Assembly: GCA_964022095.1 (NCBI GenBank)
Contig: CAXHZO010000004.1
Coordinates: 32,001-96,000 of the forward strand
Origin: an uncultured Arcobacteraceae bacterium
Lineage (GTDB): Bacteria; Campylobacterota; Campylobacteria; Campylobacterales; Arcobacteraceae
DNA: 64,000 nucleotides
Reading direction: 5' to 3'
Of this stretch, positions 1 through 64,000 are shown one piece after another; the first letter of the stretch is position 1; each line of letters starts with the position of its first letter. The notes beneath the pieces were generated by a model. The model made no database searches. It worked only from the letters and a program-made list of their open reading frames with translations, and was not told the origin of the DNA. Both the position numbers and the translations under genes were made by a program.

Positions 1-522
1 GTTAGAAATATTTTTGATAAATATTATGAATTAAGAAGCGAAACAAAATCTGACCCCGTTTTACTTTTAAATGAAGCTGATCAATTTTTAAGTTCAAGAA
101 CTGCTGGAGGGATGAGTAGTAGTGATAAAATGCATAATCAAATGCAAAATATCTTTTTAGAGCAAATTGAAAGATTTGATGGAATATTAATAGCTACAAC
201 AAACTTACTTGAAAATCTTGATAAAGCATTTTCTAGAAGATTTAACTATAAAATTGAGTTTATGAAGCCAAATAAATCTCAAAGAATAAAACTATGGGAA
301 AAACTACTTCCTCAAAATCTGCCATTAGTTGAAGGTTTTGATATTGAAGAATTGGCGAAATATGAGTTAACTGGTGGGCAAATTGAGCTAGTAATTAAAA
401 ATACTGCATATAAAATCGCAGTTAGTGAAGATCCTGTCTTCAAGATAGAAGATTTTAAAGAGCAAATTACTAAAGAGCAAAAAGGTCAATTTGATAGCGA
501 GACTAAAGTAGGGTTCTTTTAA
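1..522 (+). CDS. AAA+ ATPase, C-terminal part (5' truncated by window edge)
   Basis: Frame is open from base 1 (VRNIFDKYY...PVLLLNEADQFLSSR); Walker B-like VLLLNEAD, sensor-1 IATTN, Arg finger DKAFSRRF, C-terminal KVGFF. Confidence 0.85.
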   Translation, partial: VRNIFDKYYELRSETKSDPVLLLNEADQFLSSRTAGGMSSSDKMHNQMQNIFLEQIERFDGILIATTNLLENLDKAFSRRFNYKIEFMKPNKSQRIKLWEKLLPQNLPLVEGFDIEELAKYELTGGQIELVIKNTAYKIAVSEDPVFKIEDFKEQITKEQKGQFDSETKVGFF

Positions 523-535
523 ACCCTAATTTAGT

Positions 536-1237
536 ATGAAAACACTATTCCTTCTACTAACATTAACTTCTTTATCTTTTTCCCAATCAAAACAGATAGT
601 TTTTGTTTTGGCAGATAGTTTTGATTCTACATCTGCAAAACTTGTAAGATATGAAAAAGTTGGAGATATTTATCTTCAAATCTCGAAGCCCATAAATGTG
701 AATCTTGGAAAAAAAGGTTTAGCTTGGGGCTTATCTGATTATAAATTTAAAAAGCCATCTTTTACTCCCATTAAACAAGAGGGAGATAAGAAAGCTGTTG
801 TTGGAGTTTTTGCTTTATCTAAGATATATACTTATCATGATTTTATAAAAACAAAAATGCCATATGAAAAATCAACAAATCAACACATCTGTATTGATGA
901 TACAAAAAGTAACAACTATAATAAAATTATAAAAACAAAAAATAAGAAAAAATACAGTAGTTTTGAGAATATGCTCTTAAAAAATGAAACATATGAATAT
1001 GTGATTGTTGTACAACACAATAAAAAACAAGTTGAAAAATCTGGCTCATGTATTTTTCTTCATGTTCAAAACCCTCAAAAAAAACAGACTAGTGGATGCA
1101 CTTCAATGAAGAAAAACCACATGATTAAAATAGTACAATGGCTAGATATAAATAAGGAACCTATCCTAATCCAAACACCTAAAAAAGCCTGTTTTTCTTT
1201 TAAAAAAGAGTATCCATTTATAAATTGTAATTTATGA
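536..1237 (+). CDS. L,D-transpeptidase (YkuD-like) family protein with signal peptide
   Basis: N-terminal signal peptide; EGDKK motif; catalytic His...Cys motif GSCIFLHV...TSGC. Confidence 0.75.
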   Translation: MKTLFLLLTLTSLSFSQSKQIVFVLADSFDSTSAKLVRYEKVGDIYLQISKPINVNLGKKGLAWGLSDYKFKKPSFTPIKQEGDKKAVVGVFALSKIYTYHDFIKTKMPYEKSTNQHICIDDTKSNNYNKIIKTKNKKKYSSFENMLLKNETYEYVIVVQHNKKQVEKSGSCIFLHVQNPQKKQTSGCTSMKKNHMIKIVQWLDINKEPILIQTPKKACFSFKKEYPFINCNL

Positions 1238-1265
1238 ATCAATATTCAATAAATAAGTTCTGAAA

Positions 1266-1295
1266 TAATTCTTTTATGATTAAGATAAAGAATTA
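1266..1295 (+). terminator. Possible intrinsic terminator downstream of the L,D-transpeptidase gene
   Basis: Inverted repeat TAATTCTTT...AAAGAATTA followed by T-rich sequence; AT-rich stem, weak. Confidence 0.35.
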
Positions 1296-1308
1296 ATTTT
1301 ATAATTTT

Positions 1309-1382
1309 ATTTTTTTATAAGAAATATAGCCATTCTTTTTAGTGACTTCGATTTTTTTATAAGAATTATAGTGTTTCTTTTT
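1309..1382. repeat. Imperfect 32-bp direct repeat (42-bp period) upstream of nuoA
   Basis: ATTTTTTTATAAGAAATATAGCCATTCTTTTT (1309-1340) vs ATTTTTTTATAAGAATTATAGTGTTTCTTTTT (1351-1382), 28/32 identical by eye. Confidence 0.7.
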
Positions 1383-1549
1383 GTACCACTGAAAATCTAA
1401 TTCTTAGAAAAACATTAATTTTAAAGCTTATTTTTCACAGATTAGTTTATTATTTGCTAATAATTTTTGTAATTGGGTATTTATTACAAATTAGATAATA
1501 TTAATAGTAAATACAAATTGATATATTAAGTATAAAAAAGGATATATAA

Positions 1550-1939
1550 ATGACACACATGGATTTTGCTCATCCTTATTTTGGTGCATTTGTAATGTTT
1601 GTTGTGACTTTTTCAGCATTCTTCGCGACAGTATGGCTTTCGCGATATATTAGTAGAAAAATCGCTAGACTAGATACAGAGAAACTAAAAACAACTCTTT
1701 ATGAGTGTGGACCTGAGGTTACTAAACAACCTAATACAATCTCTACGCAGTTTTATTTAATTGCATTATTGTTTATTTTATTTGATGTTGAGATCATATT
1801 TATGTTCCCATGGGCTATTAACTTTAAACTACTTGGATGGTTTGGCTTTGTAGAGATGTTACTATTTATTACACTACTAGCAATAGGATTTTTATACGCA
1901 TGGAAAAAAGGAGCCCTTGAATGGCACAGCATAAAATAA
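1550..1939 (+). CDS. nuoA: NADH-quinone oxidoreductase subunit A
   Basis: YECG motif, [25 protein letters not shown]; first gene of the operon. Confidence 0.97.
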
Positions 1940-2430
1940 ATTACTTACAAGATAATGGTACTGCTGTAAAGCTAACTACAATTGATAAGTTAGTTAACTT
2001 TGGTAGGTCGAATTCTTTATGGCCTATGACTTATGGATTAGCTTGTTGTGCTATTGAAATGATGGCAACTGGTGCTTCAAGATATGACTTTGATAGATTC
2101 GGTACTATCTTTAGAGCAAGTCCAAGACAATCAGATGTTTTAATTATCGCTGGAACATTAACAAAAAAACATGCTGAGTTTATGAGAAGATTATATGACC
2201 AAATGCCAGATCCAAAATGGGTTATCTCAATGGGATCATGTGCAAATACAGGTGGAATGTTCAATACTTATGCAACAGTTCAAGGTGCTGATAGAATTAT
2301 TCCCGTTGATATTTACTTACCAGGTTGTGCTCCAAGACCTGAAACTTTACAATATGCCCTTATGACACTTCAAAAAAAGATTAGAAAAGAGTCAATCTTT
2401 AGAGCCCACAAAAAGAAGAGGTTAGTTTAA
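1921..2430 (+). CDS. nuoB: NADH-quinone oxidoreductase subunit B
   Basis: [31 protein letters not shown] (N2 cluster ligands). Confidence 0.98.
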
Positions 2431-3233
2431 TGAGACCGTATAAAAATAAAGATGATGTACAAAGAAAATCATACTTCTCAGATAGATTTTTTGTAGGGCC
2501 AACAGTTCCTAGAATGGATCCTTCAAAAGATGAAATATTTGCAAAAGACTTTGAAGAAATAAACTACTCAATTCACTTAGAAGCTGCTTATATTGAGCAT
2601 ACACACTTAGTTTTAAATATTGATAAGAGTTTCTTAACTGCATGTGTAAAACTTTTAAAAAATACATTAGAATATGACATGCTAATGGAACTTTCTGCAA
2701 TTGATTATTTAGCCTCAAAAGGTGGCTATGAATTATTCTATGAATTCCTTTCACTTTCAAAGCACAAAAGAATTAGAATCAAATGTTTCTTACCAAAAGA
2801 TGAGTATATAGACTCATTAACTCCATTTTTTGATTCAGCAAACTGGAGTGAGCGAGAAATGTATGACATGTTAGGTGTTAAAGTTACTGGACATCCTAAT
2901 ATGAAAAGAATTATTATGCCAGATGATTGGTATGATCACCCACTTAAAAAAACTTACCCACTTCAAGGTGATGAAGCTGCTTCTTGGTATGAAGTTGACA
3001 AAATATTTGGAAAAGAAGCAAGGGATGTTATAGGACCTGAGCAAAGAGATCCAGCTGCTATTGATAGATACGATACTACAAGATTCGCAAGACTTGGGCA
3101 TGAGGTTCCTTTTGATACTGATATTTCTGAATTTGAACCTGAAACTTCTATTTCTTATGAAGAGGAAGAGGGCAATACACTAATTAAAAAATTAAAACCT
3201 GAAGAATCAGTAGTTTTAAAAAGAAGAAGGTAA
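2430..3233 (+). CDS. nuoC: NADH-quinone oxidoreductase subunit C
   Basis: ANWSEREMYDMLG...GHPNMKRI...HPLKKTYP. Confidence 0.96.
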   Translation: MRPYKNKDDVQRKSYFSDRFFVGPTVPRMDPSKDEIFAKDFEEINYSIHLEAAYIEHTHLVLNIDKSFLTACVKLLKNTLEYDMLMELSAIDYLASKGGYELFYEFLSLSKHKRIRIKCFLPKDEYIDSLTPFFDSANWSEREMYDMLGVKVTGHPNMKRIIMPDDWYDHPLKKTYPLQGDEAASWYEVDKIFGKEARDVIGPEQRDPAAIDRYDTTRFARLGHEVPFDTDISEFEPETSISYEEEEGNTLIKKLKPEESVVLKRRR

Positions 3234-3239
3234 ATAAAT

Positions 3240-4466
3240 ATGCAACAACCAAATAGATTAAAACCTTTTTTTGAAAATATAAACTTCGAGCGTGAAGATA
3301 ATACAATGACTGTAAACTTTGGGCCTCAACACCCATCAGCTCATGGTCAATTAAGATTAGTATTAGAGCTTCAAGGTGAAGAAGTAGTTAAATCAATACC
3401 AATGATTGGATACCTTCACAGAGGTATGGAAAAAATGGCAGAGAATATGATTTATAATGAGTTCTTACCAACTACAGATAGAATGGATTATATTGCTGCA
3501 ACTTCAAATAACTATGGCTATGCTTTAGCAATTGAGCAACTACTTGGTATTGAAGCACCTAGACGTGCTGAAGTAATTAGAACTATGTTACTTGAGTTAA
3601 ATAGAATTACATCTCACCTGTTCTGGTTAGCAACACATGCCCTTGATGTTGGTGCTATGTCAATGTTCTTATACTGTTTTAGAGAAAGAGAGTATGCAAT
3701 TGATTTAATTGAAGATTATTGTGGTGCTAGACTTACTCACAGTGCAGTTAGAATTGGTGGAGTTCCTTTAGACTTACCTTCTAATTGGATTGATGATTGT
3801 ATGAGTTTCTTAGAAGTTTTAGAAACGGAATTAGAAACTTACGAAGGTTTATTAACAGAAAATAGAATCTGGAAAATGAGACTTGAAAATGTAGGTATTA
3901 TTACTCAAGATATGGCAAAAAGCTGGGGCTGTTCAGGAATCGCTTTAAGAGGAAGTGGTATCAAATGGGATTTAAGAAAAGAGATGCCTTATGGCCTTTA
4001 TCCAGAATTAGACTTTGATGTACCTGTAGCTTATACAAATGATTCATATGGAAGATATAAAATCTGTATTGCAGAGATGAGAGAATCTGCAAAGATTTTA
4101 AGACAGCTAGTTCCAATGTACAAAGAATCAGATACTCAGTTAATGGCACACGCTCCTGAGTATATTTCAGCTCCAAAAGAGCAAATTATGACTCAAAACT
4201 ATTCATTAATGCAACATTTTGTTTTAGTAACTCAAGGTATGAGACCGCCAGTTGGTGAAGTATATGTTGCAACAGAATCACCAAAAGGTGAACTTGGATA
4301 TTTCGTTTGTAGTGATGGAAGTCCATATGCTTATAGAATGAAAATTAGAACACCAAGTTTCCAACATACAGCTATTTTAGAAGAGTTATTAGTTGGATTA
4401 CAATTAGCCGATGTTGTTACTATTATTGGTAACTTGAATATTGTATTCGGTGAAATTGACCGATAA
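3240..4466 (+). CDS. nuoD: NADH-quinone oxidoreductase subunit D
   Basis: [32 protein letters not shown]-terminal GEIDR. Confidence 0.98.
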
Positions 4467-4481
4467 TTATTAGGAGTTATT

Positions 4482-4754
4482 ATGAAAAGATTTGATTTAA
4501 GACACTTAAAAAATGACTTCTACGACAAAATGTTAGAGTTAATGGATAAGCAAATTGCTCCAGAAGAAACTGCAATTATTATGTTTGAAATTGGTGATTT
4601 TGAGAATGTTCAAAAAAGTGCAGATGTAATTTATGAAGCTGGTTATACATTAATGAACTCTATTAAGTTTAATGAAGTTGATTGGACGTTAGTTGTAAAA
4701 AAAGTTAAGCCAGAGCCTAAAGAGATTGAGCAAGAGGAATCAGTAAATGAGTAA
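4482..4754 (+). CDS. Epsilonproteobacterial complex I subunit in the nuoE position (Cj1575c/NuoX-like)
   Basis: MKRFDLRHLK start, MFEIGDF, NSIKFNEVDW; no Cys ligands for a 2Fe-2S cluster; lies between nuoD and nuoG. Confidence 0.8.
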   Translation: MKRFDLRHLKNDFYDKMLELMDKQIAPEETAIIMFEIGDFENVQKSADVIYEAGYTLMNSIKFNEVDWTLVVKKVKPEPKEIEQEESVNE

Positions 4755-5547
4755 ACTTGAGCAAATAGCAAACAGTGATTTTATAATCACTTTTGGAACT
4801 ATGTTAGCTGATAATAAAGAGAACTATAGAGATAGTATTATTGAATCAATTGCAAAAAATGACACTCAATTTATCTATATGCATCCAGTTGATAATATTG
4901 ATTTAAAACTTTACTACAACCAATTTATTAAATATGAAGTTGGTAGTGAAGAGGGTGTTTGTGCACTTTTACTTGATACTTTTGTTAAAGACTCAACTCC
5001 TACAATTCAAGAATATATTGATGATTTAGATTTAGGTTATATTTCAGCTGAGAGTAGTGCAGGGGAAGAAGAGTTTGAAGAAGCATGTGAAAAAGCAGCT
5101 CAATTTTCAACTAAAACTTTGATAATTGGTGATGATTTAATTGAACATGAACGAATTGAAAACATAGTTAAATTTTTAGCAATTATCAAAAAATACTCTG
5201 ATTTAAATGTAGTTGTATTGAATGAGAGTTTAGAGCAGAAGATTAATTCTTGTGAAAACTTTGATTTACAAGAAGTTGAGGACTTAAAATCTTATGATGG
5301 AACACTAGTTTATAAGTTAATTGACGAAAATGAAAAAGATGAATTAATTGCTAGTCAAACTTTTGCTAATGTTGCGAAAGTTCAAGATGGTAATAAAATT
5401 GTTATTAATACTTCTAGTGAAAAAATTGAAAAAACTATTAAAGTTGATGACAAGTTACATGGAACTGTTGCGATTTTAAAAACAAATGAAAATATTTTAG
5501 ATGGTTATAGATATAAACAAGTAAAAATTGAAAAGGTTGGCGCATAA
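4747..5547 (+). CDS. Epsilonproteobacterial complex I subunit in the nuoF position (Cj1574c/NuoY-like)
   Basis: YEVGSEEGV and DLDLGYISAES motifs; no FMN/NADH-binding or N3 Cys motif; operon position. Confidence 0.75.
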   Translation: MSKLEQIANSDFIITFGTMLADNKENYRDSIIESIAKNDTQFIYMHPVDNIDLKLYYNQFIKYEVGSEEGVCALLLDTFVKDSTPTIQEYIDDLDLGYISAESSAGEEEFEEACEKAAQFSTKTLIIGDDLIEHERIENIVKFLAIIKKYSDLNVVVLNESLEQKINSCENFDLQEVEDLKSYDGTLVYKLIDENEKDELIASQTFANVAKVQDGNKIVINTSSEKIEKTIKVDDKLHGTVAILKTNENILDGYRYKQVKIEKVGA

Positions 5548-8024
5548 TGAGCGAGATGATTACACTTACAATTGATGGTAAATCTGTTCAAGCTAAAGAG
5601 GGTGAAACAATTCTAAATGTAGCAAGGGCAAATGATACTTTTGTTCCTGCTGTTTGTTATTTAACAAGATGTTCACCGACATTAGCATGTAGATTGTGTT
5701 TAGTTGAAGCTGATGGAAAGCAGGTATATGGCTGTAATACTAAAATTAAACAAGATATGGAAGTTACAACTGTAACTGAAAACATTGCAAAAGAAAGACG
5801 TGCAATTATGGAGGTTTATGATGTAAACCACCCATTACAGTGCGGTGTTTGTGATCAAAGTGGTGAATGTGAATTACAAAACTACTCTTTATATATGAAA
5901 GTTGATTCTCAAAGTTATAGTATTAAAGATATTCATAGACCTACACAACATTGGGGAGTTATGAACTATGACCCAGGATTATGTATTGTTTGTGAAAGAT
6001 GTGTAACTGTATGTAAAGATATGGTTGGATCAAGTGCTTTATCTACTGTAAAAAGACCAAGTGACGCTATTGATAAAACATTTAAATCAGAAATGCCAAA
6101 AGATGCATATGCAATGTGGAACAAACTAAACAAATCACTAATTGGTTATGATGCTGATTCCTGTGTTAACTGCGGTGAGTGTATAGCAGCCTGTCCTGTA
6201 GGAGCACTTGTAAGTCATGACTTCCAATATACTTCAAATGCTTGGGAATTAAAGAAAGTCCCAGCAGCAAATCCTCATTCATCTGATTGTGCATTTATGT
6301 ATTATGATGTAAAACATGAATCAATTGACAACCACACTCAAAAGAAAATCTACAGAGTAAATAGTGAACCACATTTTTCAACTGTAAATGGAGCAGGTAG
6401 ATTTGGATATGACTTTGAAAACAAAGTTGAATCTAAAGATTATGAAGCTTTCAAAAAAGCAGTTGAAGCTCTAAGTATGGCAAGAACAATTAAATTTAAC
6501 TCTTTTATTACAAATGAAGAAGCATATTTATTACAAAAAATTGCAGATCATAGAGGTGCAAGATTAGTAAATGAAGATGCAAGAAGATATCAAAAATTCT
6601 TAGAAAACTATTCACAAACTTCTGGTACATCTTTATACTCTTCAACTTTAAGTAATGTATTAAATACAGACTTTGTAATCTCAGTTGGATCTTATTTAAA
6701 ATCAGATTTACCTAATGCTAGATATGCTTTTAATAATCCAATTACTATTAATAAAGGTGCAGGTTTATATTTCCATCCAATTGTTGATCCTTTAATGGAA
6801 AAAATTGGTAAAAAAGGTAAAACAACTGACTTTATTTATCATGATCCAATGGCTGAAGAAGCAATTTTATATTTCATTTTATATAAATTTGGAAAAGATT
6901 TACCAAGAGATGTAAAAAATTACTTAGATTCACTAACACAAAAAAGAACTAAAACTGTAACTGAAACTATTAAAGAACAAGTTGTTGAGATTGTAAAAGA
7001 TGAAGAGACTGGTGAAGAAAAAGAAGTTAAAAAAATGGTTCCTAAAAAAGTTTCAACTGAAGTTGAATTTGAATACATCTCACTTCTTGAAGAGTTCGGA
7101 AAAGATGAAACATTTGTTGAGCTAATTGATTCAATGTTAGCTAAAAAAGAGACATTTTCATTAATAGTAGGTGAAGATTTAATTACTCACCCAAATGCAG
7201 AAAATTTAGCAAAACTTTGTGGTTTAATTGATAGATTTACTGACTTTAATATTGTAATTATTCCAACTCAAACAAATACACTTGGAGTTGCTCAAATTTG
7301 TAAATTAAGTGATGAAGAGACTGGATTTACTGTTGGATACAATGAAAAAGCTGACTTAGAAATTTCTGCACTTGGTGATGGAGATATTGATGTTCCTGCA
7401 CTTAACCAACAAGAAGGGACATTTACAAATATTGATAAAAAAGTAATACCAACAAATGCAGCGCTTGCATTTAAAGGTTACACTTTGAATGATATGGCAA
7501 ATGAAATCTTAGGGACTGAAATTGAATATACAATAGAGTATACAAAACAGCTTCCAGTTGAAAAAGGATTTAGAGCAATTGATTTTGATGATTTACCAAA
7601 TGAGTTTGGAAATGATCAAGTAGAAAGAAGAGGTTATGATATTGTATCAGTTGATATTCCTCAAACTATAAATAATGTAAATGAACTAACAACTGAAAAA
7701 ATTACTTTAAATGAAGAAGAAATTTTAATTTATAGAGCTAATCCAATTAATCAATTTAATGAATTTACTGCAATTGCACATGAGTTTAAAGATGATTTAA
7801 AAGATGGAATTTTCTTCTCAAAAGCATCTTATGAAAAACTTGAATTAGTTGAAGGCGATAAAGTAAAAGTTGAGGCAAATGGAATAACTTTAGAGTTAGA
7901 TGCTCACTGTGATATCCAAATTGATGGTGATATTCCTTATGTTTCTACATATATGAAAAATTCACCTTCAAGAGCTTTATTTAATACATACAGATTTAAT
8001 AAAGCAAAAGTGACAAAGGCGTAA
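5547..8024 (+). CDS. nuoG: NADH-quinone oxidoreductase subunit G
   Basis: CRLCLVE, HPLQCGVCDQSGECELQ, CIVCERC, CVNCGECIAACPVGAL Fe-S motifs. Confidence 0.97.
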   Translation: MSEMITLTIDGKSVQAKEGETILNVARANDTFVPAVCYLTRCSPTLACRLCLVEADGKQVYGCNTKIKQDMEVTTVTENIAKERRAIMEVYDVNHPLQCGVCDQSGECELQNYSLYMKVDSQSYSIKDIHRPTQHWGVMNYDPGLCIVCERCVTVCKDMVGSSALSTVKRPSDAIDKTFKSEMPKDAYAMWNKLNKSLIGYDADSCVNCGECIAACPVGALVSHDFQYTSNAWELKKVPAANPHSSDCAFMYYDVKHESIDNHTQKKIYRVNSEPHFSTVNGAGRFGYDFENKVESKDYEAFKKAVEALSMARTIKFNSFITNEEAYLLQKIADHRGARLVNEDARRYQKFLENYSQTSGTSLYSSTLSNVLNTDFVISVGSYLKSDLPNARYAFNNPITINKGAGLYFHPIVDPLMEKIGKKGKTTDFIYHDPMAEEAILYFILYKFGKDLPRDVKNYLDSLTQKRTKTVTETIKEQVVEIVKDEETGEEKEVKKMVPKKVSTEVEFEYISLLEEFGKDETFVELIDSMLAKKETFSLIVGEDLITHPNAENLAKLCGLIDRFTDFNIVIIPTQTNTLGVAQICKLSDEETGFTVGYNEKADLEISALGDGDIDVPALNQQEGTFTNIDKKVIPTNAALAFKGYTLNDMANEILGTEIEYTIEYTKQLPVEKGFRAIDFDDLPNEFGNDQVERRGYDIVSVDIPQTINNVNELTTEKITLNEEEILIYRANPINQFNEFTAIAHEFKDDLKDGIFFSKASYEKLELVEGDKVKVEANGITLELDAHCDIQIDGDIPYVSTYMKNSPSRALFNTYRFNKAKVTKA

Positions 8025-8025
8025 T

Positions 8026-9018
8026 ATGGAAACAGGTATTATTATTGAAACTATCGTAAAAGTAGTCGTAGTGCTTACAGTTTTCTCTGCACTTGCTGGG
8101 TTTACTACATATATAGAAAGAAAAGTATTAGCATTTATGCAAAGAAGATTAGGGCCAACTAATGTTGGTCCTTATGGTTTACTTCAAATTGCAGCTGATG
8201 GTATAAAATTATTTACAAAAGAGGATTTTATTCCAGCAAATGCTAATAAACCAATATTTATGATTGCTCCTATAATTACAGCAGCAACTGCGTTTATAGC
8301 TATGAGTGCAGTTCCTTTCTTACCAGAATTTGAAATGTTTGGATACACAGTAAGGCCAATTATTAGTGATGTAAATGTTGGTGTACTTTTTGTTATGTCT
8401 GTTGGAGCAATTGGATTATATGGCCCACTTTTAGGTGGTATGAGTAGTGCTAATAAATGGGCATTATTAGGTGGGGCTAGAACTGCTATTCAACTTTTAT
8501 CTTATGAGGTTGTATCTGGATTATCTTTATTAGCTCCATTAATGATGGTTGGTTCATTATCTTTAATTGATATTAATAATTATCAAGCAGGTGGAATTTC
8601 AAATTGGATTATTTGGTATCAGCCTTTAGCATTTATTTTATTTACAATTGCAGGATATGCAGAAACTAATAGAACGCCATTTGATTTATTAGAGCATGAA
8701 GCTGAATTAGTTGCTGGATATGCAACTGAGTATTCAGGTATGAGATGGGGAATGTTCTTCATTGGTGAGTATGCAAACTTATTTACAATTTCATTCTTAA
8801 TTGCTTTAATTTTCTTAGGTGGATTCGAACCATTATGGTTTATTCCTGGAGGACTAGCAATTGTTCTTAAAGTTATGTTATTAATTTTCATATTCTTATG
8901 GACAAGAGCATCTTGGCCACACATTAGACCTGATCAGTTAATGTGGTTATGTTGGAAGATCTTAATGCCATTAGCAGTACTAAATATTTTAGTTACTGGT
9001 TTTGTGATGATGTTTTAG
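8026..9018 (+). CDS. nuoH: NADH-quinone oxidoreductase subunit H
   Basis: ERKVLAFMQRRLGP, ADGIKLFTKE, AETNRTPFDLLE, EYSG. Confidence 0.98.
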   Translation: METGIIIETIVKVVVVLTVFSALAGFTTYIERKVLAFMQRRLGPTNVGPYGLLQIAADGIKLFTKEDFIPANANKPIFMIAPIITAATAFIAMSAVPFLPEFEMFGYTVRPIISDVNVGVLFVMSVGAIGLYGPLLGGMSSANKWALLGGARTAIQLLSYEVVSGLSLLAPLMMVGSLSLIDINNYQAGGISNWIIWYQPLAFILFTIAGYAETNRTPFDLLEHEAELVAGYATEYSGMRWGMFFIGEYANLFTISFLIALIFLGGFEPLWFIPGGLAIVLKVMLLIFIFLWTRASWPHIRPDQLMWLCWKILMPLAVLNILVTGFVMMF

Positions 9019-9027
9019 GAGTTGATG

Positions 9028-9648
9028 ATGGGTTTTAATGAATTTAAAAATAGAAATATTTCAGAAGATTATGTAACAGTTCAAGAAGATAATTATCCTA
9101 AAACATCTTGGGAAACTTTTAAGCAAGTTATTTCAAGATCTGTTAAGGGTGAGCTGTTTGTTGGTTTAAAAATCACATTTGGAATTATGTATAAAGCACT
9201 TTTCAAAGGTGAAATGGCAACTGTACAATATCCAAAAGAGAAATTACCAATTGGTCCTAGATATAGAGCAGTACATAAACTTCTTAGACTATTAGAGTCA
9301 GGTGAAGAGAGATGTATTGGTTGTGGACTTTGTGAAAAAATATGTATTGCAAATTGTATTAGAATGGAAACTAAAATAGATGAAAACTCTAGAAAAGTTG
9401 CAACTCAATATACAATTAATATGGGTAGATGTATTTTTTGTGGATACTGTGCTGAAGTTTGTCCAGAACTTGCAATTGTTCATGGTGGAAGATATGAAAA
9501 TGCAAGTGAGCAAAGAGCTCACTTCTCATTAAAAGAAGACATTTTAACAAGTGCAAATGGTTTAGGTGCTCAATTAGAGTTTGATGGGTTTGGTTCTGTA
9601 TCAACTGATGCAGACAAAAAAATCAAAAAAACACCACTATCATACTAA
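9028..9648 (+). CDS. nuoI: NADH-quinone oxidoreductase subunit I
   Basis: Two CxxCxxCxxxC motifs (ERCIGCGLCEKIC; RCIFCGYCAEVCP); ATG 9028 chosen from the AGGAG RBS (ORF track starts at TTG 9022). Confidence 0.96.
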   Translation: MGFNEFKNRNISEDYVTVQEDNYPKTSWETFKQVISRSVKGELFVGLKITFGIMYKALFKGEMATVQYPKEKLPIGPRYRAVHKLLRLLESGEERCIGCGLCEKICIANCIRMETKIDENSRKVATQYTINMGRCIFCGYCAEVCPELAIVHGGRYENASEQRAHFSLKEDILTSANGLGAQLEFDGFGSVSTDADKKIKKTPLSY

Positions 9649-9657
9649 GGAGAATAG

Positions 9658-10233
9658 ATGTTTGAACAAGTAGCTTTTATAATATTTGCTGTTTTAACTA
9701 TTGGTATGTTTAGTATTACAGTTTTAACTACAAATGCTTTATATGCACTAAGTGCTTTAGCAGCGGGAATGATTTTTATCTCTGCATTTTTCTTTTTATT
9801 AGATGCAGATTTTTTAGGTGCTGTGCAAATTGTAGTTTACACAGGTGCAATTATGTCTTTATATGCCTTTGGAATGATGTTCTTTGACACATTAGCTGAT
9901 GTAAAAGAAAATGTAAAAAACCCCAGATTGGTATTTTTATTATCAGGAATGGTAGCAGTAATTTTAGTTGTAGTATTTATGGCTCCTGTTATTGGAGAAA
10001 ATTTAACTGCAAACTATCCAGTTAATCCAGAATATGGAAACTCTGTTGATGTTGGTTTAGTATTATTTACTAAATATTTAGTTCCATTTGAAGTTGCAGC
10101 TATTATGCTTTTAGTTGCCATGATTGGTGGAATTGTATTAGCAGGTAAAAAAATGAATGAGTCTTACTCAGAAATGAAAGAGGATGAGATTGATGAAAAA
10201 CTTGAGCTTGATTCTTCAAAGGATGTTAAATGA
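9658..10233 (+). CDS. nuoJ: NADH-quinone oxidoreductase subunit J
   Basis: Hydrophobic; QIVVYTGAI, YLVPFEVAA; operon position. Confidence 0.95.
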   Translation: MFEQVAFIIFAVLTIGMFSITVLTTNALYALSALAAGMIFISAFFFLLDADFLGAVQIVVYTGAIMSLYAFGMMFFDTLADVKENVKNPRLVFLLSGMVAVILVVVFMAPVIGENLTANYPVNPEYGNSVDVGLVLFTKYLVPFEVAAIMLLVAMIGGIVLAGKKMNESYSEMKEDEIDEKLELDSSKDVK

Positions 10234-10529
10234 CACTTAATGCTTATTTAATATTATCAACAATTCTATTTTGTATTGGATTAATTGGTGTAATCAAAAG
10301 AAAAAATGTTTTAATGCTTTTCTTTTCAACGGAAATTATGTTAAATGCAGTAAATGTTGGACTTGCAGCTATTTCTAAATTCCATGGAGATTTAACAGGT
10401 CAAATGTTTGCATTCTTTATTATTGCAGTTGCTGCTAGTGAAGTTGCAATTGGTCTTGGATTACTTATTATGTGGTACAAAAGAACTGGTTCTATTAACT
10501 TAGATGATATTGCTGGAATGAAAGGATAA
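10230..10529 (+). CDS. nuoK: NADH-quinone oxidoreductase subunit K
   Basis: EIMLNAVN, VAASEVAIGL; 99 aa, 3 TM. Confidence 0.97.
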   Translation: MTLNAYLILSTILFCIGLIGVIKRKNVLMLFFSTEIMLNAVNVGLAAISKFHGDLTGQMFAFFIIAVAASEVAIGLGLLIMWYKRTGSINLDDIAGMKG

Positions 10530-10531
10530 GA

Positions 10532-12391
10532 ATGGAAAAATATATATACATTGCACTTTTTGCTCCATTAGTAGGTTCTTTAGTAGCAGCGCTTTTTTCA
10601 ACTCAAAAGAAAACTCTATTTACTGGTGTATTTACATCATTTATGTTAGCTGTTTCAATGGTTGCTTCATTAAATTTACTCCATCATGTTTTCACAACAG
10701 ATGAAACACTTCATACAAATTTATTTGATTGGATTGTTATTGGAAATCTAAATATTCCATTTGGATTTGTTGTTGATCACGTATCAGTTGTTATGATGTC
10801 AGTAGTAACTGTTGTTTCAACAATGGTTCACATTCACTCAATTGGTTATATGGAACATGATAAAGGTTTTAATAGATACTTCTCTTACCTATCAGCTTTT
10901 GTTTTTTCTATGTTAGTTCTTGTTATGTCTGATAACTTTGCAGTCCTATTTATTGGATGGGAAGGTGTTGGAGTTTGTTCATGGTTATTAATTGGTTTTT
11001 GGTATCACAAAGAATCAGCATCATGGGCAGCAAATGAAGCTTTCATTATGAATAGAGTTGGAGATTTAGGATTACTTCTTGGTATGTTCTTATTATATTG
11101 GAATCTTGGTACTTTACAATATGATGCAGTATTTGCACAAATTTCGACTTTAGAAACATCTACTCTTATTTGGATTGGGTCATTGTTATTCCTTGGAGCT
11201 ATGGGTAAATCAGCGCAATTCCCACTTCATACTTGGCTTGCAGATGCAATGGAAGGACCAACTCCCGTTTCAGCATTAATTCACGCAGCAACAATGGTAA
11301 CAGCAGGGGTTTACTTAGTAGTTAGATCAAATGAATTATATGTATTAATTCCAGAAGTCGGATATGCAATAGCAGCACTTGGTGCATTTGTTGCAATATT
11401 TGCTGCAACTATGGCATTAGTTAATAATGATATGAAAAGAATTATTGCTTACTCAACACTATCTCAACTTGGATATATGTTTGTTGCTGCTGGGCTTGGA
11501 GCTTATTGGGTTGCACTATTCCATCTTGCTACTCATGCATTTTTTAAATCAGTATTATTTTTAGGTGCAGGTAATGTTATGCATGCTATGGATGATGAAC
11601 TTGATATTAGAAAAATGGGTGGACTTCATAAGAAAATGAAAGCTACATCATATATTATGATTATAGCTTCACTTGCCCTTGCTGGTATTTTCCCACTTGC
11701 AGGGTTCTTCTCAAAAGATAAAATTTTAGAAGCAGCATTTAATGGTGATGCAATTGTATTATGGGCTATCTTATGGATAACTGCTGGTTTAACTGCATTT
11801 TATTCATTCAGACTCGTAATGAAAATATTCTTCGGAGAGCAAAATTATAGTGACGAAGAATTCCATCCTCATGAAGCTAAAAATTTCGTGATTGCTGCAA
11901 TGATTCCATTAGCCGTTCTTGCTGTAATTGCAGGATGGTTCGAACATTCATTTATTGATTTTGTTACAAAGACACTTCCAACTTGGGAAGCAAATAATAT
12001 ATCACATGGAACAGCATGGATATTAATTTTAGTAACAAGTGCTGTTGCGATACTTGGTATTGCAGTTGCAGTAGTGAAATATAGAAATGGAGGGTTTAGT
12101 AAATCTTGGGAAGATACAGCAGTTTATAAATTGCTTTCTAATCAATATTATATTCCAAAATTCTATGAAGTATTTATTTCAAAACCATACTATGCATTTT
12201 CAGTTTGGGTATGGAAAGTGATTGAAATTAAATTAATTGATAACTCAGTTGATAATATAGCACATTTTATTAACAAAATGGGTGTAAAAGCAAGACTAAT
12301 TCAATCAGGTAATTTATCAACAGCCTTAAGACTAATGGTAGTAGGACTAATCTTAGGATTAGTATTTGCATTAGTTTTATCGGTATTATAA
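10532..12391 (+). CDS. nuoL: NADH-quinone oxidoreductase subunit L
   Basis: GWEGVG, NRVGD, GKSAQFPLHTWLADAMEGPTPVSALIHAATMV, HAFFK. Confidence 0.98.
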   Translation: MEKYIYIALFAPLVGSLVAALFSTQKKTLFTGVFTSFMLAVSMVASLNLLHHVFTTDETLHTNLFDWIVIGNLNIPFGFVVDHVSVVMMSVVTVVSTMVHIHSIGYMEHDKGFNRYFSYLSAFVFSMLVLVMSDNFAVLFIGWEGVGVCSWLLIGFWYHKESASWAANEAFIMNRVGDLGLLLGMFLLYWNLGTLQYDAVFAQISTLETSTLIWIGSLLFLGAMGKSAQFPLHTWLADAMEGPTPVSALIHAATMVTAGVYLVVRSNELYVLIPEVGYAIAALGAFVAIFAATMALVNNDMKRIIAYSTLSQLGYMFVAAGLGAYWVALFHLATHAFFKSVLFLGAGNVMHAMDDELDIRKMGGLHKKMKATSYIMIIASLALAGIFPLAGFFSKDKILEAAFNGDAIVLWAILWITAGLTAFYSFRLVMKIFFGEQNYSDEEFHPHEAKNFVIAAMIPLAVLAVIAGWFEHSFIDFVTKTLPTWEANNISHGTAWILILVTSAVAILGIAVAVVKYRNGGFSKSWEDTAVYKLLSNQYYIPKFYEVFISKPYYAFSVWVWKVIEIKLIDNSVDNIAHFINKMGVKARLIQSGNLSTALRLMVVGLILGLVFALVLSVL

Positions 12392-12403
12392 GGGGTTTCG
12401 TAA

Positions 12404-13930
12404 ATGGAAAATATTTTATCAATGCTTATATTCTTCCCAGCAGCAGCTGCAACATTAGGGTTTTTAATTGACAAAAACTCTATGAGACAGTTTGGTGTAG
12501 TTGTTACAGTTGTGGAGTTTGTATTAGCGATTCTTTTATGGTACCACTTTGATATCAATGTAGCTGAGATGCAGTTTGTTCAATCACTGCCACTAATTAG
12601 TGAGTATGGTATTACATACACAGTTGGGGTTGATGGTGTATCTCTTTTCTTAGTTGTAATGATTACTTGTGTAACTATGATAGCAGTTATAGGATTAACA
12701 GTTAAAAAAGGTATGAAAAACTTAATTATCTCTATTTTATATTTAGAGATGACTATGGTTGGGGTTTTTGTATCACTTGATGTTATTATGTTCTATATCT
12801 TCTGGGAGTTAACACTAATTCCGATGTTCTATGTAATTGGATTTTGGGGAGCTGAAAAAAGGTTTTATGCGGCAATTAAATTTTTCTTATATACATTTGT
12901 AGGTTCACTTGTAATGCTAGTGGGTATTTTATATTTTGGATATATATATCATCAAACTACAGGAACATGGAGTTTTAGTCTATTTGATTGGAATAGTATT
13001 ATTTTACCATTTAATGCACAAATGTGGTTATTTATTGCATTCTTCTTTGGTTTTGCAGTAAAAGTACCAATGTTCCCATTCCATACATGGCTTCCATTAG
13101 CTCACGGTCAAGCACCAACAATTGGTTCTATTATGCTTGCAGCTATTTTACTTAAAATGGAAACATATGGATTTATTAGATTTTCATTACCATTGTTTCC
13201 TGATGCGTCAGTTTATTTTGTACCATTTATGGCAACACTAGGACTTATTGCAATTATTTATACTGCAATGGTAGCTTATGCACAAGAAGATATGAAGCAA
13301 ATGATTGCATACTCTTCAATTTCACATATGGGTGTAATTACACTTGGGGTGTTTGCATTAAATGTTGAAGGTATTGCAGGATCGGTTTATTTAATGATTG
13401 GACATGGTATTGTTTCAGGTGCACTATTTATGGCTGTTGGTATTTTATATGACAGACGACAAACTAAGATGATTGGTGCTTTTGGAGGACTTGCTAATAA
13501 TATGCCTTTATTTGCATTATTTTATGCAGTTATTTTAATGGCATCTATTGGTTTACCTTTAACAGTAGGATTTATTGGTGAATTCTTGTCATTACTTGGA
13601 TTCTTTAAATTCTCTCCAATTTTAACTGTAATTGCATCACTTACTATTGTATTAAGTGCAGTTTATATGTTAGCAATGTACAAAAGAACATTCTTTGGTA
13701 AGTTGGTAAAACCTGAAAATAAATCTTTAAAAGATATTTTTGGTAGAGAGTTAGTTGCTCTTGGGTCATTAGTTGTATTAACTATTGCACTTGGTATTTA
13801 TCCAAAAATTATACTTGATCCTTTAAATACAACTGTAACAAATCTTACAAAAGTAATGGAAATTAAAGCAGTGAATGAAGAGACAAAAGAAAAACTTAGA
13901 GCGTTAAACTCTATTGGGGAGGTTAAGTAA
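12404..13930 (+). CDS. nuoM: NADH-quinone oxidoreductase subunit M
   Basis: FYIFWE, KVPMFPFHTWLP, AYSSISHMG, GFIGE. Confidence 0.97.
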   Translation: MENILSMLIFFPAAAATLGFLIDKNSMRQFGVVVTVVEFVLAILLWYHFDINVAEMQFVQSLPLISEYGITYTVGVDGVSLFLVVMITCVTMIAVIGLTVKKGMKNLIISILYLEMTMVGVFVSLDVIMFYIFWELTLIPMFYVIGFWGAEKRFYAAIKFFLYTFVGSLVMLVGILYFGYIYHQTTGTWSFSLFDWNSIILPFNAQMWLFIAFFFGFAVKVPMFPFHTWLPLAHGQAPTIGSIMLAAILLKMETYGFIRFSLPLFPDASVYFVPFMATLGLIAIIYTAMVAYAQEDMKQMIAYSSISHMGVITLGVFALNVEGIAGSVYLMIGHGIVSGALFMAVGILYDRRQTKMIGAFGGLANNMPLFALFYAVILMASIGLPLTVGFIGEFLSLLGFFKFSPILTVIASLTIVLSAVYMLAMYKRTFFGKLVKPENKSLKDIFGRELVALGSLVVLTIALGIYPKIILDPLNTTVTNLTKVMEIKAVNEETKEKLRALNSIGEVK

Positions 13931-15432
13931 TGATTGAGCCTATTAATATTAGTTTAGAAAGTCTAAACTTAGCTACAATAGCACCAGTTTCTATCGCAAT
14001 TCTTGGTGCATTAGGAATTTTATTAACTGACCTTTTTAATAAAGATAAAGATAAATCACTTTATGTAGTTATTGTTGCATTGTTCTTGATTTTTGACTTA
14101 TTTACGTTATTAGCATTTAACTCTGATGAGAGAGGTTTATTTGATTTAATGCTTATTGATGGTATTTCAATTATATCTCAGTGTGTTATTTTAGTTGGCG
14201 CATTGATGTTTATTTTCTTAGGTGTTTCAAAACTAAGATTCCAAGAGTTTAGGTATGCTGAATTCTTTGCATTGTATTTATTCGCAATAGCAGGTTTTCA
14301 GTTTATGGTAAGTACAGACTCATTAATCTTAATTTTTGTTGGACTTGAAACATCATCTTTAGCACTGTATACAATGATTGCAATGCACAATAGAATGGTT
14401 TCTATTGAAGCTGCAGTTAAATACTTTACTATGGGTGCATTAGCAGCTGCTTTCTTTGCCTTTGGTTCTATGATGTTCTATGCAATTACAGGTTCTGTTG
14501 AATTAGCACAAATTGCTCAAGTATTAAATGAACAAAACTTCTTCTCACGTGAAAACTATAGTAACTACATCTTAATGTTAGTTGGTTTTGTATTTATGTT
14601 TGCAGCACTTGGATTTAAACTATCTCTTTTCCCCTATCATACTTGGGTTCCTGATGTTTATCGTGGTTCGACTTCTGCAATGGCAGGGTTCTTATCAGTT
14701 GTTCCAAAAATGGCAGGTTTTGTTGTAGCATTAAGATTCTTTGAAATCTTTATTCAAGCAGATGATATTATTATTCAAACAATGCTTTATACAACTGTCG
14801 TTTTAACAATTACGATTCCAAACTTAATTGCGCTGCAGCAAACAGATATTAAAAGGATGCTTGCGTATTCATCAATTTCAAATGCTGGTATGGCAATGGC
14901 AGCAATAGTAATTGGAACACATCAAGCTACAAATGCACTATTTTTATACTGGGTACTATTTGCAATCACTAATTTTGGAGCATTTGGTATGTTATGGTTA
15001 AATAGAGGTAAAGAGTATAAAGATTATGATTCACCATATGATTTTAAAAAGTTTTCTGGACTTGCTCAAATTTCACCATTCACAGCTTCAATTTTAGGAA
15101 TGTTTTTATTTGCATTAACTGGACTTCCTCCTTTTGCACTATTTTGGGGAAAAATGTATATCATTGCAAGTGCTGTAAATGCAGGTCATATTGCCTTAGC
15201 AATTATTATTGTATTAAACTCAGCAATTGCTGCATACTATTATTTAAGACCAGTATCATATATGTTCTTAAGAGATCCAGATGGTGAGTTAAAAACTAGA
15301 TTTATGCAAAATGGGTCAACTACTATGAAAGTGGCTATTGGAATTGCTGTATTCTTAACACTAATTTCAGTATTTTTAATTGATCCTCTATTAAGTACTA
15401 TTTCTACTTACGTGTCTAGCGCAGGATACTAA
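13930..15432 (+). CDS. nuoN: NADH-quinone oxidoreductase subunit N
   Basis: EAAVKYF, GFKLSLFPYHTWVPDVY, KRMLAYSSI; last gene of the operon. Confidence 0.97.
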   Translation: MIEPINISLESLNLATIAPVSIAILGALGILLTDLFNKDKDKSLYVVIVALFLIFDLFTLLAFNSDERGLFDLMLIDGISIISQCVILVGALMFIFLGVSKLRFQEFRYAEFFALYLFAIAGFQFMVSTDSLILIFVGLETSSLALYTMIAMHNRMVSIEAAVKYFTMGALAAAFFAFGSMMFYAITGSVELAQIAQVLNEQNFFSRENYSNYILMLVGFVFMFAALGFKLSLFPYHTWVPDVYRGSTSAMAGFLSVVPKMAGFVVALRFFEIFIQADDIIIQTMLYTTVVLTITIPNLIALQQTDIKRMLAYSSISNAGMAMAAIVIGTHQATNALFLYWVLFAITNFGAFGMLWLNRGKEYKDYDSPYDFKKFSGLAQISPFTASILGMFLFALTGLPPFALFWGKMYIIASAVNAGHIALAIIIVLNSAIAAYYYLRPVSYMFLRDPDGELKTRFMQNGSTTMKVAIGIAVFLTLISVFLIDPLLSTISTYVSSAGY

Positions 15433-15437
15433 AAAAA

Positions 15438-15473
15438 ATAATTCTAACTATTTGAAATGATAGTTAGAATTAT
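15438..15473. terminator. Hairpin (probable terminator) at the end of the nuo operon
   Basis: Perfect 14-bp inverted repeat ATAATTCTAACTAT / ATAGTTAGAATTAT starting 6 nt after the nuoN stop. Confidence 0.7.
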
Positions 15474-15487
15474 AGTACAATATTTTT

Positions 15488-15976
15488 ATGAAAAAAATAT
15501 TGTTTTGCTTGTTTATCTTTACCTCTTTACTTTACTCAAACTCTTTAGGATTAACTTCCAAAGATATAATTAGTTTAAAAAAGATAAGATCTTTGGCAAA
15601 TGAAAATATGATGAAATACTCTTTAATGGCAATTGCTATAAAAGAATCTTCACTTGGAAAAAATCAAATAAATCATAGAACAAAAGATTATGGCCCATTT
15701 CAAGCAAATATTAAAACAGTATTATCTAGACAAAAAGTAGCAGATACTCCTGAAAATAGAGCCTATTATTCAAACAAACTATTAACAGATGTAGGTTTCG
15801 CAACCGCAAATGCAATTATAGAATTAAGGTATTGGAAAAAAGTTCATAAAGATAACTGGGCAAAAGTCTGGGCAAGTTATAACACAGGATATAGATACAA
15901 AAGTAATACTGGATATAAATATGCACAATCAATATTTAAGATTATAAAAAAGCTAAAAGTAGAGTACAGGTTATAA
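15488..15976 (+). CDS. Secreted lysozyme-like / lytic transglycosylase (SLT-type) protein
   Basis: Signal peptide; AIAIKESS (catalytic Glu), DYGPFQ, ASYNTG motifs. Confidence 0.7.
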   Translation: MKKILFCLFIFTSLLYSNSLGLTSKDIISLKKIRSLANENMMKYSLMAIAIKESSLGKNQINHRTKDYGPFQANIKTVLSRQKVADTPENRAYYSNKLLTDVGFATANAIIELRYWKKVHKDNWAKVWASYNTGYRYKSNTGYKYAQSIFKIIKKLKVEYRL

Positions 15977-16043
15977 ATCAATTATAATCAAAGCATAAAG
16001 GGAAAGTAGATAGAATCCTACTAGAAAAGATGAAGGAATAAAT

Positions 16044-16907
16044 TTGAAAAGAATTAGTGTAGCTCACTCTCCAGATGCAGATGACATTTTTATGTATTAT
16101 GCTATTAAGTTTGGTTGGGTAACTGCTAAAGATGCAGTATTTGAAAATATCGCTGATGATATTGAAACTTTAAACCAAGCAACTTTAAGAGGCGAATATG
16201 ATATTTGTGCAATTTCTTTTGCTTTATATCCGCTGATTAAAGATGATTTTGCACTTTTAAAAACTGCTGTTTCTTTTGGTGAAGGTTATGGTCCTAAGCT
16301 TATTAAGAAAAAAGGTACTAAGTTAAAAAGAAATTTTAAAGTTGCACTTAGTGGAGAGTTTACTACTAATGCATTATTATTTAAAATAGCTTATCCTGAT
16401 GCAAGAATCACATATATGAATTTCTTAGAAATTGAAGCAGCTGTACTTGATGGAACAGTTGATGCTGGTGTTTTAATTCATGAATCAATTCTAAATTATG
16501 ATGAAGCATTAGAAGTTGAGAAAGAGATGTGGGATGTTTGGGTTGATCTTAGTGGTGGAGATTTACCCTTACCACTTGGTGGAATGTGTATTAGAAGATC
16601 AATTCCCCTTCATAGTGCAATAGATTATGAAAACACTTTAATAAAAGCAGTTGATGTAGCAAATAAAAATAGAAATGTATTAGCTCCGATGCTTCTTGAA
16701 AAAGGTTTAATAAGAGTTGATGCAAGTACCCTTGATACATATTTAGATCTTTATGCAAATGATAATTCAGTACAATTAAGTGAAATACAATATCAAGCTT
16801 TAGATAAATTATATGAGTTAGGTTATAAACACGGTTTTTATGAAAATTTAATAAAAGCAAAAGATTTTTTAATTCCTAGTGAATACGAAGAATTAAGGGC
16901 TCAGTAG
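16044..16907 (+). CDS. mqnD: 1,4-dihydroxy-6-naphthoate synthase (futalosine menaquinone pathway)
   Basis: HSPDADD, DIETLN, GEGYGP, GVLIHE, LPLPLGG motifs; TTG start with AAGGA RBS. Confidence 0.85.
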   Translation: MKRISVAHSPDADDIFMYYAIKFGWVTAKDAVFENIADDIETLNQATLRGEYDICAISFALYPLIKDDFALLKTAVSFGEGYGPKLIKKKGTKLKRNFKVALSGEFTTNALLFKIAYPDARITYMNFLEIEAAVLDGTVDAGVLIHESILNYDEALEVEKEMWDVWVDLSGGDLPLPLGGMCIRRSIPLHSAIDYENTLIKAVDVANKNRNVLAPMLLEKGLIRVDASTLDTYLDLYANDNSVQLSEIQYQALDKLYELGYKHGFYENLIKAKDFLIPSEYEELRAQ

Positions 16908-17693
16908 TTGAAAAACACAACTAAAACAATAGATTTTAAAAGATACTCATCAATAAAAATTGGTCCAGTATTAGATGTATTAGTTATAAATGAGATTGGA
17001 GATTATAGTGATTACCAAATAATTGGAAAAGCTAATAATTTGCTAGTTTCACCTAATACTAAAAAAAAATTTGCTGTTTTAGGTGAAGAGTTTGATTATA
17101 TAAAAAAAGAGGGCGATTTACTTTATGTAGGTTGTGCAACAACTTCTGGTAAACTACTAGCGTATTGCAAAAAAAATGATATATCAGATTTAGAATTTTT
17201 AGCTAAGTTACCTGGAAATTTAGGTGGTTTAGTTAAAATGAACGCAGGTTTAAAATCTTGGGAAGTATTTAACTATATTAATAGTATAAAAACTAAAGAT
17301 GGATATATCAAAAAAGAAGATATAAAGTACTCTTATAGAAATACAAAAATTGATACAATAGTTTATGAAGTTGTGTTTAATTTAAATTATGGATTTAGTA
17401 AAGAAGACTTAGCAAAATTTGATGAGATGAGAAATAACCAACCTAGAGTTCCTAGTGCTGGTAGTTGTTTTAAAAATCCAAAAGATGATTTTGCAGGAAG
17501 GTTAATTCAAGAAATTGGATTAAAAGGTCTAAAAAAAGGTAATATGAGTTTTTCAGAACAACACGCTAATTTTTTAGTAAATTATGGCGATGGAACATTT
17601 GAAGATGCGATTTATTTAATAGATTTAGCCAAAAAAAAGATAAAAGAGCAGTTTGATATAGATATTAAAGAAGAAATTATAATTTATAAGTAA
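16908..17693 (+). CDS. murB: UDP-N-acetylenolpyruvoylglucosamine reductase
   Basis: LPGNLGGLVKMNAG, YSYR, QPRVPSAGSCFKNP, HANFLVN. Confidence 0.95.
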   Translation: MKNTTKTIDFKRYSSIKIGPVLDVLVINEIGDYSDYQIIGKANNLLVSPNTKKKFAVLGEEFDYIKKEGDLLYVGCATTSGKLLAYCKKNDISDLEFLAKLPGNLGGLVKMNAGLKSWEVFNYINSIKTKDGYIKKEDIKYSYRNTKIDTIVYEVVFNLNYGFSKEDLAKFDEMRNNQPRVPSAGSCFKNPKDDFAGRLIQEIGLKGLKKGNMSFSEQHANFLVNYGDGTFEDAIYLIDLAKKKIKEQFDIDIKEEIIIYK

Positions 17694-17748
17694 TATTAAT
17701 TAATTTATGTTAGAATGCAAAAAATTTAAAATAGTGTAAGGTTTTTTA

Positions 17749-20112
17749 GTGAAAAATTTAGTGATAGTGGAGTCCCCAGCAAAAGCAAAAACAATATCAA
17801 AGTTTCTAGGAAGTGATTTCAAAGTAATGGCATCTATGGGCCATGTAAGAGATTTACCTAAATCAAAATTAGGATTTGATCCAGAGAATAATTTTGAACC
17901 AAAATATCTTGTCTCAACGGATAAGAAAAAAGTTATTGCAGACTTAAAAAAACAAATTACTAAAGATACTACTATTTACCTAGCGGCCGATGAGGACCGA
18001 GAGGGAGAAGCTATTGCGTGGCACTTAATTCCTGCACTAAAAATAGAGAAAAACCCTATAAAAAGAATTGTATTTCATGAGATTACGAAAGATGCTATTT
18101 TAAAAGCTCTAGAGAGTCCTAGGGATGTTGACCAACACTTAGTTGATGCACAACAAGCAAGAAGAATATTAGATAGAGCAGTTGGATATGAACTGTCACC
18201 ATTATTATGGAAAAAAGTAAGATATGGTTTAAGTGCTGGTAGAGTTCAATCAGTAGCTGTTAGAATTATTGTTGATAGAGAAAATGAAATTAGAGCTTTT
18301 GTTCCTGAAGAGTTTTGGAAAATAAAAGCAGATTTTATAGATCCTGAATTAAAATCAGAATTAGCAAAAATCAATGGCAAAAATCAAAAAGTACCAAATG
18401 AACAAGAAGCAAGAGCTATTGAAGCTTCTTTAAATCAAGGTCAGTATGAATTAGTTGATATTGAAGAAAAAGAGAGTAAAAGAAACCCTGCTGCTCCATT
18501 TACTACTTCAACACTACAACAAGAAGCATCTAGAAAACTTGGCTTTTCTGTTAAGCAAACAATGATTATTGCTCAGCAATTATATGAAGGAAATGTTGGA
18601 AATATCCCAGGACATACTGGTGGTTTAATTACTTATATGAGAACTGACTCATTAAATCTTTCAACAGTTGCTACAAGTGCTGCTAAGAAGGTAATTGAGA
18701 CTGAATATGGTAAAGATTACTCTTTAGCAAAACCAAGAGCATATAAATCTAAAGCAAAAGGAGCACAAGAAGCTCACGAAGCGATTAGACCTGTTAATTT
18801 AGCACTAAAACCAAGTGATATTAAAGCATATGTAGATTCATCACAATTCAAGTTATATAGTTTAATTTGGAAAAGAACATTAGCAACACAAATGGCAGTT
18901 GCAAAAATTGCAAACACTACTTATAAAATTCAAGCTGGTAAAGATGGTGAATTTGAGTTCCAAACAAAGGGACAAAGAATTATATTCCCTGGATTTATGA
19001 AAGCATATACAGAAGGTAGTGATAATCCAGAAGCGGCATTAGATAGTAGTGAAAAAATCTTACCAAATATTAAAGTAGGAACTATTTTAAATTTAGAAAA
19101 ATTAGAGTGTGAACAAAACTTTACTAAACCACCTGCAAGATATACAGAAGCCTCACTTGTTAAGAAATTAGAAAGTGAAGGTATAGGTAGACCTTCTACT
19201 TATGCACCAACAATTTCAACTATTCAGCAAAGAGAGTATGTTTCAAAAACTGAGGATAAAAAATTAATACCAACACCAACTGGTGAAATTGTTAATAGTT
19301 TCTTAGTTGATCACTTCTCTCATATTGTTGATTTAGGTTTCACTGCAAAGATTGAAGAAGAGTTTGATGAAATTGCAGAAGGTAAAATTGCTTGGGAACA
19401 AGTAATGCAAGACTTTTACGGTGATTTTAAAAAGACTATTTCTGAAAAAGAAGAGAGTGTTAATAAAGAAGATTACCTACAAGTAAGAGAACTTGGAACT
19501 GATCCAAAATCAGGGAAGCCAGTAAGTGCTAGAGTTGGAAGATTTGGTCCATTTATTCAAATTGGAACAAAAGATGATGAAGAAAAACCAAAGTTTGTAG
19601 CAATTCCAGAAGATAAAAATATGGATACAATCAGTTTAGATGAGGCATTATTCTTATTTACATTACCAAGAGTTGTTGGACAAGATAGTGAAGGTAATGA
19701 TATAAAAGCAAATATTGGAAGATTTGGTCCATATTTACAAATTAAAACAAAATACTACTCACTAAAAACAGATGACCCATATAAAATAGAGTTACCAAGA
19801 GCCTTAGAAGTAATTAAAGAGCTTGATGAAGCAAAAGCAAAAGCAACTATTAAAGAGTTTGAAAAAGAGAAAATTCAAGTTCTAATTGGTAGATATGGTC
19901 CATATATTAAACAAGGTAGAAAAAACTTTAAAATACCAAAAGGTTTAGAAGCTGAAGATTTAACTTTAGAGGAATGTGAAGAGATTATTGCTAAAGATCC
20001 AAAATCTAAAACTACAGCAAAAAAAGCTCCTGCAAAAAAAGCACCAGCAAAGAAAACGACTACAAAAAAAACTACAGCAAAGAAAGCACCAGCTAAAAAA
20101 ACTGACAAATAA
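17749..20112 (+). CDS. topA: DNA topoisomerase I (type IA)
   Basis: LVIVESPAKAKTI, DEDREGEAI, SAGRVQ, ITYMRTD, AQEAHEAIRP; C-terminal GRFGP repeats and Lys/Ala-rich tail; GTG start. Confidence 0.98.
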   Translation: MKNLVIVESPAKAKTISKFLGSDFKVMASMGHVRDLPKSKLGFDPENNFEPKYLVSTDKKKVIADLKKQITKDTTIYLAADEDREGEAIAWHLIPALKIEKNPIKRIVFHEITKDAILKALESPRDVDQHLVDAQQARRILDRAVGYELSPLLWKKVRYGLSAGRVQSVAVRIIVDRENEIRAFVPEEFWKIKADFIDPELKSELAKINGKNQKVPNEQEARAIEASLNQGQYELVDIEEKESKRNPAAPFTTSTLQQEASRKLGFSVKQTMIIAQQLYEGNVGNIPGHTGGLITYMRTDSLNLSTVATSAAKKVIETEYGKDYSLAKPRAYKSKAKGAQEAHEAIRPVNLALKPSDIKAYVDSSQFKLYSLIWKRTLATQMAVAKIANTTYKIQAGKDGEFEFQTKGQRIIFPGFMKAYTEGSDNPEAALDSSEKILPNIKVGTILNLEKLECEQNFTKPPARYTEASLVKKLESEGIGRPSTYAPTISTIQQREYVSKTEDKKLIPTPTGEIVNSFLVDHFSHIVDLGFTAKIEEEFDEIAEGKIAWEQVMQDFYGDFKKTISEKEESVNKEDYLQVRELGTDPKSGKPVSARVGRFGPFIQIGTKDDEEKPKFVAIPEDKNMDTISLDEALFLFTLPRVVGQDSEGNDIKANIGRFGPYLQIKTKYYSLKTDDPYKIELPRALEVIKELDEAKAKATIKEFEKEKIQVLIGRYGPYIKQGRKNFKIPKGLEAEDLTLEECEEIIAKDPKSKTTAKKAPAKKAPAKKTTTKKTTAKKAPAKKTDK
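20008..20103 (+). repeat. Low-complexity KKAPA/KKTT coding repeat in the TopA tail
   Basis: KTTAKKAPAKKAPAKKTTTKKTTAKKAPAKKT. Confidence 0.85.
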
Positions 20113-20115
20113 ACA

Positions 20116-20631
20116 ATGAAAATAGGAATCTTATCGGATAGTCATACTAAAATTGACTATACCGAGGATGTTATCAATCATCTAAAAGAAAATGGGGCTG
20201 AATATTTAATTCATGCTGGGGATTTATGTATTGAAGAAAATCTTGAACTTTTAGAAAAATCAGGTTTAAAATATGTTAGTGTGTTTGGAAATAATGATTA
20301 TAGATTACTTGAACTTTCATCGAAGTATTTTATAAAAACAGAACCATATTACTTTAAAATAAAAGATATAAAGTTCAAACTTATGCATTTGCCTTATCAT
20401 TTAACACCTGATAGCGATGTTGTAATTTTCGGGCATACACATGAGTTCTCTCAAGAATATATAAATAATACCCTTTTCCTAAATCCAGGTGAAGTTTGCG
20501 CAAGAGAGAAGCCACTCATTGAATGTGTAATACTAGAAATTAAAGAAAATGAGTATATAATCTCATTCTATTTTAAAAATACAAAAGAAAATTTTTTCAG
20601 GAAAGAAGAGTATAAATATGAACGAAAATAA
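20116..20631 (+). CDS. YfcE/MJ0936-family metallophosphoesterase
   Basis: SDSH, HAGD, GNND, GHTH, NPGE motifs. Confidence 0.9.
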   Translation: MKIGILSDSHTKIDYTEDVINHLKENGAEYLIHAGDLCIEENLELLEKSGLKYVSVFGNNDYRLLELSSKYFIKTEPYYFKIKDIKFKLMHLPYHLTPDSDVVIFGHTHEFSQEYINNTLFLNPGEVCAREKPLIECVILEIKENEYIISFYFKNTKENFFRKEEYKYERK

Positions 20632-21469
20632 TGAGATTTTTTTATGTGCAATTTGTAATATTGAAAGTGGAACATGTAATGAAGATTGTAAGTTCTGTAC
20701 ACAAAGTGTAAAATATAAAGCAGAAATTCAAAGATATAAACAAAAAGAGATTGATCAAATTGTTGAAGAAGCAAAAAGAGCAAGAGCAAATAATGCTAAT
20801 GGTTTTTGTTTAGTAACAGCTGGAAAAGGATTGACTCCAAAAAGATTAGAGTATGTTTGTGAAGCTGCAAAGGCTATTAAAAAAGAGAAATTAGGTTTAA
20901 TCTTAATTGCTTGTAATGGAATAGCAACAGTTGAACAACTTCAAACACTTAAAGATGCAGGAGTTGATGCCTATAATCACAACTTAGAAACTGCAAGAGA
21001 CTTCTATGAAACAATTTGTACAACGCATCCATGGGATGATAGATATCAAACTTGTTTAAATGTAAAAGAAGTTGGATTAAGATTAGTAACTGGTGGGATT
21101 TTTGGAATGGGTGAAACTCAAGAGCAAAGAATTTCTATGTTAGAATCTTTAGCTTCATTAGATCCAATGAATGTACCATTAAACTTCTTCCACCCAAATG
21201 ACGCATTACCAATAGTTGAAAATACAATTACAAGAGAAGAAGCCTTCGAATTAATTACACTTGCTAGAAAAATGATTCCAAATGCAATGAAAATTATGGT
21301 TGCTGGTGGAAGAGAAGTTATGTTTGGAGATGAACAATATAAAATCTTTGAAAAAGGTGCTAATGCATTTGTAATTGGAGATTATTTAACAACTTCAGGT
21401 AAAACTCCTGCTGATGATATTGAAGAGCTTGAAAAACACGGATATAAGATTAAAAGAGAAAGAGACTAG
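20618..21469 (+). CDS. bioB: Biotin synthase (radical SAM)
   Basis: CNEDCKFCTQS, YNHNLET, GGIFGMGE, AGGRE, GDYLTT. Confidence 0.95.
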   Translation: MNENNEIFLCAICNIESGTCNEDCKFCTQSVKYKAEIQRYKQKEIDQIVEEAKRARANNANGFCLVTAGKGLTPKRLEYVCEAAKAIKKEKLGLILIACNGIATVEQLQTLKDAGVDAYNHNLETARDFYETICTTHPWDDRYQTCLNVKEVGLRLVTGGIFGMGETQEQRISMLESLASLDPMNVPLNFFHPNDALPIVENTITREEAFELITLARKMIPNAMKIMVAGGREVMFGDEQYKIFEKGANAFVIGDYLTTSGKTPADDIEELEKHGYKIKRERD

Positions 21470-21481
21470 GTAGGTATATCA

Positions 21482-22642
21482 ATGAGTGAAGAAATTTTAA
21501 TAATCATATCCCTATCATTAATAATATTTACTTCACCATTAATTTCAAAATTAACTAGATTACCTACAATCCCTGTTGAAATTATGATGGGTGCTATTGC
21601 TGCATATTTTGCTCTCATAAGTGATCATGCAATACTACATTTAGTTGCAGAGCTTGGTTTTTTATACTTGATGTTTCTAGCAGGGCTTGAAATTGATCTA
21701 AAAAAACTTTTATCTATATCTCCTACGATGTTGAAAAAGTCTCTTTTATATAATGTTATTCTCTTTGCGACCTCTATTTTTATAACACTTTATTTTGATT
21801 TAGGGAAAATATTTATTGTTATCTTACCTTTAATTTCTATTGGTGTACTAGCTGCTCTTAAAAAAGAGTATGGTGAGACAGAATGGATAAAAATGGCATT
21901 TATTGTTGGTCTAATAGGGGAGATTGTTTCTATTTTTGCCCTTACAACAGTGTCTGCAGTTTTAGAATATGGTGTTAGTTATGACTTTTATAAAACAATG
22001 GCATTATTTGTTTTATTCTTAATTGTTATGTTATTTGTTTATAAAATATTTCATAATCTTATTTGGTGGTTTCCTGAGATTAAAAGTTATTTAATGCCTC
22101 AAGAGGATCATCAAGAACAAGATATTAGAATATCAATGGCAATATTTTTCTTAATGATTACTGTTATGATGTATTTACATTTAGAAGTTGCTTTTGGTGC
22201 TTTTATTGCTGGAACTTTTATTACAACATTCTTTGAAGAACACAATAAGCAACTTCCTCACAAGTTAGAACACTTTGGTTTTGGTTGGTTAGTTCCTATA
22301 TTTTTCATCTCTGTTGGATCATCCCTTGAAATTGATGCATTATTAAATAGTGACTTAGTTTTAAAAGCGTTTTTAATCACATTAGCTATGATCATAATTA
22401 GGTTAATTGCATCATTGTTATTCGTTAAAGAAATGGGTTGGAATAGATTTTATATGTTGGGACTTTCACATGCTATGCCATTAACTTTATTGATTGCAGT
22501 TACAACAATAGCTTATAATAATCATTCAATTACTCAAGAGTATTATTACGCATTTATTTTGGCATCTATTTTAGAAGTACTAGTAGTGATGATACTAATT
22601 AGAGTTATAAATAACCTAATTAGTTTTAGAAATAGTAATTAA
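21482..22642 (+). CDS. Cation:proton antiporter (CPA2 / Na+/H+ exchanger family)
   Basis: About 12 TM segments; AELGFLYLMFLAGLEID, GAFIAG, PIFFISVG. Confidence 0.85.
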   Translation: MSEEILIIISLSLIIFTSPLISKLTRLPTIPVEIMMGAIAAYFALISDHAILHLVAELGFLYLMFLAGLEIDLKKLLSISPTMLKKSLLYNVILFATSIFITLYFDLGKIFIVILPLISIGVLAALKKEYGETEWIKMAFIVGLIGEIVSIFALTTVSAVLEYGVSYDFYKTMALFVLFLIVMLFVYKIFHNLIWWFPEIKSYLMPQEDHQEQDIRISMAIFFLMITVMMYLHLEVAFGAFIAGTFITTFFEEHNKQLPHKLEHFGFGWLVPIFFISVGSSLEIDALLNSDLVLKAFLITLAMIIIRLIASLLFVKEMGWNRFYMLGLSHAMPLTLLIAVTTIAYNNHSITQEYYYAFILASILEVLVVMILIRVINNLISFRNSN

Positions 22643-23350
22643 TTTATCTTTGTATGTTACTTCAAAGTTTGAAGGTTTAGAGTTAAGTTCAATTACTACT
22701 CTGTAGTATTGCTCTTTTTTATGATTTCCAATTGCAATTTTTTTAAAATTTTTAGACTCTAAAGAATCTCTTTTTGTGTAGAAGTTCTTTTTAGCTTTAT
22801 AGTCAACGATAATTTTATTTTCTTTATCTAATGTGAATTTTTTAGAAATTTCACTATCGGTTTTTATAATTAGTTTATCATCATTATATTCTATAGTAAC
22901 AAAAGGTAAAAGCTCTTTTGTTACTAGCTCATCTTCAATGATATCTGGTCTTGGTTTTACATAAACAACTTGTGTTGGTTTTTCAACTTGTGTTGTTTGT
23001 AACTCTTTTTTTATGATTTGTTTAGCTTTATATTCTGTTTGCTTTTTAGTTTTATGAATAAGCTTATCAACTTCTTTTTTTGTATAAATTTTTTCTTTTG
23101 ATTTTTTTTCTTTTATTTTTGGAACAATTTTCTTTATGGCATCTTCAATTTTAGGTTGGTTTTGCATCTTTTCTTGCATCTCTTTAATATATGCAGCTTC
23201 AGTCATTGCTTCTTCAATAGAGGCCTCATTTGTTTCAATAATTCTTGCGGCTTCTTCTTCATAAGCGTTTGTCATCTCAAAAGGATTTTCTCTTGCATGT
23301 AGACTAAGTGCAGTTATAACAGATAAAGTTAAAAAAGATAGTTTTTTCAT
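22616..23350 (-). CDS. AMIN-domain periplasmic protein
   Basis: Signal peptide ending ARENPF; C-terminal KIIVDY...IAIGNH...RVVIEL; follows eno-ftsB. Confidence 0.75.
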   Translation of the reverse strand: MKKLSFLTLSVITALSLHARENPFEMTNAYEEEAARIIETNEASIEEAMTEAAYIKEMQEKMQNQPKIEDAIKKIVPKIKEKKSKEKIYTKKEVDKLIHKTKKQTEYKAKQIIKKELQTTQVEKPTQVVYVKPRPDIIEDELVTKELLPFVTIEYNDDKLIIKTDSEISKKFTLDKENKIIVDYKAKKNFYTKRDSLESKNFKKIAIGNHKKEQYYRVVIELNSKPSNFEVTYKDKLITISKTN

Positions 23351-23589
23351 TCTTCAGGCTCCAAGTTTTTTAATTCGAAATACTCTTTTTGCAAATATGC
23401 ATTATGCTTTTGCAGTCGTGAAATCTCATTTTCTAGATACTCTTTTTTATATTTCAATGAATTATAAACTTCTAAAGAGTTATCTCCAAAAAGAATATTT
23501 GCTACATGATAACTAAGAAACAGTGTAATAGCAACTGAACCCAGTGCTATTACAAAGAACTTCTTATAAAAATGTAGTTTTTTTTTCAT
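23347..23589 (-). CDS. Septum formation initiator (FtsB/DivIC-like)
   Basis: Single TM, LFGDNSL, then coiled coil; directly downstream of eno. Confidence 0.7.
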   Translation of the reverse strand: MKKKLHFYKKFFVIALGSVAITLFLSYHVANILFGDNSLEVYNSLKYKKEYLENEISRLQKHNAYLQKEYFELKNLEPEE

Positions 23590-23592
23590 AAA

Positions 23593-24879
<1,287 letters not shown>

Positions 24880-24981
24880 CTATTATCATAATTTATAATA
24901 TTATAGCTAATTTTAAATTGTTGTTTGCTTTTATGGGGATTGTTATTAAGTTTTTTTAGAGTTGTATTTTTAGATAGGATA

Positions 24982-25008
24982 TAAGTAAAGAGGAAATCTC
25001 TTTACTTA
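24982..25008 (-). terminator. Hairpin at the recA 3' end (probable terminator)
   Basis: 11-bp inverted repeat TAAGTAAAGAG / CTCTTTACTTA overlapping the recA stop codon. Confidence 0.55.
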
Positions 25009-26043
25009 TTCTTCGTCTTCATCTTCTGTAGTTTCTGTCGCTGTTTCAGTATCATTTACACCCATTGCTGCAAGAATTTTTTCTTCAACTTCTTTAGCAA
25101 TTTCTGGGTTGTCTTTTAAGAATACTTTTGCATTTTCTTTACCTTGACCAATTTTTTGATCTCCATAACTAAACCACGCACCAGCTTTATCTACAATATC
25201 AAGTTTTACACCATAATCAACTAGCTCACCCATTTTCGAAATACCTTCTCCAAACATAATATCAAATTCTGCTTGTTTAAATGGCGCTGCTACTTTATTT
25301 TTAACAACTTTTACTTTTACTCTATTACCAATTGAGTTCTCACCTTGTTTTAGTGTTGCAATTCTTCTAATATCAAGTCTAACTGATGAGTAGAATTTTA
25401 GTGCATTCCCTCCAGTTGTTGTTTCAGGACTTCCATATCCTGTCATACCAATTTTCATTCTAATTTGGTTAATAAAGATTACTGTACAGTTCATTTTATT
25501 TAATAAACCAGTAATTTTTCTAAGAGCTTTTGACATTAATCTTGCTTGAACACCAACTTGTTGGTCATCCATATCTCCATCAATTTCTACTTTTGGAGTA
25601 AGTGCTGCAACTGAGTCAACTACTACTAAATCAACAGCTCCTGATCTAATAACAGTCTCTAAAATTTCTAAAGCTTGCTCACCAAAATCTGGTTGGGAAA
25701 CTAATAAGTTATCAATATCTACACCAATATCTCTTGCATATTTTGTATCTAAAGCATGCTCAGCATCGATAAATGCACAAACACCACCAGCTTTTTGACA
25801 CTCAGCAATTGCATGTAAAGTTAATGTAGTTTTACCTGATGATTCTGGACCATAAATTTCAATTACTCTTCCCTTTGGAAGTCCTCCAACACCAAGACCT
25901 AAATCAAGACCTAATGAACCTGTACTAATTGAATCAACTGGGATAACTTCTTTGTCTCCAAGTCTAATTAATGTACCTTTACCAAATGTTTTGTCTATTT
26001 GTTTTATTGCTAAGTCTAGTGATTTTTTTTGATTATCATCCAT
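25006..26043 (-). CDS. recA: Recombinase A
   Basis: [37 protein letters not shown]. Confidence 0.99.
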
Positions 26044-26139
26044 TTTTGTTTTCCTATTTGAAATTGTTTATTTAAATTATGATGGGATTTTATCAGATTT
26101 TATTTGAAGTTCTTATTTTTATTGCAAATTGTAATATTT

Positions 26140-26346
26140 TTATTTTTCTGTTTTTTCATTTTGTGATAGTTTTTGTATATTTTCAATTGTTTTAATATGT
26201 GAAATAACTCTTCTTTTCATGGTATGCTGTTTTACATGCTTCGCAAGAATTTTTGTATATTTATTATAATTTCTACTTCCTTTTTCAAAAGTAGCTAATT
26301 TTTTTTGAATTTTTATTATATCTGATGGTATTGCATTGTTTTCCAT
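26140..26346 (-). CDS. Small basic hypothetical protein
   Basis: 68 aa, ATG with AGGT RBS; no recognisable motif. Confidence 0.55.
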   Translation of the reverse strand: MENNAIPSDIIKIQKKLATFEKGSRNYNKYTKILAKHVKQHTMKRRVISHIKTIENIQKLSQNEKTEK

Positions 26347-26413
26347 AGTAAAACCTAATTAATATTTAGGTAGATTATTACATAGAAAACTTAAATATAA
26401 TATTAGGAATAAC

Positions 26414-27151
26414 TTGAATAATTTTATTGTTTCTGAAAATACGTCTATTATTGATGCTTTAAAGAAAATAGATAATAACAAAAAAAATTTTTTAATTGTT
26501 TTGTCATCTAAAGAAATTTTACTTGGGGTATTAACTGAAGGTGAATTAAGAAGAATGCTTATAAATGGTAGCTCTTTACGTGACAAAATAATTTATAATG
26601 AAAATTATGTGTTTATTAATGAAAATGAGCCATTTACTAATTTATTCAAATATTTCAAATCTGAAAAAATAAATTTTATACCAATTATAAATAATGAAAA
26701 AAAATTGATAAATATTGTATCAAAAAAACAATTTTATGTATTATTATTAAATGATATAGAATATAATTTAAAAAAACTACCCAATGTAGATGAAAATGGT
26801 TTAGATTATGAAGTTTTTCCTAGACCTTGGGGTTTTTATAAAAGCACATTACTGGCAAATCATGTTCAATCTAAAATAATTACAGTTTTCCCAAGGGAAG
26901 AATTGAGTTTACAAAAACATAAGAGAAGAGAAGAACATTGGATAATTATCAAAGGTGAAGGAAAAATAATACTTGAAGAATCTATTTTAGATGTCTATCA
27001 AGGTAAATATATTTACATACCTAAAGGTTGTAAACATAAGATAATTAATACCTCTGCTTGTGATAATTTAGTTTTTGCTGAAGTACAATTAGGTGATTAC
27101 TTTGGAGAAGACGATATAATAAGATATGAAGATAAATATGGGAGAGTTTAA
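26414..27151 (+). CDS. CBS-domain / type II mannose-6-phosphate isomerase (cupin) fusion
   Basis: N-terminal CBS-like pair (GVLTEGELRR); C-terminal RPWG, LSLQKHKRREEHW, EVQLGDYFGEDDIIRYEDKYGR as in the ManC cupin; TTG start. Confidence 0.85.
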   Translation: MNNFIVSENTSIIDALKKIDNNKKNFLIVLSSKEILLGVLTEGELRRMLINGSSLRDKIIYNENYVFINENEPFTNLFKYFKSEKINFIPIINNEKKLINIVSKKQFYVLLLNDIEYNLKKLPNVDENGLDYEVFPRPWGFYKSTLLANHVQSKIITVFPREELSLQKHKRREEHWIIIKGEGKIILEESILDVYQGKYIYIPKGCKHKIINTSACDNLVFAEVQLGDYFGEDDIIRYEDKYGRV

Positions 27152-28032
27152 TGGCATTTAATTTTGATTACAAAAAGCCAAAAGTAATAGCAGAAATCGG
27201 TTGTAATCACATGGGTGATTTTAATATTGCAAAAGAATTAATATCTCTAGCAAAACATAGCGGCGCGAAATACGTAAAGTTTCAAAAAAGAAATAATAAA
27301 GAACTATTGACTAAAGAACAGTATGAAGCTCCTCATCCTGTACCTGAGAACTCTTATGGAAATACATACGGAGAACATAGAGAGTTTTTAGAATTTAGTA
27401 AAGAACAACATAAACAATTAAAAGAATATTGTGATTCGATTGATGTTATTTATTCTACTTCAGTTTGGGATGTAACAAGTGCTAAAGAGATGATTGATTT
27501 TGAACCAGAGTTTCTTAAAGTACCTTCTGCTTGTAACAATAATTTTGAAATGTTAAGAATTTTAAGGGATGATTTTAAAGGACAAGTTCAATTATCAATT
27601 GGTATGACAAGTCGTGAAGAGGTTGAAGAAATAGTTAAGTTTTTTGAAGAGACTAATCAAGCGAAATCTAGGCTCCTTATTTATTCTTGTACGTCAGGGT
27701 ATCCTGTACCTTTTGAAGATGTTTCTTTATTGGAAATAAATTGGCTATATGAAAATTATGAAAATAGAATATATGAGATAGGTTTTTCAGGGCATCATTT
27801 AGGAATAGCTGTTGATGTCGCTGCTTACACATTAGGAGCTAGATGGATTGAAAGGCATTTTACAAAAGATATTAAATGGAAAGGAACTGACCATAGTGCT
27901 TCCTTAATGCCTGATGGTTTAAGAAGATTAAATAGGGATTTAAATGCTACATATAAAGCTTTGAATTTCAAATCTAACGATATTCTGCCAATTGAACAAG
28001 TTCAAAGAGATAAACTAAAGAATAGAAAGTAA
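27151..28032 (+). CDS. NeuB-family nonulosonate synthase without the C-terminal SAF/AFP domain (KDN-9-P synthase-like)
   Basis: IAEIGCNHMG, VKFQKR, CTSGYP, GFSGHH, IERHFT, GTDHSASL; ends at 293 aa. Confidence 0.9.
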   Translation: MAFNFDYKKPKVIAEIGCNHMGDFNIAKELISLAKHSGAKYVKFQKRNNKELLTKEQYEAPHPVPENSYGNTYGEHREFLEFSKEQHKQLKEYCDSIDVIYSTSVWDVTSAKEMIDFEPEFLKVPSACNNNFEMLRILRDDFKGQVQLSIGMTSREEVEEIVKFFEETNQAKSRLLIYSCTSGYPVPFEDVSLLEINWLYENYENRIYEIGFSGHHLGIAVDVAAYTLGARWIERHFTKDIKWKGTDHSASLMPDGLRRLNRDLNATYKALNFKSNDILPIEQVQRDKLKNRK

Positions 28033-28035
28033 ACT

Positions 28036-28884
28036 ATGCAATGTTATTTATGTAAGAGTGAAGATCATAAAAAAAGAGATGGAAGTGTCAGAGATAATAA
28101 GAAACTAGATATTTTAGAATGTAATAATTGTGGTTTAGTTTTTCTATCTGATGATAAGCATATTGACAATAACTTTTATGAAGAATCTAAAATGCATAAA
28201 GATTTTGATTTTTCAAAATGGAGAAAGCAAACATTACAAGATGATAGTAGAAGATTTGAATTTTTAAAAAACAGTATTTCAAATAAAACTATTTTAGATT
28301 TTGGAAGTGGAAATGGTGGTTTTTTGAATTTGTCAAAAGAATTAGCATTAGATGTTTGTGGAGTTGAGTTAGAAGTAGCCGTAAAGTCTTATTATGAAAA
28401 AGAAGAGATAAAATTAATTAAGAGTCTTGATGAGTGTAAAAATAAATATGATTTGATTACTTCTTTTCATGTTATTGAGCATCTAAAAGATCCGATTAAT
28501 ATTTTAGGGAAGTTAAAAGATCTTCTATATGATGATGGAACGATTATTATAGAAGTTCCTAATGCAAATGATGCTTTATTAAGTATATATAATAGTGAAT
28601 CTTTTTCTCATTTTACTTATTGGAGCTGTCATTTATATCTTTTTACTTCATTTACATTAGAACTATTAGCTAAAAAAGCAGGTTTAAAAGTTGAATTTAT
28701 AAAGCATATTCAAAGATATCCTCTTTCAAACCATTTGTATTGGTTGAGTAATAATAAACCAGGTGGTCATGAAAAATGGGGAAGTTTTATTGATTCTAGT
28801 GAGTTATCAAATGCATATGAAAATCAGTTAGCCTCACTGCAAGCAACTGATACTATTATTGCAAGTTTTAAAAAGGAATCTTAA
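28036..28884 (+). CDS. Class I SAM-dependent methyltransferase with N-terminal Zn ribbon
   Basis: CYLC...CNNCG; ILDFGSGNG; FHVIEHLKDP; EVPN. Confidence 0.85.
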   Translation: MQCYLCKSEDHKKRDGSVRDNKKLDILECNNCGLVFLSDDKHIDNNFYEESKMHKDFDFSKWRKQTLQDDSRRFEFLKNSISNKTILDFGSGNGGFLNLSKELALDVCGVELEVAVKSYYEKEEIKLIKSLDECKNKYDLITSFHVIEHLKDPINILGKLKDLLYDDGTIIIEVPNANDALLSIYNSESFSHFTYWSCHLYLFTSFTLELLAKKAGLKVEFIKHIQRYPLSNHLYWLSNNKPGGHEKWGSFIDSSELSNAYENQLASLQATDTIIASFKKES

Positions 28885-30050
28885 TGAATATAGCATTTAT
28901 ACCTCTTAGATGTGGGAGTAAATCAATTCCTTTTAAAAATATAAAAGAGTTTTGTGGTAAACCTTTGGTTTATTGGAATCTAAAAGCAATTGAAGAATCA
29001 AAATTAATTGATATTGTTTATGTTGCTACAGATTGTGAAGAAGTTGTTGCAGAAATTAATAAATTTAATTTTTCAAAAGTTGTTTTATATAAAAGAGATG
29101 AAGAAAATGCAAGGGATACATCTCCTACAGAAGATGTAATGATAGAATTTTTAACTAAGAATAAACAAAATGATGAAGATTTATTTTTATTAGTTCAAGC
29201 AACTTCTCCAATTACACAAAGTTATGATTTTGATAATGCTATTATGCAGTTAAAAGACTCAGATAAAGATTCATTATTAACTGTTGTAAATGAAAAAAGA
29301 TTTTTTTGGAATAGTGATGGTACACCTTTAAATTATGATTATAAAAATAGACCAAGACGTCAAGATTTTGAAGGTTTATATTTAGAAAATGGAGCTTTTT
29401 ATATTAATAAAATAAAAAATATTTTAAAGGATAATAATAGATTGTCTGGAAAAATAGATTTATATATTATGAATGATTATACTTCAATTGAAATTGATGA
29501 GCCTCTTGATTGGAATATTGCTGAGAGATATATGCAAGAGCATATTCTGTCAAAAAAAGAGAATAAATTAAAAAAGAAAATAAAACTTTTTTTGAGTGAT
29601 GTTGATGGAACTTTAACTGATGCTGGTATGTATTATGATGTCAATGGAAATGAGTTGAAAAAATTTAATACTCATGATGGCAAAGGTTTTGAATTACTAA
29701 GAAATGCTGGAATTAAAACAGGGATTTTAACTAGTGAAAATACTAAGATTGTTGAAAATAGAGCAAAAAAATTAAAAGTTGATTATTTATACCAAGGTGT
29801 TGGTTATAAAGGTAAACTTGAAGTTGCAAAAGAAATTTGTAAAAAAGAACAAATAAGCTTAGATGAAGTTGCTTATATTGGAGATGATGTTAATTGTAAA
29901 GAACTTTTATCAAATGTTGGAATTGCAGCTTGTCCTTCAAATGCAATAAGCGAAATTAAAGAAATGTACAATATAATTAATTTAAATAAATCAGGTGGTA
30001 ATGGTGCTGTTCGAGAATTTATTGATTTATTAATGAAAGAGAATATTTAA
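28884..30050 (+). CDS. CMP-nonulosonate synthetase fused to a KdsC/YrbI-type HAD phosphatase
   Basis: PLRCGSKSIPFKN, QATSP, RPRRQD, ENGAFY, EIDEPLD; C-terminal DVDGTLTD, AYIGDD, GGNGAVRE. Confidence 0.92.
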   Translation: MNIAFIPLRCGSKSIPFKNIKEFCGKPLVYWNLKAIEESKLIDIVYVATDCEEVVAEINKFNFSKVVLYKRDEENARDTSPTEDVMIEFLTKNKQNDEDLFLLVQATSPITQSYDFDNAIMQLKDSDKDSLLTVVNEKRFFWNSDGTPLNYDYKNRPRRQDFEGLYLENGAFYINKIKNILKDNNRLSGKIDLYIMNDYTSIEIDEPLDWNIAERYMQEHILSKKENKLKKKIKLFLSDVDGTLTDAGMYYDVNGNELKKFNTHDGKGFELLRNAGIKTGILTSENTKIVENRAKKLKVDYLYQGVGYKGKLEVAKEICKKEQISLDEVAYIGDDVNCKELLSNVGIAACPSNAISEIKEMYNIINLNKSGGNGAVREFIDLLMKENI

Positions 30051-32023
30051 TGGAAAATAATAAATTAGAAGTTCAATCTCAATTATCTGAGTTAATTCAA
30101 CAAGACTTAGTAAATATTATTACTGATTATTCAAAAACTTCAATGCTAAATCTTGATTTAGTTGTAACATTAGTACAAGATATTAACCTATTAAAGACAT
30201 ATGATGTTAAGTATATCCATAATGAAGAGTTAAATGAGATTATCTCTTTAATGAAAGAAGAATTAAAGAATAGATCACAAGCTAGAGTTATTGCTTTATT
30301 AACAGTATTTGACTTTATTGAAAATCCAGTTGAAGATTTCAAAAAGCTAATTTATATTAATTTATCATTAAAAGTTTCGTCTGAATTTTTTATTGAATCT
30401 TTTAATTTCTTTAATGTACTTGCTGGAAGTGTTAAAGAATTATTTGAAGATTTTGTTAAGTATATTTTTAATGATAATTTTTTAGATGTTGATAAAAACC
30501 TTCAAATAGAAGTGATTTTTAAACTATGGGGTATGTCTTTACAAGTTTATCATGATAATGAAGCTTCATCTCATGCTTATTGTTTATTAAAAGAATTATT
30601 TAATAAAGCTATAAAGAAAGAAAAAACAGAAGTAGCTTTTTGGCTTTACTATACTCCTTTACATTATTTCCATTCTGGAACGGGAAATGATATTGATAAA
30701 CTTAATGAAAAGTTTAAAAATGAAATAGAAAAACCTCTTGAAGAGTATATTCTAAAAAAATTAGTACCGAAATATCAAATTAAACCAAATACAAATAAAA
30801 TAAATAAAAATGGAAAAGTAAAAGTTGCCTTTGTAATGCAAAGAATAATAAGACACTCAACAACAAATGTTTTATATTCTTTACTTAAAAACTTAATGAG
30901 AATAAACAGTGAAAAATATGAATTTATCTTATATGATTTATCTTTTCCTGAAGCAGGTGGAAGTCAACAAGATTTTGTTGAAGAGTTTATAGCTTTAGGT
31001 GTAAAATATATTAATCTTCATAGTGAAACTATGGGTGAAAATAATGCTACTTATTCTTTATTTGAAAAATGTATTAAAACTAGAGAAAGATTAATTGATG
31101 ATAAAATTGATATTTTAATTGGTTTACACACAAGAGTAGAATATATATTCTTATATGCTACAAGAACAGCTCCCGTGCAGATATACTGGTACCATAGTAG
31201 TAATGCTGTATACGATATAGTTGGAATTGATGAGATAATCTCTCATACTGAAACAAATAAAAAGAGTTTAAACAAAAATATATTTAGTTTGCCTATTGAT
31301 TTAGAAGAATATAATAAAAAAGTAAACTCACAAGAAGTTATAAATATTAAAAATAAATTTGGAAAAAATAAATTTATTCTAGGCTATATTGGTCGTTTGA
31401 TTAAGATAGATGATAATAGATATTTGAATTGTGTAAAGCAAATATTAGATAAAAATCAAAACACAGTATTTCTTGCTTGTGGAGATGGCGATACTTCTTC
31501 AATTAGAGAAAAAATTAAAGATTTAGGAATTGAAGATAGATTCTTTTTTGAAGGTTTCATTAATACAGATATTTATGGGCACGTAATAGATTTATTTTTA
31601 GCTTCTTTTGTAAACGGAGGAGCTGCTTTACAAGAATTTATTTATAAGAAAAAACCTTATGTGATTAGATATAGTAATTTTGAAAATATTGTAGCGTTAT
31701 ATAATAAAAATCCTATTATTGATAAATTGAAAGTTGATAATGATAGTTTTATTTTAAAAAGTATTTATACAAAAGAAGATGTAGGAAACTTAACTAATAA
31801 AGGGTATTTATTTGAAGACAACCCTTACTTCCCAACCTATTCAGGACTTCCTTTTGTTAAAGATGAAGAAGCCTTTATTAAAGTTGCTAATTTCTTTATT
31901 AATAATCCTTCTATTTGTGAAAAAATAGGTGAAGAAACTTATTATAAAGCAATTAAGAGTGAAGAAATAAGAAAATATTCTTTTTTAAAGGTTCTAGATG
32001 ATATTACATGTAATGCATTATGA
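30050..32023 (+). CDS. GT41 (O-GlcNAc transferase/HMW1C)-like glycosyltransferase
   Basis: KVAFV...HSTT, IDILIGLHT, RTAPVQIYW, GYIGRLIKID, DLFLASF resemble GT41 catalytic blocks; helical N-terminal half. Confidence 0.6.
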   Translation: MENNKLEVQSQLSELIQQDLVNIITDYSKTSMLNLDLVVTLVQDINLLKTYDVKYIHNEELNEIISLMKEELKNRSQARVIALLTVFDFIENPVEDFKKLIYINLSLKVSSEFFIESFNFFNVLAGSVKELFEDFVKYIFNDNFLDVDKNLQIEVIFKLWGMSLQVYHDNEASSHAYCLLKELFNKAIKKEKTEVAFWLYYTPLHYFHSGTGNDIDKLNEKFKNEIEKPLEEYILKKLVPKYQIKPNTNKINKNGKVKVAFVMQRIIRHSTTNVLYSLLKNLMRINSEKYEFILYDLSFPEAGGSQQDFVEEFIALGVKYINLHSETMGENNATYSLFEKCIKTRERLIDDKIDILIGLHTRVEYIFLYATRTAPVQIYWYHSSNAVYDIVGIDEIISHTETNKKSLNKNIFSLPIDLEEYNKKVNSQEVINIKNKFGKNKFILGYIGRLIKIDDNRYLNCVKQILDKNQNTVFLACGDGDTSSIREKIKDLGIEDRFFFEGFINTDIYGHVIDLFLASFVNGGAALQEFIYKKKPYVIRYSNFENIVALYNKNPIIDKLKVDNDSFILKSIYTKEDVGNLTNKGYLFEDNPYFPTYSGLPFVKDEEAFIKVANFFINNPSICEKIGEETYYKAIKSEEIRKYSFLKVLDDITCNAL

Positions 32024-32999
32024 TAAATTCATAGAACCTTTTATTGATTTTGTAAATGATAATTTTGATTTATCTAAGCACAAATTTATAATAATCAACA
32101 ATCCTATGCAAGAAGTATTAGAAAAATTTAAAAATGTAGAGTTTTTAAATACTGATGATGAACTTAATAATAAAGTTCTAAAGAATATTAGAAAATCTGA
32201 AAAAACAATTTTACACGGTTTATTTAGAAAAAGAATAAATGAATTATTATATAACAATTTAGAGTTATTAAAAAAAACATATTGGGTTATGTGGGGAGGA
32301 GATTTTTATTTCCCTGAGAAACAAGATGAAATACAAAAGTACATTATAAGAAATGTAGCATATTTAGTAACTGGGACTGATGGTGAAGTTGAATATGTAC
32401 GAAAAAATTATGATGCTAGAGGAAAGCATTTAAAGGCATTTGTTTATCCTAGTAATCTATTTAAAGAAATTACTTTAAAAGAACGAAATGATACAAGTAG
32501 TTTAAATATTTTGATAGGAAATTCTTCAACTATTACAAATCAGCATATTGAAGTGTTTAATAAATTAGAAAAATTTAAAAATAAAGATATGAATATTTTT
32601 GTTCCTTTATCTTATGGTGATTTTCAATATGGAATGCAAGTCATGAAACATGGCTATGAAATGTTTGGTAATAAATTTAAACCTATTATAGATTTTATGG
32701 CAGAGGATAAATATTATGAATTTTTATCAACAATAGATATAGCTTTTTTTAATCATAATAGACAGCAAGGAATGGGGAATATAATTACACTTTTAGGATT
32801 TGGCAAAACTGTTTTTATGAACTCTAGTATAAGTACCTTTGGAATGTTTAAACAAGAAGGATTAAAAGTTTTTGATATGAAAAATTTTTCTCTTGATCTT
32901 TTAAAAATTGAAGAAAAAGAAAAAAATATAGAGATAATAAAGAAGACTTTTTCTAAAGAAAACTTTACAGAAGAATTAAAGAGAGTTTTTGATTATTAG
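31998..32999 (+). CDS. WecF-like (GT56) dTDP-Fuc4N(acyl) transferase
   Basis: WVMWGGDFY, ILIGNSS...NQHIE, VPLSYG, HNRQQGMGNI. Confidence 0.8.
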   Translation: MILHVMHYDKFIEPFIDFVNDNFDLSKHKFIIINNPMQEVLEKFKNVEFLNTDDELNNKVLKNIRKSEKTILHGLFRKRINELLYNNLELLKKTYWVMWGGDFYFPEKQDEIQKYIIRNVAYLVTGTDGEVEYVRKNYDARGKHLKAFVYPSNLFKEITLKERNDTSSLNILIGNSSTITNQHIEVFNKLEKFKNKDMNIFVPLSYGDFQYGMQVMKHGYEMFGNKFKPIIDFMAEDKYYEFLSTIDIAFFNHNRQQGMGNIITLLGFGKTVFMNSSISTFGMFKQEGLKVFDMKNFSLDLLKIEEKEKNIEIIKKTFSKENFTEELKRVFDY

Positions 33000-33011
33000 A
33001 AGGAAATAAAA

Positions 33012-33683
33012 ATGAAAGTAGTAGGACTGATTCCTTTTTGGATGAATAAGGGTAAAGATAGAGATATGGTTAAATTATCAGGTAAATACCTGATTGAATA
33101 TACTATAGAGTTATTAAATAGATCTCAGCTTATTGAAGAAACAATTATCTATGCCTCTAATCAAGAATTCGAAAATTATTTAGATGAAAGTTTAGATTTT
33201 AGTTTTCTAAAGCGTCCCTTATCTCTTGATACTTCAACTACTCGATTAGAAGAAATCGTTGAAGAGTTTTTTAAAGAAAGAGAAGATGTGGATATTATTG
33301 TTCTAGTTCATCCTTATTGTCCTTTTATTAAAATTAAAACAATAGATGAATGTATAAATGCTGTAAAATCTACTGATTATGATTCTTCTTTAACTTCTAT
33401 GCAAATAAAAAAACTATCTTGGTATAAAGGGGAACCATTAAATTTTGAGAAAAATGAACTTTCTCCTAAATTAAAAAATATAGAGCCAATTATAATAGAG
33501 CATGGTTTAACATATGTTATTAAAAAGGATACTTTTAAAAAAACAAAATCTAGAATAGGTTTAAATCCTTATTTTAAATACATCAATCAGTTTGAAGGTT
33601 ATGAAATTGATAATAATGATGATTTATTATTAGCAGAATTAATTGTTAATTCAGGCTTTCATAGAGGAGCAATTAATGATTGA
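33012..33683 (+). CDS. Cytidylyltransferase-3 (CMP-Neu5Ac/Kdo synthetase) fold protein with degenerate N-terminal motif
   Basis: LSGKYLIEYTIE, KRPLSL, HPYCPFI, EIDNNDDL; lacks the RxGSKxxxxKN motif. Confidence 0.7.
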   Translation: MKVVGLIPFWMNKGKDRDMVKLSGKYLIEYTIELLNRSQLIEETIIYASNQEFENYLDESLDFSFLKRPLSLDTSTTRLEEIVEEFFKEREDVDIIVLVHPYCPFIKIKTIDECINAVKSTDYDSSLTSMQIKKLSWYKGEPLNFEKNELSPKLKNIEPIIIEHGLTYVIKKDTFKKTKSRIGLNPYFKYINQFEGYEIDNNDDLLLAELIVNSGFHRGAIND

Positions 33684-34806
33684 AATATCAAAAATAATTA
33701 ATGTAGATTTTGATAATAGTCCTTATTCAATCCATATTAAAAGAAATATTATTAAGGATTTACCTCTACTTCTTAAAGAAAAAACTAATAATAAAAAAGT
33801 GATTGTAATTGCTGATTCTTATTTTGAAAGCTTTTGTTCTGAACACTTATCTTCTAATTTTAGTGAATATGGTTTTGATATTATATTTCATTATATGGAT
33901 GCAGGAAAAAACAATAAAAATATACAAGAAGTTCTTAGAATTTATGCAGTATTAGAGGAAAATGATTTTTCAAGAGATTCAACCTTAATTGCACTAGGTG
34001 GAGGAGTAATTGGAGATTTAGCAGGCTTTGTAGCAAGTACATGGTATAGAGGTATGAATTTAGTTCATATTCCTACAACTTTAATGGCCATGGTAGATAG
34101 TAGTGTTGGTGGTAAGGTAGCAATTAATTTTCGAAAAACTATAAATGGAATAGGCAATTATTATCATCCTATACTTACTTTAATGGATTTAGAGTTTATA
34201 GATAGTCTTTCAAATAGAGATTATAATTCAGGATTAGCAGAAGTGATTAAATGTGCAATAATTTCAGATAAAAAGTTTTTTAATTATTTGAAGCAGAATA
34301 CTCAAAAAATTTTAAAAAGAGAACAAAAAACACTTCTAGACTTAGTCTCTAGAACAATAGAAATAAAAATAGAACATGTTTTAGGAGATGTTAAAGAGGG
34401 AAATAAAAGACTTCTTTTGAACTATGGACATACTTTGGGGCATGCAATTGAGATTTCTACAGAAAAGAATCATTTAGAGAGGTATCGTCATGGAGAAGGT
34501 GTATCTATTGGAATAATGGCTGTTTGTTATATTGCACATAAATATTATAATTGTTCCAAAATAGTTATTGAGGAGTGTGAAAAGTTATTGAAAGCCTTCA
34601 ATTTACCAACTTTTGTTGATTCTAAAAGTATTGGATTTGAAAAAGAAAAACTTTTAAAACAATGTTTGAGAAATGTGATGAAAGATAAAAAACGTATTAA
34701 TCATAAACTTCGAATAATTTTAGTTAATGAGATCGGCCAAGCTTCAATTAACGCAAATGTACCTTTTGAGCAGGTAGAAGAAGCATTTAAATATATTATT
34801 CAATAA
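33676..34806 (+). CDS. 3-dehydroquinate synthase family sugar-phosphate cyclase
   Basis: GGGVIGDLAGF, PTTLMAMVDSSVGGK, GLAEVIK, LNYGHTLGHAIE, HGEGV; ATG 33676 after GGAG (ORF track starts at TTG 33643). Confidence 0.9.
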   Translation: MIEISKIINVDFDNSPYSIHIKRNIIKDLPLLLKEKTNNKKVIVIADSYFESFCSEHLSSNFSEYGFDIIFHYMDAGKNNKNIQEVLRIYAVLEENDFSRDSTLIALGGGVIGDLAGFVASTWYRGMNLVHIPTTLMAMVDSSVGGKVAINFRKTINGIGNYYHPILTLMDLEFIDSLSNRDYNSGLAEVIKCAIISDKKFFNYLKQNTQKILKREQKTLLDLVSRTIEIKIEHVLGDVKEGNKRLLLNYGHTLGHAIEISTEKNHLERYRHGEGVSIGIMAVCYIAHKYYNCSKIVIEECEKLLKAFNLPTFVDSKSIGFEKEKLLKQCLRNVMKDKKRINHKLRIILVNEIGQASINANVPFEQVEEAFKYIIQ

Positions 34807-34819
34807 AAAAAGGGAAGAT

Positions 34820-35581
34820 ATGTCAACAATAATGGATATGAATAATAAAGTATGTATTATAACTGGAGTAGGAAAAGGAATTGGTTATGCCACAGCAAAG
34901 CTTTTTAAACAGCAAGGAGCTAAACTTGCTTTGATAACTCGTTCAGAAGAGGATCTTTTTAAGTTAAAGCAAGAACTTAATATGAATGAAGATGATATTT
35001 ACTGCAAATCAGGAGATGTCTCTGAAGAGAAAGTAGTTAAACAGTTTGTATCTGCTGTATATGAAAAATTTGGAAGAATAGATGTTTTAATTAATAATGC
35101 AGGAATGAGATTTCGAAAAAACTTTCTAGAAATTAGTTATGATGAATGGCAAAATGTTTTGAATGTTAATTTAGGAAGTACTTTTCTTTTTTGTAAAGAG
35201 GTTGGAAAACATATGGTAAATCAAAAATCAGGAGTTATTGTTAATATGGCTTCTATTGTTGGAACTTTAGGATTAGCAGAATTAACTGGTTATGCATCTT
35301 CAAAGGGAGCTATTATTAGTTTAACAAAATCACTTGCTTTAGAGTGGGCAGAATGTGGTATTCGTGTAAATGCAATTGCTCCTGGTTTTTGTGAAACTTC
35401 TTATACAGAAAATTTTAAAAAGAAAGAAGAGTTATATCAGTTTACTTTAGAAAGAACTCCAATGAAAAGATGGGGAAGCTCAGAAGATATTGCTAATACA
35501 TGTCTTTATTTATCTTCAAACCTTTCAAGTTATGTAACAGGAGAAGTTTTATCTGTTGATGGAGGTTGGAGTGCATGGTAA
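34820..35581 (+). CDS. Short-chain dehydrogenase/reductase
   Basis: TGVGKGIG, NNAG, YASSK, NAIAPG, TGEVLSVDGG. Confidence 0.93.
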   Translation: MSTIMDMNNKVCIITGVGKGIGYATAKLFKQQGAKLALITRSEEDLFKLKQELNMNEDDIYCKSGDVSEEKVVKQFVSAVYEKFGRIDVLINNAGMRFRKNFLEISYDEWQNVLNVNLGSTFLFCKEVGKHMVNQKSGVIVNMASIVGTLGLAELTGYASSKGAIISLTKSLALEWAECGIRVNAIAPGFCETSYTENFKKKEELYQFTLERTPMKRWGSSEDIANTCLYLSSNLSSYVTGEVLSVDGGWSAW

Positions 35582-36276
35582 CTAAACTTTCAATGGTTAT
35601 TCCTATAAGAAAAGGAAGTACAAGAACCTTAAATAAAAATACTCGTGCATTTACCCCTGATGGGAAAAGTTTGACACAAATAAAAATCGAAGAGCTAGAA
35701 AAAGTTAAATATGCTGATGAAATTGTTGTTACAACTAATTGCGATGAAATTGAAAATCAAATTAATAAAGTTAAGAAAACAAATAAAATAAAAGTTGTTC
35801 GACGTCCTCAAGAACTATGCTTAGATACAACATTAGTTAAAGATATAATAAATTATATGCCAACAATTTGTTGTGGTGAACATATTCTTTGGTTGCATGT
35901 TACTAGTCCATTTGTAAAAGCTGAAGATTATGATGGAGCAATTAAAAAATATTTTGAAGAATTAGAAAATGGATATGACTCTTTGATGTCAGTAACTTTA
36001 CATAAACAATTTATGTGGAGTGATAAAAAAAAGAGAATAATAAATACTGATGATAAAGTTAATAAATGGCCTAATACCCAAGACTTAGACCCTTTATATG
36101 AGATTAATCATGCTTTTTATATCAATTCACGAGAAAACTACATTCGTACAAGTGATAGAATAGGTAACAATCCTTATTTATATGAGTTGAAAAATGAAAA
36201 ATCAATTGATATTGATTGGGAAGAAGACTTTTTATATGCCCAAAGAATTTATCCTGCAATAAAAGGATTAAAGTAA
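35575..36276 (+). CDS. Cytidylyltransferase-3 (acylneuraminate cytidylyltransferase family) protein
   Basis: PIRKGSTRTLNKN, HVTSPF, TQDLDP, DIDWEEDF; ATG 35575 overlaps the SDR stop. Confidence 0.85.
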   Translation: MVTKLSMVIPIRKGSTRTLNKNTRAFTPDGKSLTQIKIEELEKVKYADEIVVTTNCDEIENQINKVKKTNKIKVVRRPQELCLDTTLVKDIINYMPTICCGEHILWLHVTSPFVKAEDYDGAIKKYFEELENGYDSLMSVTLHKQFMWSDKKKRIINTDDKVNKWPNTQDLDPLYEINHAFYINSRENYIRTSDRIGNNPYLYELKNEKSIDIDWEEDFLYAQRIYPAIKGLK

Positions 36277-37517
36277 TGTTGATTCAAGTTGATGGATGGT
36301 TTGCAGGAGGGAAGACTCTTCTTTGGTCTTTACTAGATGGACACAAAGATATATTTGTAAATCCTATCCATGATTATTCTTTTTCTATGTTTTTAGATAA
36401 AAAAGATGATGACGAATGGATTTTAAAAAAACACTCTATAGTACTTAGAAAAATTTTAAGTACATCAGAATATTACAAATTTGAGAAAATATATTTAGAA
36501 AAAAAATATCAAATACATTTTTCAACAAATAAAATAATGGATGTAGATTATAATGTAGATTTTTATAAATTTGATAAATTATTTTTTTCAAGATTAAATG
36601 ATATGAAATCATGGACTATTGAAGAAATTATAAATTGTCTTTATTCAAGTTATTATGATATTTATAAAGGTTTAGAAAAGATAAAATACCCTAAGTATTT
36701 TGCTTCTATGAGTCATCCTGGACATTTTGATAAATATCAAAATATTCCAAATATTTTTCCAAATATGAAAAGTATTTTAGTAAAAAGAAATATCAAAAAT
36801 ATTATTGCAACAAGAATGAATAGAAAAGAAAGACCAAAGGATTTAAACTCTTTTCAAGCATTTAGAACACCTTTAAAAAAAATACTTGATACAAAAGAGA
36901 TTGAAAAGATACTAAACTATTTTGAAACTTATGATGAACTTCAAAAAAAGTTTCCTTCTCAATTTTTTATAGTTGATTTTGATGAGTTAGTTCTTAATCC
37001 ACAAGAAGCAATGAAAAAGGTTGCTAATTTTTTAGAAATAGAATATGAAGATATTTTATCTATCCCAACTAGAGATGGAAATCTTTTAGAACTTGATGGG
37101 GTAAGTTTTATTGGAAAAGAAAATGATACTTTTGAAAATCTTTTAACCAAAGAAGAACAAAATATAATAGACACTAGGATCAATACATATAATAAAAATA
37201 TAAATAGTGATGAAGTAAATGTAGATAAAAATAAAGCATTTTTTAGAACATTTAACCATCTTCTAATTGATTTAGATGTTATTAGTAGGAAGTTTAATAA
37301 AATAGCAATTTATGGGAATCATTTTCTTGCTGATAGTATAAATTCATATTTAGCAGCAAAATCAATAGGTGTTTTTAATGAAGAGACAATTAACTCCTTA
37401 GCTGAAGATTACGAAGTTATATTAGTAGCTTCTTTAGGTAATGAAGAGATAGTATCTAAATTATTGGTTGAAAAATACAATATAGAAAAAGAAAAAATAA
37501 TATATATACATATTTAG
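36276..37517 (+). CDS. Sulfotransferase-family protein with extra C-terminal domain
   Basis: AGGKTLLWSLLDGH (5'-PSB-like loop), VKRNIKNIIATR, FDELVLNPQEAMKKVANFLEI; ATG 36276 overlaps the upstream stop. Confidence 0.65.
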   Translation: MLIQVDGWFAGGKTLLWSLLDGHKDIFVNPIHDYSFSMFLDKKDDDEWILKKHSIVLRKILSTSEYYKFEKIYLEKKYQIHFSTNKIMDVDYNVDFYKFDKLFFSRLNDMKSWTIEEIINCLYSSYYDIYKGLEKIKYPKYFASMSHPGHFDKYQNIPNIFPNMKSILVKRNIKNIIATRMNRKERPKDLNSFQAFRTPLKKILDTKEIEKILNYFETYDELQKKFPSQFFIVDFDELVLNPQEAMKKVANFLEIEYEDILSIPTRDGNLLELDGVSFIGKENDTFENLLTKEEQNIIDTRINTYNKNINSDEVNVDKNKAFFRTFNHLLIDLDVISRKFNKIAIYGNHFLADSINSYLAAKSIGVFNEETINSLAEDYEVILVASLGNEEIVSKLLVEKYNIEKEKIIYIHI

Positions 37518-37524
37518 GAATAGA

Positions 37525-38703
37525 ATGAAAAAAGTGTTAGTAATTGGTGGGGGAAAGTGGCAAGTACCTATAGTAAAAAAAGTTAAAGAATTAGGCTTTG
37601 AATGTATTTGTTCAAATTTATATGAAAATTCTGAAGCTTTTTCATTTGCTGACTATTCTTATGTAGCCAATGTTTTAGATAAAGAAACAAATTTAGAAAT
37701 TGCTATAAAACATCAAGTAGATGCTGTTATTACAGATCAAACTGATATTGCTGTTAATACAGTTGCTTATATTAATGAAAAATTAAATTTATTAGGGATT
37801 AAAATTGATGATGCAAAAGCATTTACTAATAAGTTATTAATGAGAAAAAATATAAGTGTAAAAGGATTAAGCCACCCAAATTATGAAGTTTGTAAAAGCG
37901 TTGAAGATGTTGTGGCTTTTTTTAAAGAGCAGAATAAACCAATAATTATTAAGCCTTTAAATAATCAGTCAAGTAGAGGAGTAAACTATATATCTTCACT
38001 AGATACTATTCCTAATTTGGTTAAGGATACATTGGCTAATAGCAATGAAGAAATATTTTTAGCAGAAGAATATATTCAAGGAATAGAATTAACAGCAGAA
38101 GGATATAAGTTTAAAAATACTAATCATTGTACTTTAGGGGTGTCTAAAAAAACACATTACAATAATATTATTGGTGTTGCCCAATCTTTACAATATCAGA
38201 AAACTTTTGAAGAGTTTGATATTGATGAATTAAAAAGAATTAATGATGAAATATTTAAAAATTTGCCTTTTTGTATTACTCATGTAGAATATAAATATTT
38301 TAATAAAAAATTTTATTTAGTAGAAGCTGCAATAAGAGGAGGAGGAACTAGAATTTCTTCAGATATAGTTCCTATTCATAGTGGATATGATATTAATAAA
38401 TTTTTGATTTACGATTTATTAGATATAAAATTTAAAAAAGAAAAATCTTGCTCTACTAGTGATTTTGTTATATTGAAATTTTTAGATTTTAAAGAGGGCA
38501 AAGTTAAACAGATAAATCACAAATGCAACAAAAATCCAAATATAATTGATTGGGAATTAGAGTTTAAAAAAGGTCATCAAATCCAATCTCCAAATGATGA
38601 TAGAAGTCGTTTAGGGTATTTTATTTTAAAATCAGATAGTTTAGAAAAACTAAATAAGGATATAGAAAATTTTGAGAATAGCATCGATATAGTTTATGAA
38701 TAA
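37525..38703 (+). CDS. ATP-grasp domain protein (putative amide ligase)
   Basis: FTNKLLMR, IIKPLNNQSSRGV, AEEYIQG, HVEY, VEAAIRGGG. Confidence 0.85.
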   Translation: MKKVLVIGGGKWQVPIVKKVKELGFECICSNLYENSEAFSFADYSYVANVLDKETNLEIAIKHQVDAVITDQTDIAVNTVAYINEKLNLLGIKIDDAKAFTNKLLMRKNISVKGLSHPNYEVCKSVEDVVAFFKEQNKPIIIKPLNNQSSRGVNYISSLDTIPNLVKDTLANSNEEIFLAEEYIQGIELTAEGYKFKNTNHCTLGVSKKTHYNNIIGVAQSLQYQKTFEEFDIDELKRINDEIFKNLPFCITHVEYKYFNKKFYLVEAAIRGGGTRISSDIVPIHSGYDINKFLIYDLLDIKFKKEKSCSTSDFVILKFLDFKEGKVKQINHKCNKNPNIIDWELEFKKGHQIQSPNDDRSRLGYFILKSDSLEKLNKDIENFENSIDIVYE

Positions 38704-38712
38704 GGAAAAGTT

Positions 38713-39402
38713 TTGCTAACACAAGAAGATAAAGAAAAAGTTATACAAAGATATACAAATAGATATATTGAGCATGGTAAATGTCCAAAAACTTTAGGAT
38801 GGGATAAAGGTAAACAAGACTTAAGATATCATATTTTATTTGAAAAATTTGATTTGGAAAATAAATCAATATTGGATATTGGTTGTGGCTTTGGTGATGC
38901 AAATATTTTATTAAAAAACAAATTTCATAATTATGAGTATACTGGAATTGATATTGTTCCTGATCTTATCAAAGAAGCAAAAGAAGAGTATTCAAATCAA
39001 AACAATATTAATTTTATTTTAGAAGATTTTTTAGCTCATGATTTTGGAGATAAAAAATTTGATATCGTTGTGGGTTCGGGTATTTTTAATTTTAAATTAG
39101 CTGATAGAGATAACTATGAGTACATAAATTCAATTTTAGAAAAAGCATTTCATCTTTCAAAAGAAGGTATTTCTTTTGACTTCTTATCTAATAAGGTTGA
39201 CTTTGAATATGAACTTACTTTTCATAGTGATCCTAAAATAATTTTAGATAAAGCATATAATCTAAGCAATAATCTTATTTTAAATAATAGCTATATGCCA
39301 TTTGAGTTTGCAATTAGTGTTTTTAAAGATATTTCCTTTGAAAAAAAAGATACAATATTTACAAGGTATAAAAATGAAAATGACTATTATAGATTTTATT
39401 AA
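38713..39402 (+). CDS. Class I SAM-dependent methyltransferase
   Basis: ILDIGCGFG, YTGIDI, SGIFN; TTG start with AAGGA RBS. Confidence 0.88.
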   Translation: MLTQEDKEKVIQRYTNRYIEHGKCPKTLGWDKGKQDLRYHILFEKFDLENKSILDIGCGFGDANILLKNKFHNYEYTGIDIVPDLIKEAKEEYSNQNNINFILEDFLAHDFGDKKFDIVVGSGIFNFKLADRDNYEYINSILEKAFHLSKEGISFDFLSNKVDFEYELTFHSDPKIILDKAYNLSNNLILNNSYMPFEFAISVFKDISFEKKDTIFTRYKNENDYYRFY

Positions 39403-40018
39403 AAGAAATAGAGTATCAACAACTGAAATTGCTGATTGTATGGGTAAAAAAGGTTCAGTATACAATGTTAATGCAGTAAATAGAGGTCATTTTAAAGTTG
39501 GAAATCTTTTTTATGTATATGCTTGTAATGGTACAAATTGGGATGTTCATGAACAAGTCCAATATGTAAATGATGGAGATATAGTATTTATTGATGCCTT
39601 AGATAATAATGATAAAGCAATTATTGGAGATTTGGTTTCTAAATATTTATTACTATATAAACAAGCAGGTGCGATTGTAACTAATGGATTATTAAGAGAT
39701 GCCCCAAGATTAATAAAAGAAAATTGGGCAATTTGGTGTAAAGGTTTTAATCCAGTAGGGTATATAAATGAAAAAGTTGAATTAAATTCTGAACAAAAAA
39801 AATTAATTGAGAAAAAAAAATCTTTTTATCAAGATTGTATAGCAGTTTGTGATGATACAGGTGTTGTGTTGATCCCTAAAGAATTTCATAATAAAGAATT
39901 CCTTGAAAATATAAAATATATAGAAGAACAAGAAGATATCTGGTTTGACTGTATAGATAGACAAAAGCTTTCAACTTTTGAAACAGTATGTTTAAAAAAA
40001 TATGAGGATATAAATTGA
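39374..40018 (+). CDS. RraA / HMG-aldolase family protein
   Basis: STTEIADC, GDIVFID, AIIGDL, GLLRD, DDTGVVLIP; likely ATG at 39374 or 39380 rather than 39302. Confidence 0.8.
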   Translation: MKMTIIDFIKRNRVSTTEIADCMGKKGSVYNVNAVNRGHFKVGNLFYVYACNGTNWDVHEQVQYVNDGDIVFIDALDNNDKAIIGDLVSKYLLLYKQAGAIVTNGLLRDAPRLIKENWAIWCKGFNPVGYINEKVELNSEQKKLIEKKKSFYQDCIAVCDDTGVVLIPKEFHNKEFLENIKYIEEQEDIWFDCIDRQKLSTFETVCLKKYEDIN

Positions 40019-41145
40019 TACATTTTAATAAACCACCTTATACTTCTTTAGAAAAAAAGTTTGTAAATGAAGCAATGCAAAATGTAACAATCTCTGGAGA
40101 TGGACCTTTTACTAATAAATGTGAAAAGTGGTTTGAAAAAGAATTACAATGTGAAAAAGCTCTTTTAACTCCTTCTTGTACTCATGCTTTAGAAATGATG
40201 GCAATTTTAATTGATATAAAAGAAGGTGATGAGGTAATAATGCCTTCTTATACATTTGTATCTACTGCAAATGCTTTTGCAATAAGAGGAGCAAAAATAG
40301 TTTTTGTTGATATTAAAGCAGATACATTAAATATTGATGAAGATAAAATTGAAGATGCAATTTCAGATAAAACAAAAGCAATTGTAGTTGTTCATTATGC
40401 AGGAGTTTCTTGCAATATGGATAAAATAATGACTCTCTCAGATAAATATGATATTTTTGTTTTAGAGGATGCTGCACAAGGTGTAAAGAGTTATTATAAA
40501 GAGAAACCATTAGGAACCATTGGTCATTTTGGCGCATTTAGTTTCCATGAAACAAAAAATATAACTAGCGCTGGAGAGGGTGGTTTACTAATTATAAATG
40601 ATAAACGTTTTACACAAAGAGCTGAGATTATTCGTGAAAAAGGAACAAATAGAAAACTATTTTTTAGAGGTTTAGTTGATAAATATAGTTGGGTAGATTT
40701 AGGTAGTAGTTATTTATTAAATGATGTTAGTGCAGCATATCTATGGGCACAAATTCAAATGATAGATAATATTCAAGTAGATAGACTTAATACTTGGAAT
40801 AGATATGAAAAAGGCTTAAAACAATTATCATCAAAAGGTTTTATAACTTTACCGACTGTTCCTAGTGACTGCACAAATAATGCACATATGTTTTATATAA
40901 AAGTAAGAGATTTAGAAGAAAGAGAGTCTTTAATTAAATACTTAAAGCAAAATGATATTAATGCCGTATTTCATTACGTTCCACTTCACACAGCACCAGC
41001 AGGAAAGATTTTTGGTAAGTTTGAAGGAATTGATGAGTTTACAACAACTGAAAGTGAAAGATTAGTTCGGTTACCTTTATATTATGGTTTAGACAAAGAA
41101 AAGGTAGAATATATAATACAGAAAATAAAGAGTTTTTATGAATAA
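40015..41145 (+). CDS. wecE: dTDP-4-amino-4,6-dideoxygalactose transaminase
   Basis: SGDGPFT, LTPSCTHALEM, EDAAQG, FSFHETKN, REKGTNR, DKYSWVDLGSS, VFHYVPLH typical of WecE/RffA. Confidence 0.9.
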   Translation: MIHFNKPPYTSLEKKFVNEAMQNVTISGDGPFTNKCEKWFEKELQCEKALLTPSCTHALEMMAILIDIKEGDEVIMPSYTFVSTANAFAIRGAKIVFVDIKADTLNIDEDKIEDAISDKTKAIVVVHYAGVSCNMDKIMTLSDKYDIFVLEDAAQGVKSYYKEKPLGTIGHFGAFSFHETKNITSAGEGGLLIINDKRFTQRAEIIREKGTNRKLFFRGLVDKYSWVDLGSSYLLNDVSAAYLWAQIQMIDNIQVDRLNTWNRYEKGLKQLSSKGFITLPTVPSDCTNNAHMFYIKVRDLEERESLIKYLKQNDINAVFHYVPLHTAPAGKIFGKFEGIDEFTTTESERLVRLPLYYGLDKEKVEYIIQKIKSFYE

Positions 41146-41845
41146 TACAGAATTAAACTCTCCTAGTAAGTATCATCACAATAGGCGACAGATTAATTGG
41201 TTATTATATGATATTACTGATAAGTATTTAACAGAGTTTTCTAAGTATTATAAAGGAACGTTAGTAGATTTAGGTTGTGGAACAGCACCTTATAAAGAGT
41301 TTTTCTTACAATATGCAAATTCATATATTGGGGTAGATTGGTCAGAAAGTATTCATGAGTTTAAAGGTGATGTTATTTCAAATTTAAATGAAAAAATCAA
41401 TTTAGAGGATGATTTTGCAGATACAGTAGTATCTTTATCTGTTATGGAACATTTATATAACCCAGAAGTTTTTTTATCAGAAGCTTATAGAGTTTTAAAA
41501 AATGATGGAGTATTTGTTTTAGGTGTTCCTTGGATGTGGTGGATTCATGAAGCTCCTCATGATTATTATAGGTATACGTCTTTTGGATTAAAACACTTAT
41601 TACAAAAAGCTGGTTTTTCAGAAGTCGAAATTATTCCAACTTCAGGTTTTTTTACAACTATATTTATAAAAATGAACTATTTTAGTGTGAATTTTTTAAA
41701 AGGTTCTAAATTTAAAGTTAATTTATTAAGAACATTATTTAGACCTTTTTGGTTTCTATCTCAAAAACTTGCGCCTTATTTAGATAAATATGATAAAGAT
41801 TGGAACAAAGAGTGTCAAAGTTATTTTGTTATTGCAAAAAAGTAA
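41138..41845 (+). CDS. Class I SAM-dependent methyltransferase
   Basis: VDLGCGTAPY, VMEH, HEAPHDYYRYT. Confidence 0.88.
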   Translation: MNNTELNSPSKYHHNRRQINWLLYDITDKYLTEFSKYYKGTLVDLGCGTAPYKEFFLQYANSYIGVDWSESIHEFKGDVISNLNEKINLEDDFADTVVSLSVMEHLYNPEVFLSEAYRVLKNDGVFVLGVPWMWWIHEAPHDYYRYTSFGLKHLLQKAGFSEVEIIPTSGFFTTIFIKMNYFSVNFLKGSKFKVNLLRTLFRPFWFLSQKLAPYLDKYDKDWNKECQSYFVIAKK

Positions 41846-41854
41846 GGATTAAAA

Positions 41855-42916
41855 ATGATTTGGTTTGATTTAGTTACTCCTAAATCTGTTTTATTTTTTA
41901 TACCTATTATAAAAGAAATAGAAAACAGAGGTAAAAAGGTTTTAATAACTGCACGAGAAGGAAATGGCTATTCCGAAGTTGTGGAATTATTAAAGTTATA
42001 TAATATAGATTTTGTTAATAGAGGAGAATTTGGAGGTGCTTGTTTAAAAGACAAGCTTTATGCTTCAATTGAGCGTCAAAAAGCCTTGATGGAGTTTGTT
42101 ACTTTATATGAAATCGATAGATTAGTTTGTTTATGTTCTGTTGATGCAAATAGGGTTGCATTTGGTTTAGGCATTCCTGTAATAAACTTTTACGATATTC
42201 CCTTATCTGATCATAAAACTAATTTTAAAAAAGCATTACCTCAAGCGCGATTAACTTTACCTCTTGCTAGTAAAGTATTTAAGCCGTTTGTTGTTCCTGA
42301 TGAAATATTCTTAAGATTTTCATTGGATGAAGAGCAGATCTTTGAGTATAATTTTATTGATCCTTTAATTTGGTTAAAAGATTTTAAGCCGGATTATTCT
42401 TATGTAGAAGAGATACTAAAACCTTATAATTTGGATCTTTCAAAGAAACTTATTGTAATTAGAGAAGAAGAGTATAAGTCTTCATATGTTGATAAAAAGT
42501 ATCCTATTCTTTATGAAGTTTTAGAAGAAATAAATAATAAAACTAATTCAAATATCATAATTATTCCACGATATGAAAGTGAATATTTAAAACAAGAATT
42601 CCCTTTTACTACAGTATTAGAAGAGAAGGTAGTTATTCAACATTTATTAGCCTATGCCGATTTATTCATTGGTGGAGGTGGAACTTTAAATACAGAAGCA
42701 TGTTTCTTTAAAACACCTACGATTTCAACTAGAAGTTTTATTTGTCATTATGATAAATATCAAATTGATAATGAATTAATGTATTGGGTTGATACAAAAG
42801 ATGAATTATTAAAAAGAGTATATACTTTGCTTGAAAAAACAAAAAAACAAGAAAAGAGTGTATTTGATAACATGAGTATTGATTTATCCAAAATAGTTGA
42901 TAGCATTTTAAGTTAA
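41855..42916 (+). CDS. DUF354-family protein (GT-B-like fold)
   Basis: MIWFDL, ITAR, RVAFGLGIP, DLFIGGGGTLNTEA. Confidence 0.75.
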   Translation: MIWFDLVTPKSVLFFIPIIKEIENRGKKVLITAREGNGYSEVVELLKLYNIDFVNRGEFGGACLKDKLYASIERQKALMEFVTLYEIDRLVCLCSVDANRVAFGLGIPVINFYDIPLSDHKTNFKKALPQARLTLPLASKVFKPFVVPDEIFLRFSLDEEQIFEYNFIDPLIWLKDFKPDYSYVEEILKPYNLDLSKKLIVIREEEYKSSYVDKKYPILYEVLEEINNKTNSNIIIIPRYESEYLKQEFPFTTVLEEKVVIQHLLAYADLFIGGGGTLNTEACFFKTPTISTRSFICHYDKYQIDNELMYWVDTKDELLKRVYTLLEKTKKQEKSVFDNMSIDLSKIVDSILS

Positions 42917-42925
42917 AGGTATTAT

Positions 42926-44980
42926 ATGACAGAAAATAATGAACAACAATTACAAGAAGCACTAGTAAAAAACTTTTTTTCTAACTTAGAGTTTTTAAAA
43001 TCTAAGGATAATGAGTTATTTCAAAGAGTAGAAAATTTATCAAATGCAATAAATAGTGGACTCTATGAAGCACGATTTGAATTAGAGTTTTTATCACAAT
43101 ATGGTGAGTTTGATATTTTAGATTTAACTACAAATAAATATTTATATAATAAAAACTTAAAAAAGTTTAACCATAAAGTAATTAATTCTGTTAAATTTGA
43201 TAAAAGTTCTTCTTTTTCTATTTTAGTACCAGAAGTATATAGTTTAAATAAAGAATATGTGGATATTGATTTGGATTATGAAAGTTATGAAGAAATAGAG
43301 GGAATAATTTCAAATGATATTAAAGAATTCACAGATGTTTTAAAAGATGATACAACAAAAGAAAAAAGTTTTAAATATATTAATAAATTTGTTTTCTTAG
43401 GTACATTATTAGGCAGACATTTTTTTGAAATTAAGAAAAAGGTAAATGCTCAACATTATTTTATCTACGAATACAATTTAGAAATATTTAGATTGTCATT
43501 ATTTACAGTAAATTATCAAGAATTAGCACATGGATGTAATTTATCTTTTTCTATAATGGATAATGAAACTTTATTAATGAGAAAGATTCAATTATTTTTA
43601 GAAAATAATATGTATGAAAACTATAATATTAAATTTGCTACTACAAACTACAATGTTTCACATGGTATGCACTCATTTATTTCTACTTTATATAAAGTAA
43701 ATCCAGCGATTTTTGACTATACTCGAATTCTACATAATTTAGTTAGACTTTCTACTCAAAGAGTTAGTGATGTAAAAATGTTAATGCCAAATATAGAAAG
43801 TAATTTTGATTCATTAAAAAATAAACCTTTCTTATTTGTAGCTCCTGGCCCATCTTTATCAAAAGAGATTGAGTGGATAAAAGAAAATCAAAAAAAATTT
43901 GTAATTGTTTCAATTGGGGCTTCATATAATAAATTATTAGAATATGAAATAACACCTGATTTATTGAGTAATGTTGAGTCAAGTTATAAAGATTTAAAGA
44001 AGTTTCAATTTAAAGATTTAGATAAAAGTAGATTAGATAACACAGTAAAACTATTTTCAATAATCACTCCTCCTCAAATTAGTGATTTATTTGATGATAA
44101 AGATACTTTTTATTATGAAGTTAATTATTCTTTAAAAGATAAAAAAGATATTTATAAAGGTTATAGTGTCGGTGAAATCACTGTATCTTTATTACTTGAT
44201 TTGGGAATAAAAGATTTATATTTAATAGGAACAGATTTATCAGTTGATAAAGAGACTGGGAATAGTCATTTTGGATATAAAGATGGTGGAGAAATAAATC
44301 ATGATTTAAATAAAGATTATGATATTACAGAAAACTTATCAAACAATAAGACATCTTTTAAAGAAGATCTAATACCTGTTGAAGGAAACTTTGAAAAAGA
44401 GGTTTATACTACTAGAATATTTATGAATTCTATATTTTCATATGCTCAATCAATCCAACAATTTAAAAAAGAGAATCAAACTATCAAAAACCTTTCTATT
44501 TTTGGAGCAAAGTTGCATGGAACAATTCCTTTTAAAACAAGTGATATTAATTTAGAAGAGTATAATACTCTTAATAAAAAAGATTTAAAAGAAGAAGTTC
44601 TTAAATATTTAAATTCTATATCAGAATCTAAACTTACGGAAAAAGAAGCTATTAATCTTAAAAAAGAGATTTCTTATTTTAAAGATATTTTAGAAGAAAT
44701 AAGTAAATATCATGAGATAGAAGTAAAAAATTATTTTGAATTCTATGACATTATGACTGATGTTGAAAATAAAATAAAGCGTATAGGTTATCCCACTTTT
44801 TTAGATTTCCAAATGCAATCTTATTTCAAATTTATAAATACATATCTTTGTTATCATTTTAATGATAAAAAAGTTAAGAATGAAGTGAATAAATTAACAA
44901 AAATAAAAGAGATATGGCTTAAACAAGTAGAAAAATTAATCAATGAATATATAGAATATTTTGAGAGAATTAAAATATAA
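42926..44980 (+). CDS. maf: Motility-associated factor (Maf) flagellin glycosyltransferase
   Basis: N-terminal FFSNLEFL, FLGTLLGRH, central APGPSL, YLIGTDL; adjacent to flagellins. Confidence 0.88.
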   Translation: MTENNEQQLQEALVKNFFSNLEFLKSKDNELFQRVENLSNAINSGLYEARFELEFLSQYGEFDILDLTTNKYLYNKNLKKFNHKVINSVKFDKSSSFSILVPEVYSLNKEYVDIDLDYESYEEIEGIISNDIKEFTDVLKDDTTKEKSFKYINKFVFLGTLLGRHFFEIKKKVNAQHYFIYEYNLEIFRLSLFTVNYQELAHGCNLSFSIMDNETLLMRKIQLFLENNMYENYNIKFATTNYNVSHGMHSFISTLYKVNPAIFDYTRILHNLVRLSTQRVSDVKMLMPNIESNFDSLKNKPFLFVAPGPSLSKEIEWIKENQKKFVIVSIGASYNKLLEYEITPDLLSNVESSYKDLKKFQFKDLDKSRLDNTVKLFSIITPPQISDLFDDKDTFYYEVNYSLKDKKDIYKGYSVGEITVSLLLDLGIKDLYLIGTDLSVDKETGNSHFGYKDGGEINHDLNKDYDITENLSNNKTSFKEDLIPVEGNFEKEVYTTRIFMNSIFSYAQSIQQFKKENQTIKNLSIFGAKLHGTIPFKTSDINLEEYNTLNKKDLKEEVLKYLNSISESKLTEKEAINLKKEISYFKDILEEISKYHEIEVKNYFEFYDIMTDVENKIKRIGYPTFLDFQMQSYFKFINTYLCYHFNDKKVKNEVNKLTKIKEIWLKQVEKLINEYIEYFERIKI

Positions 44981-45007
44981 GACTAAGTCTAATTAACTTA
45001 GTCTTAT
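44977..45007. terminator. Bidirectional terminator between convergent maf and flagellin
   Basis: Perfect 12-bp inverted repeat ATAAGACTAAGT / ACTTAGTCTTAT. Confidence 0.75.
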
Positions 45008-45021
45008 GAAAAAATGATTGA

Positions 45022-45870
45022 TTATTGTAATAATCTTAAAACATTTTGTTGCGATGCATTTGCTTGAGAAATAGCATATGAACCAGCTTGTGAAATAATG
45101 TTTTGTTTGTTAAAGTTTGCACTTTCTTGTGCGTAATCAACATCTCTAATAATTGATTCAGCTGCTTTAACATTAGTAGCTTGAGTCATTAAGTTTCTAA
45201 CTGCAGATTCAACTTGATTTTGAGTAGAACCTATCTCAGATCTATTACTATTTAGTGTTGTAATAGCAGTATCAACAGTTGTTTGTGCAGTTCCAGCTAG
45301 TGAAACAGAAATACCACCTGCATCAACAGATGTTCTAATTGATGTTAATCCTAATCCAGTAACATTTGATGTAATAGCAGCCGTACTGATTGTATCAGTT
45401 GATTTTTCACCAATTTGGAATGATAAAGCCGTTGAAGCAGCACTTGAAGTGGCATTTTCTTGTAAAAGGTATGTACCATTATAGTTTGTTTGTGCAGCAA
45501 TATTATCTAATTGATCTAATAATTTAGAAACATCATCAGCAATAGCAGCTCTACCATCAGAAGATGTAGTAGAAGTATTAGCTTGAATTAATTTCGCTTT
45601 GATTGTATCAAGAATATTTGATTGCTCAGCCATTGATTTATCAGCGATTTGTAATAATGCAACAGCAGAGTTACCATTATCAACACCTTGGTTGATAGAA
45701 GTAGCTTGAGTTCTAAGTTTATCAGCAATTGCTAAACCTGATGCATCATCTGATGCTTTATTGATTTTTAAACCAGAAGATAATTTTTCTAAAGACGAAG
45801 AAACATTCGCATTAGTGTTTATTGCAGATTCTTGTGCATTTAATGATGACACATTTGTATTGATTCTCAT
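45022..45870 (-). CDS. Flagellin (copy 1)
   Basis: MRINTN, LEKLSSGLKINKASDDASGLAIA, IRDVDYAQE, VLRLLQ. Confidence 0.98.
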   Translation of the reverse strand: MRINTNVSSLNAQESAINTNANVSSSLEKLSSGLKINKASDDASGLAIADKLRTQATSINQGVDNGNSAVALLQIADKSMAEQSNILDTIKAKLIQANTSTTSSDGRAAIADDVSKLLDQLDNIAAQTNYNGTYLLQENATSSAASTALSFQIGEKSTDTISTAAITSNVTGLGLTSIRTSVDAGGISVSLAGTAQTTVDTAITTLNSNRSEIGSTQNQVESAVRNLMTQATNVKAAESIIRDVDYAQESANFNKQNIISQAGSYAISQANASQQNVLRLLQ

Positions 45871-45981
45871 AATAAATCCTTTTTAATTATGACACATTGT
45901 AAATCTATATTTACACCCTAAAACCTTCTTGTTTTACCAAGCATAGAGTAGTTAACTCTTCGGAATTCATTAATCCCTATA
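45871..45981 (-). ncRNA. Putative structured cis-regulatory 5' leader of flagellin 1
   Basis: 111-nt near-copy of 46890-47004; four predicted hairpins plus AAGGA RBS. Confidence 0.6.
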
Positions 45982-46009
45982 AAATAGTTTTGAGGATAAT
46001 AAAAATCTT

Positions 46010-46040
46010 TTTTAAAGAAGTAAAAAAAACTTCTTTAAAA
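46010..46040 (-). terminator. Hairpin immediately after the flagellin 2 stop codon
   Basis: 12-bp inverted repeat TTTTAAAGAAGT / ACTTCTTTAAAA. Confidence 0.6.
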
Positions 46041-46889
46041 CTATTGTAATAATCTTAAAACATTTTGTTGCGTTGCATTTGCTTGAGAAATAGCATATGA
46101 ACCAGCTTGTGAAATAATGTTTTGTTTGTTAAAGTTTGCACTTTCTTGTGCGTAATCAACATCTCTAATAATTGATTCAGCTGCTTTAACATTAGTAGCT
46201 TGAGTCATTAAGTTTCTAACTGCAGATTCAACTTGATTTTGAGTAGAACCTATCTCAGATCTATTACTATTTAGTGTTGTAATAGCAGTATCAACAGTTG
46301 TTTGTGCAGTTCCAGCTAGTGAAACAGAAATACCACCTGCATCAACAGATGTTCTAATTGATGTTAATCCTAATCCAGTAACATTTGATGTAATAGCAGC
46401 CGTACTGATTGTATCAGTTGATTTTTCACCAATTTGGAATGATAAAGCCGTTGAAGCAGCACTTGAAGTGGCATTTTCTTGTAAAAGGTATGTACCATTA
46501 TAGTTTGTTTGTGCAGCAATATTATCTAATTGATCTAATAATTTAGAAACATCATCAGCAATAGCAGCTCTACCATCAGAAGATGTAGTAGAAGTATTAG
46601 CTTGAATTAATTTCGCTTTGATTGTATCAAGAATATTTGATTGCTCAGCCATTGATTTATCAGCGATTTGTAATAATGCAACAGCAGAGTTACCATTATC
46701 AACACCTTGGTTGATAGAAGTAGCTTGAGTTCTAAGTTTATCAGCAATTGCTAAACCAGAAGCATCGTCTGACGCTTTATTAATTTTTAAACCAGAAGAT
46801 AATTTTTCTAAAGACGAAGTGATATTCGAATTAGTGTTTATTGCAGATTCTTGTGCATTTAATGATGACACATTTGTATTAATTCTCAT
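46041..46889 (-). CDS. Flagellin (copy 2)
   Basis: Same motifs as copy 1; differs by a few residues near the termini. Confidence 0.98.
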   Translation of the reverse strand: MRINTNVSSLNAQESAINTNSNITSSLEKLSSGLKINKASDDASGLAIADKLRTQATSINQGVDNGNSAVALLQIADKSMAEQSNILDTIKAKLIQANTSTTSSDGRAAIADDVSKLLDQLDNIAAQTNYNGTYLLQENATSSAASTALSFQIGEKSTDTISTAAITSNVTGLGLTSIRTSVDAGGISVSLAGTAQTTVDTAITTLNSNRSEIGSTQNQVESAVRNLMTQATNVKAAESIIRDVDYAQESANFNKQNIISQAGSYAISQANATQQNVLRLLQ

Positions 46890-47004
46890 AATAAATCCTT
46901 TTTATTTATGACACATTGTAAATCTATATTTACACCCTAAAACCTTCTTGCATCTTAATACAAGCATAGAGTAGTTAACCCTTCGGAATTTATTAATCCC
47001 TATA
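46890..47004 (-). ncRNA. Putative structured cis-regulatory 5' leader of flagellin 2
   Basis: 115-nt near-copy of 45871-45981 with a longer third hairpin. Confidence 0.6.
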
Positions 47005-47063
47005 TTTATAATAGAATTATTACACACCAATTCTTAAAATTAGATTAAAAATACTATATGCAT

Positions 47064-47100
47064 AAAAAAAAGTTAAGAATTTAATCTTAACTTTTTTTTT
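47064..47100 (-). terminator. Intrinsic terminator downstream of flagellin 3
   Basis: A8-GTTAAGA / TCTTAAC-T run; U-tract available on both strands. Confidence 0.75.
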
Positions 47101-47116
47101 TATATTTTAAAATTAT

Positions 47117-47965
47117 TTATTGAAGTAATCTAAGAACATTTTGTTGTACATTATTTGCTTGAGAAATAGCATATGAACCAGCTTGTGAAATAATGTTTTG
47201 TTTGTTAAAGTTTGCACTTTCTTGTGCGTAATCAACATCTCTAATAATTGATTCAGCTGCTTTAACATTAGTAGCTTGAGTCATTAAGTTTCTAACTGCA
47301 GATTCAACTTGATTTTGAGTAGAACCTATCTCAGATCTATTACTATTTAGTGTTGTAATAGCAGTATCAACAGTTGTTTGTGCAGTTCCAGCTAGTGAAA
47401 CAGAAATACCACCTGCATCAACAGATGTTCTAATTGATGTTAATCCTAATCCAGTAACATTTGATGTAATAGCAGCCGTACTGATTGTATCAGTTGATTT
47501 TTCACCAATTTGGAATGATAAAGCCGTTGAAGCAGCACTTGAAGTGGCATTTTCTTGTAAAAGGTATGTACCATTATAGTTTGTTTGTGCAGCAATATTA
47601 TCTAATTGATCTAATAATTTAGAAACATCATCAGCAATAGCAGCTCTACCATCAGAAGATGTAGTAGAAGTATTAGCTTGAATTAATTTCGCTTTGATTG
47701 TATCAAGAATATTTGATTGCTCAGCCATTGATTTATCAGCAATTTGTAATAATGCAACAGCAGAGTTCCCATTATCAACACCTTGGTTAATTGAAGAAGC
47801 TTGAGTTCTAAGTTTATCAGCAATTGCTAAACCAGAAGCATCATCTGATGCTTTATTGATTTTTAAACCTGAAGATAACTTCTCTAATGAATTTTGTAGA
47901 TTCTTATTAGTATTTACATTTGCTTCTTGTGCAGACAAAGAAGATATATTTGTGTTAATTTTCAT
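47117..47965 (-). CDS. Flagellin (copy 3, divergent N-terminus, no structured leader)
   Basis: MKINTNISSLSAQEANVNTNKNLQNSLEKLSSG; central region identical to copies 1 and 2. Confidence 0.98.
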   Translation of the reverse strand: MKINTNISSLSAQEANVNTNKNLQNSLEKLSSGLKINKASDDASGLAIADKLRTQASSINQGVDNGNSAVALLQIADKSMAEQSNILDTIKAKLIQANTSTTSSDGRAAIADDVSKLLDQLDNIAAQTNYNGTYLLQENATSSAASTALSFQIGEKSTDTISTAAITSNVTGLGLTSIRTSVDAGGISVSLAGTAQTTVDTAITTLNSNRSEIGSTQNQVESAVRNLMTQATNVKAAESIIRDVDYAQESANFNKQNIISQAGSYAISQANNVQQNVLRLLQ

Positions 47966-48046
47966 GATTTACCTTTTCATGTTTTATTTATGTATTTATT
48001 TTATCTAAAAATTATTAGATATTTCTTAAATTTTTCTTAATAATAA

Positions 48047-49168
48047 TTATTTTATTGATAAAATAACACCTGATTCTATATGTTTAGTATATGCGAACTG
48101 GTCAAATAGTGCAAAGCTATCGATTTTATGAGTTTTTGTTAACTCTAATAAATCTCTATGTAGCGTTTCTGGATTACATGAAACATAAATTATCTTTTTA
48201 AAATCTTTTGCTAAACTTCTTGTAGTGTCATCTAGCCCAGCACGTGGTGGGTCCATAAATATCATATCAAAATTATAGCTTTTTAAATCAATATCTTTTA
48301 GTCTTTTAAATTCTCTTTTTTGCGCCAATGCTTCACTAAATTCTTCTGCGCTCATTCTAATAAAATCTATACTATCATTTGAGTTTAGTTCACAGTTTCT
48401 TTTTGCAGATTTAATTGATGTTTTTGAAATTTCTGTTGCTAAAACTTTATTGAATTTTGTACTTAAAGGAATCGTAAAGTTACCTCCACCACAATAAAGC
48501 TCACATAGGTCATCTTCACTTTTTTCAATATTGTTTAAAACCCATTCAATCATTTGTATATTTACATTTGTATTTGGTTGAGTGAAACCACCTTCTTCAT
48601 ATGCAAATTTATACTTAGTATTGCAAATTTCTAACTCTTCATTGATAAAGTCTTCACTTAAAACAAGTTTTTGCTTTCTACTTCTACCAATAATTTTTAT
48701 ATTTAATAGTTTTTCAAGCTTTTTTGCTTTTTCTTCCCAATTAGATTCTAGTTTTTTATGATAAATCAATGTTACTAATAAATCATTTGTAGTTGAACCT
48801 AAAAATTCTACAGAAAATATTTTATATTTTAGAATATCATCTTTTGAAATTGCTTCTAATAATTTTGGCATAACTTGTGAAATATGAGAACTTACAATTT
48901 GGCAAGACTCTATTTCTAATGCATTTTTATCAAAATCATTCATTGCATATGAAATTGTAGGGTTCTGCTCATCATCAAAGTTTTTCCAGATTCTAAATTC
49001 TGCTCTATTTCTAAAGTTAGAATCAGCACTTTTTATAACATCAAAATTAATATTAGTTAGATCAGAAAATCTTTCTTTTTCTCTTTGTAATTTAAAATCA
49101 AGTTGTTCTTCATATGACTTATCAAAAAGTACACATGAACCACATTTCCCAAAATATTCACAATTCAT
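48047..49168 (-). CDS. trmA: tRNA (uracil-5-)-methyltransferase
   Basis: FRNRAEFRIW, FTQPN, ELYCGGGNFT, DPPRAG, YVSCNP, FDQFAYTKHIE; ATG 49168 (TTG 49171 also possible). Confidence 0.93.
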   Translation of the reverse strand: MNCEYFGKCGSCVLFDKSYEEQLDFKLQREKERFSDLTNINFDVIKSADSNFRNRAEFRIWKNFDDEQNPTISYAMNDFDKNALEIESCQIVSSHISQVMPKLLEAISKDDILKYKIFSVEFLGSTTNDLLVTLIYHKKLESNWEEKAKKLEKLLNIKIIGRSRKQKLVLSEDFINEELEICNTKYKFAYEEGGFTQPNTNVNIQMIEWVLNNIEKSEDDLCELYCGGGNFTIPLSTKFNKVLATEISKTSIKSAKRNCELNSNDSIDFIRMSAEEFSEALAQKREFKRLKDIDLKSYNFDMIFMDPPRAGLDDTTRSLAKDFKKIIYVSCNPETLHRDLLELTKTHKIDSFALFDQFAYTKHIESGVILSIK

Positions 49169-49195
49169 CAATAATCCTCTTTTATTTAATACGAT

Positions 49196-49217
49196 ATTAT
49201 ATTCAATTAACTATAAT
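49196..49217. promoter_or_regulatory. Back-to-back sigma70 -10 boxes for trmA (minus) and the helicase (plus)
   Basis: TATAAT on minus strand at 49196-49201 and on plus strand at 49212-49217. Confidence 0.55.
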
Positions 49218-49223
49218 ACGCTT

Positions 49224-50816
49224 ATGAAAGAAAACTGGCAACAACAATTACAAACACTATTAAACTGTGATCTAAAATCACTATATCCATTAGCTAGAGG
49301 TTTAAATAGAAAATTAGAGTTTTATGTAGGTCCTACAAATTCAGGAAAAACATATAACGCTATGGAAAAATTAAAACAGGCTAATACAGGGTTATATCTA
49401 GCACCACTTAGATTATTAGCACTTGAAGGCTATGAAGACTTAAAAGCAAACAACATTGAAGCATCTTTAATAACAGGTGAAGAACAAATGTTCAATGAAG
49501 ATGCTGCACATGTTTGCTCAACAATTGAAATGATGGATTTTGATTTAGATGTTGATGTTGCAGTTATTGATGAAGTTCAAATGCTTGCAGATCCTGATAG
49601 AGGATGGGCTTGGGTAAATGCGATTATTGGATGTCCAGCTAAAAAGATTATTATGACAGGAAGTGTAAATGCCCTTGATGCAGTTAAAAAAATTGCAGAG
49701 TATTTAGATGAAGATCTAGAAATAGTAAAACATAAAAGAAAGAATGAACTGAAAGTTTTACCAAAATGGACATCATTAGATAAGCTAGAAACAGGTACTG
49801 CTTTAATTGCATTTTCTAGAAAAGATGTTTTAGCTTTAAAACAAAGACTTCAAAAAAACTATTCAGTATCTGTTATTTATGGAAACTTGTCACCTGAAGT
49901 TAGAAGGGATGAAGCAAGAAGATTTAGAGAAAAACAAAGTGATATTTTAATTGCAACCGATGCAATAGCAATGGGATTAAATCTTCCTATTAAAACAATT
50001 TTATTTACAACTGATACAAAATTTGATGGAATAAGTAGAAGAAAAATCACTGTTAATGAAATAGTTCAAATAGCTGGACGTGCTGGAAGATATGGACACT
50101 TTGAAGCAGGTTATTTAGGTGCAACAAGAAGAGATGTTTTAGCTCATATAACAGAAGAGTTTGAAGCTCCAATAAAGACTATAAAACCACCGTTTAAAGT
50201 AAAAATAAATGCAAATCAATTAGAAAGTTTAGCAAGTCATATAAAAACAAACTCTTTAACAAAAGTATTGAAATTTTTTGCAGATAATATGTACTTTAGT
50301 GGCCCATTTAGAGCTGCAAATATTTCATCAATGATTGAAGCTGCTAAAATAGTTGATACTAGACATAATTTAAAATTATCAGATAAGTATCTTTTAGCGC
50401 AAGCTCCAATTACAACAAAGTCAAATATCATTCTTCAAGCATATCAAGCATATATTGCAAGTGTGATTAAGAAAAAAGTTTGTCACTATAAGCCTTCAAT
50501 TACACTTCCAAAAAAAGCAATCACTCAAAAAGATTTACTTTTAGTTGAAGATGAAGTAAAGAAAATATCTTTATATTTATGGATATCTTATAAGTTACCA
50601 GAGCTTTTTCCTGATCATGACAAAGCATATATTTTAAGAAATAGTTTTAATTCATTTATAGAAAAATCTTTAAAAGGTAATCTAATTAATGAAAAAAGTG
50701 ATAAACCTTATTTTAAAAAAAGAGCTCAAGATGGTGATAAAGATAAATTTGATAAACCAAGAAGACGCTCAAGAGTGAATCCTCGAAATTCAAGAAGAAA
50801 CAGTAGAGAAAAATAA
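49224..50816 (+). CDS. SUV3-like SF2 helicase
   Basis: VGPTNSGKT, YLAPLRLLA, IDEVQM, RGWAW, ATDAIAMGLN, QIAGRAGR. Confidence 0.9.
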   Translation: MKENWQQQLQTLLNCDLKSLYPLARGLNRKLEFYVGPTNSGKTYNAMEKLKQANTGLYLAPLRLLALEGYEDLKANNIEASLITGEEQMFNEDAAHVCSTIEMMDFDLDVDVAVIDEVQMLADPDRGWAWVNAIIGCPAKKIIMTGSVNALDAVKKIAEYLDEDLEIVKHKRKNELKVLPKWTSLDKLETGTALIAFSRKDVLALKQRLQKNYSVSVIYGNLSPEVRRDEARRFREKQSDILIATDAIAMGLNLPIKTILFTTDTKFDGISRRKITVNEIVQIAGRAGRYGHFEAGYLGATRRDVLAHITEEFEAPIKTIKPPFKVKINANQLESLASHIKTNSLTKVLKFFADNMYFSGPFRAANISSMIEAAKIVDTRHNLKLSDKYLLAQAPITTKSNIILQAYQAYIASVIKKKVCHYKPSITLPKKAITQKDLLLVEDEVKKISLYLWISYKLPELFPDHDKAYILRNSFNSFIEKSLKGNLINEKSDKPYFKKRAQDGDKDKFDKPRRRSRVNPRNSRRNSREK

Positions 50817-50878
50817 ATTTAATTAAAATTTAGTTAAAATATATAACTTTTTATAACACTTTTAAAGGAAAATGCATC

Positions 50879-52810
50879 GTGTTCAGTTTTTTTAAAGCAA
50901 ATGAAGAAAACTTTTATAATGAACTACTTAAAGACGAACTAGATGTAAATAAAATAAAAAAATTTATTCTAAAAGGTATTGATCTTAATAAAAAAGATGA
51001 AAAAGGAAGAACTATCCTTTTTTCTTTAGTGTCTAAAAGAAAAGTTGATTCTATTAGATATCTATTAAAATTTGATTTAGATTTAAATAGTGAAGATAAT
51101 TATGGAAAAACAGTTTTAGATCACTGTATTGATAAATCTGATGGAATGATGATTCGCTTTTTACTTGAAAATGGAGCAAGTGTAAATAAGCTTAGTAGTT
51201 CAAATAGAACTCCTCTTCAAGATGCAGCCCTAAGTGGTAGTTATAAAATTTTTGAAATACTAATGAAGTATAATCCTGATTTCACTATTTATGAAAACAA
51301 TACTCAACATATTTTATTTGATGCAATAAAAGGTAAGAACCTAAATATTATAAAAGATGTTATCAATAATTTAAAGAACTTAAATGTATTAAATGATGAT
51401 AATCAAACAGTACTTTTTGAAGCAGTACTGCTTGAAAATAAAGAGATAGCTAAATCTTTAATTGCAAATGGAATAAATGTAAATTTCTTAGATAAAAATG
51501 GGGAAAATGCTCTTTTTAATGCTGTTCTTCTAGGTAGTAAAAACTTTGAAATAATAGAGTTTTTAATAAAAAAAGAGATTAATATTAATCTTATAAATAA
51601 TTCAAATAAAAATATTTTAGATGAAATTTTATTTATTATAAATCTTTTATCTTCAAATAAAAAACTACAAGGTAAATATAAACTAGCCAATAGCGCTTAT
51701 GATTATACAAAAATTGTTAAACTTCTAATTAAAAATGGATTAGAAATTGATCAAATTCATGATGAAAAAACAACTCTTCAAATAGCAATTGAAAATAAAG
51801 ATTTAGCAAGTGCAAAATTTTTAATTGAGTGCGGAGCTGATATAAACCATACTGATTTAGATGGTAAAACTTTTTTAGCAAAAGAGATAGTAAAAGGTTA
51901 TGATAACTATTTAATCGTTGATTTTTTAGTTGAAAGTGGCATTGATTTAGATCACAAAGATATTGATGAAAAAACTATTGTTGATGATTTAGTTGAGTAT
52001 ATTTGTGTTGAAAAAGGTTTTAAAGAAGCAAAAGGTTTTTATAAAGACAATCTTGTAGAAAATGGAAGATATGATATTTTATTAAAAAAAATATTATCAT
52101 ATAGACCAAATCTTGATGCGAAAAGACTTAATGGCAGAAATGTATTGTTTGACGTAGTTTTATATAATGATTATGAAACAATAAAACAGCTAGTTAATAG
52201 TGGAATAAATTTAAATCTTCAAGATAATGATGGAAATACAGCACTTCATTTTATGATAGAAAATGGCTTGAAAATTACGGATAAAAAGAAAAGAGAAGAG
52301 TTTATAGAAAGACTGATTTTCTTTTTAAAATTTAGGGTTAATGTAGATCTTCAAGATAATGAAGGAAGAACAGTTTTTCATAAATCTGTGATTGCCGATG
52401 ATTTGATAGTAACAGAAAAACTTCTTACAAAAAAAGCAAATTTATCATTAAAAGATAAACATGGCAGAACTGCACTTCACCATACCCAATGGAATGGAAA
52501 TCATAAAATTGCAAGATGGTTAATAGCAGCAGGTGCTGATATGAATATTCCTGACAAGTCAGGGTTTACATTATTAAATTATGCAGCCATTTTTGGGCAT
52601 ATAAAACTTGTTATGACTCTTATTGCTTCTGGTGTTTTAATGTATAATAAAAATCCAAAAAATAAGAAAGTTGCTAAATTCTTTAAAGAAAAAGAACCAA
52701 ATTTAGGTCTGTTATTAAAAAATAATATTAGTGATGATAAAATGCGAAAAGCATTAAAAGATGTAGTAGAAAACTTAAGAAATGAAATAAATGAAGCTTT
52801 ACAAGGATAA
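50879..52810 (+). CDS. Ankyrin-repeat protein
   Basis: Repeated G-x-T-x-L-H/F units (DNDGNTALH, DKHGRTALH, DNEGRTVFH, GADIN); GTG start. Confidence 0.9.
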   Translation: MFSFFKANEENFYNELLKDELDVNKIKKFILKGIDLNKKDEKGRTILFSLVSKRKVDSIRYLLKFDLDLNSEDNYGKTVLDHCIDKSDGMMIRFLLENGASVNKLSSSNRTPLQDAALSGSYKIFEILMKYNPDFTIYENNTQHILFDAIKGKNLNIIKDVINNLKNLNVLNDDNQTVLFEAVLLENKEIAKSLIANGINVNFLDKNGENALFNAVLLGSKNFEIIEFLIKKEININLINNSNKNILDEILFIINLLSSNKKLQGKYKLANSAYDYTKIVKLLIKNGLEIDQIHDEKTTLQIAIENKDLASAKFLIECGADINHTDLDGKTFLAKEIVKGYDNYLIVDFLVESGIDLDHKDIDEKTIVDDLVEYICVEKGFKEAKGFYKDNLVENGRYDILLKKILSYRPNLDAKRLNGRNVLFDVVLYNDYETIKQLVNSGINLNLQDNDGNTALHFMIENGLKITDKKKREEFIERLIFFLKFRVNVDLQDNEGRTVFHKSVIADDLIVTEKLLTKKANLSLKDKHGRTALHHTQWNGNHKIARWLIAAGADMNIPDKSGFTLLNYAAIFGHIKLVMTLIASGVLMYNKNPKNKKVAKFFKEKEPNLGLLLKNNISDDKMRKALKDVVENLRNEINEALQG

Positions 52811-52817
52811 ATAAAAA

Positions 52818-54113
52818 ATGAACAATAAATCAATAATAATTTTAGCAGCAGGTGCAGGTACAAGAATGAAATCAACTACACCAAAGGTTTTACATAAAAT
52901 CTCTGGTAAGCCAATGTTATACTATTCAATCAAAGAAGCATTAAGCTTAAGTGATGATGTAACAGTAGTTTTATATCATCAAGCCCAAAGAGTGCAAGAA
53001 GAGATGGAAAAATTCTTTACTGGAATTAATTATGTAATTCAAGATCATGCAAATTATCCAGGAACGGGTGGTGCTGTTATGGGAATAACTCCAAAGTATG
53101 AGCAAGTATTAGTATTAAATGGTGATATGCCTTTAATTCAAAGTGAAGAGTTAAAAAAGTTTGATTTAGATGCAACAATTGTAATGTCTGTACTTGAGCT
53201 TGATAGTGCTGATGGATATGGAAGAGTAATTATTCAAGATGGTGAAGTTAAAAAAATTGTTGAACAAAAAGATGCAAATGAAGATGAATTAGCAGTTACT
53301 ACAGCAAATGCTGGTATCTATCAGTTTGATACAAAGTTTTTATTAGAAAATTTACCAAAGCTTTCAAATGAAAATGCTCAAAAAGAGTATTACATCACAG
53401 ATTTAATTGAAATGGCTATAAATGAAGGAAAAGTATTAAAACCACTTGTGGTAAATGAAGAGAATTTCAAAGGAGTTAATTCAAAAGTTGAATTAGCAGA
53501 TGCAGAAGTGATTCACCAAAATAGAATAAAAAAAGAGTTCTTAAAAGCTGGTGTTATTATGAGATTACCTGATACTATTTATATTGAAGAGGGCGTTCAA
53601 ATTGAAGGTGAAAGCATCTTAGAAAATGGAGTTACATTATTAGGGAATTCTAAAATAGTAAACTCTCATATTAAAACAAATACTGTAATTGAAGATGCAA
53701 TTTTAATTGATAGTGATGCTGGACCAATGGCTAGAGTTAGACCAGGAAGTGAATTAAATGGAACTCACATTGGAAATTTTGTAGAAACAAAGAAAGCTAA
53801 ATTAAATGGTGTAAAAGCAGGACATTTAACATATTTAGGTGATTGTGAAATTGATGAAGGAACTAATATTGGTTGTGGAACAATTACTTGTAATTATGAT
53901 GGAATTAATAAGTATAAAACAATTATTGGTAAAAATGTATTTGTAGGAAGTGATACTCAGTTTGTTGCTCCTGTAAATATTGAAGATGATGTACTTATTG
54001 CAGCTGGCTCAACTGTAACAGGTGATGTTAAAAAAGGTGAACTTTATTTAACAAGAGCTAAGAAAAAATCTATTTCTGGATATTTTTATAAACACTTTGA
54101 GAGTAAAAAATAA
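52818..54113 (+). CDS. glmU: Bifunctional GlcN-1-P acetyltransferase / UDP-GlcNAc pyrophosphorylase
   Basis: LAAGAGTRMKS, EYYITD, GNFVETK, HLTYLGD, ITCNYDG. Confidence 0.98.
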   Translation: MNNKSIIILAAGAGTRMKSTTPKVLHKISGKPMLYYSIKEALSLSDDVTVVLYHQAQRVQEEMEKFFTGINYVIQDHANYPGTGGAVMGITPKYEQVLVLNGDMPLIQSEELKKFDLDATIVMSVLELDSADGYGRVIIQDGEVKKIVEQKDANEDELAVTTANAGIYQFDTKFLLENLPKLSNENAQKEYYITDLIEMAINEGKVLKPLVVNEENFKGVNSKVELADAEVIHQNRIKKEFLKAGVIMRLPDTIYIEEGVQIEGESILENGVTLLGNSKIVNSHIKTNTVIEDAILIDSDAGPMARVRPGSELNGTHIGNFVETKKAKLNGVKAGHLTYLGDCEIDEGTNIGCGTITCNYDGINKYKTIIGKNVFVGSDTQFVAPVNIEDDVLIAAGSTVTGDVKKGELYLTRAKKKSISGYFYKHFESKK

Positions 54114-55384
54114 TGCTATTAAAAGACAAAAAAATACTTGTAGGAGTAACTGGCTCTATTGCTATATACAAAGCATTAGAGTTAATTAGACTATATATAA
54201 AAGCAGGGGCAAAAGTAAAAGTTATAATGACTCCTTCTGCTTGTAAATTTATAAGTCCAATTACCTTTGAAGCAATTTCTCAAAACAAAGTATTAGTTGA
54301 AGATAATGAAAACTGGGATAAGTCTCAAGATTATAATCATATAGATATAGGAAAATGGTCAGATTTATTTGTACTTGCACCTGCAAGTGCTAATACAATT
54401 AACTCCTTATCAAATGGACTTGGAACTAATCTTTTACTTCAAACTGCACTTGCATATCCAAGAATGAAATTAATAGCACCAGCAGCAAATACAAACATGA
54501 TTAAAAATCCAATAACGCAAGCAAGTTTAAAAATGCTAAAACTTTGTAATTATGAAATAATCTCAACTACATCAAAAGAGTTAGTTTGTAAAGATGTTGG
54601 TGATGGTGCAATGGCTGAAGTTGAAGATATTTTTGATGCTACTTGTAAAGAGCTTCTAAAAGAAGAGTATTGGATAAATAGAAAAGTTGTATTAAGTGGT
54701 GGAGGAACTGTTGAAAAAATTGATGATGTTAGATATATCTCAAATTATTCATCAGGGAAAATGGCTTCAAGTTTAGCAAAAGCACTTTTTTATAAAGGTG
54801 CAGATGTATGTTTAGTAAGTACAAGGGGTTATGAAAATTTACCAAAAGGAATTCATCTAATAAGAGTTCAAAGCTCAGTTGAAATGCATGAATACTTAGT
54901 TGATTCAATAAGAGTTGCAAAAAAAGGTGTTTTAACAAAACCAACACTCATGGATGATTCAAAACCTGAACTTATTCAAAAAAGACCATATTTATTTATG
55001 GTTGCAGCCATTAGTGATTATGTTCCAAGTTTCCCCCAAGAAGGAAAATTGAAAAAAGATATGATTGGAGTATCTTGGTCTTTAGAGTTAAAACAAAATA
55101 TAGATATTTTAAACTCATTAGATAAAGATGATCTAATCTCAATTGGCTTTAAAGCAGAAATGGATGAAACAACAGCATTAAATAGTGCAACATCAATGAT
55201 TGAAAAGAAAAATCTTGATGGAGTTTGCTTAAATATTTTAAATGAAGATAATAGTTTTGGAAGTGATACAAATAATATTGAACTAATATTAAAAAACAGT
55301 TCTTATGAAATAAAAGGTGATAAATTAGATGTATCATTTTCTATTTTAAGAAATCTTCAAAAAGAGTTTGCTCAATATGTATAA
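54113..55384 (+). CDS. coaBC: Phosphopantothenoylcysteine decarboxylase/synthetase
   Basis: GVTGSIAIYK, APASAN, IDDVRYISNYSSGKM, AAISDY, GFKAE. Confidence 0.96.
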   Translation: MLLKDKKILVGVTGSIAIYKALELIRLYIKAGAKVKVIMTPSACKFISPITFEAISQNKVLVEDNENWDKSQDYNHIDIGKWSDLFVLAPASANTINSLSNGLGTNLLLQTALAYPRMKLIAPAANTNMIKNPITQASLKMLKLCNYEIISTTSKELVCKDVGDGAMAEVEDIFDATCKELLKEEYWINRKVVLSGGGTVEKIDDVRYISNYSSGKMASSLAKALFYKGADVCLVSTRGYENLPKGIHLIRVQSSVEMHEYLVDSIRVAKKGVLTKPTLMDDSKPELIQKRPYLFMVAAISDYVPSFPQEGKLKKDMIGVSWSLELKQNIDILNSLDKDDLISIGFKAEMDETTALNSATSMIEKKNLDGVCLNILNEDNSFGSDTNNIELILKNSSYEIKGDKLDVSFSILRNLQKEFAQYV

Positions 55385-56063
55385 TCAAAACGTGCCAACT
55401 CATATAGCCATGATTATGGATGGTAATGGAAGATGGGCAAAAGAAAAAGGTCTAAAAAGAACAGCTGGACATGAAAAAGGTGCTGAAGTTGTAAGAGACA
55501 TTACAACATATTGTGCCAAAATAGGGGTTCAGTATCTTACGATGTATGCTTTTTCAACTGAAAATTGGAAAAGACCAAAGTTAGAAGTAGAATATCTTAT
55601 GAAGCTTTTAGATAGATATTTAAAAAATGAACTAAAAGTATATTTAGAAAATAATATAAAATTTAAAGCTATTGGTGATTTAGCAAGATTCTCTAAATCT
55701 TTACAAGAAAGAATAAAGATCACGGAAGAAAAAACTTCACAAAATAGTGGTTTAACTCAAGTTCTAGCACTAAATTATGGTTCAAAAGATGAAATAGTAC
55801 GAGCTGTAAAAAAACTAAATGAACAAAATTTAGAGCCAACAGAACAGAACTTAGAATCTTGTTTAGATACAGCAGGAATTCCAGATGTTGATATTATGAT
55901 TAGAACAAGTGGTGAGGTAAGACTTTCAAATTATCTTTTATGGCAAAACGCCTATGCTGAGATGTTTTTTACTCAGACTTATTGGCCTGATTTTAATTCT
56001 AATGAATTAGATGACATCATAAGTGATTTTAACTCAAGAGAGAGAAGATTTGGAGCTATTTAG
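55377..56063 (+). CDS. uppS: Undecaprenyl pyrophosphate synthase
   Basis: IMDGNGRW, YAFSTENWKRP, IRTSGEVRLSNYLLWQ, RERRFG; ATG 55377. Confidence 0.97.
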   Translation: MYNQNVPTHIAMIMDGNGRWAKEKGLKRTAGHEKGAEVVRDITTYCAKIGVQYLTMYAFSTENWKRPKLEVEYLMKLLDRYLKNELKVYLENNIKFKAIGDLARFSKSLQERIKITEEKTSQNSGLTQVLALNYGSKDEIVRAVKKLNEQNLEPTEQNLESCLDTAGIPDVDIMIRTSGEVRLSNYLLWQNAYAEMFFTQTYWPDFNSNELDDIISDFNSRERRFGAI

Positions 56064-56820
56064 TTTTATTTTTGGAGCGGTGTTTGGTTCATTTTTAAAT
56101 GTATTAATAATAAGACTTCCTTCAAATAAATCTATAGTTACTCCAAGAAGTGCATGTCCTAAATGTAACTATCAAATACCTTGGTATCATAATATTCCAT
56201 TAATTTCATACATTGTTTTAAAAGCAAAGTGTTCAAATTGTAAAGAAAAAATATCTTTTCAATATTTTTTAGTTGAACTATTAAGTGCTTTAATTACTCT
56301 TTTTTTATATTTAAAACTTGGGATTAGTGTACAGTTTTATTTTATGATACTATTATCATATGTACTAATAGTATTATCTTTTATAGATTTAAAATACAAA
56401 GCAGTTCCTGATTATTTACTTTTAATAACACTTATAGTCTCTTTTCTAGCTACAGATTATGGGATTTTAGATGCATTTAAATATGCTTTTTTATTCTCAG
56501 GGGCATTGGTCCTTTTAAATTTTGTAATAACATTTTATATTCAAAATATTAAAGCGAAAATATTAAAAGATGATTCTTTGAAAGATCAAGAAGCATTAGG
56601 TGAAGGTGATATTCCTATTATTGCTAGTATTGCAGTTGTCTTAGGAATTGAAGGTGGCCTTATTGCTATATTTTTAGCAGCATTTTTTGCTATAATACCA
56701 TCAATTTATTCTAATTTTGTAAAAAAAGATATTCAAACACCCTTTATCCCTTATTTAGTATTAGGTTTTTTTGTTGAATACTTTTTTAAATTGGAAACAT
56801 TTTTAAGGGTTTTATATTGA
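56050..56820 (+). CDS. A24 prepilin peptidase
   Basis: GSFLNVLIIRLP, CPKC/CSNC, SFIDL, GEGD, PFIPYL; TTG 56050 preferred over 56023. Confidence 0.9.
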   Translation: MELFSFIFGAVFGSFLNVLIIRLPSNKSIVTPRSACPKCNYQIPWYHNIPLISYIVLKAKCSNCKEKISFQYFLVELLSALITLFLYLKLGISVQFYFMILLSYVLIVLSFIDLKYKAVPDYLLLITLIVSFLATDYGILDAFKYAFLFSGALVLLNFVITFYIQNIKAKILKDDSLKDQEALGEGDIPIIASIAVVLGIEGGLIAIFLAAFFAIIPSIYSNFVKKDIQTPFIPYLVLGFFVEYFFKLETFLRVLY

Positions 56821-57833
56821 AATTAAAACAGTATTTATATTCACAATTAGCAATTACATTTTTCCCTATTTTTTTAGGACTATATTTTATAACATCAATT
56901 GTATTTTTAGTAAAAATAGCTTCACTTACATCAATTATTACAATAAACTTTTTTGAACTATTTACTCTTTATTCGTATGTTGTTCCCCAAATTATATTTT
57001 ACACTATGCCAATATCTTTTTTTATATCACTAGTATTAACTTTAGCAAAATTAGCTAGTGAATATGAACTTACAGTAATTACCTCTTTTGGATTAAATCC
57101 TATAAAGATTTTAAAGATATTTCTTCCTATAACTTTACTTTTAAGTATAGCGTTACTTGTTGTATCTGTTGGATTAATTCCTAAAACAAAATTTTTGACA
57201 AAACAGTTTTTAGATATAAAGAAAAAAGAAGCAAATTTTAATATAAAAGCAAGTGAATTTGGACAAAAATTTGGTGATTGGTTGATTTATATTAATAATG
57301 AAAAAGATAGAACATATAATGATGTAAAGCTATTTAAAACACAAGATAATAAAGATCAGTTTATTTTATCTAAAAGTGCGGTTTTAAATAATGATAAAGG
57401 GGATCTAAGCTTTAAATTAAAAGATGGTAAAGCATTTTTTATAGATGAAAAAGAGTTAAATCAAGTAAATTTTGAATCAATGCATATCAATGATTCAATT
57501 GCTGATTCAAAGCTTGGAGTATTTACAAATACATATGACTTTTGGGAAACTCAAATAAAAAAAGGTTCAGACATTGATGATTTAACTTTTTTTATTCTAA
57601 CATCTGTTTTTCCTTTAATCTCTTTATTTTTAGTAATTACCTTTGGATACTTCAATCCAAGATATGAAAAAAATAGAGCAGTTGCTTACTCTTTAGTTGC
57701 AGTTGTTTTTTACTATATTTTAGTCAAGTCAATTTCTGATAAGATTTTTTTACATGCTTTATATACAATTCCAACTATTTGGATTGTTTGCACTTATATT
57801 TTATATACTAGAACTATTAAAAAAGAGTACTAA
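56817..57833 (+). CDS. LptF/LptG-family permease
   Basis: 3+3 TM layout; KLASEYELTVITSFGLNP motif; TTG start. Confidence 0.85.
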   Translation: MKLKQYLYSQLAITFFPIFLGLYFITSIVFLVKIASLTSIITINFFELFTLYSYVVPQIIFYTMPISFFISLVLTLAKLASEYELTVITSFGLNPIKILKIFLPITLLLSIALLVVSVGLIPKTKFLTKQFLDIKKKEANFNIKASEFGQKFGDWLIYINNEKDRTYNDVKLFKTQDNKDQFILSKSAVLNNDKGDLSFKLKDGKAFFIDEKELNQVNFESMHINDSIADSKLGVFTNTYDFWETQIKKGSDIDDLTFFILTSVFPLISLFLVITFGYFNPRYEKNRAVAYSLVAVVFYYILVKSISDKIFLHALYTIPTIWIVCTYILYTRTIKKEY

Positions 57834-57838
57834 AATCT

Positions 57839-58561
57839 ATGAATTTAAAATTCACAATTAGTTATGATGGAAGTGATTTTCAAGGAAGTCAAAGACAACC
57901 AGAGGGAAATACAGTTGAAAATGAGTTTTTAAGAGTTTTTAAAAGATTAAATATTGATACAAAAATCATTTTAAGTGGAAGAACTGATAAAGATGTTCAT
58001 GCGACAGGACAAGTTTTTAATTGTCAGATTCCAGAATACTTTAATGACTTAAAAAAGTTAAAAGAGATTTTAAATCATCATTTAGTAGCTTCAGTAAAAG
58101 TTCGTCATATAAAAAAAGTTGAAGATGATTTTCACTCAAGGTTTCATGCTAAAAAAAGAGTATATAGATATTTATTATCAACAAAGCCAACAACACCTTT
58201 TATTGATAAATATATTACATATACACCAAATGTAAATGAACAGCTAATAAAACAAGCAATAAAAGAGTTCATAGGTGAGTTTGATTTTAAATATTTCCAT
58301 AAAACAGGAAGTGACAAAGATCAAACCATAAGAAGAATATATGATGCATCTTTTTATAAGTATAAAGGAATATATGTAATTCAATTTACTGCAAACTCTT
58401 ATTTACGTTCACAAATAAGGCTTATGGTAGGTTTTTTACTTAATATATCTAATGGTAAACTAACAATTGAAGATTTAAAAAAACAATTAAGGTTGCAAAA
58501 ACATATTTTTAAGATTCCTGCTAAAGCAAATGGTTTATATCTAGCAAAAATTACATATTAA
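57839..58561 (+). CDS. truA: tRNA pseudouridine(38-40) synthase
   Basis: YDGSDFQGSQ, SGRTDKDVHATGQV, FHSRF, YLRSQIRLMVG, GLYL. Confidence 0.96.
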   Translation: MNLKFTISYDGSDFQGSQRQPEGNTVENEFLRVFKRLNIDTKIILSGRTDKDVHATGQVFNCQIPEYFNDLKKLKEILNHHLVASVKVRHIKKVEDDFHSRFHAKKRVYRYLLSTKPTTPFIDKYITYTPNVNEQLIKQAIKEFIGEFDFKYFHKTGSDKDQTIRRIYDASFYKYKGIYVIQFTANSYLRSQIRLMVGFLLNISNGKLTIEDLKKQLRLQKHIFKIPAKANGLYLAKITY

Positions 58562-58570
58562 AGGTAAATA

Positions 58571-61087
58571 ATGGTTTTTAATAAAAAGAAGTTTTATACT
58601 CTAAGTGATATTAAAAATCAAATTATTTATACTCCTTTAATATTTGTATTTATAGTTTCTATTATCTCATTTGTATTAATTTTTATATTTCTAAATCATG
58701 AAAAAAAATCTAAAATTGATTTTTTTTCACAAAATAATAAGTTTGTACGAGAAAACTTATTAAAAAACTATATCACTAATATTAAGCATAATGCAAGTTC
58801 AAATTTTGATGACATAGAAATACAATTAAGTAACGCTGTTTATGAAGTTATGGGTTTTATTGATTCTAATGGTGTAAATACTTATATGGATATTGAAATT
58901 ATAAAAGATTATTTAGAAAAACTTGAAAACCAATATAATTTAGATTTTCTTTTATTTGATAACTTAAACTATAAAGTAATTTATGGAGAAAAAGTAATAA
59001 AACGATTGGATAAATTAACTAATTCAACTATTGAAATGGAAGAGTTTACTAATCGAATCTTAGAATATATAGAGTCTATTGGTACAGATAATCTGATGTA
59101 TTGGTTTGATACAAATAAAAGAGCAATTCAGTTAAGTTATGTAGAAAGACTGAAAAATATTTATTGGGTTGTAGGTAGTTTTTCAAAAGTTGATGATATG
59201 AAAGTATTAACTAATAGAGCTATTCTAGATTCAATTGTAAATAAAAGTAAATTAGTGAAAAATACACATTTTTATTTTTATGATGAACAAAACAATAGAT
59301 TATTTAATTATGATAATAAATCTAGTACAAAGTATGTAAATAAAAATGATTTTGAGCAATTAGCAAAAGATGATTTATTCCATAATTTTAATAAATATCA
59401 TTATAAAGTCTTTATTAAAAAATTTGATAACTTAAATGAAATAAAACAAATTAAAAAAGAGTTTAATTCAAAACTTATTATAGGATATTTAATAGTAATT
59501 TTATTAGCAGTTTTCTTTATAGTGGCTTCTAATATTTTTGGTCGATTTATAAATACAATATTTAATAAACATAATAAAAGATTAGAAAGAAGAAATTTTT
59601 TATTTAAAAAATGGAAAGAGCGATATGAACTTGCAATTATAGCTTCAAATGATGGTTTATGGGATATGAATCTAAATACAAATGAAATTTTCTTTTCAAA
59701 GAAGTGGCTAGAGATGTTTGGATATAAAAGAAGTGAAATTCAAACGTTTGATCAATGGATGGAAATTATTCATAAAGATGATAAGAAAAAAGTTCTAAAT
59801 GAGTATGAAACACATATAAATAAAAAAAGTGAACACTTTATTTGTGAATATAGAATAAAAAATAAAAGTGGAAACTATAAATGGGTGTTAGTAAGAGGAA
59901 AAGAGTTTAATTCAAATAGAATGCTAATGATGTCAATGAATATAGATAAAAGAGTTCAGTTAACAAAAGAGTTAAGGGAAGTAGAATCCTTAACTGAATT
60001 TGGTAGAATAGTAATCTTTAGATTAAACAATAACAAAAATTTTGATATTAAATTTGTCTCAAGAAGTATAAACAGATACGGATATAATGTAGAAGATTTT
60101 GAAAAGCAAAAAAAGAGTTTTGCAGATATTGTATATAAAGATGATTTATTATTATTAAGAGAAAGTTTAGAGAAAGCAATAAATGAAAATTTAAACTCAT
60201 TTACAAATATACATAGAATTATAGATAGAAAAAATGAAATAAAATGGGTATATAACAGAACAATTTTAATTAAAGATGATCATGGAAAAGTAACTAGTTT
60301 ATATGGATATTTAAATGATATTACAAAAATAAAAACAAGTGAAGAAGAGTTAAAACTGAAAGTAAAAGAAGAGGTTGAAAAAAATCTTGAAATGGATAGA
60401 TTATTAGTTCAGCAAAATAAATTAGCTTCAATGGGTGAAATGCTTGGAAATATATCTCACCAATGGAGACAGCCACTTAATAATATTAGTTTAATAGTAC
60501 ATTTTTTAAGAGATAGTTATGGGAGAATTACAAAAAAAGAATTTGAAGATAATGTAAAAGATGCGAAACTACAATTAGACTTTATGTCTCAAACAATCGA
60601 TGATTTTAGAAACTTTTATAAACCATCCAAACAACTTACAACTTTTGATATAAAAAAGACTATTAATCAAAGTTATAAGATTGTTGAAAAAGCTTTTGAA
60701 GAAAACAAAATAAAATTTGAGATTTTAGGTGAAAATATAGAAGTTAGAAATTATGAAAATGAGTTTGAGCAGGTTATTGTAAATATTTTAAATAATGCAA
60801 TTGATGCAAAAAAAATAAAATCAAAAGAAGTAGATTTTGATGCAAGAGTAAATATAAGTATCATTAAAAATGATAGAAAAGTTGAAATTTTTATTTTTAA
60901 TAATTGTGGAAATATAGATAAAAAGATTATTGATAGAATATTTGAACCGTATTTTACTACAAAGTTTGAAAATCAAGGTACAGGAATAGGTCTTTATATG
61001 ACAAAAGTTATAGTTGAAGAGAATATGAAAGGTTCAATAGAAGCTAAAAATATTGATGATGGTGTTGAGTTTAAAATCACAATTTAG
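58571..61087 (+). CDS. Sensor histidine kinase (2 TM, periplasmic sensor domain, two PAS/PAC domains)
   Basis: H-box ISHQWRQPL, N-box NILNNAID, FEPYFTTK, GTGIGL; PAS DGLWD and HRI motifs. Confidence 0.93.
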   Translation: MVFNKKKFYTLSDIKNQIIYTPLIFVFIVSIISFVLIFIFLNHEKKSKIDFFSQNNKFVRENLLKNYITNIKHNASSNFDDIEIQLSNAVYEVMGFIDSNGVNTYMDIEIIKDYLEKLENQYNLDFLLFDNLNYKVIYGEKVIKRLDKLTNSTIEMEEFTNRILEYIESIGTDNLMYWFDTNKRAIQLSYVERLKNIYWVVGSFSKVDDMKVLTNRAILDSIVNKSKLVKNTHFYFYDEQNNRLFNYDNKSSTKYVNKNDFEQLAKDDLFHNFNKYHYKVFIKKFDNLNEIKQIKKEFNSKLIIGYLIVILLAVFFIVASNIFGRFINTIFNKHNKRLERRNFLFKKWKERYELAIIASNDGLWDMNLNTNEIFFSKKWLEMFGYKRSEIQTFDQWMEIIHKDDKKKVLNEYETHINKKSEHFICEYRIKNKSGNYKWVLVRGKEFNSNRMLMMSMNIDKRVQLTKELREVESLTEFGRIVIFRLNNNKNFDIKFVSRSINRYGYNVEDFEKQKKSFADIVYKDDLLLLRESLEKAINENLNSFTNIHRIIDRKNEIKWVYNRTILIKDDHGKVTSLYGYLNDITKIKTSEEELKLKVKEEVEKNLEMDRLLVQQNKLASMGEMLGNISHQWRQPLNNISLIVHFLRDSYGRITKKEFEDNVKDAKLQLDFMSQTIDDFRNFYKPSKQLTTFDIKKTINQSYKIVEKAFEENKIKFEILGENIEVRNYENEFEQVIVNILNNAIDAKKIKSKEVDFDARVNISIIKNDRKVEIFIFNNCGNIDKKIIDRIFEPYFTTKFENQGTGIGLYMTKVIVEENMKGSIEAKNIDDGVEFKITI

Positions 61088-61103
61088 TTTAAAATATAGA
61101 TTT

Positions 61104-61112
61104 TGCTATAAT
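61104..61112 (+). promoter_or_regulatory. Extended -10 promoter (TGnTATAAT) for the response regulator
   Basis: TGCTATAAT overlaps the ORF-track ATG at 61111, implying the real start is downstream. Confidence 0.5.
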
Positions 61113-61140
61113 GGGAATATATTTGACAGAAAGAATGAAG

Positions 61141-61863
61141 ATGAATAATATTTTTACTAGAGTTTTATTGGTTGAAGATGAAGATATTGCTAGGAAGACT
61201 TTGAGCTTTTATCTTAGCACAATTTTTGATGAAGTTGTTGTTGCATGTGATGGAGAAGAAGGCTTTAGTCTTATAGAAAAAGAGTTTGAAAAAGAGAAAA
61301 ACTTTGATCTAGTTTTAACAGATTTAAAAATGCCAAATGTAGATGGTATGAATATGATCGATAAGATATTAGAGTTAGTTCCAAATCAAAGATTTATAAT
61401 TGTAAGTGCTCATAAAAATGAAGAAGATTTACTTAAACTTATAAATCTTAGAATTTTAGGATATTTTGTAAAACCATTAAACATTGATACTATGATGGAA
61501 CTTTTACAAAAAGCAAAAGATGAGGTTTTAGAAGAGAAAATAATGGAAGCTTCAATTAATACTAATCTTTTAAAACTAAATAATACATATACTTTTGATT
61601 TAGAAAGTAATAATTTATATGAAAATGATATTGTTATGAAGTTGTCAAAAAAAGAATCAGAGATACTAGATGTTTTAATTAAAAACCTTGGAAGTCTTGT
61701 TACTCTTGAAATGTTTAAAATAGAAGTTTGGAATGATGTAACTATTAGTGATTCATCTTTTAGAACTGTTATGAAAAGATTAAAAGATAAATTAAAAGAT
61801 GATGATTTTATAATCTCTCAAAAAGGCTTTGGTTATAAGATTGAAAAGACTTTATCAAAATAA
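61141..61863 (+). CDS. OmpR/PhoB-family response regulator
   Basis: VLLVEDE, LTDLKMP, VKP, LSKKE, RLKDKL, GFGYK; start at 61135 or 61141. Confidence 0.93.
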   Translation: MNNIFTRVLLVEDEDIARKTLSFYLSTIFDEVVVACDGEEGFSLIEKEFEKEKNFDLVLTDLKMPNVDGMNMIDKILELVPNQRFIIVSAHKNEEDLLKLINLRILGYFVKPLNIDTMMELLQKAKDEVLEEKIMEASINTNLLKLNNTYTFDLESNNLYENDIVMKLSKKESEILDVLIKNLGSLVTLEMFKIEVWNDVTISDSSFRTVMKRLKDKLKDDDFIISQKGFGYKIEKTLSK

Positions 61864-61872
61864 CAAAAGAGA

Positions 61873-63975
61873 TTAACTCTTTTGTTTTTTTACTCTACTT
61901 TTTTGAATAAAGTATAAGCCTACAATAATCCCTATCCCTAAAATATACGAAATATAATGTGTTGGTAAACTTAAATACTCTTCCATAATTTTTGGTAAGA
62001 ACATAAGTGGAACGGGTACTAAAAATAAGAATCTTTCAATAATATTTGTTTTTATTACAAAATATCCTTGTGTGAAACAAGAGAAAGATACCATCCCTAT
62101 AAACGCAGTTGTAAATATGATTAAAATTTCAACCGGATTTGTAATCCATATCCATCCACTTGGATTAGCAGGATTTAATTCGTCAACTCCTGATATTAGC
62201 AGCAGTTCTGGATTAAAGAAGAACATAAATGGTAAAATCGCCGTTCTAATATCATATTTAAATCCTTGAATACCTGTTTTAATTGGATCAGCTTTAGCAA
62301 TACCAGCAGCTGCATAAGCAGCAAGTCCAACAGGAGGGGTGTCATCTGCTAAAATACCAAAGTAGAACACAAATAAATGTGCTGCAATTGCTGGAATTAA
62401 GTATCCATTATCTCCTGCAAGTGTTAAAATAACAGGTGCAGTTAATGATGCCATTACAATATAGTTTGCAGTAGTTGGTAATCCCATTCCTAAAATAAGT
62501 GAGATAATAGCTGCTAAGAATAAAATTGCAAAGATATTTCCGCCTGATAGAGTTTCAACAACTTCAAGTAATACTTGTCCAAGTCCAGTTAGTGTAATAC
62601 TTCCAACAACAATACCCGCAAGTGCTGTTGCAATTGCAATAGGAACCATATTTTTAGCACCACTTATCATACCTGCTAAAATATCTACAAAACCAGAAAG
62701 CCATATTTCTTTTGTGATTTTTTCTTTTGCTAAGAAAGCTCTAAATGGATGCTGTACTACCATTAGAAGCATTAAAAGCATGATTGCATTAAAAGCAGCA
62801 CTTGCAGCACTCTCTCTTAATACCATAAGAGTATATAGCAAAAAGAATATTGGAACTAAATAGTGAATACCTTGAACAAATGTTTTCCATTTTGGAGGTA
62901 AGTCTTCATCGTCCATTCCTTTAAGACCAAGTTTTAATGCTTCTAAGTGAACTATATAAAATAGTGCAAAATAAGAAACAAATGCAGGAATAAATGCAGC
63001 TATAATAACATCAGTATAAGCCATACCTAAAAATTCTGCAATAATAAATGCAGCAGCTCCCATAACAGGTGGCATTAACTGACCATTAGTTGAAGATGCA
63101 ACTTCAACAGCTCCTGCTTGTTCAGGCCTAAATCCAGTTTTTTTCATAAGTGGAATTGTAAAAGTTCCTGTAGTTACTGTATTTGCAATTGATGAACCAC
63201 TCATAATTCCTGTAAATCCAGAAGCAACAACAGAAGCTTTTGCAGGACCTCCTCTAAATTTACCAAGCATTGCAAAAGCTAGGTTGATAAAGTATTCACC
63301 AGCTCCTGCTTTATCTAAAAGTGAACCAAATAGTACAAATAAAAATACAAATCCAGCAGATACTCCAAGTGGAACACCAAAAATACCTTCAGTGGTTAAG
63401 TACATATGTCCTGCAAGTTTATTTAAACTAGCACCTTTATGAATAATAAGTTCAGGCATATAAGGACCTAAAAAGTCATATGCTAAAAATACAATAGCAA
63501 TTAAACTAAGTGCAAAACCAAGTACTCTTCTACCTGCTTCAATTAATATGATAATTGCAAGAATTGCTAAGATAATATCTGTTTGAGTATAATCACCAGG
63601 TCTTAGTGCTAGTTCTTCATAAAAAACTGCAATATATGATGCAGTTGCAATTCCTAAAGCCATAAATGTATATCCAAACCATCTTACTTTCTTTAAAAAG
63701 TATGGTTTTTTAATCATTGGGTATATTAAAAATGCTAGCGCCATTGCAAAAGTTAAGTGAATAGATCTGGAAATAGTGGAGTTAATTGGTTCAACTACAA
63801 TATATAGCTGAAACATTGACCATGCTAAAGCAATAATTGAGATTATCCAAAATTCATAGTGCTGTGAACCGAAAACTCTTTGTCCTTCAAGCTCATTAAC
63901 TACAGCTTCTGTTTCATGAAGAGACTCTTCTTCAAGTTCAGACATTTTATGAGGTTTTTCTTCATAAATAGCCAT
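61873..63975 (-). CDS. TRAP transporter fused permease (4TM/12TM, TAXI-associated type)
   Basis: GGPAKASV, SGSSIAN, GQLMPPVMGAAAF, LGMGLPTTANY, DTPPVGLAA. Confidence 0.93.
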   Translation of the reverse strand: MAIYEEKPHKMSELEEESLHETEAVVNELEGQRVFGSQHYEFWIISIIALAWSMFQLYIVVEPINSTISRSIHLTFAMALAFLIYPMIKKPYFLKKVRWFGYTFMALGIATASYIAVFYEELALRPGDYTQTDIILAILAIIILIEAGRRVLGFALSLIAIVFLAYDFLGPYMPELIIHKGASLNKLAGHMYLTTEGIFGVPLGVSAGFVFLFVLFGSLLDKAGAGEYFINLAFAMLGKFRGGPAKASVVASGFTGIMSGSSIANTVTTGTFTIPLMKKTGFRPEQAGAVEVASSTNGQLMPPVMGAAAFIIAEFLGMAYTDVIIAAFIPAFVSYFALFYIVHLEALKLGLKGMDDEDLPPKWKTFVQGIHYLVPIFFLLYTLMVLRESAASAAFNAIMLLMLLMVVQHPFRAFLAKEKITKEIWLSGFVDILAGMISGAKNMVPIAIATALAGIVVGSITLTGLGQVLLEVVETLSGGNIFAILFLAAIISLILGMGLPTTANYIVMASLTAPVILTLAGDNGYLIPAIAAHLFVFYFGILADDTPPVGLAAYAAAGIAKADPIKTGIQGFKYDIRTAILPFMFFFNPELLLISGVDELNPANPSGWIWITNPVEILIIFTTAFIGMVSFSCFTQGYFVIKTNIIERFLFLVPVPLMFLPKIMEEYLSLPTHYISYILGIGIIVGLYFIQKSRVKKQKS

Positions 63976-64000
63976 GATGTATCCTTTGATTGTTTGTGTA

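Follow-up and report, generated by a model that had tools for sequence, protein, structure and literature searches.

The only precedent known to us for a nucleotide-activated carbasugar donor is the pathway of the secondary metabolite validamycin, which runs from sedoheptulose 7-phosphate via the EEVS ValA to GDP-valienol, a GDP donor with an allylic leaving group, and on to the pseudo-glycosyltransferase VldE. Members of the polysialyltransferase and MptE/Maf families use CMP-ketosides, and in the CMP-ulosonic-acid synthetases that make such donors the CTP phosphates are held by a P-loop of the pattern P-A-R...S-x-R/K...K-N. In dehydroquinate synthase (DHQS), the dephosphorylated intermediate is reported to cyclise spontaneously. 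A Maf enzyme of Clostridium botulinum accepts CMP-Kdo and CMP-Neu5Ac (PMC11339370; bioRxiv 10.1101/2020.06.03.131540).

Here, a 64,000-nucleotide stretch of contig CAXHZO010000004.1 from an uncultured Arcobacteraceae bacterium (the whole stretch being termed the window) was analysed, with a focus on a four-gene block centred on a DHQS-like gene. On balance, this cassette probably makes a DAHP-derived, CMP-activated seven-carbon acid for flagellar or surface glycans.

A translationally coupled block in a flagellin glycosylation island

The island that harbours the block (Table 1) is bounded by recA on one side and by three flagellin genes on the other. Besides the block it contains a Kdn-like module upstream (NeuB, phosphatase and CMP-transferase by Pfam and NCBIfam), glycosyltransferase genes, and sulfotransferase-like, ATP-grasp, methyltransferase, RraA-like, WecE-like, DUF354 and Maf genes. 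With Maf and CMP-sugar genes adjoining flagellin genes, the region has the makeup of a Maf-type island, and the three flagellins are its likely glycosylation targets.

Table 1. Coordinates of the block, its diagnostic motif and the surrounding features in the window.
Feature	Position	Strand	Basis and remarks
P0122, diverged CMP-sugar-synthetase-like, 223 aa	33012..33683	+	Pfam CTP_transf_3
DHQS-like paralog, 376 aa from ATG	33676..34806	+	TIGR01357; ORF listing from TTG 33643
Motif TINGIGNYYHP of the DHQS-like subfamily	34138-34170	+	residues 166-176 of the 387-aa ORF
SDR (classical short-chain dehydrogenase/reductase), partner reductase, 253 aa	34820..35581	+	adh_short_C2
P0123, canonical NeuA/PseF-type cytidylyltransferase	35575..36276	+	CTP_transf_3, PseF; ORF listing from TTG 35566
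18-gene flagellin glycosylation island (context)	26414..44980	+	Pfam and NCBIfam scans
Maf gene	42926-44980	+ (island)	MptE-like 92.8 bits, Maf_flag10_N 41.4 bits
Three tandem flagellin genes, 282 aa each (context)	45022..47965	-	Flagellin_N and Flagellin_C in each

The earlier note had described a coupled block of CTP-transferase-like, DHQS-like, SDR and CTP-transferase genes, and this was borne out by the shared + strand of all four reading frames, their family matches and their overlaps. The DHQS-like gene starts at ATG 33676, with AGGAG 6 nt upstream and an 8-nt overlap with the preceding stop, while P0123 starts at ATG 35575, overlapping the stop codon of the SDR gene (ATGGTAA); these overlapping starts and stops indicate that the block genes are translationally coupled. 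The block was also said to lie apart from shikimate genes, and indeed none was found among the scanned window ORFs of at least 110 aa, bar the DHQS-like gene itself. A same-genus genome has recA (87%) and fragments of Maf in common with the window, but not the block.

The cassette recurs in other lineages

Only six loci were examined (the window plus L003, L106, L130, L133 and L134; n=6), which derive from Campylobacterota, one Pseudomonadales MAG and one IMG/VR contig. In all six the DHQS-like gene lies beside a reductase and a canonical CTP_transf_3 enzyme, the reductase being an SDR in five and an aldo-keto reductase in one (L133), and every locus carries two nucleotidyltransferase-like genes. 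The cassettes either adjoin flagellin genes (two of the six, the window and L003) or are placed within polysaccharide clusters, that of L134 together with a Wzx-type flippase gene. The earlier note had looked to recurrence of the block for support, and other lineages do carry the DHQS-like/reductase/CMP-transferase set together with flagellar or glycan genes. No NeuB gene was found with the cassette in the five loci other than the window, and in L003 and L130 the four genes stand without other sugar-acid genes alongside.

Candidate transferases were sought nearby. One neighbour in L130 gave a weak polysialyltransferase match at the Pfam cut-off (23.3 bits), and one in L106 gave an MptE-like match just below its cut-off (33.9 versus 34.6 bits); no significant similarity was detected when the candidates were compared between loci, so they do not constitute a shared dedicated transferase. 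For a 391-aa neighbour in L130, a sequence search of solved structures returned no match and the single-sequence AlphaFold model was unusable (mean pLDDT 35.5), and for a 910-aa protein in L003 only the TPR part matched solved structures. In gene order, the placement of the L003 block resembles the b-type flagellin island PA1088-PA1091 of P. aeruginosa, a possible equivalent that was dropped.

A second aroB-type gene forms a clade of its own

The reading offered in the earlier note hinged on a separate housekeeping aroB, and one is present: the window's genome (G000) carries two aroB-type genes, the 321-bit DHQS-like gene and a 379.8-bit copy on another contig. The same combination, a DHQS-like gene plus a better-scoring housekeeping aroB, occurs in all five cassette genomes checked (G000, G489, G555, G777 and G803). 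Against the TIGR01357 aroB equivalog model, whose cut-off is 305, the DHQS-like protein scores 321 bits and its relatives in L003, L106, G555, G777 and G803 score 305-319, versus 374-392 for the housekeeping copies, to which the protein is 32-42% identical. In a phylogenetic tree it fell outside housekeeping DHQS, in its own clade (SH-aLRT 100), the stem of which is the longest inner branch of the tree (1.27; median inner branch 0.073). Moreover, a subfamily HMM gave 605-651 bits for members and at most 291.5 for all other aroB ORFs. In public sources every named relative is a plain '3-dehydroquinate synthase', and metabolic reconstructions therefore miscount these genes.

The subfamily is rare and patchy (1 of 401, 2 of 401 and 3 of 250 sampled genomes) and was not found in the same-genus genome. 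A scan of genome contigs returned three loci, with L003 as the only subfamily member; L004 was rejected as housekeeping (motif GKNLVG..YQP, with an upstream 176-aa ORF). A metagenome scan, queried with an alignment of 40 subfamily members and with motifs common to all DHQS, returned 80 loci, all 80 of them housekeeping aroB at 31-38% identity. Among plasmids and phages no subfamily member was found, the 123 plus 16 matching records all being below 60% identity (at most 36% among the matches listed).

Catalytic positions are retained and their surroundings are changed

The protein matches Pfam DHQ_synthase (133.5 bits) and DHQS_C (126.6 bits), and its DHQS fold is supported by an Atlas TM of 0.93. 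Among solved structures its best matches are DHQS without exception, led by 5hvn (193 bits), with lower scores for other sugar-phosphate cyclases, namely the EEVS ValA 4p53 (108 bits), the 2-deoxy-scyllo-inosose synthase 2d2x (97 bits) and the DDGS 5tpr (88 bits). On these scores the protein is closer to DHQS than to EEVS, DDGS or DOIS (193 versus 88-108 bits). Membership in the second-best family, TIGR04425, was rejected as well, as the score of 224.8 bits is far under the cut-off of 400.

Comparison of 120 subfamily with 99 housekeeping sequences revealed 59 positions that are conserved in both groups and identical between them, including every Lys, Arg, Asn, His, Glu and Asp of the catalytic motifs. 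Ligand residues kept in both groups comprise R125, D141, K147, N157, E189, K192, K231, R245, N249, H252, H256, H272 and K338/K339; their A. nidulans equivalents, assigned by motif, are R130, D146, K152, N162, E194, K197, K250, R264, N268, H271, H275, H287 and K356. The NAD- and metal-binding motifs had been called intact, and there is indeed no change at the conserved NAD, metal and substrate positions. The segment singled out as unusual does deviate: it reads TINGIGNYYHP here versus GKN[LM][IV]G[AT]F[YH]QP in housekeeping relatives. Both the canonical GKNxIGAFxQP loop and the GE..K NAD-ribose motif are missing from the protein, the near-invariant housekeeping K (0.99), F (0.98), Q (0.96) and E (0.98) being, respectively, I, Y, H and K in at least 99% of the subfamily. 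In total at least ten fixed changes lie beside catalytic residues (E78K, Q131H, G155T, K156I, F162Y, Q164H, Y193C, V234H, A246L and A275G). Longer fused forms of the protein were not found at E <= 1e-60, which is weak evidence, and a complex prediction with P0122 scored 0.02, which speaks neither for nor against binding.

One canonical cytidylyltransferase, one diverged relative and a reductase

Two cytidylyltransferases had been proposed to flank the DHQS-like and SDR genes. The family assignment stood for both, with CTP_transf_3 matches (cut-off 22.6) of 45.7 bits for P0122, over residues 18-130 only, and 42.4 bits for P0123, which also scores 52.7 bits against PseF; their equivalence did not, since P0122 lacks the P-loop Arg and P0123 is canonical. 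The P-loop of P0122 reads IPFW, not IPAR, with W10 conserved at 90% or more across 37 family members. Its AF2 model (pLDDT 86.5) is closest in Foldseek to the CMP-Kdn synthetase 9t4z (TM 0.76), and TM values against CMP-Kdn and CMP-Neu5Ac synthetases range from 0.70 to 0.77. A P0122-type gene is present in five of the six loci, with 40-50% identity between P0122 and the same-position gene in L003, L130, L133 and L134. Given the lost Arg, P0122 is probably an accessory protein and not the activating enzyme.

P0123, in contrast to P0122, carries a canonical P-loop (IPIRKGSTRTLNKN) together with the motif SIDIDWEED, and aligns with mouse CMP-Neu5Ac synthetase 1qwj. It shares 65% identity with the L133 gene; for the N-domain of a DAHP-synthase fusion in L106 the value is 34%. 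In three other loci its place is taken by a KdsB-type enzyme; these copies, with 62-64% identity across phyla, share the P-loop IPARY.S.RF.GKPL, and the KdsB subfamily cut-off of 255 is passed in L003 (257.7) and L134 (260.6). The SDR (adh_short_C2, 228.6 bits) is 62% identical to its L003 partner, and its other matches, among them 2-keto-3-deoxygluconate 5-dehydrogenase and gluconate 5-dehydrogenase, are all below cut-offs. Because L133 has an unrelated aldo-keto reductase in place of the SDR, the pathway appears to need a carbonyl reduction.

DAHP as the likely substrate and a proposed pathway

Both DAHP and the NeuB product had been put forward as substrates. In the L106 cassette a P0123-like cytidylyltransferase is fused to a DAHP synthase, whose synthase domain scores 361.3 against TIGR01361 (cut-off 267.75) and 103.5 against the KDO8P synthase model (versus 314). 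This fusion of a CMP-transferase to a bona fide DAHP synthase supports DAHP, which on such sequence evidence is most likely the substrate rather than the NeuB product. The latter is further disfavoured by chemical reasoning, since DHQS-type elimination would need its phosphate two carbons nearer to the ring, and by the lack of a NeuB gene in the cassettes of the other five loci. G000 itself carries a class II DAHP synthase.

The gene content, the paralogy, the conserved catalytic positions, the recurrence and the DAHP-synthase fusion were observed; from them we infer, tentatively, a route in which the block represents one copy of a conserved cassette that spreads horizontally and converts DAHP into a CMP-activated carbocyclic acid for flagellin or surface polysaccharide. 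DAHP would be supplied by the housekeeping class II synthase. The DHQS-like paralog would then act as DHQS does, oxidising C5 transiently, eliminating the 7-phosphate, re-reducing C5 and closing the ring, to yield 3-dehydroquinate or a close stereoisomer, which would make a separate phosphatase unnecessary, and the SDR, probably NADPH-dependent, would reduce the remaining ketone to give a quinate-type tetrol acid. P0123, or the KdsB-type enzyme elsewhere, would place CMP on the tertiary hydroxyl beside the carboxylate, as KdsB does with Kdo. Finally, a Maf-type or other transferase would use the CMP product, on flagellin here and on surface polysaccharides elsewhere.

The carbocyclic (quinate-type) nature of the product is possible, though held with limited confidence. 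Housekeeping AroB already makes dehydroquinate, and a diverged paralog thus hints at another substrate or product. By chemical reasoning, CMP on a tertiary carbon without a ring oxygen would be a poor glycosyl donor; the adjacent candidate transferases (in L130, L106 and the window Maf) resemble CMP-ketoside users, which a true ketoside donor would fit better. It is somewhat doubtful that CMP-quinate or a stereoisomer acts as a carbocyclic mimic of a 3-deoxy-ulosonic acid, put on flagellin Ser/Thr or polysaccharide by a Maf or sialyltransferase-like enzyme; such transfer could proceed by elimination-addition or with carboxylate assistance, without an oxocarbenium ion.

Alternative explanations

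The main alternative, which we consider unlikely, retains the same logic with a non-carbocyclic product, 3,7-dideoxy-hept-2-ulosonic acid, that would be CMP-activated and moved by sialyltransferase-like or Maf enzymes. The DHQS-like enzyme would be a DAHP 7-phospho-lyase without aldol closure, possibly with a blocked anomeric oxygen on the substrate and with P0122 involved, and the reductase would act on the 5- or 6-keto group, leaving a true ketose acid that ends in a methyl group, as pseudaminic and legionaminic acids do. This is consistent with the KdsB-type activating enzyme in three loci, with the weak polysialyltransferase (L130) and MptE/Maf (L106) neighbour matches and the Maf gene in the window, with the sub-cut-off SDR matches to the two 5-dehydrogenases, and with the long stem and fixed second-shell changes, which suggest altered chemistry; yet the catalytic positions are all kept and the aroB equivalog cut-off is passed. 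Furthermore, as the DHQS intermediate reportedly cyclises spontaneously, an extra trick would be needed to avoid the carbocycle. We know of no 3,7-dideoxy-heptulosonic acid in glycans, and a literature search on heptulosonic acid returned nothing relevant to this route. The quinate-type and 3,7-dideoxy-heptulosonate products are isomeric (C7H12O6), so that mass alone cannot separate them.

A second alternative, quite improbable in our view, is that the DHQS-like/SDR pair makes a dehydroquinate-derived building block that never receives CMP, such as an acyl or ether group attached to some other sugar, with the cytidylyltransferases serving other ulosonic acids of the glycan, such as that of the upstream Kdn-like module, or Kdo. 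It would suit the presence of two nucleotidyltransferase-like genes per locus where one would suffice, and the window island does own a NeuB/phosphatase/CMP-transferase module as well as ATP-grasp and methyltransferase genes for possible side groups. However, the four genes of L003 and L130 have no adjoining sugar-acid genes, the KdsB-type partner moves with the cassette at 62-64% identity across phyla, and in L106 the DAHP synthase is fused directly to the cytidylyltransferase.

That the gene is an ordinary redundant aroB for aromatic amino acids, in the island by chance, is very improbable: it would explain the passed aroB cut-off and the public names of the relatives, but not the better-scoring housekeeping copy in five of five genomes checked, the synteny with a reductase and CMP-transferases kept in six of six loci across phyla, or the separate, long-branched clade that is rare, patchy and not found in the same-genus genome.

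Implications

Literature searches returned no description of a DHQS-like/reductase/CMP-transferase cassette. In the main text of the SugarBase preprint the terms dehydroquinate, quinate, heptulosonic and shikimate have zero occurrences; its supplements could hold unassigned CMP-sugars. If the proposed DAHP-derived product is true, the shikimate pathway would feed surface and flagellar glycosylation through an exit, at DAHP or dehydroquinate, that has so far gone unrecognised, and a seven-carbon CMP-acid would join the eight-carbon (Kdo) and nine-carbon (sialic, pseudaminic and legionaminic) ones. The CMP-quinate reading, if true, would be the first case of protein glycosylation with a carbasugar and would give the shikimate pathway a new branch point. 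As flagellin glycans influence motility, phage recognition and immune detection, a new sugar class would be of practical interest.

Comparison with known systems

With AroB (EC 4.2.3.4; 5hvn, 3zok, 1dqs) the DHQS-like protein shares the fold, a score above the TIGR01357 cut-off and the NAD, metal, phosphate and carboxylate positions. It differs in being a second copy, in a long-stem clade, with E78K, K156I, F162Y and Q164H at near-invariant positions, and in being encoded in glycan or flagellar loci, not among aro genes. TIGR04425 (AroB-related putative sugar phosphate phospholyase, cyclizing), its second-best match, is itself an uncharacterised family. The validamycin pathway likewise proceeds from a DHQS-superfamily cyclase to a nucleotidyltransferase and then a transferase, but the DHQS-like protein is far nearer to DHQS (193 bits) than to 4p53 (108 bits).

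In the Maf-dependent flagellin glycosylation of Campylobacter and Clostridium botulinum, which uses CMP-pseudaminic or CMP-legionaminic acid, Maf and CMP-transferase genes also lie beside flagellin genes. The present island, by contrast, has no pse/leg core genes, and its acid would come from DAHP, not from a UDP- or GDP-hexosamine; Maf enzymes are reported to accept several CMP-ulosonic acids (PMC11339370). The CMP-Kdo pathway (KdsA, KdsC and KdsB) resembles the proposed one in that the condensation product of PEP and an aldose phosphate, which is a 3-deoxy-2-ulosonate phosphate, is dephosphorylated and then CMP-activated, with a KdsB-type activating enzyme in three of the cassette loci. The cassette would differ from it in starting from seven-carbon DAHP, in replacing the HAD phosphatase by a DHQS-type lyase/cyclase, and in adding a reductase step.

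The four-gene block and its surroundings

The four-gene block that the earlier note had claimed was present as four open reading frames, encoding a CMP-sugar-synthetase-like protein (P0122), a DHQS-like protein, a short-chain dehydrogenase/reductase (SDR) and a second cytidylyltransferase (P0123). The DHQS-like protein probably starts at ATG 33676, with AGGAG 6 nt upstream and an 8-nt overlap with the upstream stop, and P0123 probably at ATG 35575, preceded by GGAGG and overlapping the SDR stop as ATGGTAA; given these overlaps and upstream motifs, the genes are translationally coupled. The island around the block begins with genes for a CBS/cupin protein, a short NeuB, a methyltransferase and a fused CMP-transferase/KDN-9-P-phosphatase-like protein, and ends with DUF354 followed by a Maf protein. 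The remaining window genes are housekeeping ones, including the nuo operon, murB, topA, eno, trmA and coaBC, and among the scanned window ORFs of at least 110 aa no other shikimate gene was found. The block was not found in a same-genus genome (G585), although recA (87% identity) and Maf fragments (72-75%) are common to both; the island is therefore variable.

Several neighbouring genes were recorded in their own right. In the possible Kdn-type module at the island start, the cupin protein is of a CBS plus mannose-6-P-isomerase type, the short NeuB (293 aa) was matched by the NeuB_NnaB model only to position 273 of 329, and the phosphatase part of the fusion, at 178.2 bits, narrowly missed the cut-off of 180 set for the KDN-9-phosphatase model. 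The sulfotransferase-like protein encoded 3' of the block is unusual for a flagellin glycosylation island. The flagellins, directly downstream of Maf, are identical in length and short for their kind, and the ankyrin protein stands amid bacterial housekeeping genes.

Features of the window and of related loci (window coordinates unless a contig or locus is named)
Feature	Coordinates	Strand	Match or content
recA (island bound)	25006-26043	-	
Island	26414-44980		18 co-directional genes
Possible Kdn-type module	26414-30050		
P0122 ORF	33012-33683	+	Pfam CTP_transf_3, 45.7 bits, N-terminal half only
DHQS-like ORF	33643-34806	+	Pfam DHQ_synthase, 133.5 bits; DHQS_C, 126.6 bits
SDR ORF	34820-35581	+	Pfam adh_short_C2, 228.6 bits
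P0123 ORF	35566-36276	+	Pfam CTP_transf_3, 42.4 bits
Genes directly 3' of block	36216-41145		Sulfotransferase-like protein (433 aa), ATP-grasp ligase, methyltransferase, RraA-like aldolase-family protein, WecE-type aminotransferase (626 bits)
Flagellin genes (island bound)	45022-47965	-	Three in tandem, 282 aa each
Ankyrin protein	50879-52810		643 aa, nearly all ankyrin repeats (Ank_2, 209 bits)
Housekeeping aroB	C12:21652-22623		379.8 bits
Second Kdo-type cluster (L120, L121)	C3:24394-29808		
Aldo-keto reductase	L133 11098-12117		230.8 bits
Cytidylyltransferase-DAHP synthase fusion	L106 12507-14003		498 aa

The DHQS-like protein forms a subfamily beside a housekeeping AroB

The paralog is not the only aroB of its genome, G000: a second match, the housekeeping copy, adjoins unrelated genes and carries the canonical loop GKNLIGAFHQP. 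A sole aroB would have refuted the idea of the earlier note, a possible carbocyclic sugar pathway; the presence of two copies favours it. The corresponding segment of the paralog indeed reads TINGIGNYYHP, as previously quoted. A class II DAHP synthase (701 bits) is also encoded in G000. Four other genomes (G489, G555, G777 and G803) each harbour a housekeeping copy (374-392 bits) plus a paralog (305-319 bits); the window paralog itself scored 321 bits against the curated NCBIfam aroB model (cut-off 305).

Elsewhere in G000, the second Kdo-type cluster encodes SIS plus CBS isomerase-like, KdsA-like (one of two PF00793 genes), HAD phosphatase-like and SLBB-domain proteins and a KdsB-like cytidylyltransferase (219.6 bits), a gene content that suggests a Kdo-containing capsule.

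In a large protein database, 119 of the best 120 matches to the DHQS-like protein were relatives at 56-67% identity; the named ones came from Sulfurovum, Arcobacter and Arcobacteraceae and were all labelled plainly '3-dehydroquinate synthase'. One relative of P0122 was named 'HAD family hydrolase'. Such plain names on relatives of the DHQS-like protein (P0003-P0121) and of P0122 are likely propagating mis-annotations. An HMM of the subfamily, built from 40 relatives, scored its members at 605-651 bits and all other aroB ORFs in 118 stored loci at 291.5 or less. A tree of 77 rows was built from the window protein, 19 of the remaining 39 sequences in the alignment, the L003 and L106 copies and 55 housekeeping rows (even-numbered loci only, plus L001, L004, L005 and L117; ORFs >700 aa dropped). 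The 22 subfamily rows formed one clade (SH-aLRT 100) apart from housekeeping DHQS, which is in favour of the earlier note, on a stem of 1.27 substitutions per site, the longest internal branch (median, 0.073).

Comparison of 120 subfamily with 99 housekeeping sequences revealed 59 positions that are conserved and identical in both groups, including the catalytic-motif Arg, Asp, Lys, Asn, Glu and His, which we take to be equivalent to the A. nidulans catalytic residues. Near-invariant housekeeping positions with replacements fixed in the subfamily were E78K, Q131H, G155T, K156I, F162Y, Q164H, Y193C, V234H, A246L and A275G. E78 lies in the GE..K motif, which contacts the NAD adenosine ribose, so that E78K may mark a switch toward NADP. 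Searches of solved structures (DHQS, 193 bits, versus 108 for 4p53, 97 for 2d2x and 88 for 5tpr) and of the Atlas (fold match at TM 0.93) were concordant: the fold and the nearest relatives are those of DHQS. The protein falls within the sequence definition of AroB and departs from it in the canonical loop motif, phylogenetic grouping and genomic role. Assignment to an EEVS-, DDGS- or DOIS-type cyclase was rejected, as was membership of TIGR04425.

The cassette recurs in six loci

Few reference genomes carry the paralog, and its distribution among them is patchy: it was found in 1 of 401 genomes of a phylum sample (the window's own only), 2 of 401 of an order sample and 3 of 250 from the family of G555, these samples overlapping. 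Among the matches listed outside G000 in another order sample, of 201 genomes, all were of 32-42% identity (a further 47, weaker, were unlisted), and a metagenome scan returned housekeeping aroB genes. Counts of recurrence rest on six loci, window included: in all six, genes for a reductase and for a canonical CTP_transf_3 enzyme accompany the DHQS-like gene, with a P0122-type gene directly upstream in five. Furthermore, for 18 of 48 P0122 relatives in the large protein database the longest contig is identical in length to that of a DHQS-like relative; from these lengths we infer shared contigs, which is indirect support. Comparison between loci found no common transferase.

Gene order and flanks of the six cassette loci (identities to the window proteins in brackets)
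Locus	Gene order	Flanks
Window (G000)	P0122 / DHQS-like / SDR / P0123	Maf + flagellin island
L003 (Pseudomonadales MAG)	P0122-type (40%) / DHQS-like (55%) / SDR (62%) / KdsB-type cytidylyltransferase	flgG-flgL before; 910-aa TPR protein, flagellin, flaG, fliD after
L130 (G555)	P0122-type / DHQS-like / SDR / KdsB-type / 391-aa protein (weak polysialyltransferase match, 23.3 bits, at cut-off)	
L134 (G777)	Wzx-type flippase / P0122-type / DHQS-like / SDR / KdsB-type	Cluster of GT2, aminotransferase and dehydratase genes
L133 (G803)	P0122-type / DHQS-like / aldo-keto reductase / P0123-type (65%)	
L106 (IMG/VR contig)	HAD-NTP_transferase fusion / DHQS-like (59%) / SDR / MptE-like (33.9 bits, just under cut-off) / P0123-like cytidylyltransferase-DAHP synthase fusion	Two carbamoyltransferases, GT1, GT2 and GT-D-like genes

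Reductase and cytidylyltransferases

The SDR is highly conserved, even in the Pseudomonadales copy, and in L133, from a Sulfurovaceae genome, an unrelated aldo-keto reductase stands in for it; this non-orthologous replacement suggests that carbonyl reduction is the conserved step. Among families and structures, the SDR is matched best by generic entries (FabG, gluconate 5-dehydrogenase and KduD, all below cut-offs). An Arg after the second beta-strand (LALITRSEE), a sign of NADPH use in SDRs, suggests that the window enzyme uses NADPH.

The two cytidylyltransferases proposed in the earlier note are not alike. In P0123 the P-loop is canonical (IPIRKGSTRTLNKN), a DID motif is present, and the sequence can be aligned to that of mouse CMP-Neu5Ac synthetase. 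A KdsB-type enzyme occupies the position of P0123 in three loci; its three copies are 62-64% identical across phyla, and those of L003 and L134 pass a KdsB subfamily cut-off. P0122 is modelled as a CMP-sialic-acid-synthetase fold (pLDDT 86.5; TM 0.76 to CMP-Kdn synthetase), and its P-loop is degenerate (IPFW, then a variable, low-confidence loop), with W10 conserved at 90% or more across 37 members of the family. Among the best 150 matches of a profile search over 1.84 billion representatives, the core family IP[FY]W accounted for 14 by regular expression (9 within the top 15; more by eye) and the next relatives, with P[IL]K..S.RLP.KN, for 77. The 34 long representatives of the clade comprise 19 HAD phosphatase and 4 HMGL-like aldolase fusions, one each with WbqC, MptE-like and SIS domains, and 8 with no visible second domain; thus, the wider clade works with enzymes that form 2-keto-3-deoxy acids and with dephosphorylating enzymes. 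We conclude that P0122 is probably an accessory protein and that activation would fall to P0123 or its KdsB-type counterpart.

Among the Atlas neighbours of P0122 are proteins that join CTP_transf_3 to RraA-like, cupin and SDR domains.

Substrate and product

The strongest substrate clue is the L106 fusion protein, in which a cytidylyltransferase domain precedes a DAHP synthase of type I-beta: its C-terminal domain passes two DAHP synthase models (TIGR01361, 361.3 versus 267.75; NF006421, 409.2 versus 335) and reached only 103.5 against the KDO8P synthase model (cut-off 314). All phosphate and carboxylate ligands are kept in the DHQS-like enzyme, and together with the cassette-borne synthase they point to DAHP, one of the two substrates offered earlier. 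Chemistry makes the other, the NeuB product, unlikely: DHQS-type elimination requires that the phosphate-bearing carbon be bonded to the ring carbon beside the oxidised position, for which the 9-phosphate of a nonulosonate is misplaced; no NeuB gene lies beside the cassette in the other five loci, either.

Assigning each enzyme the canonical reaction of its family, from which we infer all of the chemistry, the DHQS-like protein would convert DAHP to 3-dehydroquinate with loss of phosphate in the same step, the reductase would reduce the ketone to give a quinate-type acid, and the cytidylyltransferase would form a CMP ester on the tertiary hydroxyl of this acid. That hydroxyl lies alpha to the carboxylate and corresponds, in a carbasugar, to the anomeric position used by KdsB and NeuA enzymes. 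Departure of phosphate in the DHQS-like step would account for four-gene versions without a phosphatase. This sequence supports the core idea of the earlier note. The cassette product is probably a DAHP-derived, CMP-activated seven-carbon acid for glycans, and its carbocyclic, quinate-type form, the likeliest of the specific readings, is put forward tentatively. The diverged paralog and the donor chemistry call for caution.

Housekeeping AroB already supplies dehydroquinate; the long stem and the fixed changes near the active site therefore suggest that the paralog differs somehow from it. A non-cyclised product, 3,7-dideoxy-hept-2-ulosonic acid, would be an isomer of quinate (C7H12O6) and an ordinary ketoside donor. 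The carbocyclic ester would be a poor donor, since its CMP-linked tertiary carbon lacks a ring oxygen, and the Maf, MptE-like and polysialyltransferase families, which the neighbouring candidate transferases resemble (the last in a weak match), have members that use CMP-ketosides. Donor chemistry, neighbours and the diverged paralog thus make the heptulosonate the main rival, rather unlikely as it is. Maf of C. botulinum reportedly accepts CMP-Kdo and CMP-Neu5Ac (PMC11339370; bioRxiv 10.1101/2020.06.03.131540). It is improbable that the cassette makes a dehydroquinate-derived substituent that is not itself activated, and very unlikely that the paralog is an ordinary redundant aroB.

Relation to known pathways

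No description of the cassette was found in the literature outside subscription journals. Its logic is similar to that of CMP-Kdo synthesis, with a DHQS-type enzyme replacing the phosphatase and a reductase added. For the carbocyclic reading, validamycin biosynthesis is a precedent, to our knowledge the only one, of a nucleotide-activated carbasugar. New here are the setting beside flagellin genes, the fusion with a DAHP synthase, the exchange of the reductase and the finding that one cytidylyltransferase is degenerate and the other canonical. The cassette would belong, as a variant, among the CMP-activated acidic sugar pathways; if the carbocycle is true, it would be categorically new.

Follow-up and report, generated by a model that had tools for sequence, protein, structure and literature searches.

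What are the two nearly identical non-coding segments that stand directly before two of the three flagellin genes in this DNA, and what might they do? The window (the whole 64-kb stretch of DNA that was analyzed) contains an array of three tandem flagellin genes on the minus strand, each encoding a protein of 282 aa and with matches to the Pfam Flagellin_N/C domains. Gene 1 (45022–45870, minus strand) carries a leader and has no promoter box of its own, gene 2 (46041–46889, minus strand) carries both a promoter box and a leader, and gene 3 (47117–47965, minus strand; N-terminus MKINTN...) has no leader. The best explanation overall, to which we assign a probability of about 0.55, is that both segments are examples of a structured leader of the flagellin mRNA that is family-wide in Arcobacteraceae. 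No regulator genes adjoin the array in the window, where the neighbors are only a glycosylation island, trmA and a gene for a Suv3-like helicase. The neighbors kept across the related loci described below are genes for a Maf-like protein, TrmA and the helicase, together with a small basic ORF.

Leader copy 1, before flagellin gene 1 (45871–45981, minus strand, 111 nt), scored 123.2 bits with a covariance model, and leader copy 2, before flagellin gene 2 (46890–47004, minus strand, 115 nt), scored 110.2 bits. When the two were aligned, 106 of 115 columns were identical, as expected from the initial annotation, in which the segments had been called near-identical. The differences between copies listed there were also recovered: G/A in the P1 loop, an A-U to G-U replacement in P2, a longer P3 and an unpaired T/A. 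P3 of leader copy 2 has 7 bp and exceeds that of copy 1. Similarity stopped at the leaders, the 60 nt beyond them upstream being unrelated (37/68 aligned columns identical). The region upstream of gene 3, which had been described as leaderless, had no similarity to either leader copy, and a search of the 64-kb window with the covariance model gave no further leader copies (next best match, 19.6 bits, E 0.21).

Folding with RNAfold gave exactly the four hairpins that had been named, P1 to P4, plus a weak helix around the start codon. In leader copy 1 (all positions on the minus strand), P1 is at 45962–45977, P2 at 45945–45959, P3 at 45928–45941 and P4 at 45898–45915, followed by the conserved sequence UGUGUCAUAAU (45886–45896) and the SD AAGGA (45877–45881). 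The weak helix, UCAUAAU/AUUAUGA (45867–45892, minus strand), surrounds the SD and pairs the AUG. The corresponding parts of leader copy 2 (minus strand) are P1 46985–47000, P2 46968–46982, P3 46947–46964, P4 46917–46934 and SD 46896–46900. The fold energies of the window copies were not beyond chance (z = -1.21 and -1.51), with 25/200 and 13/200 shuffles, respectively, folding equally well, and the energies of other single leaders were likewise unexceptional (z -0.6 to -2.6). A single-sequence fold thus proves nothing alone, and the evidence must come from comparison.

For comparison, 73 loci, all Arcobacteraceae-like, were recovered with the window flagellin from species-representative genomes; the best was from a Halarcobacter MAG, with 89% protein identity to the window flagellin. 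The 73 loci contain 131 flagellin start codons, and a profile made from the two window copies matched 91 of the 131 flagellin upstream regions (E<1e-4). A covariance model, R1, was built from 88 distinct leaders and run against 490,969 nt (the window plus the 73 loci). It gave 99 matches at E≤0.01, all on the flagellin strand; 97 of these end exactly at a detected flagellin ATG, and the remaining 2 are cut by locus ends. The leader was present at 95/132 flagellin starts having enough upstream DNA, and at least one copy was found in 62/70 sources. It accompanies presumed major flagellins, while the flagellin gene beside trmA is usually leaderless. The segments are thus conserved beyond the window, as the 99 matches show, and since these are family-wide, the similarity of the window copies is not merely the product of a recent duplication.

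The leader had been flagged as an RNA that belonged to no recognized family, and this held when cmscan was run against Rfam 15, which gave no match to a leader. At E≤10, window positions 44900–48200 gave seven weak matches, none overlapping a leader, and at E≤1, ten further loci gave one unrelated match (E 0.85). Literature searches found no description of a structured Arcobacter flagellin leader. The 94 distinct sequences and the calibrated model give good support to the leader as a candidate new RNA family. Among known motifs, flg-Rhizobiales and other Rfam motifs linked to flagella lie upstream of flagellar genes, and their partners are unknown. They are likewise conserved structured RNAs obtained by comparative analysis, and no motif of this type in Rfam 15 matched the leaders.

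The core of the leader reads, from 5′ to 3′, UA, P1 (6 bp, loop nAUn), RA, P2 (variable length), AUG, P3 (variable length) and AAKGU. P4 follows the core and is free in sequence and fixed in position, and after it comes the ribosome-binding region in a weak local helix. The invariant or near-invariant elements are the UA before P1, the P1 loop nAUn, RA, AUG, the first two pairs of P3 and AGAA-K-GU, while inserts in P2 and P3 reach about 40–50 nt in some species.

The 88 distinct leaders were aligned with MAFFT, which is blind to structure. From this alignment, RNAalifold predicted P1–P3, with both-sided changes in 11 of the 15 pairs. Cells at these positions could pair in 97.1% of cases compared with 82.2 ± 0.6% after shuffling (0/500 shuffles reached the observed value), and 203 double-change cells were observed compared with 60.2 in shuffles. 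In slid controls, where the 3′ partner was moved by 1–3 columns and relatedness was kept, pairing was only 33–48% and the covariation score was at most 0.116, versus 0.459 observed. P4 varies too much in length for the MAFFT alignment. With RNAfold, almost every one of the 88 sequences had a hairpin at the P4 position, and its stem took forms as diverse as GUAAAU/AUUUAC, GUGAGU/AUCAC, CCCG/UGGG and GGAUAUU/AAUAUUC. In the alignment fitted to R1, which leans towards structure, 6/6 P4 pairs had both-sided changes.

In a mutual-information scan with no structure supplied, the predicted pairs ranked at the top, and the scan gave no additional long-range, pseudoknot or alternative pairs. Pair-type changes were counted on a tree of the coding sequence next to the leader (450 nt), although gene conversion affects this gene; on this tree there were at least 5–19 changes per variable pair and 2 at the nearly invariant pair 23/83. 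Because the changes are repeated on the tree, the covariation is not one inherited event. G-U cells numbered 103 and A-C cells 11, and the third P1 pair stays G-U in about half the sequences. The excess of G-U over A-C assigns the structure to the flagellin sense strand, that is, to the mRNA. Compensatory changes in Arcobacteraceae leaders thus back P1–P4 of the structured RNA that had been proposed from the two window copies. The leader is almost certainly a structured RNA on the mRNA strand; judged from the aligned sequences, its structure is under selection across the family and, in the DNA examined, stands only directly before flagellin start codons. Covariation, location on the sense strand and a single class of downstream gene, which are the generic features of a structured cis-acting mRNA leader, were each found.

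The position of a conserved promoter box bears on whether the hairpins are transcribed. Before leader 2 lies the flagellin promoter box TAATCTAATTTTAAGAATTGGTGTGTAATAAT (47016–47047, minus strand), in which two TTTAA repeats, spaced 11 bp apart, precede a TGn-extended -10, AATAAT (47016–47021). It is the one match in the window, and 0/100 shuffles gave a match. The consensus block before leaders in the other loci is TTTAATCTAAnT-TTAAGAAWTGGTRTGTMATAAT. A box precedes about 60/93 leaders; the regular expression used for this count overlooks a few variants and takes in one doubtful match. Spacing within the box is fixed, and the distance from the box to the UAGG of P1 is 31–46 nt (mode 36). Transcription would be expected to start a few nt ahead of the UAGG that opens P1.

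A search of the loci (426,969 nt) with a stricter box pattern gave 64 occurrences, every one on the flagellin strand. Of these occurrences, 54 lie 114–180 nt before a flagellin ATG with the leader between, 2 lie 31–36 nt before the ATG of a leaderless flagellin and 8 precede a small ORF. In the window, gene 3 has a variant box, TTAAGAAAAATTTAAGAAATATCTAATAAT (about 48011–48040, minus strand), followed by a short unstructured A/U-rich 5′ region. Since the box also stands before leaderless flagellins, promoter and leader are separable modules, with the leader downstream of the -10, and the conserved box upstream of P1 makes a start downstream of the hairpins less likely. On the combined evidence of covariation, G-U asymmetry and promoter box position, the leader is very probably part of the flagellin transcript. 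For Arcobacteraceae flagellin genes, literature searches gave neither a TSS nor RNA-seq data.

The remaining 33/93 leaders are boxless and are found either within gene arrays or downstream of a small ORF. With about one-third of copies internal, a role that needs a 5′-terminal position cannot fit all copies. Leader 1 in the window is of this kind. Between gene 2 and leader copy 1, a weak, A/U-rich hairpin without a U tail was identified by eye (46014–46036, minus strand), for which the terminator scan made no call; transcription from gene 2 running through into leader 1 is plausible, and the boxless leader 1 may be reached in this way. After gene 1, the array ends in a terminator-like hairpin with a stem of 13 pairs (44977–45007, minus strand). 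After gene 3, a hairpin GUUAAGA/UCUUAAC followed by a U run was identified by eye (47064–47091, minus strand); its G-C content is below the threshold of the terminator scan. The gene 3 transcript probably ends at this hairpin, before the gene 2 promoter box.

At the start site, the leaders fall into two classes. In class A (71 leaders, including those of the window), the SD is predicted to be open and the AUG paired, with mean unpaired probabilities of 0.74 and 0.10, respectively. Class B comprises 20 leaders of Malaciobacter-like loci in which other sequence takes the place of P4 and the linker; here a 10-bp anti-SD helix UAAAUCUUUU/AAAGGAUUUA is present and the predicted unpaired probability of the SD is 0.09. 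The start-site helices are A/U-rich and weak, and their invariant sequence leaves no room for covariation to support them. Two different predicted occlusions of the start site, one in each class, would fit control of initiation. Two other roles for parts of the leader were considered and rejected. An upstream ORF beginning at the invariant AUG would have 3–27 codons, and its frames relative to the main ATG are distributed 30/29/32 among 91 leaders. As for an attenuator or terminator, P4 is followed by AAUGUGUCAUAAU, and the leaders contain no terminator-like site.

Several explanations of the role of the leader were weighed against these observations. One is that it is a constitutive stabilizer against 5′-dependent decay, or a processing site of the array transcript, with no dedicated regulator. 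The 5′ stabilizers of E. coli ompA and B. subtilis aprE need a 5′-terminal position and have little sequence conservation. The leader resembles them as a long, structured 5′ UTR that has a hairpin close to its 5′ end (P1 lies roughly 4–12 nt from the expected TSS) and belongs to a very highly expressed mRNA. A stabilizing role would also agree with the predicted open SD of class A and with the association of the leader with presumed major flagellins rather than the trmA-adjacent gene; leaders are kept inside arrays, where processing would give each gene a protected 5′ end. However, unlike in ompA and aprE, the junction letters are invariant across genera and one-third of copies are internal, and a stabilizer does not need invariant junctions, a fixed P1 with a conserved loop or four ordered hairpins across genera. 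The SD-sequestering helix of class B points instead to control of initiation. We regard this explanation as possible and, on balance, rather unlikely. Direct sensing by the RNA, either as a riboswitch (for example, for a second messenger) or as an RNA thermometer that melts the start-site helix, is improbable. Variable peripheral stems around invariant junction letters form an aptamer-like pattern, the available text of Miller et al. (2007; PMC2147049) describes many c-di-GMP proteins in A. butzleri, and the weak, U-rich helix of class B (UAAAUCUUUU/AAAGGAUUUA) resembles a fourU element. A fourU thermometer has a paired SD, which is predicted in the 20 class B leaders but not in class A, the window type, where the SD is predicted to be open. 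Moreover, no enclosing helix joins the hairpins, there is no covarying alternative pairing and a match to an Rfam riboswitch is absent.

The Bacillus subtilis hag leader is a flagellin leader of the CsrA-FliW type. The 5′ UTR of Campylobacter jejuni flaA, also controlled by CsrA-FliW, is likewise a structured leader of a major flagellin, in a related lineage (Dugar et al., 2016; PMC4894983, in the portion available). As far as that text goes, these leaders and the window leader have the SD in a hairpin loop and share an expected coupling of translation to assembly; flaA and hag leaders are short and defined by two CsrA GGA sites, whereas the Arcobacteraceae leader is about 110–135 nt long, with four hairpins, other invariant letters and an unconserved second GGA. 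The initial annotation had linked the leader to CsrA through ANGGA motifs at its two ends. On this model, CsrA would bind a 5′ GGA and the SD GGA and FliW would relieve the repression, as for flaA and hag. In agreement with the model, the GGA of the SD is conserved among leaders in the MAFFT alignment, the class A SD AAGGA lies in the loop of a weak hairpin and the window copies have AGGGA at the start of P1. The available parts of Mo et al. (2022; PMC9321776) report FliW as kept in Arcobacter, with one FliW of 123–125 aa in each Arcobacter row examined in table S8 (n = 6). The same parts of that survey report Arcobacter as lacking CsrA, RpoN, FlgRS, FliA and FlgM, with a dash for those six proteins in 6/6 Arcobacter rows examined in table S8. 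Further against CsrA, GGA is found in the 5′ arm of P1 in only 29/89 distinct leaders, where it lies within the stem and not in a loop, and between P3 and P4 in only 11/89; the invariant UAGG, CC-RA, AUGCU and AGAA are not CsrA motifs. The link to CsrA consequently fails on both the unconserved second GGA and the reported absence of the protein, and we consider CsrA control very improbable. The accompanying claim that A. butzleri has no sigma28 cascade was confirmed in the available text of Miller et al. (2007; PMC2147049). Of the original interpretation, a structured, conserved, sense-strand RNA outside the Rfam families stands and CsrA binding does not. Finally, the palindromes might be operators at the DNA level, with the real promoter at TGTGTCATAAT before the SD and hairpins that never exist as RNA, which we consider extremely improbable. 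The 11-mer TGTGTCATAAT, which lies between P4 and the SD, is identical to the -10 part of the box, the perfect palindrome of P4 is immediately upstream of it, and a consensus promoter scan was uninformative (18 sites vs 20.4 expected). However, the stems vary yet stay complementary and the P2 and P3 loops range from 4 to ~40 nt, which does not resemble sites for dimeric proteins, and the excess of G-U over A-C cells would not be expected of DNA. In addition, the internal 11-mer is without TTTAAGAA, which in the box always accompanies the -10; transcription starting 7 nt after the 11-mer would begin within the SD, and the 11-mer is absent from class B leaders. Its use as an internal promoter giving a very short leader is also unlikely.

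We tentatively favor a leader that works through a specific trans-acting factor controlling translation or stability, although we put this at somewhat under even odds. The fixed-length P1 with its conserved loop and G-U pair, the invariant junctions and the free distal parts of P2 and P3 favor a recognition surface over a stabilizer. The Caulobacter fljK 5′ UTR is repressed by FlbT/FlaF, a dedicated, lineage-specific, non-CsrA protein system. It is a precedent for the favored mechanism, and no relation in sequence or structure to the window leader is expected; no FlbT or FlaF was seen among the neighboring genes in the window and the loci. In the proposed mechanism, the leader would be transcribed from the conserved promoter box 31–46 nt upstream of P1 or by read-through of the array, and would act in cis after transcription. 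The P1–P3 core would probably be the docking site of a putative trans-acting factor other than CsrA, which would set the ease with which ribosomes open the start-site helix and hence the lifetime of the mRNA. In this way, flagellin would be made in step with flagellar assembly, in a lineage from which sigma28/FlgM, sigma54/FlgRS and CsrA have apparently been lost. Structured flagellin mRNA leaders are a known kind, but the literature searched describes neither this family nor its architecture or likely partner.

It is doubtful, though conceivable, that the leader is the RNA receptor of a flagellin checkpoint replacing sigma28/FlgM and CsrA, with a putative factor on P1–P3 that would gate the start-site helix and would be titrated either by flagellin that has not been exported or by the orphan FliW. 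One candidate for this putative RNA-binding factor is a very basic protein of 64–78 aa, which was matched in 21 sources (20/73 loci and the window). Its gene usually stands immediately before a flagellin gene with a leader, and a flagellin-type box precedes it in at least 8 loci. The window copy (26140–26346, minus strand) lies on the margin of the flagellin glycosylation island and is preceded by a box-like sequence. When 19 copies from the loci were clustered as ORFs, the invariant letters included K12, Q14, S24-R25-N26, K29-Y30, K36-H37 and R46. The protein belongs to no Pfam or NCBIfam family. A search at E≤0.001 gave 1219 relatives. Nearly all of those with a name are called 'hypothetical protein'; one, from JGI, has been labeled automatically as YmcA family. 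Where an organism is named, it is mostly a member of the Arcobacteraceae. AlphaFold predicted a confident helical hairpin (pLDDT 91.9). Foldseek against the PDB gave no match to the protein at E≤0.001, a PDB sequence profile search gave nothing below E 0.68 and an ESM Atlas search gave no usable match.

The order of flagellar gene expression in Arcobacter and its relatives has been an open question since the first genome. The analysis places two family-wide cis elements, a promoter box with an 11-bp repeat and a covarying leader, on the most strongly expressed late gene. Both could be used as DNA and RNA pull-down baits and as reporters for the missing regulators, and the leader may give a handle on flagellin control in bacteria without the usual flagellar regulators.

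Many flagellin genes of Arcobacteraceae are preceded by a conserved promoter box, TTTAATCTAAnT-TTAAGAAWTGGTRTGTMATAAT, made up of an extended -10 and two TTTAA repeats with 11 bp spacing. In the window, the box lies at 47016-47047 (minus strand), a variant at ~48011-48040 (minus strand) and a box-like sequence at ~26378-26400 (minus strand). The box stands upstream of flagellins with and without the four-hairpin (P1-P4) leader, and also of a small ORF for a basic protein. Judged by its sequence, it looks like an activator site, with the activator replacing a -35.

An 11-mer of the type TGTGTMATAAT forms the box's -10 portion and recurs in the leader stretch between P4 and the Shine-Dalgarno (SD). 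The copy in the window's own box is TGTGTAATAAT (47016-47026, minus strand), and those within the leaders, in the P4-SD interval, are TGTGTCATAAT (45886-45896 and 46905-46915, minus strand). The recurrence may mark a pause site, a promoter inside the leader or a binding site for one protein at both places.

Class B leaders, carried by Malaciobacter-like loci (L024, L028, L032, L036, L041 and L046; for example, L036 1362-1494), keep P1-P3, have P4 and the linker replaced and gain a 10-bp anti-SD helix, UAAAUCUUUU/AAAGGAUUUA, in which the SD is predicted to be buried. Inserts of ~40-50 nt extend P3 in L037 (leaders at 688-870 and 1771-1948) and P2 in L071 (2858-3006); the leader core is kept despite them, and the distal stems are therefore free. 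Four loci come from records titled Colwellia (L002), Helicobacter pylori PMSS1 MAG (L048), Izemoplasmatales (L054) and Sulfurospirillum (L061). Their flagellin genes are Arcobacteraceae-like in all four cases, and two of the loci (L002 and L061) have the leader too, which suggests binning or labelling errors.

The three flagellin coding sequences of the window (45022-47965, minus strand) share 837 and 801 of 849 nt, being identical from ~nt 230 to nt 812 and different at both ends only, which we read as a sign of gene conversion inside the array. Directly upstream of the array is a flagellin glycosylation island (26414-44980, plus strand) encoding NeuB, several cytidylyltransferases, a DegT aminotransferase, methyltransferases, a sulfotransferase-like protein and the motility accessory factor Maf (42926-44980, plus strand). 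Elsewhere in the window, a 643-aa protein (50879-52810, plus strand) consists of ankyrin repeats along almost its whole length, which is unusual in a free-living bacterium.

Table S8 (part 11) of PMC9321776 lists FliW (123-125 aa) for its Arcobacter genomes but no CsrA, the known partner of FliW, which makes FliW an orphan partner-switch protein there. In ~20 of the 73 related flagellin loci, leader-bearing flagellins directly adjoin the gene for an uncharacterised, very basic protein of 64-78 aa (for example, L024 1600-1800, L040 2642-2842 and L031 1596-1790). The window copy lies at 26140-26346 (minus strand). The protein had no match in Pfam, NCBIfam or PDB, and its named relatives are nearly all Arcobacteraceae hypothetical proteins. 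The predicted fold is a helical hairpin (pLDDT 91.9). We regard this protein as a candidate regulator.
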